A stretch of 36,399 nucleotides of DNA, taken from Gemmatimonadota bacterium (GTDB lineage: Bacteria > Gemmatimonadota > Gemmatimonadetes > Gemmatimonadales > Gemmatimonadaceae). Location of the stretch: contig JANMLN010000108.1 of assembly GCA_031372565.1 (NCBI GenBank), positions 1-36,399 on the forward strand. The letters are read 5' to 3'. Below the pieces are notes generated by a model, which did no database searches, was not told the origin of the DNA, and worked only from the letters and a program-made list of their open reading frames with translations. Both the position numbers and the translations under genes were made by a program. Positions 1 to 36,399 of this stretch are shown here, one piece after another. Each line of letters opens with the position of its first letter. Positions within the stretch are counted from its first letter, which is position 1.

Positions 1-409
1 GCACGCCGGCGTGCAACCGGACCGGCACCTTGTACACGCCCAGCGCCTTGATCGGCTCGTGGAGTTCGATCATGCGCTTCTCGACGTGGAAGCCCTGCGC
101 TTCGAGCTGGTGCGCGATGTCGGAACCGGTCACCGACCCGAACAGCTTGCCCTCTTCGCCGACGCGGGCGGAGAAGGTGAGCTGCACCTGCTCGAGCTTG
201 CCGGCGAGCTCCTGCGCGGTGGCCTTGCGGGCCGCCTCGGCGGACTCGAGGCGGGCACGCTCCTGCTCGATGCGCTTGCGGTTGCCCGGGGTCGCCTCGT
301 AGGCGAGTCCACGCGGGAGCAGGAAGTTGCGCCCGTATCCGGCAGAGACCTTCACGATCTCGCCCGGCTCGCCGAGCTTGTCGATCGCGGCGCGAAGAAT
401 GACGTCCAT
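1..409 (-). CDS. rplI: 50S ribosomal protein L9 (3' end truncated by window edge)
   Basis: Not in the ORF track. Manual translation from ATG 409 gives MDVILRAAIDKLGEPGEIVKVSAGYGRNFLLPRGLA, the L9 N-terminal signature; lies downstream of rpsF-rpsR-DUF2232. Confidence 0.96.
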   Translation of the reverse strand, partial: MDVILRAAIDKLGEPGEIVKVSAGYGRNFLLPRGLAYEATPGNRKRIEQERARLESAEAARKATAQELAGKLEQVQLTFSARVGEEGKLFGSVTGSDIAHQLEAQGFHVEKRMIELHEPIKALGVYKVPVRLHAGV

Positions 410-411
410 GT

Positions 412-1467
412 TCACTCCGAAGATTGGGGAGACGGTCGGGCGCGGCGGCGCCAGTCGAGCCAGGTATCGCCGACGCCCAGTCCGAGCGACGCCGCCAGGA
501 CGGCCGGCGCCACGATGGGAAAGGCGAGCAATGACGCGAGCGCGAGCAGCACGGTGGCAACGCGCCCCGGCTTGAAGAACCAGGCGAGGACTCCGAGCCC
601 GCGAAGGGCGAAGAGCGCGCCAAAGAACACGATCAGATTGATGCCGACGAGTACGCCGGGTTCGAACTCCGGCAGCACGAAGAGCACGAGACCCGCGGCC
701 AGCCCCCACACGAGGTGGTCACTGAAGCGGAAGTCGCGCAGTGCCCCGAGCGGGTCCCCGAGCGGGCGTCGGCCGAGCCGATGGTACAGGGCCCACGCCA
801 GCGCCAGCGCCGCGAGGGACTCGAGCGCCAAGACGGCCGGAGCCACCTTGGCATAGGCGAGCGCGAGCGCCGGCAATGCCCGCAGTTGGGCGAGGAAGTC
901 AGTCCCGAACTCCGCCATGGCCGGTGACTTGGCCACGGCGTCGGTCCACTCCTTGGAGGCGAAGTACTCCTCCCACATCGCGATCGGGCGGGTCAGCCGG
1001 TCGCTGTACTCCCCGTTGAGGATGGCGACGAGGCGCTCACCGCCGCCCTGCGTGAACAGGGTGACGAGCAGCGCGCCCAGCAGCGCGACGCCCACCGTGA
1101 TGAGCGCCGGGGTGAAGAATGACCCCCCGTCCTGCCGCCGCACGCGAGCGAGCACGACCAGCCCGAACAGCGACGCGACGGCCGCCGCCCATCCCCGCTC
1201 GACCGCATCGAAGGCGTCGGCAGGGAGCGGCCAGACCACCGCCAACACCGCCACCGCGCCCCAGGCGAGGGCGAGCCAGATGCTGCCGCCCGCCACCCAG
1301 CCGGCGAGCATGAGCGCGCCGAGGGCGGGGAGGACGAGCAGCATCGAGCGGGTGATAGGGACGACGATGGCCGCAACCTGCGGGATGAGGACCATCCCGA
1401 TGAGAGCGAGCACCACGAGTCCCCACCCCCGGCCGCGCGCAGCAGCGACCGGTGCAGGACTGGTCAC
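412..1467 (-). CDS. DUF2232/YybS-family multi-pass membrane protein
   Basis: 351 aa with many hydrophobic segments and C-terminal GLGVGDTWLDWR; usual position between rpsR and rplI. Confidence 0.8.
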   Translation of the reverse strand: MTSPAPVAAARGRGWGLVVLALIGMVLIPQVAAIVVPITRSMLLVLPALGALMLAGWVAGGSIWLALAWGAVAVLAVVWPLPADAFDAVERGWAAAVASLFGLVVLARVRRQDGGSFFTPALITVGVALLGALLVTLFTQGGGERLVAILNGEYSDRLTRPIAMWEEYFASKEWTDAVAKSPAMAEFGTDFLAQLRALPALALAYAKVAPAVLALESLAALALAWALYHRLGRRPLGDPLGALRDFRFSDHLVWGLAAGLVLFVLPEFEPGVLVGINLIVFFGALFALRGLGVLAWFFKPGRVATVLLALASLLAFPIVAPAVLAASLGLGVGDTWLDWRRRARPSPQSSE

Positions 1468-1471
1468 AACG

Positions 1472-1693
1472 TTACGGCTGGTGGCCGCGGGTGTACGGAA
1501 TCAGAGCCAGGAAGCGGGCCTTCTTGATGGCCTTGGCGAGCTGGCGCTGGTGCCGGGCATCCACGCCGGACAGGCGGCTGGGGAGGATCTTGCCGGTGTC
1601 CGTGATGAAGCGGGCGAGCAAGCGGTCATCCTTGTGGTCGACGTACCGGATGCCGGCTTCGATGATCGGGCTGGGCTTCTTGAATCGGCGCAT
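1472..1693 (-). CDS. rpsR: 30S ribosomal protein S18
   Basis: VDHKD..LLARFITDTGKILPSRLSG..ARHQRQLAKAIKKARFLALIPY S18 signature. Confidence 0.97.
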   Translation of the reverse strand: MRRFKKPSPIIEAGIRYVDHKDDRLLARFITDTGKILPSRLSGVDARHQRQLAKAIKKARFLALIPYTRGHQP

Positions 1694-1699
1694 GGGTGT

Positions 1700-2062
1700 C
1701 TACTCCTCGTCGTCGTCGTCGTCATCACGGGCAGCCTTGGCCGCGAGTTCCGCGCGGCGGGCTTCGGGAACGCCAAGTTCGTGCTCATGCAGCGAGACGA
1801 GGTAGCGGATCACGCTGTCGTCCAGCTTGAGCGCGCGCTCGTACTCGGGGAGCGTCTTCGGCTCCGTGGTGAAATACGCGATGACGTAGTAGCCGTTTTC
1901 ACGGCGCTTGATGGGGTACGCGAGTTGGCGGCGTCCCCAGCTTTCCAGCTTCACCTCGCCGATCGGGCTGAGGAGAGCGTGGAAGCGACCGAGCTTCTCG
2001 GTAATGGCGGCGTCTTCGAGGGCAGAGTCGAAGATGTACACCGCCTCATAGGTGCGAGGCAT
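1700..2062 (-). CDS. rpsF: 30S ribosomal protein S6
   Basis: MPRTYEAVYIFD...WGRRQLAYPIK..NGYY, acidic tail; start placed at ATG 2062 after AAGGGAG. Confidence 0.97.
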   Translation of the reverse strand: MPRTYEAVYIFDSALEDAAITEKLGRFHALLSPIGEVKLESWGRRQLAYPIKRRENGYYVIAYFTTEPKTLPEYERALKLDDSVIRYLVSLHEHELGVPEARRAELAAKAARDDDDDDEE

Positions 2063-2069
2063 GCAGGCA

Positions 2070-2135
2070 AAGCTCCCTTTGGACTTGAGACTGCGCCCCC
2101 CGCGCGCTTGCCAGAGCCCGGGGGGAGGGGAATTG
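2070..2135 (-). promoter_or_regulatory. Candidate S6:S18 ribosomal-protein leader RNA
   Basis: CCCCCCG/CGGGGGG stem (2096-2102 with 2119-2125), plus a 5' TTCCCCT that could pair with the rpsF SD AAGGGAG. Position fits the known S6:S18 leader; no covariance test run. Confidence 0.35.
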
Positions 2136-2421
2136 TGGCCGCACCGCAAACGCGGGCGGGTCGAACCAAGCCACGTAAGCTATTCGCCTACCCGATGCGA
2201 CGCAATGCACTCCGTGCGTCACGCAGGTGTGTCGCGCGCGCCACACCCTGTTGCGCGGAAACGACCTGCTTGGGCGGACGATCAGGCGTTACGCAGGGGC
2301 GTCACCTCCCTCTGACGATGCGTGCAAACATGTGTCGCAGCCTCGGCCCGCGTGCTCCGGTCTGCTTTATGCGTCACGGGGAGTCATCACCGGCACGTCG
2401 TCTACAGCTCCGGAGCCGTTC

Positions 2422-3018
2422 ATGAACCCGCGCTCGTTCGCAGTGGCCGCCGCCATTCTCATGGCCGCCGCCAGTCCAGCCGCCGCCCAGACATACGGTT
2501 TCGATTCCCTGACCTGCGGGTCTGGAGCCGGACTCGGCACCTATCAGGGCTTTACCTGGGGCGGGTTCCTCTGCTACGACGCCACGATCCCGACGGGCTT
2601 TCCCAACAACCTGAACAACGGCGTCGTCTCGCTCAAGAACGTCATCTACAACCGCGGCGGCACTGGCTCATTCATCGCGCGCGCCACCTCGTTCAACCTG
2701 ACGAGCGCGTACGTGACGGCCGCTCGGTCGAACTACCCCGAGATCTATCGCTTTCGCGCCATCAGCGGCGGCTCGCAGGTCGGCTTCGTCGACGTCACGA
2801 CGGGGAATGCGGCGCAACTCGTCTCGTTCAACTTCGCCAATATCGACAGTGTGGTGCTGGCGAACATCAGCAACCCCAGTGGGAACGCGGGCGTCGTGAT
2901 CGACGACATCACCTTCGACGCCCCCTCGAGCAGCGTGCCGGAGCCGGCGTCGGTGGCGCTCGTCGCGTCCGGGCTCGTCGGTGTCGCCGTTGTCGGGCGC
3001 CGCCGCCGTCGTCGCTAG
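2422..3018 (+). CDS. PEP-CTERM sorting domain surface protein
   Basis: Signal peptide MNPRSFAVAAAILMAAASPAAAQ; C-terminal VPEPAS + TM helix + RRRRRR; GGAG upstream of ATG 2422. Confidence 0.92.
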   Translation: MNPRSFAVAAAILMAAASPAAAQTYGFDSLTCGSGAGLGTYQGFTWGGFLCYDATIPTGFPNNLNNGVVSLKNVIYNRGGTGSFIARATSFNLTSAYVTAARSNYPEIYRFRAISGGSQVGFVDVTTGNAAQLVSFNFANIDSVVLANISNPSGNAGVVIDDITFDAPSSSVPEPASVALVASGLVGVAVVGRRRRRR

Positions 3019-3055
3019 TGCGCGGCACCGCTCATCCACACCCCAGCCCAAGCGC

Positions 3056-3727
3056 ATGCGCCTGACTGCGTTCGCCACCGTCCTCACCGGCTCGGCGCTC
3101 CTCCTGGCCGCTACGGCCCCGTCGGGTGCCCAGACCTTCAGCAACAAGTCCGCTTTCCTCTCCGCGGCCGGTAGCCCGTCGTACACCGAGACCTTCGAGA
3201 GCGTCCCGATTGCCAAGGACGCCAACTATTACGGATCGTTCACCAAGAACGGCATCAGCTACGCGCCGAAGGCGGGCGTACCCGGGCACAACCTGTACGT
3301 CAGTTCGCCCGGGTACACCAACTTCGGTGCAGGAATCGGGGCAACCACCTCGAGTATCCTCACCTCCAACGGCGATGAGTGGTTCCGCCTGACCTTCGCG
3401 TCGACGGTGTACGGCTTCGGTCTCGATGCGTACTACAACGGCCTCGGACCGACGACCACGTCGTTCTTCAACGGCTCGACCCTGCTCGGCAGCGTCTCGT
3501 ACAACGGCACGGCGATGATCGGATTCGCCGGGTTCCTCTCGTCCAGCTTCACGCCGATCACCGCCGTGGAGTTCCAGTCCTCGCGGGGCGGTACACTCAA
3601 CACGGGCATCGATAACGTCATCATCTACGATGCGCCCACCTCGTCGGTCCCCGAGCCCGCCTCCCTCGCGCTCGTAGCGTCGGGGCTCGCAGCGGTCGCT
3701 CTCGTCGGGCGTCGTCGACGTCGGTAG
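3056..3727 (+). CDS. PEP-CTERM sorting domain surface protein
   Basis: Signal peptide MRLTAFATVLTGSALLLAATAPSGAQ; C-terminal VPEPASLALVASGLAAVALVGRRRRR. Confidence 0.92.
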   Translation: MRLTAFATVLTGSALLLAATAPSGAQTFSNKSAFLSAAGSPSYTETFESVPIAKDANYYGSFTKNGISYAPKAGVPGHNLYVSSPGYTNFGAGIGATTSSILTSNGDEWFRLTFASTVYGFGLDAYYNGLGPTTTSFFNGSTLLGSVSYNGTAMIGFAGFLSSSFTPITAVEFQSSRGGTLNTGIDNVIIYDAPTSSVPEPASLALVASGLAAVALVGRRRRR

Positions 3728-3754
3728 CACGCCGCGTCACCACCAGGTACGACC

Positions 3755-3790
3755 ACGGGGGCCGAGATCACTCGGCCCCCGTTTCGTTCT
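3755..3790 (+). terminator. Intrinsic terminator after the PEP-CTERM pair (possibly bidirectional with ychF)
   Basis: Perfect 12-bp stem ACGGGGGCCGAG-atca-CTCGGCCCCCGT followed by TTCGTTCT, between convergent genes. Confidence 0.75.
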
Positions 3791-3808
3791 CCGCTCCGGA
3801 CGCGAGCG

Positions 3809-4909
<1,101 letters not shown>

Positions 4910-5187
4910 GGGAGCAAGACTCTGGAATACGCAGGCGCGGCGGCGGAGTGCCAGTGCGCTGTGAACGCGCGGTTCGGCCACGCAACCCGGGACCACCAAG
5001 CGGGAACCTGCGCGTGACGCCGGAAGTATAGCGCCACGACCCCTGCTCGTGGCACGATCAATGCAGAGGGATGTTTCTCGTCCGACGATCCGATGCTTGT
5101 CGATAGGGAGTGTGGCGCGCCGCGCCATTCGCTCGTCTCGACGAAGTCGGCCCGAGTTTCAACGCTCATCCTGCCTCTGGAGGCCCC

Positions 5188-5310
5188 ATGCACACACCGC
5201 TTTCGTCGATGCAGACCGCTCGCACGAGTGCGTCAACGAAACGGCGCTGGCTTGCAGCGGCGCTGGCGTTGGTCGTTTTTCAGGCGATGTGCGTGCTGCT
5301 GTTCGTGTAG
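5188..5310 (+). CDS. Putative 40-aa single-pass membrane protein
   Basis: GGAGG 4 nt before ATG 5188; KRR followed by WLAAALALVVFQAMCVLLFV; strong hairpin 20 nt after the stop. Confidence 0.45.
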   Translation: MHTPLSSMQTARTSASTKRRWLAAALALVVFQAMCVLLFV

Positions 5311-5330
5311 GCAACTCGCAACACCCTGTC

Positions 5331-5364
5331 GCAGAAGGCCCCGCTTGTCAGCGGGGCCTTCTGC
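5331..5364. terminator. Hairpin terminator, probably bidirectional
   Basis: Perfect 15-bp inverted repeat GCAGAAGGCCCCGCT-tgtc-AGCGGGGCCTTCTGC between the pth stop and the small ORF stop; no long U tract. Confidence 0.7.
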
Positions 5365-5367
5365 ATA

Positions 5368-5985
5368 CTACGGCTCGAGTTCGCGTGGCTCGCGTGGCTC
5401 GCGTGGCTCGCGTGGCACCGCATTGAACCGGTTCATCGCCACGGCAACGCCATCTTCTGCCCACGTCTGGCAGGCAGCCGTGCACGCGGGCATGAGCGCG
5501 TAGATCGCGGCCTGGTCGTCGTCAGCCACCGCGCCGAGGACGTACTCGGCGAGATCGGGAATCGGCGTGTCGGGGGTCGTCGGGCCGACGCCGACGCGCA
5601 GGCGCGCGTAATGCTCATGCCCGATGGCGCGCTCGAGGTCACGAAGGCCGTTGTGACCGCCGTGCGAGCCCTTGGGGCGGATGCGCACCCGTCCCACGGG
5701 GATGGCGACGTCATCGACGACCACGAGCAGGTCGGCGCGCGGGTCGACTCCCCGCGCGAGGTCGGGGGCCACCGCGTGGCCACTCAGATTCATGAACGTC
5801 TGCGGCTTGAGCAGCCGTACTCCGGTCTCGCCGACTCGGCCGTCGGTGACGAGGGCCTGGCCCTCGGTTTGCCACGGGGGGAAATGCCAAACGTCGGCCA
5901 GGTGGTCGAGGACCCACCAGCCGACGTTGTGCCGTGTGTTCGCGTACCGACGCCCCGGATTGCCGAGGCCGACGATCAGCTTCAT
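5368..5985 (-). CDS. pth: Peptidyl-tRNA hydrolase
   Basis: MKLIVGLGNPG..Y..TRHNVG, KPQTFMNLSG, GGHNGL motifs. Confidence 0.97.
   Translation of the reverse strand: MKLIVGLGNPGRRYANTRHNVGWWVLDHLADVWHFPPWQTEGQALVTDGRVGETGVRLLKPQTFMNLSGHAVAPDLARGVDPRADLLVVVDDVAIPVGRVRIRPKGSHGGHNGLRDLERAIGHEHYARLRVGVGPTTPDTPIPDLAEYVLGAVADDDQAAIYALMPACTAACQTWAEDGVAVAMNRFNAVPREPREPREPRELEP
5381..5416. repeat. 9-bp tandem repeat (TCGCGTGGC)x4 in the 3' end of pth
   Basis: Four exact consecutive copies, encoding PREPREPREPRE on the minus strand. Confidence 0.9.
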
Positions 5986-6014
5986 GCCAGACGGCTGGGC
6001 GACCAGAGCCGCCC

Positions 6015-6677
6015 TTACTTCTTGGCCTCGGCCTCTTCGTCCGCCTTGGCCTTGCGGATGACTTCCGGATCCCCGGCGCCTTCAGCCGCGGCGTCAGGCT
6101 TGGCGGCCGCTTCGATCGCGGCACGCGGGGCCGCACAGACGCAGATCGTGAGATCCATGTCGGTGAGGATCTCGATACCCTCGGCGACCGTGAGCTCGCG
6201 CACGTGGATCGAGTCACCCAAGTCGAGCTTGGTGATGTCGACGTCGACGTGGCTCGGGATGATCGCCGGGTCGCAGCGGATCTCGAGGTCGCGCTGCGGC
6301 TGGTCCATGACGCCGCCATTGAGGCGGACGCCATCGGCCGTACCGACGAGGTGCAGCGGGACGCGGACCGTCACCTTCTCACCGGCCACGAGCTCCTGGA
6401 AGTCGACGTGGAGGATCTGCTTCTTGAACGGGTGGCGCTGCACCTCACGGATGAGCGTGCGGGCCTGCGTGCCGTCGATCGAGAGCTCGATGACGGTCGC
6501 TTCGGCGGCGATGCGGCCGAGCAGCTTGCCCAGCTCGCGCGCGTCGAGGGAGAGGCCCATCGGAGCGCGGGCGTGCCCGTAGATCACGGCCGGGACGCGG
6601 CCAGCGGCGCGCAATGTGCGCGCGACACCCTTGCCGGTGTCGGTACGAGCGGAAGCGGAGAGGGAAGCGGTCGCCAT
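6015..6677 (-). CDS. rplY: 50S ribosomal protein L25/Ctc
   Basis: RTDTGKGVARTLR..GRVPAVIYG, EVQRHPFK..ILHVDF; prs-rplY-pth synteny. Confidence 0.96.
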   Translation of the reverse strand: MATASLSASARTDTGKGVARTLRAAGRVPAVIYGHARAPMGLSLDARELGKLLGRIAAEATVIELSIDGTQARTLIREVQRHPFKKQILHVDFQELVAGEKVTVRVPLHLVGTADGVRLNGGVMDQPQRDLEIRCDPAIIPSHVDVDITKLDLGDSIHVRELTVAEGIEILTDMDLTICVCAAPRAAIEAAAKPDAAAEGAGDPEVIRKAKADEEAEAKK

Positions 6678-6708
6678 GGTAGAACCCTGATGCGAAGGTG
6701 AAGCCGGA

Positions 6709-7662
6709 CTAGTCGAAGAGTGCGCTGACCGACTGGTCGCTATGCGTGTAACGGATGGCCTTGGCGAGCAGCTCGCTCACCGAGAGAATGACCAGTGAAG
6801 GGAAACGCCGGTCGGAGGCGATTCGCATCGAGTCCGTCACCGCGACTTCGGTGATCGGGGCCGACGAGAGCCGTTCGACCGCAGGGCCGGAGAAGAGCGC
6901 ATGCGAGCAGCACGCGTAGATGTCGGAAGCACCCAACTGCTTGAGCGCCTTCGCCGCCTCCGAGATGGTCCCCGCGGTGTCGATCATGTCATCGACGAGG
7001 AGACAATCCCGGCCTTCCACTTCACCGACCACGTTCAGCACTTCCGCGACGTTCGCGGCAGGCCGGCGCTTGTCGATGATCGCCAGCGTGCCGTTGAGCC
7101 GCTTGGCGAACCCCCTCGCCATCTTGGCCGACCCAACATCGGGGGCCACGACGACGAGATCCTTCAGCTGTTTCTTGCGATAGTGCGCGACGAGGACCGG
7201 CGCCGCGTAGAGATGATCGACCGGAACGTCGAAGAACCCTTGCAGTTGGTGCTGGTGGAAATCGAGCCCCAGCACCCGGTCTGCCCCGGCCGTCTCGATC
7301 AGGTTGGCCACGAGCTTGGCTCCGATCGCGACACGCGGCTGGTCCTTGCGGTCCTGCCGCGCATAGCCGTAGTACGGCATCACGCAGGTGATGCGCGCCG
7401 CCGACGCCCGCCGAGCCGCATCGATCAGGAGCAACAGCTCCATCACGTTGTCGGCCGGTGGATTGGTCGGCTGCACGATGAAGACATCCGCACCGCGGAT
7501 ATTCTCATCGATCCGGACGAAAATTTCTCCGTCGGCAAACCGGGTCACCGTGCATTTCGCGAGTTCCACCCCAAGGTGGCCCGCGATCTCCTCCGCGAGC
7601 GGCTGGTTGGCCGTTCCCGAGAGAAGCTTGAACCCGGCGCCAGGCGATTGTGTCCCGTCCAT
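6709..7662 (-). CDS. prs: Ribose-phosphate pyrophosphokinase
   Basis: FADGE, PYYGYARQDRK, VVAPDVG, LVDDMIDTAGT motifs; start chosen at ATG 7662. Confidence 0.97.
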   Translation of the reverse strand: MDGTQSPGAGFKLLSGTANQPLAEEIAGHLGVELAKCTVTRFADGEIFVRIDENIRGADVFIVQPTNPPADNVMELLLLIDAARRASAARITCVMPYYGYARQDRKDQPRVAIGAKLVANLIETAGADRVLGLDFHQHQLQGFFDVPVDHLYAAPVLVAHYRKKQLKDLVVVAPDVGSAKMARGFAKRLNGTLAIIDKRRPAANVAEVLNVVGEVEGRDCLLVDDMIDTAGTISEAAKALKQLGASDIYACCSHALFSGPAVERLSSAPITEVAVTDSMRIASDRRFPSLVILSVSELLAKAIRYTHSDQSVSALFD

Positions 7663-7731
7663 GAGCGCAGCCTTGAAACGTAATCCCGGCAAGAAGTTCG
7701 GTCAATCGTCCCGCGCCTGGCAGCGTGACGA

Positions 7732-7802
7732 TTGCCCCTGGTGGACTCGAACCACCATTCGCGGATCCAAAGTCCGCTGTCCTGCCATTGGACGAAGGGG
7801 CA
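7732..7802 (-). tRNA. tRNA-Gln(TTG)
   Basis: Reverse complement folds as TGCCCCT-TC-GTCC AATGGCA GGAC-A-GCGGA CT TTG GA TCCGC-GAAT-GGTGG TTCGAGT CCACC-AGGGGCA-A; CCA not encoded; classic ispE-tRNA-Gln-prs position. Confidence 0.96.
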
Positions 7803-7816
7803 GTGAGCCGCCTAAG

Positions 7817-8731
7817 CTACGCGAGAACCTCGACTTGAGCAACGCGATCGGCCGTGGTCGTCTCCACCAGCCGTTCGCCCGCCTCGATCGGAAGCACGGG
7901 GGCGATCCCGCTGTGCTCCGGAATCACCACCACCGTGGCCCCGGACCCCGACATCAGCGCCACGGTCCGCTTCCCCAGCTGCTCCCGCACCTCCGCCTTC
8001 CGCACCGCCGCCAGATGCGCGGCAATCCGCGGGAACCGCTTGAGCACCACCGACTCGAAGTCGTTGGTGGCCATCTGTGCCACCTGCGACCAGCTCCCGA
8101 TCGTCACCGCGATCGCGGTGCTCCGGTGAAAGGCGACCGCCGTCGCACGCGCCTCGTCCAGCCACCGATAGGCGTCCGCCGTGGGCACCCCCGCCTCGAA
8201 CACCACGAGCCAGCAGCGCTTCGGCGGCAGCGGGGGCACCGGGCGCAGCTGCTCGCCGTACCCCCAGGCGAGCGCCAGCGGATCGGTGCCCGTGAGAAAG
8301 GGCACGTCCGCGCCGAGGGACGACGCCAAGGTGTGGAGCCGTTCCCGACCGATCGGACGCGGTGCCAGCGCATCCAGCGCGCGGAGGACGGCTCCGGCAT
8401 CGGCACTGCCTCCGCCCAACCCGCCCCCGACCGGAATCTGCTTCTCCAGTTCGATGGCGAAGCCGCCAGGCCAGCCCGACGCCTCCGCGTAGGCCACGGC
8501 CGCTCGCCACGCGAGGTTCTGCTCCACGGGCCCCAGTCCGGTCACCGGCAGCGTCGGACCCTTCGCATCCAGCGATCTGGGCCCGTCCGTGGTCCGAACG
8601 GTCACGATGTCCGCCAGCTCGAGTCGGCAGAACAGGGTGTCGAGCCGGTGGTAGCCGGTGGGTTCGCGGTCGTGCACCTGCAGGAACAGGTTGACCTTGG
8701 CCTGCGCCGCGACGCGCGCCGCACGGCTCAT
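7817..8731 (-). CDS. ispE: 4-diphosphocytidyl-2-C-methyl-D-erythritol kinase
   Basis: AQAKVNLFL, KQIPVGGGLGGGSADA, LGADVPF, MSGSG; ATG 8731 overlaps the upstream stop (ATGA). Confidence 0.95.
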   Translation of the reverse strand: MSRAARVAAQAKVNLFLQVHDREPTGYHRLDTLFCRLELADIVTVRTTDGPRSLDAKGPTLPVTGLGPVEQNLAWRAAVAYAEASGWPGGFAIELEKQIPVGGGLGGGSADAGAVLRALDALAPRPIGRERLHTLASSLGADVPFLTGTDPLALAWGYGEQLRPVPPLPPKRCWLVVFEAGVPTADAYRWLDEARATAVAFHRSTAIAVTIGSWSQVAQMATNDFESVVLKRFPRIAAHLAAVRKAEVREQLGKRTVALMSGSGATVVVIPEHSGIAPVLPIEAGERLVETTTADRVAQVEVLA

Positions 8732-9741
8732 GCGCCGTCCTTGGCCACCTTGGCCATGTCCCCGAGCGAGACACCCAGTCGCGCGAAGTAGATGATGCCC
8801 ATCGTCGTGATCGGGATGTACGACACGATGTGGAAGCCGATCGCCCACGTGACCGCCTGCGTGGCCGGCACACCGTACAACGCGAGGCCTGCCTTGCCGA
8901 GCGCTTCGAAGGCACCGAAGAACCCCGGAGCCGCTGGAATCGCGACACCGATGGCGATGATGCCCTGCAAGAAGAGCGCGGCCGACAGCGGAGCCGTGAT
9001 GCCCACCGCCTTGAACGCGATCCAGAAGGCGACGCCGTTCATGATCCAGTGCACGATCGTCCAGAGGATCGCCGCGATCGCGCGCCCCGGATGCCGCAGC
9101 ACGCCCAAACCGGCGGTGAACGACCGGATGAACGCGATCCCCTTCTCCTCGATCGCGGGCGCGACGCGTCCCGCGAGCACCTGGAACAACCGCTCGACCT
9201 GCGACGGAAACCAGGCAAGCGCTGCGAGCGCCAGCAGCACCACGCTGAGCGCGGCGCTCGAGACGCCGATCCAGCGGAGCGCCGAATAGCCGGCAATCGG
9301 CGTGTCGCGCGGAAAGGCAGGGTCGAGCATCCCGACGAGCATCAGGGCGACCACGACGGCCGCATCGAAGATGCGATCGACCGCGATCGAGGCGAACGCC
9401 GCGGAGAATGGCACGTCGCGTCGCTCGCGGCTCAGGGCGAAAGCCCGGGCGAGCTCGCCCGCACGGGCCGGCACAAGGTTGTTGATCCCCATGCCGATTG
9501 CCACGGCGCGCCAGAGCGGACCGAAGGGCAGGTTGGGCACGACCCCCCCCAGAATGGGACGCCAACGAATGGCGCGGAGGAAGAAGATCGAGGTCCCGGC
9601 GGCGCTCGCCAGAATGAGCAGCCCGAGGTCGGCCTGCGCCAGCGCGTGCGAGACCTCGCCGACGTTCACGTCACGCAGGGCGTACCACATCAGGAGGGCG
9701 CTCAGCACGAAGCCGAGCACCCCACGCACTCCCATTTTCAT
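8728..9741 (-). CDS. Lysylphosphatidylglycerol synthase TM / flippase-like (UPF0104) membrane protein
   Basis: RAIRW, NNLVPARAGE, DRIFD, PAAPGFFGAFE motifs; multi-TM. Confidence 0.88.
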   Translation of the reverse strand: MKMGVRGVLGFVLSALLMWYALRDVNVGEVSHALAQADLGLLILASAAGTSIFFLRAIRWRPILGGVVPNLPFGPLWRAVAIGMGINNLVPARAGELARAFALSRERRDVPFSAAFASIAVDRIFDAAVVVALMLVGMLDPAFPRDTPIAGYSALRWIGVSSAALSVVLLALAALAWFPSQVERLFQVLAGRVAPAIEEKGIAFIRSFTAGLGVLRHPGRAIAAILWTIVHWIMNGVAFWIAFKAVGITAPLSAALFLQGIIAIGVAIPAAPGFFGAFEALGKAGLALYGVPATQAVTWAIGFHIVSYIPITTMGIIYFARLGVSLGDMAKVAKDGA

Positions 9742-9747
9742 GGTCGT

Positions 9748-11454
9748 CTACTCCGCGCCGACGAGTTCGAGGAGGGCGAAGAGTTCGTCGACCTCATCCG
9801 GTGACGGGCTGCCATTGCGCGCCTTGACCGCATTGCGAATCTCGAGGGCCCGGTCGAGCGCCGAGCGCCCGCGGTACTCGAGGTCCTCGATGGCCACCAC
9901 ACTCTCGTCGTTGAGGGCGACCGGTTCTGCGAGCGGCTCGTCGGCCAGGCGCTCGAGGCCCGCGAGCCCTTGGCCCAGCAGTTCCAGGAGCGCGCCGCCA
10001 CGAATTCCACCGCCGTTTGCCACCGCCCCGGAAGACGCGGCCGGTACGACGGGAGCCACCGCGGCCACGGGCATGGCCGGCGTCGCACGATGGGCCGGCG
10101 CAGGCGGCCCGGAGACGAGGCTCTCCTGTCCATCGGGGGCCAGGCTCTCGATCGGCACGATCACGTCGCGCCGCGTCTGTGCCGGAGCCGGGACGGCCAC
10201 GACGGCGCTGATGGCGGGGACAGCGCCCATCGGGGTCGGCGCGCGCAGGTGCGGCGCATCCGGTGGCGGTGCGTTGAGGATCGCGGAGATGCGCGTGATG
10301 GGATCGCCGCCTTGCCGCGTGAGGAGCGTTGCGACCTCGTCGACCTGATCGAGATGACCGGAGTCGAGACGGCCCACGCCCTCGAGGGCCCGCTGCGCAA
10401 ACTTGGCGACAGTGGTCTCCGCGAAACTCTCGGCGTGGTTCATGAGCGTGCGGACCGCCAGGCGCAGTTCGCGCCCGACACGATCGCGCGACACGATGTC
10501 CGTGGCGCTGCGCCCCTCGGCCACGAAGCGCCGCAGGTGCTCGGCCATGCTCACGACTTCGAGACGAAAGCGCTGGTGCGGCGTACTCGGCGGCTCCGCG
10601 TTCCGATCGAGGAGGTGCGGACCGTCGTCTTCGTAGAAGAGGGTCGCGATCGGGACGATGCGATCGCCTTCGGCACTCTCGCTCTGCCATGCCGCGATCG
10701 CGTTGGCGAACCGCGAAAGCTCGGGCCCGGTGGCGGCCGGCGCCTCGCCAGCGCGCAGGGCGATTCCGGCGCGGGCCAGGACGTCGGTGGCGGCGGCGAG
10801 GACCTCGTGCGCCAATTCGCCGATGACCCCCGACTCGCGTTCGATCGACAACAGGGCGCGCTCGATTCCCTCGACGATCTCTGCCATCGGGGGCAGATCC
10901 TTGAGGGCGGCGATGCCGCGGAGGCGGCGCACGCGCTGCATCACGCTGTCGCGGTGTGCGGCATCGGTGGGGCGGGCGCGCACCCCCGCGACACCCATGG
11001 CGAGGTCATCGGCCTCGAGCGCGAGGAAGGCCGTGCCCAGTGCGGTGGCCGCGGGCGAGGCGACGGCGCGCGGTGTCGCGGGCGCGATCGCTTCGAGTTC
11101 GGCCGTGCGCGCGCGCGCCTTGGCCTGCTCGATCTCCCCCCAATCCCGCACGCGGTGGAGCAGGACCTTGAGGTCGTCGACGGCGCCGATCAGGGAGGCG
11201 CGCACGCCCGCGCTCCACGGCACGGACTGCTCGTGCACCGCCCGGGCGACGCGCTCGATGGCACCGGCGACGTCGGCGAAGCCGGGCAGCTTGGCCATGG
11301 TGGCCGAGCCCCGCAGACGGCGCGCATCCTTGAGGAGGCGTTCAGCGTCCGGGCCCTGCGACTCGTTGCGCGCGAGGATGCCATCGAGCGATTCGAGGCA
11401 TTCGCCCGCTTCCAGCACGAAGAAATCGAGCAGACCGCTGCCTGGTGCCGTCAT
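9748..11454 (-). CDS. Hpt-like helical-repeat protein lacking the phosphoacceptor His
   Basis: N-terminus FFVLEAGECLESL...ARRLRGSATMA resembles CheA P1/Hpt (AHTLKG); second repeat VRRLRGIAAL. Confidence 0.7.
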   Translation of the reverse strand: MTAPGSGLLDFFVLEAGECLESLDGILARNESQGPDAERLLKDARRLRGSATMAKLPGFADVAGAIERVARAVHEQSVPWSAGVRASLIGAVDDLKVLLHRVRDWGEIEQAKARARTAELEAIAPATPRAVASPAATALGTAFLALEADDLAMGVAGVRARPTDAAHRDSVMQRVRRLRGIAALKDLPPMAEIVEGIERALLSIERESGVIGELAHEVLAAATDVLARAGIALRAGEAPAATGPELSRFANAIAAWQSESAEGDRIVPIATLFYEDDGPHLLDRNAEPPSTPHQRFRLEVVSMAEHLRRFVAEGRSATDIVSRDRVGRELRLAVRTLMNHAESFAETTVAKFAQRALEGVGRLDSGHLDQVDEVATLLTRQGGDPITRISAILNAPPPDAPHLRAPTPMGAVPAISAVVAVPAPAQTRRDVIVPIESLAPDGQESLVSGPPAPAHRATPAMPVAAVAPVVPAASSGAVANGGGIRGGALLELLGQGLAGLERLADEPLAEPVALNDESVVAIEDLEYRGRSALDRALEIRNAVKARNGSPSPDEVDELFALLELVGAE

Positions 11455-11503
11455 GGCCTCTCCGAAAGTGTCATGAAAAGCTAGAGGTGTCGCGCGCCGG
11501 GGG

Positions 11504-12250
11504 TCAACGACCGCCGGATCGTGCTGCGTCCATGGCCAGACGCATTTCGCGCACGGCCGTCGGAAGTCCGACCTCCATTGCCCGGCTGACGAGGTGGTGC
11601 CCGATGTTGAGCTCCTCGACCTCCGGGATGACGGTCACCGGTCCGACGTTGCCGACGGTCAGGCCGTGACCGGCGTGCACCGCGAGCCCCTCCGCGTGAG
11701 CGAGGCGCGCCGCGTGCTGCAAGGCGTGCAGGGCCGGTCCCTCACCGGGGTGGTGCGCGTACGTCCCGGTGTGGAGTTCGACCGCCTGTGCGCCCAGAGC
11801 ACGAGACGCGGCGACGGCGCGGGCGTCCGGGTCAATGAAGAGCGCGACCCGGATGCCAGCACCGCGCAGCCGTTCGATGGACGAGGCCAGCGCGCGCGGG
11901 TCACGGGCGACGTCGAGGCCGCCCTCGGTCGTGACCTCCTCCCGGCGCTCCGGCACGAGGGTGACCTGATGCGGGCGCAGCCGGCAGGCGATGGCGATCA
12001 TCTCGTCGGTCGCGCCCATTTCGAGGTTGAACGCCGTCCGCACCGCCCTGGCGATCGCCTCGACATCGGCATCCTGCACATGGCGGCGATCCTCGCGGAG
12101 ATGGGCGGTAATCCCATCGGCGCCCGCGTCCTCGCACCACCGCGCGGCGGCCACCGGATCGGGCTCGGCGCCGCGGCGCGCCTGCCGGACGGTGGCCACG
12201 TGATCGATGTTGACGTAGAGCCGGACAGGATGCGGCGAAGTTGCTGTCAT
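11504..12250 (-). CDS. pdxJ: Pyridoxine 5'-phosphate synthase
   Basis: [45 protein letters not shown]. Confidence 0.97.
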
Positions 12251-12313
12251 GAATGCGGCGAGGTTACGATTGATGTTCTACGCCGGCAACGGCCCAACGG
12301 GAGCGATACCCAC

Positions 12314-12751
12314 GTGCGCAAGCTGTTCATGGTGATGCTGGCCGTCGTTGCCGCCTGCGGCGGAAATCGGGGGTCGGTTCCGAGAGGAGCGGTCGTGGGC
12401 GCCGTTGGAGCGCGTCAGTCCGTGGAAGGGTTCCTGTCGACGGTCCGGTCGAAGGATATCCAGGCGATGTCCCTGATCTGGGGCACGGCCAAGGGTCCGG
12501 CCCGCGAGCAGATCGACCGGAACGAGTTGGAGAAGCGCGAACTGCTGCTGGTCTGCTATCTGCAGCACGACAGTTTCCGGGTGGTCGAGGAAACCAGCGG
12601 CGAGGGCGGTCGGTCCGTGTTCAAGGTCGAGTTGCAGCAGGGGTCGCTCAAGCGCGCCACGATCTTCAAGTCGATCAAGGGTCCCGACGAGCGGTGGTTC
12701 ATGGAGGACGTGGACATTTCCGGGATGCAGGACTTCTGCAAGGGTCGCTAG
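12314..12751 (+). CDS. Hypothetical lipoprotein
   Basis: GTG 12314 after GGAG; MRKLFMVMLAVVAAC lipobox. The upstream part of the tracked ORF is antisense to pdxJ. Confidence 0.75.
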   Translation: MRKLFMVMLAVVAACGGNRGSVPRGAVVGAVGARQSVEGFLSTVRSKDIQAMSLIWGTAKGPAREQIDRNELEKRELLLVCYLQHDSFRVVEETSGEGGRSVFKVELQQGSLKRATIFKSIKGPDERWFMEDVDISGMQDFCKGR

Positions 12752-12772
12752 GGCTGCGCCCCACGTTCGCGC

Positions 12773-13183
12773 CTAGTACTCCGACAGTTCGATCAACACG
12801 CCGGCAGTCGCGCTCGGATGCAGGAAGGCGATGCGCTTGCCTTCCGCTCCGATGCGCGGGTGTTCGTCGATCAGGCGAATCCCGGCCGTCCGGCATCGCG
12901 CCAGCGTTCCGTCGAGGTCGTCGACGTTGAGGCAGAGGTGGTGGATGCCCGGGCCGCGCTTCTCCACGAACTTGTCGATGGGAGAACCCGGCCGCTCGGC
13001 CTCGAGGAGTTCGACCAGCGAGTCACCGGCGGCAAGTCCCGCGATGCGCGCGCCGTCGGCGTCGTCGAGCGGGACCTCCGGCATCCCGAGCACGTCGCGG
13101 TAGAAGGGGAGGATCGCGGCCAGATCGCGCACGGCGATGCCGATGTGAGCGATGCGAGTGCCGCGCGAGGTGGGGGCGGTCAT
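12773..13183 (-). CDS. mce: Methylmalonyl-CoA epimerase (VOC family)
   Basis: IAHIGIAV, VELLE, KFVEKRGPGIHHLC, AFLHPS..GVLIEL. Confidence 0.88.
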   Translation of the reverse strand: MTAPTSRGTRIAHIGIAVRDLAAILPFYRDVLGMPEVPLDDADGARIAGLAAGDSLVELLEAERPGSPIDKFVEKRGPGIHHLCLNVDDLDGTLARCRTAGIRLIDEHPRIGAEGKRIAFLHPSATAGVLIELSEY

Positions 13184-13292
13184 GGGCAGGCCAAGTCGGG
13201 CGGGAACGAAAGCGTGAGCGATGCGCTAAACTTATCAGCAGGTGCCGCGCAGGGCGCGCGGCCTTACGACCCGAGTCTGGAGGAGTACGACA

Positions 13293-13616
13293 ATGTCGAA
13301 TGCCATGGCCGTTACTGACGAGAACTTCGCGGCCGAGATCGAAGGGCACGCGGGGGTCGCAATGGTGGACTTCTGGGCCGAGTGGTGTGGTCCGTGCCGG
13401 ATGATCGCGCCGCTCGTGGACCAGTTGGCCACCGAGTACGACGGCAAGGTGAAGGTGCGCAAGCTCGATTGCGACGAGAACAGCGCCACGATGCAGAAGT
13501 ACGGTGTCCGCTCGATTCCGGCGATCCTGTTCTTCAAGGACGGCAAGGTGGTGGATCAGGTCGTTGGCGCGTTCCCGGCCAAGATCTCCGAGAAGATCAA
13601 GCAGCACACCGCCTGA
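13293..13616 (+). CDS. trxA: Thioredoxin
   Basis: VDFWAEWCGPCRMIAP; GGAGGAG upstream of ATG 13293. Confidence 0.96.
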   Translation: MSNAMAVTDENFAAEIEGHAGVAMVDFWAEWCGPCRMIAPLVDQLATEYDGKVKVRKLDCDENSATMQKYGVRSIPAILFFKDGKVVDQVVGAFPAKISEKIKQHTA

Positions 13617-13730
13617 ACGGCGGGGGCGGCGCTGCCGTCCCTCGTTGCGGGCCTCATACGCACGGCGACAACTTACGCCCGGATTCCCGCGAGGAATTCG
13701 GGCGTTTGCCGTTCCCTTCCACACCGCCAC

Positions 13731-14714
13731 ATGCCTGCCAGCATCGACGGTCTGCGCTTCCCGGCCGAGCGGAGCATCCTGCCGCGCACACGGCTCGCGT
13801 ACATCCATGTCGCCAACCTGCTCAACGACGCCAAGCGTGAGCGGGCGTCGCGGGTGTTCGGCTACGTGGCCATCTGGCTGCCCGAGGAAGTGGTGCTGCT
13901 GTACCTGCAGGAAGGCGAGGTCGTGACCGCGACGCGCACGGTGGACGGGCGGCACTACCAGGTGCTGCCCATCGCGGAAGCGCTCGCGCACGTGCCCCCC
14001 GCCCCCGAGTTCGGGTGGTTGAGCTTCGGCGAGGCGCCCGATGAGCAGTTGGCCTGCATGTTTGCCGCGCAGACCACGCGCGAGATCGGGTGGCCCAGCG
14101 AACTGAGCGTGGAGCAGCCCAAGAAGCTGTTCCCCTACCTCATGGCGACGACCTTTGACGGCATGGTCGAGGTCGTCGCGGACGACGCGGTGAATTACCT
14201 GATCTTCCGCAACGGCGTCGTGCAGCGCGCCTATCTCGCGTCAGACGTCGGTACGGCGCCCATCGAGCATGTGGCGGCGCTGTTCGCCAAGGGTTCCGTG
14301 CGTCACCCGTTGCGCGTGCGGCGGTGGGAGTTTGCGCCGCCACTGCCGGTGCAAGCGAAGCCCCAGCTGATCGCGGCCTATCGCGAGCTGGTCGGCGGCC
14401 TCGTCACACGACTGGTGGCGGAGGGCGCCGATGCTGCGGCGGCGATCGCGGAGGCAGCCCGGAAGAGCCTGCTGGTGCAGCACCCTCCACTCGAGTTCTT
14501 CGCGGTGACCGGTCGCCCCATGAAGGATCCGGCGGCGGACACCGACGCGCTGACCGCGGCGGTCGCCGCCTGGGTGTCGGAGCTGCTCTGGACCACGACC
14601 GCGAGCGCCGACATCACACCGGAGCAGCTGCTGCGCGATCTCATGTTCGAGCGGCGCCATCTCTTCCAGAGCGCCGGCATGTGCGACGCCCTGCCGTGGC
14701 GCGTGCAGTGGTGA
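13731..14714 (+). CDS. Hypothetical protein with two DUF4388/PATAN-like segments
   Basis: 327 aa; stop overlaps the rsmI start; segments GYVAIW..VVLLYLQEGEVVTA and DGMVEVV..NYLIFRNGVVQRA. Confidence 0.7.
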   Translation: MPASIDGLRFPAERSILPRTRLAYIHVANLLNDAKRERASRVFGYVAIWLPEEVVLLYLQEGEVVTATRTVDGRHYQVLPIAEALAHVPPAPEFGWLSFGEAPDEQLACMFAAQTTREIGWPSELSVEQPKKLFPYLMATTFDGMVEVVADDAVNYLIFRNGVVQRAYLASDVGTAPIEHVAALFAKGSVRHPLRVRRWEFAPPLPVQAKPQLIAAYRELVGGLVTRLVAEGADAAAAIAEAARKSLLVQHPPLEFFAVTGRPMKDPAADTDALTAAVAAWVSELLWTTTASADITPEQLLRDLMFERRHLFQSAGMCDALPWRVQW

Positions 14715-15547
14715 GCACGGACGCCCCCGCGGGGACGCTCTATCTCGTCAGCACGCCGATCGGCAACCTGGGTGACTTCACCTATCGCGCGGTGGAGATC
14801 CTGCGCGCGGTCGCGGTCGTCCTCGCCGAGGACACGCGACATGCGCGGACGCTGCTCGCGCACTACGAGATCAGCACGCACCTCGAGGCGCTCCATGAGC
14901 ACAACGAGGCAAAGCGATCCGAGGCGATCGTCACGCGACTGCGCGGGGGCGACTCCCTGGCGCTCATCTCCGACGCGGGCACGCCGCTCGTCTCCGATCC
15001 GGGGAGCCGCCTCGTGCGCGCGGCCATCGAGGCGGACATTCCGGTCGTGCCCGTTCCGGGGGCGTCGGCGGTGCTCTCGGCGTTGGTCGGGAGCGGCCTC
15101 GGCGACGGCCCGTTCACCTTCGTGGGCTTCCTGCCGCGCACGGGGGGTGACCGGACGCGCGCGATCGAGGCGTTGGCAACGCTTCCGCACCCCGCCGTTG
15201 TCTATGAAGCACCGGGCCGTGTCGGCGCGACGCTCGGCGATCTGGCGACGGTGTGCGGCGTCGACCGACCGGCCGTCGTCGCTCGCGAGCTGACCAAGCG
15301 GTTCGAGGAGTTTCGTCGCGGAACGCTTGGCGCGCTGGCTGCGTATTACGGGGAGTCGCCGCCGAAGGGCGAAGTCGTGTTGGTCGTGGAGGGGGCTCCC
15401 CCGGCGGCCCCCCCAGATGAAGAGGAGCTCCGCATGCAGGTCCGCACGCTCCGCGCCGATGGGGCGCGTTCGCGCGACGTGATGGCGGCGCTCATGGCCG
15501 GAGGGGCATCGCGCAATCAGGCGTGGCGCCTCGCCAACGAGCCGTGA
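14711..15547 (+). CDS. rsmI: 16S rRNA (cytidine1402-2'-O)-methyltransferase
   Basis: LYLVSTPIGNLGD, AEDTR, SDAGTPLVSDPG, ARELTK.FEE, KGE. Confidence 0.96.
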   Translation: MSTDAPAGTLYLVSTPIGNLGDFTYRAVEILRAVAVVLAEDTRHARTLLAHYEISTHLEALHEHNEAKRSEAIVTRLRGGDSLALISDAGTPLVSDPGSRLVRAAIEADIPVVPVPGASAVLSALVGSGLGDGPFTFVGFLPRTGGDRTRAIEALATLPHPAVVYEAPGRVGATLGDLATVCGVDRPAVVARELTKRFEEFRRGTLGALAAYYGESPPKGEVVLVVEGAPPAAPPDEEELRMQVRTLRADGARSRDVMAALMAGGASRNQAWRLANEP

Positions 15548-16224
15548 GCGTGCGCCGCCGCCTGCTCGCCATGACCGCGCTGGGCGCGGTCGCCCTGATG
15601 GGCGCCGCCTCGGCGCGTGGCCGCCTCGCCGTTGGCCGCTTGCAGTACGATGGCGGCGGCGACTGGTATGCGAATCCGTCGAGCCTGCCGAATCTCATCG
15701 ATGCGATCAACACGCGCAGTGCGCTTCGGGTGGAGCCCGCCGAGGTGCGCGTACGCGCGACCGATGCCGCACTCAGTGATCTACCGTTCGTTCATCTGAC
15801 CGGCCATGGCACCGTCAAGTGGACGCCCGAGGAGCGCAAGGCGCTGCGGGCGTGGATGGAGGCCGGGGGGGTCCTGCATGTGGACGACAACTACGGACTG
15901 GACGAGAGCTTCCGTGCGGAGGTGAAGCAGCTCTTTCCCGACCGACCACTGGTCGAAGTGCCGCGCTCGCACCCGATCTACCATCTCGTATACGAGTTCC
16001 CCAAGGGATTGCCGAAGATTCACGAACACGACGGCAAGCCGCCCAAGGGGTACGGGATCTTCATTGGCGACCGACTCGCGCTGTTCTACTCGTACGAGAG
16101 CGATCTCGGCAACGGGTGGGAGAACATTGGCACGTACAGCGATCCGCCCGAGCTGCATGAACAGGCGCTCCGCATGGGGGTGAATCTGTTCACCTACGCG
16201 GTCACGAGCCGACCGACACCGTGA
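15544..16224 (+). CDS. DUF4159 domain protein, probably exported
   Basis: RLQYDGGGDWYANPSSL, DDNYG, LPKIHEHDG, DLGNGWE, ALRMGVN; GTG overlaps the rsmI stop. Confidence 0.88.
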   Translation: MSVRRRLLAMTALGAVALMGAASARGRLAVGRLQYDGGGDWYANPSSLPNLIDAINTRSALRVEPAEVRVRATDAALSDLPFVHLTGHGTVKWTPEERKALRAWMEAGGVLHVDDNYGLDESFRAEVKQLFPDRPLVEVPRSHPIYHLVYEFPKGLPKIHEHDGKPPKGYGIFIGDRLALFYSYESDLGNGWENIGTYSDPPELHEQALRMGVNLFTYAVTSRPTP

Positions 16225-19200
16225 CGATTCACGAGCAGATTGCGCGCGAGCGCTCGGCGGTCTCGCGCAGCGTGACGGCATCGGGGGTCGGAGCCGGCGT
16301 CGCGGCTGGCTGCGTGGTGCTCGCTGCGAGCGGCCTGGCGCTGTCGAACGCGCGCTGGCTGTCCGCCCCGGCGCTCACTCCCTTTCTCGTGTGGGGTGGC
16401 GCGCTTGCGCTCGTGGTCTGGGGCGTGCGCCGCGGACAGAGGCAGGCCCGCACGACGGGCGGCCTCGACGAAGTGGCGCGCGCGGTCGAAGCGGAGAGTG
16501 GCACGCGCGCGGGCGCCGTGCGCGTGGCGCTCGAAGTCGATGGCCAGGGCGCCCTCGGTCGGCGTGCCGCCGAGGACACGGCGCGTTGGCTCGCGTCGCG
16601 TGGTGCCACGCTCGCGCCGGTCACGCGCAAACGAGCCACGCAGGGCATGGTGATCGCCGGCGGCGCGCTGGCCATCGGCGCGGCAGGGCTGGCGCTCGTG
16701 GTCACGCGCCATGCGGACGGGTGGAGCGCGCTCCGTCATCCGGTGGCTGCGGCCACGGGCGCGCTGCTGCCGCGGCTCGATGTCGAAGTGCCCGGCCCGC
16801 GCATCGTGCGTGGCCAGTCGGCCCGCTTCGTTGTGCATGCGGACGGGCGGCGCACGGTGATGGTGCGGCGGCGCGTGACGGGCGGTGCGTGGCGCGAGGA
16901 GCAGCTGGCGGTGACCAATGGCCGCGCCGAGTTCAGCGTGGGCACCGTGGACGCCGACATCGCGCTGGTCGCCACGGACGGTCGTGCCACGAGCGACACG
17001 GCGCGCATCGCGGTCGTGGATCGACCCTTCGTGGGCGACGTGGCGATCCGCGCCGAGTATCCGGCGTATCTCGCGCGAGCGGCGGAGTCGCTTCCGGTGA
17101 GCGAGCCGCTGCGCGTGCCGCGTGGCACGACGCTGCTGGTGCGCGCTGTCGGCACCGCCGAGCTCTCGCGCGCTGCGCTCGTGCTCGGCAGCGACACCGT
17201 GCGCTTTGCGCTCAAGGCGCGTGCGCTCGAAACGCGCCTCGTGGCCGACAAGCCGGGGGCGTGGGCGTGGACCGCGGCCACGGCCGACGGTCCGATCGCC
17301 GACCTGCCGGTCCCGCTCGAGGTCGACGTGATTCCCGATTCGGTGCCGCAGGTGGAGATCGTCGTGCCTGGCCGCGACACCGTCGTCGGCGTGGGCGACA
17401 AGGTCGAGGTGACAGCGGTCGCGAGCGACGATCGCGCGCTCGCCGAGGTGGTGATGCGCGTGGAGAAGCGCGCCGGCCCAACCGTGACACCGGTGGCGAC
17501 CGAACGGTTGGCGCGCATGCCCGGGGCGCAGTGGAGCGGACGGGCCATGCTCGATCTGGGCGCGCTCGGCCTCAAGCCGGGGGAGCAGCTGCGGGTCGTC
17601 GTATCCGCCTCCGATGCCTCGCCCTGGAAGCAGGAAGGGCGGAGCCGCGACCTGGTCATCCGCATTCCCAGCATCGAGGAGCAGCGAACCTTTGCGCGCT
17701 CGGCGGCCGATTCGGCCGTGTCCATGGCGCAGGCGGCCGCCGCACAGCAGAAGGCGCTGCAGCAGAAGACGAGCGACGCCTCGCGCTCGCGCGGCAATCG
17801 CGAGCAGGGCGAGAAGGGGAAGCTCTCGTACGAGGACGCGCAGAAGGCGAAGGCGCTGGCCGACGAGCAGAAGCAGCTCGGCGACAAGGTGAAGGCCGCG
17901 CAGGCTGCCGCCAGGAACGTGGAGCAGCAACTCAAGCAGGCGGGTGCACTCGATACGGCGCTGCAACGACAGCTCGCCGATGTGCAGAAGCTGCTCAAGG
18001 ACGCGATGACGCCCGAGATGGCAGCGCAGCTCAAGAAGCTCGAGGAAGCGGGTGCGAAGCGCGACGGCGGCTCCTCGCGAGAGGCGATGGGCGATCTCGC
18101 GCAGCAGCAGCAGAAGTTGCGCGAGCAGCTGGAGCGGAGCGCGGAGATGCTCAAGCGCGCGGCGATGGAAGGCGCGATGAGCACGCTCAAGGATGAAGCG
18201 AAGGAGTTGGCCGAGCGGCAGCGCGCCAACGCGGACTCGCTCGGCCGCAAGAGTGCGCAGGGGGCGAAGGACGCCGCCGATCTGGCGCGCCGCAGCGAGA
18301 AGTTCGGCGAGGACGTGAAGTCGCTCGAGCAGCGGCTGGCGCGCGAGCGCGCCGATGCCGGTGCCCGCGGCGCGAACGAGGCCAAGGTGAAGTCGGGGGA
18401 GAGCTCCGATGGCATGAAGAAGGCGGCCGAGCAGGCGGCGCGCGACGCGGCGCGTGCGGAGCAGAACGCGCGGGGCGCAAGTGACGCGATGCAGCGCGCC
18501 AGCGATGCCCTGTCGGAAGCGCGTCAGGCGCAGGTCGGCGAATGGAAGAAGGAGCTGTCGGAAGACCTCGACCGCTCCGCGCAGGAGATGCTGCAGATGG
18601 CGCGGCAGCAGCAGCAGTTGGCACAGCGCGCACAACAGGGCGAGGACCCCAAGAACCTCAAGCAGGAGCAGTCGGCGCTGCAGCAGGGGATGGAGCGCGC
18701 GAGTGAGCGGATGGGGAAGGCCGGGCAGAAGTCGAGCCTGGTGAGTCCCAAGTCGCAGCGCGCGATGGCCGATGCCCGGCGGCAGGTGGAGCAGGCCACC
18801 AAGGAGTCGAACGAGGGGGGGCAGAGCGGCAAGGAGTCGGCCGACGCGATGAAGCAGGCGGCTGATGCGCTCAACCAGGCCGCGGCCTCGCTGGTGCGCG
18901 ACCGTGAGCGGACGAACAACGCCAGCTCGGCGTCGGGCTTCGCCGAGGCGATGCAGGAGATGCAGAAGCTGGCGGGCCAGCAGGGGTCGCTCAATGCGCA
19001 GGCGTCCGGGATGATGCCGACGCCGGGGCCGGGAGCCGGGCAGCAGAAGCAGGCTGCGCTCGACAAGGCCCGCCAGATGGCGCAATCGGAGCGCGCGATC
19101 GCGCGCAAGCTGGAGCAGGTCGCCGATGCGGACGCGACGGGCAAGGCGGAGGAACTCGCGCGTGAAGCGCGGCAGATCGCGCAGTCGCTGGAGACCGGTG

Positions 19201-19475
19201 GCGCGGACAAGTCGGTGCTCGAGCGCCAGCAGCGGCTCTTTCGCCGGCTGCTCGATGCCGGCCGTTCCATGGAAAAGGACGACAAGGACGAGAGCGGGAA
19301 GCGCGAGTCGCGCGCGGCCGATGCCTCGCTGCAGTCCGCGCCCTCTGACCGCACGCCGACCTCGGCCCCCAAGCTGCGCGAGCCGACCTGGAACGAGTTG
19401 CGCGGACTCAGCGCCGACGAGCGTCGGTTGGTGCTGGACTACTATCGTCGATTGAATGCGCCGCCGGAACGCTGA
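16221..19475 (+). CDS. DUF4175-like membrane-anchored protein with Ig-like region and long Gln/Ala-rich coiled coil
   Basis: 1084 aa; N-terminal TM helices, YPAY motif, beta-rich middle, long Q/E/A/K helical region, C-terminal LVLDYYRRL. Confidence 0.8.
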   Translation: MTIHEQIARERSAVSRSVTASGVGAGVAAGCVVLAASGLALSNARWLSAPALTPFLVWGGALALVVWGVRRGQRQARTTGGLDEVARAVEAESGTRAGAVRVALEVDGQGALGRRAAEDTARWLASRGATLAPVTRKRATQGMVIAGGALAIGAAGLALVVTRHADGWSALRHPVAAATGALLPRLDVEVPGPRIVRGQSARFVVHADGRRTVMVRRRVTGGAWREEQLAVTNGRAEFSVGTVDADIALVATDGRATSDTARIAVVDRPFVGDVAIRAEYPAYLARAAESLPVSEPLRVPRGTTLLVRAVGTAELSRAALVLGSDTVRFALKARALETRLVADKPGAWAWTAATADGPIADLPVPLEVDVIPDSVPQVEIVVPGRDTVVGVGDKVEVTAVASDDRALAEVVMRVEKRAGPTVTPVATERLARMPGAQWSGRAMLDLGALGLKPGEQLRVVVSASDASPWKQEGRSRDLVIRIPSIEEQRTFARSAADSAVSMAQAAAAQQKALQQKTSDASRSRGNREQGEKGKLSYEDAQKAKALADEQKQLGDKVKAAQAAARNVEQQLKQAGALDTALQRQLADVQKLLKDAMTPEMAAQLKKLEEAGAKRDGGSSREAMGDLAQQQQKLREQLERSAEMLKRAAMEGAMSTLKDEAKELAERQRANADSLGRKSAQGAKDAADLARRSEKFGEDVKSLEQRLARERADAGARGANEAKVKSGESSDGMKKAAEQAARDAARAEQNARGASDAMQRASDALSEARQAQVGEWKKELSEDLDRSAQEMLQMARQQQQLAQRAQQGEDPKNLKQEQSALQQGMERASERMGKAGQKSSLVSPKSQRAMADARRQVEQATKESNEGGQSGKESADAMKQAADALNQAAASLVRDRERTNNASSASGFAEAMQEMQKLAGQQGSLNAQASGMMPTPGPGAGQQKQAALDKARQMAQSERAIARKLEQVADADATGKAEELAREARQIAQSLETGGADKSVLERQQRLFRRLLDAGRSMEKDDKDESGKRESRAADASLQSAPSDRTPTSAPKLREPTWNELRGLSADERRLVLDYYRRLNAPPER

Positions 19476-19479
19476 GCGC

Positions 19480-21171
19480 ATGGTGCGCGTGCTGTGTGCC
19501 GCGCTCGCGCTCGCGGCATCCGTCGCCACGCACGGGGCGGCGCAAGACGCGAACGCGTCGCTGATGCGCGCGCTGGACCTCGAGCAGGCGGGCAAGATGA
19601 ACGAGGCGGTGTCCGCGTATCGCGAGGCCGCCGCCGGGCCGACGCTGCAGGCTGCCGTGCTCGGACTCGAACGGTTGTACCTGCAACTCGGTCGCACCGA
19701 TTCGCTGACGGCGCTGCTCGATCGCGTCCTGCGCGACCGACCGGCCGATCCGTCGGTGCGTGGAGCGCAGCTGCGCACGCTGCTCTTTCTCGGCAAGCGC
19801 GAGGAAACGGCGCAGCAGTTCGAGCGATGGCTCGCGGCGGCTCCCGGCGATCCGCAGCCGTGGCGCGAGTACGCGCGGCAGCTGCTCGACGCCGGTCGCA
19901 ACACCGCGGCCGACTCCGTGTTGAATCGCGCGCAGCGCGTGCTCGGTGGCGGACGTGAAGTCGCGGCGGAGCTGGCGCAACTGCGGGCCGTGCTCGGCTT
20001 GTGGGGGCCCGCGGCGGAGTCCTGGCGCGTGGCGCTCAAGGATGCGCCGTGGTTGCTGCAAGCGGCGGTGTTTGCGCTGCAGCCGGCCCCCGGGCCCGAT
20101 CGTTCGACGGTGCAGCGTGAGCTGCGGCGGCTCCCGGTCGAGCCGAGCGCACGACGGACCGCCGCCCTGCTGTCGCTCGCGTGGGGGCAGTCGCGTGAGG
20201 CGTGGTATGCGCTGCGCGACCTTCCGCCCACCGATTCGACGGTCGCCGCCTGGCTCGACTTCGCCGATCAAGCCGAGGGGATGGGACAGGTGGAAGTGGC
20301 GCGCGAAGCGATGGTCTTTGCCTTGGGTGCCAAACCCTCGAGCGCCGTGGCATTGCGTGCGGCCAACGCGAGCCTGATGGTCGGCGACGCCAAGATGGCG
20401 CTCGATCTGGCGGCGGTGGCCGAGCGCGGCCTCGACTCGCTGCAGGTTGCACAGCGCGTGCTGCCGGTGCGCGCGCGTGCCTTTGCCGCGTTGGGCCGCC
20501 CGCAAGCGGCGGAGTCGCTCGTGACCGCGTATGCCACGAAGATCGACCCCCCGTTGGCGCGGCGGCTGTCGGGCGCGATTGCGCGCGGGTGGGTGAAGGT
20601 CGGTGATCTCGACCGCGCCAAGGCGGCGCTTGACCGGGCCGGCACCGATGGCGACGACGATCAGGTGGCGGGATGGGTCGCGCTGTATCGCGGCGATCTC
20701 ACGACGGCGCGTCGCGAGCTGTCGCACGCGCGCGAGGGGGGCGGCGACGCGGTGAGCGCCTTGGCGTTGCTCTCGCGCACGCGGGCGCCGAGCGCACCGC
20801 GTACGGGCCGCGCCTTCCTGGCGCTGGCCCGCGCCGACACGGTGAACGCCGCACGCAGCTTCGCCGAGGCGTCGACCGAGCTTCCCGAGGCAACGCCGCT
20901 GCTCCTCTCGCTCGCGGCGCGGTTGCATGCCGCCCGCAAGGACGACGCACAGGCGGTCCCGCTCTGGTCGCGCGTCGTGACCGATTTTGCCGCGTCGCCC
21001 GAGGCGCCCGAAGCCGATCTCGAGTGGGCGCGCGCACTGTCGCGCAGCGGCCAAGGCCCGGCCGCCATCGATCGGCTGGAGCACCTGATTCTCACCTGGT
21101 CATCGAGCGCGCTGGTGCCACAGGCACGACGCGAACTCGAGGCGCTCAAGCGGCGCGGGAGCATGGAGTGA
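19480..21171 (+). CDS. Exported TPR/alpha-solenoid protein
   Basis: Signal peptide MVRVLCAALALAASVATHGAAQ; TPR-like helices ending with LEHLILTWSSSALVPQARREL. Confidence 0.8.
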   Translation: MVRVLCAALALAASVATHGAAQDANASLMRALDLEQAGKMNEAVSAYREAAAGPTLQAAVLGLERLYLQLGRTDSLTALLDRVLRDRPADPSVRGAQLRTLLFLGKREETAQQFERWLAAAPGDPQPWREYARQLLDAGRNTAADSVLNRAQRVLGGGREVAAELAQLRAVLGLWGPAAESWRVALKDAPWLLQAAVFALQPAPGPDRSTVQRELRRLPVEPSARRTAALLSLAWGQSREAWYALRDLPPTDSTVAAWLDFADQAEGMGQVEVAREAMVFALGAKPSSAVALRAANASLMVGDAKMALDLAAVAERGLDSLQVAQRVLPVRARAFAALGRPQAAESLVTAYATKIDPPLARRLSGAIARGWVKVGDLDRAKAALDRAGTDGDDDQVAGWVALYRGDLTTARRELSHAREGGGDAVSALALLSRTRAPSAPRTGRAFLALARADTVNAARSFAEASTELPEATPLLLSLAARLHAARKDDAQAVPLWSRVVTDFAASPEAPEADLEWARALSRSGQGPAAIDRLEHLILTWSSSALVPQARRELEALKRRGSME

Positions 21172-22463
21172 ACGAACTCGTCCTGCGCGTGGGCGCGCGC
21201 GCCCTGCGCACCGTATGCGCCGCGATCATCCTGTCGATGGCCGCGCTCCGGCCGGCCGCGGCGCAGTTCCTGCTCGTGCCGATGGATGACGCTCAGCGCA
21301 ATCACCTCAAGGCGTACGGTCTCGTCTTTGCGGTACTCAAGGCCGAGCGGAAGAGCGAGTGGTTCCTCAACTATCGGGGCGGAGCGTTCCTGGTTCCCGA
21401 CAACGCCGAGTTCCGCAAGAAGGCAACGCTCGACGGTGTGAGCGTCGAGCCGGTCAACGATGGCACGGTCGCGGGCATTCGCGCCGAGATGTCGGGCGGC
21501 AACATGGAGAGCGTGGTGCTGGAGCGCGCGCCGCGCATCGCGATCTACACGCCGCCCAACACGCCACCGTGGGATGACGCCGTGACGCTGGCGCTCGAAT
21601 ACGCGGGCATCGAGTTCACGAAGGTGTGGGATGATGACGTGATGGGAGAGGGGCTGGCCAAGATCGACTGGCTGCACCTGTTCCACGAAGATTTCACCGG
21701 ACAGCTCAACAAGCTGCACATCGCCTACCGCGACCAGCCCTGGTTCCAGACACAGCGCGCGCAGGCGATGGCCACCGCGCGCAAGAACGGCTTCGCCAAC
21801 GTGCCGGCACTCAAGAAGGCGGTCGCCGACAGGATCCGCGGCTTCGTGGACAAGGGCGGGTTTCTGTTTGCCATGTGCGGCGCCACCGAGACGCTGGACC
21901 TGGCGCTGGCAGCGCAGCGCGTGGACATCGCGGGGCCGTTTGCCGACGACACACCGGTGGACGAGCGCGCCGACGAGAAGCTCGACTGGTCACGCAGCCT
22001 GGCGTTCCACAATGCCCACGTCGAGAAGAATCCGTTCGTGAACAGCATGAGCGACATCGATGGCCATCAGGTGAACGTGCCCGGACGCCGCCAGCCACTC
22101 GGCGCGTTCACCCTGTTTGCCTTCTCGGCCAAGTTCGATCCGGTGGCGGCGATGCTCACGCAGGACCATCGCAGCGTGATTCCCGACTACTACGGCGTGA
22201 CCACCAGCTTCACGAAGGCAACGCTCAAGACCGGGGTGACCGTGCTCGCCTTCGAGGAGGGGGCGCCGTGGGTGAAGTACGCCCACGGGGACTACGGCAA
22301 GGGATCGTGGACCTTCCTTGGCGGACACGATCCGGAAGACCCGCAGCACTCGATCAATGCGCCGCCCACCGACCTGTCGCTGCATCCCAACTCGCCGGGG
22401 TACCGGCTGATCCTCAACAACGTGCTCTTCCCGGCGGCCAAGAAGAAGCCGCTCAAGACGTAG
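21168..22463 (+). CDS. Exported class-I glutamine-amidotransferase-like protein (family often labelled 'asparagine synthetase B')
   Basis: LLVPMD..QRNHLKAYG, WFLNYRGG, PWDDAVTLALEYA, GGFLFAMC, GGHDPED, SPGYRLILNNVLFPAA; GTG overlaps the upstream stop. Confidence 0.8.
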   Translation: MNELVLRVGARALRTVCAAIILSMAALRPAAAQFLLVPMDDAQRNHLKAYGLVFAVLKAERKSEWFLNYRGGAFLVPDNAEFRKKATLDGVSVEPVNDGTVAGIRAEMSGGNMESVVLERAPRIAIYTPPNTPPWDDAVTLALEYAGIEFTKVWDDDVMGEGLAKIDWLHLFHEDFTGQLNKLHIAYRDQPWFQTQRAQAMATARKNGFANVPALKKAVADRIRGFVDKGGFLFAMCGATETLDLALAAQRVDIAGPFADDTPVDERADEKLDWSRSLAFHNAHVEKNPFVNSMSDIDGHQVNVPGRRQPLGAFTLFAFSAKFDPVAAMLTQDHRSVIPDYYGVTTSFTKATLKTGVTVLAFEEGAPWVKYAHGDYGKGSWTFLGGHDPEDPQHSINAPPTDLSLHPNSPGYRLILNNVLFPAAKKKPLKT

Positions 22464-22473
22464 TGACGCCCTC

Positions 22474-25017
22474 GTGCGGCTGACGCCTGCCGCCCGCGAG
22501 GCGATTCGCGCGAACGTCTTCCTGGCGGGCGGACGCGAAGTGTGCTTCGTCGGTACGCTCGACGCGGACGGCGACGTGGCGGCCGTGCGCGTGGCCGCGC
22601 GTGGCGATGTCTCCAGCGTGCTCGCGCTGCCCGGATTCGCTCGGCGGGGCGAGTTGCTCATTCACAACCATCCGTCCGGTGTGCTCGATCCGAGCGATGC
22701 CGACCTGATGGTGGCCGCGCCGATGCACGACAACGGCATCGGCTTCGCGATCGTGAACAATGCGGGCACCGAGCTGTACGTCGTCGTCGAGGTGCCGGTG
22801 GCCGCGGCGGTCGTGCCGCTCGACCTCGCGCTGATCGACGACGACCTCGGTCCCGGTGGCGCCGTGGCGCGCCGGCATCACGATTTCGAGGACCGCGCGT
22901 CGCAGCGCGACATGGCACGCGCGGTCGCGGGGCTCTACAACGACGGTGGCGTGGGGCTGATCGAAGCGGGGACCGGCGTCGGCAAGTCGCTGGGCTACCT
23001 GATCCCGGCGCTCCGGTGGAGCGCCCAGAACGGCGAGCGCACGATCGTGAGCACCAACACGATCAACCTGCAGGAGCAGTTGGTGGCCAAGGACCTGCCG
23101 TTCCTCGCGCGCGCACTCACCGACCAGCCCGTGCGGTTCGTGATGCTCAAGGGATGGAGCAACTACGTGTGCCTTGCGCGGCTGGAGCAGGCCGATGCCG
23201 CGGGGACCACGCTCCTCGAGGACGCGCAGACGGAGGAGGTGCGACGGCTGGTGGAGTGGGCGGCGCGGACCGGCGACGGCTCGCGCGCTGATCTCGCCAC
23301 GCCGCCACGCCCCGAGGTATGGGACGAGGTCGCGGCCGAACCGGACCTGTGCCCGCGCATGAAGTGCCGACACTTCGATGCCTGTTTCCTGTTCAAGGCG
23401 CGACGCGCCGCCGCCAATGCGGACGTCATCGTGGTGAATCACGCGCTGCTCATGGCCGATCTCGCGGTGCGGCGCTCGTCGCAGAACTGGACCGATGCCG
23501 CGGTGCTGCCTGCCTTCAACCGGCTCATCGTGGACGAGGGGCATCATCTCGAGGACGCCGCACTCGAACGGTTGGGCTCGAGCGTGAGTCGCCGGAGCGT
23601 GGACCGGCTCTTCAACCGGTTGGAACGCAAGAACCGCGGCCTGCTGCCCACGCTGTACGGCAAGCACGAGGAACTGCTCAAGGCATCGAAGCAGGGCGAT
23701 GCGCTGCTGGAAGCGAGCCAGGTGCTGATCACGCGCCAGCTGCTGCCCGACGTGCAGCGCGGCCGCGACAAGGCCGGGCTCCTCTTCGACATCCTCGCGA
23801 CGCTCGTGACCGACGGCGGAGCGCCGCAGCTGCGCCTGACCGATGCGTTTGCCGATGCACCGGTGTGGGCGGCCGGCCTCGAAGTCGCCGTCGCCGACGT
23901 ACTCACGCTGCTGGCCTCGCTCGCCAGCGGGCTTGACGAGCTCAAGCGGCGCTTGAGCGCCGACACGAAGCGCGAAGAGCAGTTGGCCCCGCTGCTCGGC
24001 GAGGTGCGCGCCACGGTGCGACGGCTCGAGGGATCGGGCGACGCGCTGCGCCGCGCGCTCAAGCCGGAGCAGGGCGAGGGGGCGCAGGTGCGCTGGCTCG
24101 AGTTCCGTGGGCGGCCGAGCGAGAGCAATGTCGTGGCGAGTGCGGTACCGCTCGATCTCGAGCAACTGCTGCGCGATGACCTGTTCGGCCGACTGACCAC
24201 CACCGTGATCACGAGTGCGACGCTGACGGCGGGAAACAAGTTCGAGTTCACGCGCGGCCGGTTGGGGCTTGCGGCGCTCGATCCGGCGCCCGTGGAGCAT
24301 CAGCTCGCGTCGCCGTTCGACTACGCGCGGCAGGCCGTGCTGGCCATTCCCACGGACCTGCCGGCGCCGAACAAGGATGCCTCGGGCCATCGCCATCGAT
24401 TGGTGACGATCCTCCTCGACCTGATCGCGGCGAGCGATGGCGGCTGCTTTGCGCTCTTCACGAGCCACCGCGAACTGCGCGAAGTAGCCGCACGACTGCG
24501 CGACGAGGGGGTCGAGCGTCGCTGGCCGCTGCTCGTGCACGGCGAAGGATCGCGCCACCAGCTGCTCGATCGCTTTCGCGAGAGTGGCGATGCCGTGTTG
24601 CTCGGCACCTCGAGCTTCTGGGAAGGGGTCGACGTGCCGGGACGCGCACTGCGCGCACTGCTCATCGCCAAGTTTCCGTTCCGTGTGCCCACCGAGCCGA
24701 TCACGGCGGCGCAATGCGAACGGTTGGAGGCGCGCGGCGAGGATCCGTTCCGCAGCTACATGCTCCCGCACGCGGCGCTCTCGCTCGCGCAGGGATTCGG
24801 GCGCCTCATCCGATCGCAGACCGATCGCGGCGTCGTGGTGCTCGCCGACCCGCGCGCGGCATCGACCGTGTACGGGCGGGCGCTGGTGCAGGGATTGCCA
24901 CCGGCGCGCCGAGTCGTGGGGGCGTGGGCCGATGTGCGGGAGGAGCTGGCGTCGCACCTCGCGTTGCCGTCCGGTCGCGCGGCCCTCGTGCGCGCCGGCG
25001 AAGCGATCGGTCGCTAG
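22474..25017 (+). CDS. DinG/YoaA-family Fe-S helicase with N-terminal JAB/RadC-like domain
   Basis: EAGTGVGKS, LQEQL, four Fe-S Cys (NYVC..LCPRMKC...AC), DEGH, FWEGVD, QGFGRLIR; N-terminal REV...HNHPSG..DPSDAD. Confidence 0.92.
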   Translation: MRLTPAAREAIRANVFLAGGREVCFVGTLDADGDVAAVRVAARGDVSSVLALPGFARRGELLIHNHPSGVLDPSDADLMVAAPMHDNGIGFAIVNNAGTELYVVVEVPVAAAVVPLDLALIDDDLGPGGAVARRHHDFEDRASQRDMARAVAGLYNDGGVGLIEAGTGVGKSLGYLIPALRWSAQNGERTIVSTNTINLQEQLVAKDLPFLARALTDQPVRFVMLKGWSNYVCLARLEQADAAGTTLLEDAQTEEVRRLVEWAARTGDGSRADLATPPRPEVWDEVAAEPDLCPRMKCRHFDACFLFKARRAAANADVIVVNHALLMADLAVRRSSQNWTDAAVLPAFNRLIVDEGHHLEDAALERLGSSVSRRSVDRLFNRLERKNRGLLPTLYGKHEELLKASKQGDALLEASQVLITRQLLPDVQRGRDKAGLLFDILATLVTDGGAPQLRLTDAFADAPVWAAGLEVAVADVLTLLASLASGLDELKRRLSADTKREEQLAPLLGEVRATVRRLEGSGDALRRALKPEQGEGAQVRWLEFRGRPSESNVVASAVPLDLEQLLRDDLFGRLTTTVITSATLTAGNKFEFTRGRLGLAALDPAPVEHQLASPFDYARQAVLAIPTDLPAPNKDASGHRHRLVTILLDLIAASDGGCFALFTSHRELREVAARLRDEGVERRWPLLVHGEGSRHQLLDRFRESGDAVLLGTSSFWEGVDVPGRALRALLIAKFPFRVPTEPITAAQCERLEARGEDPFRSYMLPHAALSLAQGFGRLIRSQTDRGVVVLADPRAASTVYGRALVQGLPPARRVVGAWADVREELASHLALPSGRAALVRAGEAIGR

Positions 25018-26006
25018 CGCTCGCCGGAGGGCGGCACGTCGGAGGCCGTCGACTCGATCCGGAAGCTTGCCGTCGCGATCGCGCGACTCCCCACCGGAAT
25101 GCTCGCCAGCCACCGGTTGAGCGCGTGCAGGTTGCCCCACACCGTCTCGGCGTCGCGCGCCGACGCAGCGGACTTCGTGCCGTCAAAGGTGATCGGCTTC
25201 GACGTCGCGACCGCGAGGAAGTAGTCCACTTCGCGCGTCCGGCCCGGGGGGAGCTCCGGCTCGAGTTTGAGCGTCTTCTGCAGGCGCGCGGGGGGCACCA
25301 TGCGCGCGACGCCCGCCATGAGCCGCGCGTCGGGATCGTGCTCGTTCGGCCACACGAGCTGCACGCTGTCCTGCGTGACCCAGAAGAGCGAGAGATACGC
25401 GTTCTTGGTGCTCGTGATCGTCGCGATGACGGCGTCGGCGGAACCATCGGCGCGCACCAGGTACGAGGGCCGGTCCGTGGTGACGGTCAACTTGAAGGTG
25501 TAATCGGGCTCACCCTGCTCGCAGACGACGACGGCTGACAGCGACGCCGCGAGGAAGTTCACGCGACCCTCGGGTTCGACCTTGTAGACGATGTCCTTGG
25601 TATCGACGACGCGACCGCGCGCCGTACCGGACACGATCGACACATAGCTGTCCGTCAAGGTGCCCTTGCCGGCTTCGGACGCCACCCGTTGTTGTGATGC
25701 ATCGATGCGGGTGCCGACGACCGTGCGAACGGCCTCGGCCATCGCCTGCCGCATCGCCTCGGCCCGCGCCTCGGCCATGGTCAGGCGATCGTCGAGGAGG
25801 ATGCGTGCGGTCGCGGGCACGGTCACGGGGCCCTTGGCACACTGCGCCGAGGGCGCCGTCGCTGCTGCCGTGGGAGCGCGTTGTGCGGTGAGCGCGTGCG
25901 GGCTCGACGCGAGCGCGACGCTGACCCACGCAACAACGCCCCGCACGCGCGCGATCGCACGTGCGGGGCTTGAAACGAGGCGGACCACGGTCGATCCGCT
26001 TGGCAT
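25014..26006 (-). CDS. Exported protein with LPP20/FlgT-N-like domain and DUF4384 domain
   Basis: EARAEAMRQAMAEAVRTVVGTRI (FlgT-N/LPP20-like); TDRPSY...AYLSLF..DSVQLVWPN (DUF4384-like); signal-like segment ending ALTAQ. Exact start uncertain. Confidence 0.72.
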   Translation of the reverse strand: MPSGSTVVRLVSSPARAIARVRGVVAWVSVALASSPHALTAQRAPTAAATAPSAQCAKGPVTVPATARILLDDRLTMAEARAEAMRQAMAEAVRTVVGTRIDASQQRVASEAGKGTLTDSYVSIVSGTARGRVVDTKDIVYKVEPEGRVNFLAASLSAVVVCEQGEPDYTFKLTVTTDRPSYLVRADGSADAVIATITSTKNAYLSLFWVTQDSVQLVWPNEHDPDARLMAGVARMVPPARLQKTLKLEPELPPGRTREVDYFLAVATSKPITFDGTKSAASARDAETVWGNLHALNRWLASIPVGSRAIATASFRIESTASDVPPSGER

Positions 26007-26014
26007 GCCGTGAC

Positions 26015-26542
26015 TCAGAAGCCGATCGAGAGGCCGGCGCGGACCTGCGTGTTCCAGCCGCCATTGTCGCCGTTCAGCTTGTAGCCTTGGGCGCCGATGT
26101 CGAGCGCCAAGCCACTGGTCAGACCGATCAGGATACCCGTGCCGCCGCCGTACGAGATCTCATTCAATTCGGACGACCCGAACCCGGTGGCGGAGATCTT
26201 CGCCGTCGCACGACCGACCCGGCCCGCGACGTACCAACCCACCGTCTCGGTGCCCGCGAGGACGATGCGCGGCTCGATGAAGATGTCGCTGTACTTCAGG
26301 CTGAGCAGCGGATCCTCAGGGAAGAAAATCTGCATGTAGCCGAGACCAACCGAGACCCGTCCGAAGGAGAATCGTACCTGACCCTCGGCACCGGGCCGCC
26401 ACTCGGTGTCACCGTCCAACTTGAAATACAACCCCGATGCCTGAATCGACACGGTACTGCTCGACTGCGCGACTGCCGCGCTCGGCGCGGCGACCACGAG
26501 GGCCGGAAGCACGAGCGTACGAAGGAGACGACGAAGCGACAT
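26015..26542 (-). CDS. Small outer-membrane beta-barrel protein
   Basis: Signal peptide ending AVAQ; alternating amphipathic strands; C-terminal beta-signal RAGLSIGF. Confidence 0.82.
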   Translation of the reverse strand: MSLRRLLRTLVLPALVVAAPSAAVAQSSSTVSIQASGLYFKLDGDTEWRPGAEGQVRFSFGRVSVGLGYMQIFFPEDPLLSLKYSDIFIEPRIVLAGTETVGWYVAGRVGRATAKISATGFGSSELNEISYGGGTGILIGLTSGLALDIGAQGYKLNGDNGGWNTQVRAGLSIGF

Positions 26543-26577
26543 GATGGAATGACCTCTGGTGAGAAGTGAGACAAGCG

Positions 26578-28080
26578 CTACGGGAGGTTCAGCACGTCGA
26601 CGAGCACCGCCGAACCCGTGGCACCGCGTTCGGTGATCAGCGAAATGTCGCGCGCAATGAGATTACCGAATGGCCCCTTCCACTCGAAGGCCACGACGGC
26701 GCGCGCCGCACCCGGGAAGGTGGCCGGCTCCGCCAGCACGATCTTCGCGTTCGGCTTGTACTTGCGCAAGAAGTCGAACGTCTTGTTGCGCGTCGAGGTG
26801 GACGCGCTCTCCTTGAACCGCGCCACGAATTCGTCATACTTGCGCGCGGTGAGGAGGTTCGTCAGCTCCTGCGCGAGCGACATGGCCAGATCGAAGGTCA
26901 CCGCCGTGGTCGGCGTGCTCGGTGCGCTCACCGGTGGTGTCACCGCAGTGACGACCGGTGCTGCTGCGGCTGGGGCGGTCTTGACCGCCGCTGCGCCGGT
27001 CGATCCTGCCGCACCGGTCGCGGCAGCAGTGACGGCCCCGGCCGCACCAAGCACGGCGCCCGCTGTGCGACTCCCCGCTTCATTGCCAACGGGCACGGCC
27101 TTGTCAGCGGTCTTGCGCACCATCGTGATCGGCTTGGGTTCAGGCGCGGCCCCCCTGGCTGGCATGTCCACGAACTTGCCGACGGCAAACAACCCGAACA
27201 CCCGCGATGAGTCTCGGGTCTGCAACTGCGTGTCCTGGTCGAGATTGCGCGCGCGACCGGCGTAGAAGCGCACGTTCTCGCTCACCACATCGTGCAGGGT
27301 GCCGAGTGTCACCTTGTCGGGCTGCTTGGCCGCGAGTTCCTGGATGCCCTTGAGCAGGAAGTAGGTGAAGGCACCGTGCTGCTTCTCCTGGTGCCAGACC
27401 GCCATCTGGTTGTTCGATGCGGCGAGCAGCGCCGCCGTTCCCGTGGCCGCGACCACCGGATTCGTCACGCGGAGTCGTCCGCCCGATGTTCCCGTGTACA
27501 GACTGCCGCCCTCGGAGAGCCCGGAGAAGCAGGCGTCCATCATGACCGTGACCGAGCGGGCACCGAGCAGCGAGAGATTCTTGTAGAGCACGTCGACCGC
27601 GAAGCCGGAGTTCGCCATGTCCGACGGGTCCCCGTCCACAGGGACGAGATAGGCATTCGACGTGCGCAGATCGGGCGCGCCGTGTCCGCTGTAGAAGACG
27701 AACACATCCGACTTGCCCGGGCGCAGCATCCGCTTGAGCTTCGCATTCGGGCTCTCGGCCGACCCGAAATAGCTGCGCATCTGCCCCTGCGTCGCATTCT
27801 CCAGGTAGACGATGTTGGTGGAGTCGAGTCCCATCGCGCTGATCAGGTACGCGCGCACGGCCCACGCATCGCGCTCGGCGAAGTCGACGGCGGGCAGCGT
27901 CTTCTGCAGGTAGTTGCGGTTGCCGATCACGATCGCGACCGCGTCCGGATTGGCGGTGCGGGCGACCGGCACTCGCGTCAGGAGCTCGTCGCGGACCTGT
28001 GCGGTCAGCGTGAACGGCGCGAGCGCCAGTGCGGCCATGCCGAGCGCGAGCGCCCGGGCGCGTGTCGGCATGGTGTCCAT
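26578..28080 (-). CDS. Exported caspase-family (peptidase C14) protease with Ala/Thr linker and C-terminal domain
   Basis: AIVIGNRNY, FYSGHG (His), MDACFSG (Cys), HGAFTYFLLKG; signal peptide ending LTAQ. Start at ATG 28080 (GAGGA RBS); alternative GTG 28119. Confidence 0.9.
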   Translation of the reverse strand: MDTMPTRARALALGMAALALAPFTLTAQVRDELLTRVPVARTANPDAVAIVIGNRNYLQKTLPAVDFAERDAWAVRAYLISAMGLDSTNIVYLENATQGQMRSYFGSAESPNAKLKRMLRPGKSDVFVFYSGHGAPDLRTSNAYLVPVDGDPSDMANSGFAVDVLYKNLSLLGARSVTVMMDACFSGLSEGGSLYTGTSGGRLRVTNPVVAATGTAALLAASNNQMAVWHQEKQHGAFTYFLLKGIQELAAKQPDKVTLGTLHDVVSENVRFYAGRARNLDQDTQLQTRDSSRVFGLFAVGKFVDMPARGAAPEPKPITMVRKTADKAVPVGNEAGSRTAGAVLGAAGAVTAAATGAAGSTGAAAVKTAPAAAAPVVTAVTPPVSAPSTPTTAVTFDLAMSLAQELTNLLTARKYDEFVARFKESASTSTRNKTFDFLRKYKPNAKIVLAEPATFPGAARAVVAFEWKGPFGNLIARDISLITERGATGSAVLVDVLNLP

Positions 28081-28115
28081 GGCGGTCCTCGCTGCAGTGT
28101 GCGCGGCGCGGTGGA

Positions 28116-28721
28116 TCACGGCGCCCCTCCCGTGAGCTTCGCGACCTCGGCTTCAAGGTCCTTGAAGGACTTCGACGTCCGCGCCTGCGTGAGCAGCACC
28201 TTGTTCGCCTTCACTTCCTCGACGAGTTCCTTCTTCGTCGAGGCCATGGGCAACTCCATCAGGACGTACACGCGGTAGCCGTCTTCTTCGGCGTACCACT
28301 GCTGCTCGCGCAACCGCGAGCCCACGAGCACCTGCGACACCACGCTCTTGGTCGTCTGCTCGAACTGGCTCACGGCTTTCGCCTTGGCACCCGTCTCCTT
28401 CATCTCGCCGGCGAAGCGCTTGGTCATCCCCTCGAGACGCGTGTTCATCTCCTCGCCCAACGTGAGCCGGCCCTGCAGGCGCGCCTTGTCGAGCGCCATC
28501 TGCAGGTCGGACGCCGTTGCCGTCGCGGTCACGAGCACGAACGCCGTGTCCCGCGGCGGTGAGAAGAACCAATCGGGCGCGGCGTTCAGCGTCCCCTCAC
28601 GCTTGGCCTGCTTGGTCTGCTTGCCCGATGCGGCGGTGCTATCGGTGCCTTGGGCGCCGCCGACGACGAGCGGTGCGAGAACGAGGGCAAGCAACAGGGA
28701 GGCGGTGCGGGCGAGCGGCAT
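28116..28721 (-). CDS. LPP20-like exported protein
   Basis: APDWF, S.DLQMALDKARLQGR..L, YRVYVLMELP; signal peptide without a lipobox Cys. Confidence 0.7.
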   Translation of the reverse strand: MPLARTASLLLALVLAPLVVGGAQGTDSTAASGKQTKQAKREGTLNAAPDWFFSPPRDTAFVLVTATATASDLQMALDKARLQGRLTLGEEMNTRLEGMTKRFAGEMKETGAKAKAVSQFEQTTKSVVSQVLVGSRLREQQWYAEEDGYRVYVLMELPMASTKKELVEEVKANKVLLTQARTSKSFKDLEAEVAKLTGGAP

Positions 28722-28782
28722 GGTGGTGGCTCCGGCGTGACGGGCGAGACGAACGACCAGGTGATTCTAGCGAGCGGTGCGA

Positions 28783-30576
28783 TCAGCAGCCCAGGTCGGC
28801 AGCCGTGCCGCGGATGGCCTGCGCGACGGGAAGCGCGCCCGCGATCTTCTCGGCGCGCGAGTACGTGGTGCAGGCGGCGGCCTTGCGGCCCATGGACGCC
28901 AGTGCGCGTCCACCTTCGAACAGTACGGCGGCGGAGTCCCGTGCGGAGCCGGCCCGATCGAGCAGGCGCCCGCTCAGCTTGAGCGCGTCCATGAGCGAAT
29001 CCTTGCCTTCCGCGCCAGCGAGCGTTTCAAGGCGGGCAAGCTCGCCGGCGAAGCCGTCGGTGCGCGCCGGCTTGACAGGCTCCGGATCTGCACGCTTGAT
29101 GGGCGCGGTTGTGGGGGCCGCAGCAGCCGACGACGGCGCAGCGGTTGTGGGTGCCGCACTCGGCGGCGCCTGTGCGGTCGACGGCGCGTTCGGTTGGGTG
29201 TTCGGCTGCGCGACGGTGCCATTGACGGACTTCGACATGGTCTCGACCCCGCCGGAGGTGGCGCTTGCGACCGTGGGCGTCTGAGCAGACCCCGCCAATG
29301 GCGTGTTCACGATGGGCACCGCGGAGGCGTCGGTGACCGGCGATGCCGCGGGTTTCTGCAGGAGTGCGAAGGCCAGCGCGCCGACCAGCACCGCGGCCCC
29401 GCCACCGATCGCCACCATGCGGCCGCTGCCGCCAGAGCGGGCCGGAGCGGGCGGGGTGTGGGCAGCTGGCATCGGAGGTGCGGCGGGGGTGACCAGCGAC
29501 GGCACGTCGAGCGCTGTCGGGGCGATGGCACCGCCACGGACGACCGTGGGCGGAATCGCGTTCAGCACGTCTTTCGACGAGAAGACCTGCGTCGCGATCT
29601 CGGCCGATGCCACATCGCTCATGGAGGCGCTCGCCCTGCTGAATGCCTCGGCGAACGCGACCACGGACTCGTAGCGCTGCGCGGGCTTCTGCGAGAGTGC
29701 CCGCTCGAGCACCCCTTGCAGGTCGGTCGGCCACGGGACGTCGCTGCGCACCTGCGTGAGCTGCCGCGCCCGCCCCGTGAGGCGCGAGGCCACCTGATCC
29801 AGCCCGGTTTCACCCTCGAAGGGCAGAGCGCCCGTGACCATCTCGAACGCCGTGCAGGCGAGGGAGAACTGGTCGCTGGCTGCATCGATGGAGCTCCCTG
29901 CGACCTGCTCGGGGCTCATGTACGCGGGGGTGCCGACGGTGAGGCCGGTGGTGGTCACGCGCTGGTCGGCGGCGCCGACGACCTTCGAAATCCCGAAGTC
30001 GACGAGCTTCACGCGATCGCTGCCGTCCGACAGGCGCGCCAGCATGATGTTGTCCGGCTTGAGATCGCGATGGACCATGCCGACGTCGTGGGCCGCCTTG
30101 AGGGCATCGGCCGCCTGACGAATGATGACGGCCGCGCGTGGCGCCGGCATGGAGCCGCGATCGTGCAGCATCTTCGACAGCGGCATCCCCTCGATGAACT
30201 CCATCGAGATGTACAGCGCGCCGCCGTCTGCCTCGCCGAACTCATACACCGTGGCGACGTTCGGATGATTGATCTGGCTCGCGTTGCGCGCCTCGCGGGT
30301 GAACCGGCTCACCGCGTTGGCTTCGCTCGCGACATCAGGGCGCATGACCTTGAGCGCGACGCTGCGCCCCATGCGCAGATGCTCGGCGAGATAAACCTGA
30401 CCCATCCCGCCCTCGCCGAGCTTCTTCAGGATGCGATGGCCCGCAATGATGTCACCGACACCCAACTCTTCCGCCTGCGGTACTTCGAGGAGTGCGCCGT
30501 CGGTCGGACAGAACGTTCGATTGGCCTCGAACGTCGCCTTGCAGATCGGGCAGAATTTCTGCGGCTGGGTCGTCAT
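28783..30576 (-). CDS. Membrane-anchored Hanks-type Ser/Thr protein kinase
   Basis: N-terminal CPIC...CPTDG ribbon, GEGGMGQVY, VALK, HRDLKPDN, DFG, GTPAYMSPEQ; TM helix VAIGGGAAVLVGALAFALL; Pro/Ala/Thr linker; helical C-terminal domain. Confidence 0.94.
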   Translation of the reverse strand: MTTQPQKFCPICKATFEANRTFCPTDGALLEVPQAEELGVGDIIAGHRILKKLGEGGMGQVYLAEHLRMGRSVALKVMRPDVASEANAVSRFTREARNASQINHPNVATVYEFGEADGGALYISMEFIEGMPLSKMLHDRGSMPAPRAAVIIRQAADALKAAHDVGMVHRDLKPDNIMLARLSDGSDRVKLVDFGISKVVGAADQRVTTTGLTVGTPAYMSPEQVAGSSIDAASDQFSLACTAFEMVTGALPFEGETGLDQVASRLTGRARQLTQVRSDVPWPTDLQGVLERALSQKPAQRYESVVAFAEAFSRASASMSDVASAEIATQVFSSKDVLNAIPPTVVRGGAIAPTALDVPSLVTPAAPPMPAAHTPPAPARSGGSGRMVAIGGGAAVLVGALAFALLQKPAASPVTDASAVPIVNTPLAGSAQTPTVASATSGGVETMSKSVNGTVAQPNTQPNAPSTAQAPPSAAPTTAAPSSAAAAPTTAPIKRADPEPVKPARTDGFAGELARLETLAGAEGKDSLMDALKLSGRLLDRAGSARDSAAVLFEGGRALASMGRKAAACTTYSRAEKIAGALPVAQAIRGTAADLGC

Positions 30577-30668
30577 CAGGGCGCACACGAAGAGGAGAGC
30601 TTCCCACAGGGAAAATCATGCGCGCATGGTGCCACCGTCAAGGCGCTTGCGGTCAGCTGAAACGTACC

Positions 30669-30700
30669 GCGGCCGGGTTCCGAGAAGGGAACCCGGCCGC
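30669..30700 (-). terminator. Hairpin after the Bor-like gene
   Basis: Perfect 13-bp stem GCGGCCGGGTTCC-gagaag-GGAACCCGGCCGC; only a weak T run follows on the minus strand. Confidence 0.6.
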
Positions 30701-30726
30701 GTCGTGGCCGCACGAGGTGCGGACGG

Positions 30727-31155
30727 CTATCGAACGAGATAGACCGCTTCGTGCGAGAGGCGCGAAGCCTCGGCGGCAATCTCGATGGCACGGGTCATCT
30801 CGGCCGCGCTCATGTCGTTGCGGACGACCATCGTCTTCGCGTTGGCGGGCAGGCTTCCCACCTTGCTCGACGCCGCGCAGGTCACGTCGATCTGCATCGG
30901 GGTGAAGATGCTGAAGGTGAGGGCGGATACCAGGCCATTCAAGAACGAGATCTGCGTCTCGACCTTCGCCACACCGTTCTTGCACTTGGACGCCGCTTCA
31001 ACGGTCGACGGCGGAATGAGGCCGTAGATGAACGACAGCGCCCACGGCTGGCTGATGACTTCGCTGCTGGCGGGCTGACCCGTCGTGATCGTGGCGTGAA
31101 AGCACCCGGTGAGGAGAACGGCGGGAAGGGCGAGAGCGGCTACAAAGCGACGCAT
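30727..31155 (-). CDS. Bor/Iss-family lipoprotein
   Basis: MRRFVAALALPAVLLTGC lipobox; FIYGLIPP..V.AASKCKNGVAKVETQISFLNGL...FTP....VTC; GGAG upstream of ATG 31155. Confidence 0.85.
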   Translation of the reverse strand: MRRFVAALALPAVLLTGCFHATITTGQPASSEVISQPWALSFIYGLIPPSTVEAASKCKNGVAKVETQISFLNGLVSALTFSIFTPMQIDVTCAASSKVGSLPANAKTMVVRNDMSAAEMTRAIEIAAEASRLSHEAVYLVR

Positions 31156-31470
31156 GCGGGGCTCCAGGAAACAGGTTTTCTTCAGGGGGGTACCTGCCAA
31201 CATCCGGCGATTATCGCAGCGTTCTCGACGAACCGCAAGGGACGCAAACGCATGGTGTTCAATGCGTTACCGTGGTAATCGGTGATGTACGTCACGTCAA
31301 TGGTCCCTATGTCGTGCATCTGGGACCGGTTCGCGGGGTGGACGGGGGGACGCAGTACCTGGGAGGCACTGGCGCCGTTCGCGCCGCTCCCGGCGCCCCA
31401 CGGTGCTGGTCAAGTCGGTGTATCTTTGGGGGTTATCGCTATTTCCGACTCACCCGACGCTCGCCCCTCC

Positions 31471-32091
31471 GTGACCACCTCCCGACCCGGCAAGATCGTC
31501 TGCGTTGGCCGCAACTACGTGGACCACGCCAAGGAACTCGGCAACGATGTGCCGAAGCAGCCGTTGCTCTTCCTCAAGCCGACCTCGAGCCTGCTCGAGA
31601 GCGCGGGAACCGTGGTGCTGCCGCTCGCGTCGCAACAGGTGGAGTACGAGGGCGAGATCGGGGTGATCGTTGGCGCGCGGCTGCGCCACGCCGATGAAGC
31701 CACGGCGGCCCGCTCCATCCGCGGCCTGTGTGCCGTGAACGATGTCACCGCGCGCGACCTGCAGAAGTCGGACGGCCAGTGGACCCGCGCCAAGGGATTT
31801 GACACCTTTTGTCCGGTGGGCCCTGAAGTGGTTGCGCCGAGCGATCTCGGGGGCGTCACGGTCGTCACGCGCTTGAATGGCCAGGAGAAGCAGCGCGGCA
31901 CCGCCAGCCAGATGGTCTTCAACATTCCGTTTCTCCTCAGCTACATCAGCCAGATCATGACGCTCGAACCAGGCGATCTCGTGTGCACCGGCACGCCAGC
32001 CGGCGTGGGCCGACTGAGCGCGGGCGACATGGTCGAAGTCGAGCTGGTCGGGTTGTCGTCGGTGTCCAACCCTGTGCAGGCGGAGGCATGA
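31471..32091 (+). CDS. Fumarylacetoacetate hydrolase family protein
   Basis: KIVCVGRNYVDHAKE, FLKP, EYEGE, NDVTARDLQ, AKGFDTFCP, TGTPAGVG; start chosen at GTG 31471. Confidence 0.93.
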   Translation: MTTSRPGKIVCVGRNYVDHAKELGNDVPKQPLLFLKPTSSLLESAGTVVLPLASQQVEYEGEIGVIVGARLRHADEATAARSIRGLCAVNDVTARDLQKSDGQWTRAKGFDTFCPVGPEVVAPSDLGGVTVVTRLNGQEKQRGTASQMVFNIPFLLSYISQIMTLEPGDLVCTGTPAGVGRLSAGDMVEVELVGLSSVSNPVQAEA

Positions 32092-33275
32092 TGCCGACGT
32101 TGAGTGCGCGGATGGCGACGCTGCCGCCGTATCCGCTGGCGCACATTCCGCAGAAGAAGCGCGAGTTGCTCGCGCGTGGGGTGGACGTGATCGATCTGGG
32201 TGCCGGCGACGCGGATCTCGCGCCGCCCACGGCCGCGCTCGAGGCGATGGCGCGCGCGCTCGAGAACCCCGCGATGCACCGCTACGGCTTCGGACTTGGG
32301 CACGTGCCGTTCCGCGAGGCCGCGAGCCGCTACATGATGGACCGGTTCGCGCAGCGCTTCGATCCGCTCACCGAGATCGTGCCACTCATCGGCAGCAAGG
32401 AAGGGCTGGCGCATCTGGCGTTCGCGTACCTGAATCCGGGCGACGTCGCCATCATCCCGGAGCCGGGCTATCAGGCCTATGTCGGCGGGGCGCTGCTTGC
32501 GCTCGGCCACCCGCACCTGATGCCGCTCCGTCCGGAGCACAACTTCCTGCTCGAGCTCGAACATGTGCCGGACGACGTGCTCCGCCGTGCCAAGATCGTG
32601 TACGTGAACTACCCGAACAACCCGACCGCGGCGATCGCCCCACGCGACTACCTCGAGCGGCTCGTGGCGCGCTGCCGGACCCTCGGGATCTTGCTGGTGT
32701 ACGACAACGCGTATGCCGAGCTTGCGTTCGACGGCTACGTACCGCCGAGCATCTTCGAGATCGACGGGGCGCGAGAGTGCGCCATCGAGTTCCACTCGCT
32801 GTCCAAGACGTTCAACATGACGGGATGGCGCTGCGCGTGGGCCGTGGCAGCGCCGCCCATTGCCGCGGCGCTCGCCCGCATCAAATCCTTCACCGACACC
32901 GGTCCGTTCATGGCAATTCAGGCGGCGGGCGTGGCGGCGCTGGATGGATGGCGGTCATTCGCGCCTGCGAACGTCGCGGTCTTTCAGGCGCGCCGTGATG
33001 CCGCCGTTGCAGCGTTCCGCGACGCGGGGTTTGCGGTCGAATCGCCCAAGGCGAGCATGTACCTCTGGATTCCGTTGCCGGCCGGGGTGTCGAGCAAGGA
33101 GTTCGCCGACCGGTTGATGGACGACGAAGGGGTGGTGGTGCTGCCAGGTTCTGGCTTCGGAGCGGGCGGCGAGGGGTTCTTCCGCATCTCGTTCATCCAG
33201 TCGCCGGAGCGACTGGCTGAAGCGGCGCGCCGCGCGGGTCGTGTCCTCGCACGCTTCGAGGCGACCGCCGCGTGA
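32088..33275 (+). CDS. Class I/II PLP-dependent aminotransferase (LL-diaminopimelate aminotransferase-like)
   Basis: GSKEG, NYPNNPT, DNAY, FHSLSKTFNMTGWR (PLP Lys), GEGFFRIS; start is ATG 32088 or 32091. Confidence 0.92.
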   Translation: MMPTLSARMATLPPYPLAHIPQKKRELLARGVDVIDLGAGDADLAPPTAALEAMARALENPAMHRYGFGLGHVPFREAASRYMMDRFAQRFDPLTEIVPLIGSKEGLAHLAFAYLNPGDVAIIPEPGYQAYVGGALLALGHPHLMPLRPEHNFLLELEHVPDDVLRRAKIVYVNYPNNPTAAIAPRDYLERLVARCRTLGILLVYDNAYAELAFDGYVPPSIFEIDGARECAIEFHSLSKTFNMTGWRCAWAVAAPPIAAALARIKSFTDTGPFMAIQAAGVAALDGWRSFAPANVAVFQARRDAAVAAFRDAGFAVESPKASMYLWIPLPAGVSSKEFADRLMDDEGVVVLPGSGFGAGGEGFFRISFIQSPERLAEAARRAGRVLARFEATAA

Positions 33276-34171
33276 GCTTCACGCGCCCCTCCGCGTCGGC
33301 CGTTCTCTCGGTCACGATCCACGCCGCGATCATCGGCGCGGCGCTGCGGTGGGCGGTCCTTGGCTATCCCATGCCTGATTGGCTCGATCGCAAGGGCGAT
33401 CCGCCCAAGTCCGAGCGGATCACCTTCGTGCGCAGCGGCGGCGGCGGTGGCCCCGTCGCGCGTGCGAGTCAGGTGGCGGCAGGCGCAGCCAAGAAGGGGA
33501 AGGCGGCGGAAGAGAAGAAGCTGATCGCGCCCATCGATGTACCGAACGGTGTGGCAGCGGCGCTTCCGGCGCCGGTGACGGATGAGGGCGGCGCGAACGC
33601 CAAGGAGGCGGGCACCGGTGCCGGCGGCACCGCGATGTCGGGGGCAATCGAGGGGATGCGCCCGGCGCTCGCCGATGGGCGGCTCTACGGGCCGCCGCCG
33701 CGCGGGCTCGGAGGTCCCGAGCCGCTCACGGGCAAGCAGCGCGTCGACTCAGTGATCGGCGAACGGTTCACGCGCTACCGCGACTCGATCGTGCAGGCGC
33801 AGATCATCGCCTCGGGCCAGCGTGACCCGCGCGATTGGACGCTGCGCGACAAGAGCGGGCGGCAGTGGGGCATGGATGCGCAGTACATCCGGCTCGGGCC
33901 TGTCTCGATTCCGACGGCGCTGCTCGCGCTGCTGCCGCTCAACCAGAACGCGCCGAGCCCGACGATGTACGAGTCGCGTCGGATCGCGAACCTGTCGCAG
34001 GAGATCCAGTTCAACGTGTCACGCGCGATGACGCAAGAGGATTTCAACGCCGCGGTGCGGCGCACGCGTGAGCGGAAGGATCGCGAGCGCAGTGACCAGT
34101 TGAAGCGGCGTGGGAGTGATGTGCAGGTGTATCCGGCCGTGCAGCCATCGGTGGCGACGCCGGAACGGTAG
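33272..34171 (+). CDS. Hypothetical membrane-anchored protein with TonB/TolA-like N-terminal anchor
   Basis: GTG overlaps the upstream stop; TM helix VLSVTIHAAIIGAAL; Pro/Gly/Ala linker. Confidence 0.7.
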   Translation: MSFTRPSASAVLSVTIHAAIIGAALRWAVLGYPMPDWLDRKGDPPKSERITFVRSGGGGGPVARASQVAAGAAKKGKAAEEKKLIAPIDVPNGVAAALPAPVTDEGGANAKEAGTGAGGTAMSGAIEGMRPALADGRLYGPPPRGLGGPEPLTGKQRVDSVIGERFTRYRDSIVQAQIIASGQRDPRDWTLRDKSGRQWGMDAQYIRLGPVSIPTALLALLPLNQNAPSPTMYESRRIANLSQEIQFNVSRAMTQEDFNAAVRRTRERKDRERSDQLKRRGSDVQVYPAVQPSVATPER

Positions 34172-34188
34172 CGTTTCGACGCCGCCGC

Positions 34189-35694
34189 TCAGCGTCGTCG
34201 CATCGCGCGCTCCACATCCGCCGCCCGCCGTGGAGCCGCAGCCGAGAGGTTCTCCCGGCCCGTCGGCGTCACGAGAATCATGTCCTCGATCATGATCGCG
34301 ATCTGTCGCTCCGGGATGTACAGCTTGGGTTCGATGGTCACCACCATCCCGGGCTGCAGCGGACCGCTCCAATCGCGGTCGTCGGTGGCGTCGAGCCCGA
34401 TGTGATGCCCGAGGTCGCGCACGCCGCCGCCAAAGCGCGTGTATGCCATGATGCCGCCGTCGCGCGCGAGGTAGTGCGTGGGGCTCGGCATCACCCCCCA
34501 CACCCGGTCGGCGCCCATCGTGCCGATATCCTCGAATCGCTCGAGGCCATGCGCACGGAAGACGCGCGCCGCTGCCTTGATCACGTCGAGCATCATGACC
34601 CCCGGACGGATCGTCGCGATGGCCGAGTCCTGCGCCTCGAGGACGATGTCGTAGTAGCGCCGCTGCTCGGCCGAGAAGCGCCCGGAGACGGGCAGGGTGC
34701 GACAGAGGTCGCTGGCGTAGTGCCGCACCTCGGCCGCGCCGTAGTCGGCGAACAACAGGTCGCCTGGCTGCATGACGCGGCCGACCGCGTCGTAGCGCTC
34801 GCCGCGGAGTGAGAAGAAGGTCATGGCGTCGGCCCCGCTCGAGATGATCGGGCTGAACGACGCGCGCGGTGCGCCGCGCTTCTTCCAGTCGGCTTCGAGG
34901 ATGCCGGCCGCTTCGAGGTCGTTCATGCCGGGACGCACCGCGCGCATGAGGGTGCCGAGCGAGGCCGCGCTGATGGCGGCGGCCTCGCGGAGCGCGGCGA
35001 TCTCGGTGTCGTCCTTGATGAGGCGGAGCGAGCGCACGTGGGGGGTGATGTCGCGGAGATCGCGTGCGGGGAAGAGCGCCGCGAGGGACGCGCCCTGCTG
35101 CATCTCGATGGTGGCCATGCGGGCCACACCGGGGGGCGCCCAGAGCGAATCACGGCCCATGGGCAGGTAGATGCGCGCCGTGCTGCCCACGATCTCGCGG
35201 AGCCGTGTGCTCAGCTCGCGCAGCGGATACGTCTCGGCGATGCCGGTGCGCTGTGCGGCGCCGGCGCCCGGTGCCATCCGATGGCGCGGCAGGTTCCAGC
35301 TTGCGCGCCGGAAGGCCGAGTCGGCCAGCGGGTACTGCGCGCCCGCGAACTGGAACGAGTCGGGGAGGAAGAGCGCGGTGCGCATGGACTGCGGGGCGGC
35401 GCCAGGGCGCGTGTCCGGCGCGATCACGAGCACGGCATACGGCGACTCGACGCCGGTGAGATACCAGAAGTTGGCGTTCTGGCGCGGGAGGTCGTGGTTC
35501 CCGACGAGATGCGCGCCGGGGAGGATGATCGCGGCGGTGGTTCCGACGCGTTCGACAAGCCGGGAGCGGCGCGCGGCATAGCTCGCGGCGGTGGGGAGGG
35601 GCTGCGCGGGGAGGATGGATGCGATCAGCAGCGACGCGAGCAGCATGCCGCACGTCGAATGCGAGAGAACGCGGAATCGGATGGGGTTCGGCAT
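34189..35694 (-). CDS. Xaa-Pro aminopeptidase family (M24B) peptidase, probably exported
   Basis: RQNANFWYLTG, LRLIKDDTEI, DYG, YASDLCRT, GHHIGLD, TIEP, IEDMILVT; start chosen at ATG 35694. Confidence 0.9.
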   Translation of the reverse strand: MPNPIRFRVLSHSTCGMLLASLLIASILPAQPLPTAASYAARRSRLVERVGTTAAIILPGAHLVGNHDLPRQNANFWYLTGVESPYAVLVIAPDTRPGAAPQSMRTALFLPDSFQFAGAQYPLADSAFRRASWNLPRHRMAPGAGAAQRTGIAETYPLRELSTRLREIVGSTARIYLPMGRDSLWAPPGVARMATIEMQQGASLAALFPARDLRDITPHVRSLRLIKDDTEIAALREAAAISAASLGTLMRAVRPGMNDLEAAGILEADWKKRGAPRASFSPIISSGADAMTFFSLRGERYDAVGRVMQPGDLLFADYGAAEVRHYASDLCRTLPVSGRFSAEQRRYYDIVLEAQDSAIATIRPGVMMLDVIKAAARVFRAHGLERFEDIGTMGADRVWGVMPSPTHYLARDGGIMAYTRFGGGVRDLGHHIGLDATDDRDWSGPLQPGMVVTIEPKLYIPERQIAIMIEDMILVTPTGRENLSAAAPRRAADVERAMRRR

Positions 35695-35802
35695 GTCCGA
35701 TGCGGGGCGATGGCGGAATGGCGAGGATCGGCGAGGCGCAGTACCACTCAATAGGTCGCCCCATCGGTTTGTGCGCCATCCTCGGGTGGTCACCAGCGCG
35801 CG

Positions 35803-35856
35803 TTGCGCGGCCTCTCGCCCGATCACTCGCTGGTGCTGATCAACGGGCAGCGCCAA
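35803..35856 (+). pseudogene. Remnant of a TonB-dependent receptor plug-domain coding sequence
   Basis: Manual translation from 35803 gives LRGLSPDHSLVLINGQRQ, matching the plug motif LRGLxxxxTLVLxNGxR, in otherwise intergenic DNA. Confidence 0.6.
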
Positions 35857-35943
35857 CCGGAGACGACAGCGCCTTGCGGCTCGAGCGCGCTGGTCGCGAC
35901 CTTTGCGGTGCGTACCGACCGCATCCTCCCTACCGACGCCCCC

Positions 35944-36399
35944 ATGCTTGCCGCTGCCCTCGCTGCGCTGCTGCTCGTCGCTCCCGCGCAGGCGCCGTCG
36001 CGCACGGCGCCACCAGATTCGCTCTCGGCCGCCGAACGCGCACTCGCACGCGCCGTTGATGCACGCACCGCCGATGCGATCGCACTGCTCGAGCGCCTCG
36101 TCAACATCAACAGCGGCACGATGAACTTCGCGGGGGTGCGCCAGGTAGGCGACGTGCTCCGTGCCCGCCTCGATGCGCTGGGCTTCAGGACGCGGTGGGA
36201 GGACGGCGCGCCGTTCAAGCGGGCGGGACACCTGATCGCCGAGCACGTGGCGCCGGGTCCCAAGTTGCTGCTGATCGGACATCTGGACACGGTGTTCGAG
36301 CCCACGAGTCCGTTCCAGGCGATGGAGCGCGGGCCCGACTCGACCGCGCGCGGCCCGGGCATCATCGACATGAAGGGCGGCGACGTCATCCTGATCGTC
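35944..36399 (+). CDS. M20-family metallopeptidase (glutamate carboxypeptidase-like), exported; truncated by window edge
   Basis: Not in the ORF track. Manual translation: MLAAALAALLLVAPAQA..LLERLVNINSGT..LLLIGHLDTVFE..GPGIIDMKGG; alternative GTG 35908. Confidence 0.9.
   Translation, partial: MLAAALAALLLVAPAQAPSRTAPPDSLSAAERALARAVDARTADAIALLERLVNINSGTMNFAGVRQVGDVLRARLDALGFRTRWEDGAPFKRAGHLIAEHVAPGPKLLLIGHLDTVFEPTSPFQAMERGPDSTARGPGIIDMKGGDVILIV

Follow-up and report, generated by a model that had tools for sequence, protein, structure and literature searches.

Gene content and genomic site of the block

The window analysed here, a stretch of 36,399 nucleotides from a sediment bacterium of the Gemmatimonadota, contains five adjacent, co-oriented genes on the minus strand, in the order receptor kinase, LPP20-like protein (LPP), caspase-like protease, predicted β-barrel and SHS2-DUF4384 protein (DUF) (Table 1). 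The earlier note had described five co-oriented genes at 25014..30576 with gaps of about 60 bp or less, overlapping dinG tail to tail; all five reading frames were found there, the gaps measure 61, 35, 35 and 8 bp, and the stop codons of dinG and of the DUF gene have the CTAG at 25014-25017 in common. An alternative GTG start at 28119 would give a 4-bp overlap with the LPP stop. The signal-peptide-like N-termini attributed to the four non-kinase proteins were also recovered: all four pass a crude in-house signal-peptide rule, as do 58 of 79 DUF, 41 of 52 LPP and 100 of 134 caspase orthologues, which is above the genome background (1305 of 3660 genes; 5 of 58 kinases).

Table 1. Features of the five-gene block and of its flank
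Feature	Position	Strand	Evidence and remarks
SHS2-DUF4384 protein (predicted exported)	25014..26006	-	PF14326 at aa 191-271; fold model
Small outer-membrane β-barrel (predicted), C-terminal Phe	26015..26542	-	ESM-Atlas features
C14 caspase-like protease (predicted exported), 500 aa	26578..28080	-	PF00656, E 9e-13
Caspase C-terminal domain, aa 393-500, WKGPFG motif	26581..26904	-	Profile comparison; weakly SnoaL/NTF2-like
Probable LPP20/FlgP-type SHS2 protein, 201 aa, signal-peptidase-I-like signal	28116..28721	-	PF02169 in orthologues; fold match
Hanks-type receptor Ser/Thr kinase, 597 aa	28783..30576	-	PF00069, E 4e-47
14-bp hairpin just 3' of the bor stop	30668..30701	-	z -5.2 for 30650-30729; absent from the terminator-scan list
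Bor-family lipoprotein	30727..31155	-	Pfam search; flank, resident here in congeners, outside the block

The block is flanked by housekeeping genes and sits between dinG and bor; in the congener G003 these two genes lie back to back, only 135 bp apart, and the block is therefore an insertion between dinG and the resident bor. The assembly is backed by contigs from sequencing runs, one covering dinG to LPP and others joining LPP to the kinase and the kinase to bor; the run that yielded the dinG-LPP and kinase-bor contigs may be the source sample. Bor was considered as a sixth member and rejected, because it is resident at this site in congeners and is followed by a hairpin, which probably ends the bor transcript; bor would then be separate from the block. 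The promoter/terminator scan found no sigma-70 consensus promoter, and its two terminator-like matches are at chance level. A foreign origin judged by composition was rejected (GC 0.64-0.70 against 0.68 for the genome; GC3 0.81-0.90).

The caspase-like protease

The caspase exceeds the gathering cut-off of PF00656 (48.9 against 21.4 bits) and comprises a catalytic domain, an Ala/Pro linker and a C-terminal domain; its closest solved relatives are metacaspases. The catalytic dyad H133/C184 is present (motifs SGHG131 and DACF182). The Cys is kept in 91 of 91 caspase domains, and so is the His, which, however, the search pattern demanded. D71, which aligns with the Asp of the metacaspase 'ND', is invariant across 40 aligned rows, and an Asp or Glu stands two residues before the catalytic Cys in 136 of 146 sequences. 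We take D71 and D182 to be the acidic S1 residues that give Arg/Lys specificity, and cleavage after Arg or Lys is predicted from the sequence. A single-sequence scan of genome contigs detected no relatives, which emerged once an alignment was used. In a strain from a second study the caspase differs at 9 listed sites, all third-position and 8 of them silent.

The LPP20-like and SHS2-DUF4384 proteins

The LPP protein shows neither a Pfam match nor a clear NCBIfam match, but of five orthologues tested, three score above the PF02169 cut-off. The best PDB match of its model is H. pylori Lpp20 (5ok8; prob 1.00, E 0.012, TM(target) 0.56-0.64), and HP1454 is also among the fold matches. The monomer model exhibits a helical insert, not a hairpin. 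The window protein lacks Cys altogether and hence the lipobox Cys that is found in 31 of 52 orthologues. The DUF protein combines an N-terminal SHS2 domain of the dodecin/FlgP/FlgT type with a C-terminal Ig-like DUF4384 domain (PF14326, 30.8 bits against a cut-off of 27). Its model (pLDDT 86), with a β-hairpin insert at aa 100-128 of the SHS2 domain, matches dodecin and FtsA-SHS2 (Z ~7) and an LPHT-ring chain (Z 6.8), all SHS2 Z-scores being below 8, as well as a 106-residue chain of the C. jejuni motor scaffold 9hmf (prob 0.99, E 0.007); both Foldseek matches, of LPP and of DUF, have E > 0.001. The two profiles match each other weakly (prob 27, E 7e-4), and a tandem two-domain, FlgQ-like relative is present in several modules. 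In PMC12222027, ring formation is tied to an insert at this position of the SHS2 fold, after the helix.

Co-occurrence across genomes

Within 6 kb of the caspase gene, DUF is found at 46 and LPP at 41 of 50 Gemmatimonadota loci (47 genomes). The 79 cross-phylum caspase loci contain DUF in 34 cases, LPP in 19 and a transglutaminase-like protein in 10, while 79 metagenome loci contain DUF in 32 and LPP in 11; among the 111 pooled loci that have DUF, 82 have it in the directly neighbouring position and in the same orientation. One outcome that the earlier note had named as fatal to its proposal, namely homologues that never co-occur, is thus contradicted by the wide recurrence of caspase, DUF4384 and LPP20. 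Outside the window, a single further genus (genome G437; locus L015, identical with L170) unites all five genes, in another arrangement and at another site, and in few relatives are the barrel and the kinase added. The block is a mosaic: a core of caspase, SHS2-DUF4384 and LPP20-fold proteins, plus a barrel, plus a kinase. Of the note's account of a single five-part apparatus, the gene boundaries, the domain assignments and the predicted export stand, but the unity of the apparatus was overstated, since the kinase is missing from most modules and the barrel lies outside the core.

The distribution of the module is patchy, with 44 of 400 genomes of the family containing it. The substrates favoured here, large Ig/RCC1 proteins, occur near 8 of the 111 DUF-containing loci, as found with a narrow seed set, and are absent from the window block. 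Near caspase loci (n=206) we found MltC-like genes in 6 cases, LpoB in 3 and a conserved family of envelope proteins of 440-500 aa in 5; there were no defence genes among the annotated recurrent neighbour families. A published description of the core was not found in the openly accessible literature searched, and no paper there was found to combine LPP20 with DUF4384.

The receptor kinase

The kinase consists of an N-terminal CPxC..CP motif, the kinase domain, a transmembrane segment, an Ala/Pro/Ser/Thr stalk and a C-terminal TPR-like helical domain. The intact motifs and the single transmembrane helix with a helical extracytoplasmic domain, both noted before, agree with the Pfam match, with the sequence (GEGGMG54, K76, E95, HRDLKPDN169, DFG193, SPE221) and with one hydrophobic segment at ~388-406. 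In the ectodomain Cys569 and Cys597 are invariant and likely form a disulphide. The best NCBIfam match, NF033483, spans the kinase domain at 274 bits (cut-off 450); PASTA repeats are absent, and the protein does not qualify as a Stk1/PknB PASTA kinase. A word-index protein search with its C-terminal half returned only the query protein itself.

The genome encodes 58 such kinases. A kinase lies within 6 kb of 6 of the 50 Gemmatimonadota caspase loci, against a background of 10.6% of the genes in the window's genome, and near 3 of 79 cross-phylum and 0 of 79 metagenome loci. A kinase subtype specific to the module was rejected: 25 other loci of the ectodomain family were examined, all in different contexts, and at none of them does a module gene lie within 1.5 kb. 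Nevertheless, four modules in three genomes (the window, L009, L010 and L015) begin with a co-oriented gene for a kinase that has the two-Cys ectodomain, even though the caspases of the other three are just 37-44% identical to that of the window and gene order varies; other receptor kinases lie within 6 kb of two further modules (L154, L176). In a weak tree built on 125 residues, the four module-heading kinases are not monophyletic. The kinase-linked caspases, tried as a single clade, were rejected as such, since they form an unsupported basal grade. Arg-Gly sites are present in all four ectodomains, and a search of the kinase-headed modules for a peptide conserved between the cognate ectodomain and caspase found none.

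The caspase C-terminal domain and the barrel

The C-terminal 108 residues of the caspase belong to the same family as the domain that ends the extracytoplasmic part of receptor kinases in the Gemmatimonadota. With hhalign they match a profile made from the tails of four kinases and three other caspases (prob 93.6, E 2e-7). Of 27 carriers examined, 18 are kinases and 4 caspases. The membership of a caspase tail in a receptor-kinase ectodomain family, and its linkage to a barrel family, are new here. The barrel itself has neither a Pfam nor a clear NCBIfam match, and a word-index protein search returned only the query; its ESM-Atlas feature neighbours are outer-membrane β-barrels (0.98), with 10 of the 10 best named matches in one clan.

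Of 59 barrels of the family, 32 have the tail domain within 15 kb (23 of 50 when the 8 seed genomes are left out) and 9 have it within 200 bp (3 of 50 when they are left out). Directly beside the barrel, the domain is carried by kinases, by two subfamilies of caspases and by one protein that is not a kinase. Much of the linkage at 5-13 kb seems to reflect a single inherited ECF/kinase cluster, so these counts are not independent; for 98 of 132 tail matches no barrel is listed within 15 kb, many of the contigs being short. Among 240 distinct caspases of the subfamily only two carry the tail, and only those two have this barrel family in the locus, a concordance that is probably one event and for which the barrel profile was built from those two barrels. 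The window barrel is an orthologue of the G437 barrel (35%) and shows no relationship to the barrels resident in the dinG-FAH slot. It lies outside the core and belongs with the caspase C-terminal domain in a second partnership. The barrel as a substitute for the lost lipid anchor of LPP was rejected, because G437 has both the barrel and an LPP with a lipobox-like sequence.

Proposed function and alternative explanations

Our reading, to which we give an even chance, is that the core of this putative mosaic operon is a periplasmic Arg/Lys-specific protease of the caspase type, likely held on a scaffold of its two SHS2/FlgP-like partners and likely processing exported or surface proteins. By analogy with the FlgP/FlgT rings, the LPP20-like and SHS2-DUF4384 proteins would co-oligomerise via the insert after the SHS2 helix, and the oligomer would present Ig-like DUF4384 domains that may hold the protease or its substrates. 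The kinase-type tail would dock the caspase onto the neighbouring barrel, on its periplasmic side. The kinase may be an optional add-on from the large kinase pool of the phylum, dispensable for the core; presumably co-transcribed with it, the kinase could be a substrate of the protease or a sensor.

Or perhaps all five parts form a trans-envelope relay, in which the tethered caspase, switched on by a signal at the barrel, cuts the kinase stalk or TPR-like ectodomain or frees the kinase's ligand, and thereby changes the kinase output? The kinases that head four modules in spite of divergent caspases and differing gene order, the receptor kinases of two more modules and the Arg-Gly sites of the ectodomains argue for such a relay, but a kinase is near the caspase at 6 of 50 loci, against the 10.6% background, and at none of the 79 metagenome loci, the ectodomain family occurs apart from the module, the four kinases are not one clade and a common peptide was not found; we regard the relay as possible yet doubtful. 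A bolder version, which we consider unlikely, is that in Gemmatimonadota a small outer-membrane barrel and an NTF2-like periplasmic domain form a modular plug from the outer membrane to the cytoplasm that accepts a kinase or a protease, and that here a caspase on a FlgP-like ring cuts the ectodomain of the co-encoded kinase, a kind of proteolytic trans-envelope relay not described before. That the functional unit is only the three-gene core, with kinase and barrel as passengers in a hot spot for exported proteins, would be in keeping with the varying barrels, the WD40-like protein and the other kinase that occupy the dinG-FAH slot in congeners, and with the number of such kinases in the genome. 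The orthology of the barrel to that of G437 rather than to the resident ones, the reunion of the five genes at another site there and the co-occurrence of tail and barrel across different carriers make it very improbable.

Envelope remodelling is another explanation, with the core as the protease counterpart of LpoB/Lpp20 lipoprotein clusters and peptidoglycan-enzyme turnover as in NlpI-Prc. The MltC-like, LpoB and envelope-family neighbours and the fold matches to Lpp20 and HP1454 point this way; such neighbours are rare, though, with none in the window block, and the patchy distribution is unlike that of a core cell-wall function, so that we find it improbable. An anti-phage or cell-death system, with a caspase that kills or disables the cell, would fit the patchiness and the insertion at a variable site, as well as generic PADLOC matches to the kinase and caspase domains. 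These matches are confined to common catalytic domains, however: 4 of 6 proteins have none, and the block was not classified as PD-T4-6, MADS or CBASS caspase. The housekeeping flanks and the lack of defence genes among the annotated recurrent neighbour families also speak against defence. Periplasmic caspase-like domains of DdvA do regulate defence (PMC11506125), but for the block this explanation is extremely improbable.

Relation to known systems and significance

NlpI-Prc and LbcA-CtpA pair periplasmic proteases with lipoprotein adaptors, the proteases being S41 serine proteases and the adaptors TPR proteins. The block likewise combines a predicted periplasmic protease with likely envelope scaffolds, but the protease is a C14 cysteine enzyme and the partners are SHS2 and Ig-like proteins. 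With FlgP, FlgQ, FlgT and H. pylori Lpp20 the window proteins appear to have in common an SHS2 fold whose helix is followed by an insert; unlike the Flg proteins, they are encoded in a block without flagellar genes and together with a protease, and in LPP the model makes the insert helical. The kinase-TM-ectodomain layout is that of PknB-like kinases, with a two-Cys TPR-like ectodomain in place of PASTA repeats. The caspase has the His-Cys dyad and acidic S1 pocket of orthocaspases and metacaspases (MaOC1; AtMC4, AtMC9 and Yca1 are solved) but differs from orthocaspases in its predicted export, in having DUF4384 on a separate SHS2 protein, in its LPP20 partner and in its kinase-type tail. Orthocaspases are known to carry DUF4384 as an accessory domain (PMC7475262), and some bacterial caspase homologues have likely signal peptides (PMC3501461); within the orthocaspase literature covered, no operon of this composition is described. 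The DdvA-DdvS system of Myxococcus xanthus (PMC11506125) also links a periplasmic caspase fold to transmembrane signalling, but DdvA is a TPR-CHAT anti-sigma protein with an incomplete active site, whereas the C14 enzyme of the block is complete and is accompanied by a Hanks kinase, with no sigma factor encoded alongside.

The block names conserved partners of exported caspases, the LPP20-like and SHS2-DUF4384 proteins. To our knowledge, most bacterial caspase homologues are without a known job, and the exported ones are ill-suited to the usual cell-death account. The finding also gives DUF4384 and the non-flagellar FlgP-like proteins a testable role. Moreover, it exposes a second partnership, in which one barrel family adjoins one ectodomain family, whether this is carried by a kinase or by a caspase. 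Should this domain bind the barrel, an outer-membrane partner would be gained for many of the receptor kinases in the Gemmatimonadota.

A five-gene block at a variable genomic slot

The five minus-strand reading frames claimed by the earlier note, encoding a receptor kinase, an LPP20-like protein (LPP), a caspase, a predicted outer-membrane barrel and an SHS2-DUF4384 protein (DUF), are present with intergenic gaps of 61, 35, 35 and 8 bp, and the dinG stop codon overlaps the block via CTAG, as that note had it. The window is contig C68 in full, from a 4.4-Mb genome (96% complete), and the sequencing runs containing this stretch are sediment metagenomes. The gene junctions are bridged by contigs from independent assemblies, and a second study yielded a strain whose caspase gene departs from this one at 9 listed sites, all of them third codon positions and 8 of them silent. 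Five dinG-FAH intervals of congeners were compared, two of them broken by contig ends: in G003 dinG and bor lie tail to tail, 135 bp apart, while elsewhere the interval is occupied by two or three small barrels, or by a barrel, WD40-like protein, kinase and second barrel. Together with a strong hairpin directly after the bor stop codon, this comparison indicates that the five genes are a single inserted block, with exactly the limits first drawn for it. Their base composition agrees with the host. Pfam matched the kinase, Peptidase_C14 and DUF4384, and found no match for the LPP or the barrel. The N-termini of the four non-kinase proteins all pass a crude signal-peptide rule, which is also passed by about three quarters of the orthologues vs 36% of all genes.

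Coordinates of the block and of other features observed
Feature	Locus	Positions	Remarks
Kinase	window	28783-30576	- strand
LPP	window	28116-28721	- strand
Caspase	window	26578-28080	- strand; tail, residues 393-500
Barrel	window	26015-26542	- strand
DUF	window	25014-26006	- strand
Weak promoter candidate	window	30634-30660	- strand; TTGACG, 15 bases, CATGAT; upstream of kinase; unlisted by consensus scan
dinG-FAH slot	window; L202, L203, L205, L207, L208	25018-31470 (window)	variable in genus, for exported proteins: barrels, bor, WD40-like protein and kinase (G005)
Two short exported proteins in tandem	window	2422-3727	between ribosomal-protein and YchF-like GTPase genes (named by eye)
Second module	L009 (G000:C198)	5308-14918	window's genome
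Operon with a kinase of divergent two-Cys ectodomain	L014 (G000:C116)	3060-8552	kinase has FHA-like and PP2C-like flanking genes, judged by eye, and is a likely housekeeping relative of the module kinase
Receptor kinases near caspases	L029; L080	400-2988; 3565-5472	C-termini DUF4384-like by eye

The core module and the receptor kinase

Genes in the fetched loci were predicted by a codon-bias script, and their starts are approximate. Among 79 cross-phylum caspase loci (from the best 80 of 453 confirmed matches), a DUF4384-type partner was found at 34, LPP at 19, a transglutaminase-like protein at 10, a kinase at 3 and all five genes at 1; the 79 metagenome loci (best 80 of 558) gave DUF at 32, LPP at 11 and kinase at none. 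The 50 Gemmatimonadota loci from 47 genomes, many of them incomplete at their ends, contain DUF in 46 cases, LPP in 41, kinase in 6, any barrel in 3 and all five genes in 2 (this set omits L152, L155 and L169, which belong to other classes or are duplicate, as well as L165-L168, where the match is split or weaker). DUF is the adjoining co-oriented gene of the caspase in 82 of the 111 loci containing it (pooled sets, duplicates possible). The caspase subfamily is patchy, being present in 44 of 400 family genomes, and the window's genome carries a second, diverged module (L009) with a kinase of the same two-Cys ectodomain, LPP, DUF4384, a transglutaminase-like protein, a caspase, a Big_1/RCC1 (Ig/RCC1) protein and another kinase.

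Several neighbors of the core were observed in addition. A protein of ~500 aa with no Pfam match and, judged by eye, a transglutaminase-like Cys/His/Asp pattern joins it mostly in Bacteroidota-related phyla (L016, L020, L047, L053, L054, L057, L063). Some modules adjoin LpoB and a conserved envelope protein of 440-500 aa, or an MltC-like transglycosylase (L047, L159, L178; L017, L021, L221, L255). A FlgQ-like protein with tandem LPP20 domains adjoins the LPP gene at L015, L021, L047, L053, L092 and L172, and none occurs in the window.

The kinase sequence is intact; its stalk is of low complexity, and its TPR-like end domain contains two invariant cysteines. In four modules from three genomes (window, L009, L010, L015) the first gene is a kinase with this end domain, and modules L154 and L176 each have a receptor kinase of another kind nearby. 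However, the genome encodes 58 kinases, and 389 of its 3670 other genes (10.6%) lie within 6 kb of one, approximately the observed 6 of 50. Among 401 genomes, 21 matched the end-domain profile; at none of 25 non-self loci did a module gene occur within 1.5 kb, and judged by eye the neighbors there were FHA/PP2C genes, TssM-like genes and Ig/RCC1 proteins. Moreover, the module kinases do not group as one clade (weak tree), and a search for a peptide common to cognate kinase and caspase found none. These results weaken a strict link between kinase and module; in the best reading the kinase is a first gene that is optional but has been kept repeatedly.

The caspase tail and the barrel

The caspase ends in a 108-residue stretch (tail) that is shared with Gemmatimonadota-like membrane proteins and with the caspase of G437, a genome from another genus of the same family that has all five genes (locus L015, also listed as L170). 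Relatives of the barrel occur in 53 of 351 genomes; at 23 fetched loci a core partner was never found, a kinase was close by in 10 and a different caspase in 2. When compared with the tail, the C-termini of such neighboring kinases and caspases aligned with it (hhalign probability 93.6, E 2e-7). The resulting tail-domain profile matched 106 of 351 genomes, and the 27 carriers called in 30 loci include 18 kinases and 4 caspases; one of 10 members gave a weak SnoaL_4 match. The domain lies within 15 kb of 32 of 59 barrels and within 200 bp of 9, or, minus the 8 profile-seed genomes, of 23 and 3 of 50, respectively, counts for which a rough chance estimate is ~1%, kin not being independent. Carriers adjoining a barrel, in both orientations, comprise kinases (G036, G011, G316, G644), caspases of two subfamilies (G000, G437, G608, G628) and one non-kinase protein (G432). 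Only 2 of 240 distinct subfamily caspases have the tail, and the same two alone have the barrel family; 98 of 132 tail matches have no listed barrel within 15 kb. The longer-range linkage seems in large part to reflect a single ECF/FHA/kinase cluster.

In a cluster conserved among Gemmatimonadaceae (L315-L318, L321, L360), the barrel gene is divergent from a gene of ECF-sigma-like type and a TPR kinase. An FHA-like gene, more kinases and a PP2C-like gene come next in most of these loci (named by eye), with the tail domain on the last kinase; at L360 the barrel directly faces the FHA-like gene. The cluster is a candidate for a separate signalling system. Loci L313 and L314 encode exported caspases from a different subfamily that also have the tail domain; same-family barrels and Ig-like lipoproteins flank them, and neither locus has DUF4384 or LPP20.

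Protease and scaffold

His133, Cys184, Asp71 and Asp182 are conserved in the block caspase and its closest solved relatives are metacaspases, from which cleavage after Arg/Lys is predicted; such specificity is reported for MaOC1 (PMC7475262). The DUF was confidently modeled as an SHS2 domain with a β-hairpin at 100-128, followed by an Ig-like DUF4384 domain. The model matches dodecin, FtsA-SHS2 and an LPHT-ring chain (Z about 7), and also a 106-residue chain of the Campylobacter motor scaffold, judged by its length to be probably FlgP. Lpp20 is the best structural match of the LPP model. In the FlgP/FlgT-type SHS2 family, ring formation is described as going with an insert at this position (PMC12222027). 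A shared ring scaffold of LPP and DUF is therefore plausible, although the LPP insert is helical and the LPP-DUF profile match is weak.

Proposed function

All parts of the block come from known families; in the open-access literature searched, supplements aside, we found no description of their combination, nor, in that literature, of the barrel-ectodomain partnership. The earlier note suggested that the five genes form one trans-envelope kinase-caspase apparatus. A full relay among barrel, protease and kinase would suit the kinases heading four modules, but the weakened kinase link makes it doubtful. Turnover of cell-wall enzymes seems unlikely. A three-gene core with kinase and barrel as passengers would leave aside the barrel-tail proximity; we judge it quite unlikely. 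A defence system is very improbable.

The reading that we prefer, and to which we give an even chance, builds on what was observed: the genes with their residues, the models, the homologies and the linkage. To these it adds, by inference, each binding step, the oligomer, the substrate and co-transcription. The two SHS2 proteins would form a scaffold on which the protease acts in the periplasm, and a domain borrowed from receptor kinases would dock it to the barrel, the kinase being an accessory. NlpI-Prc and LbcA-CtpA are scaffolded periplasmic proteases; the block is no member of those systems, but it would work in a similar manner, the docked protease processing exported proteins.
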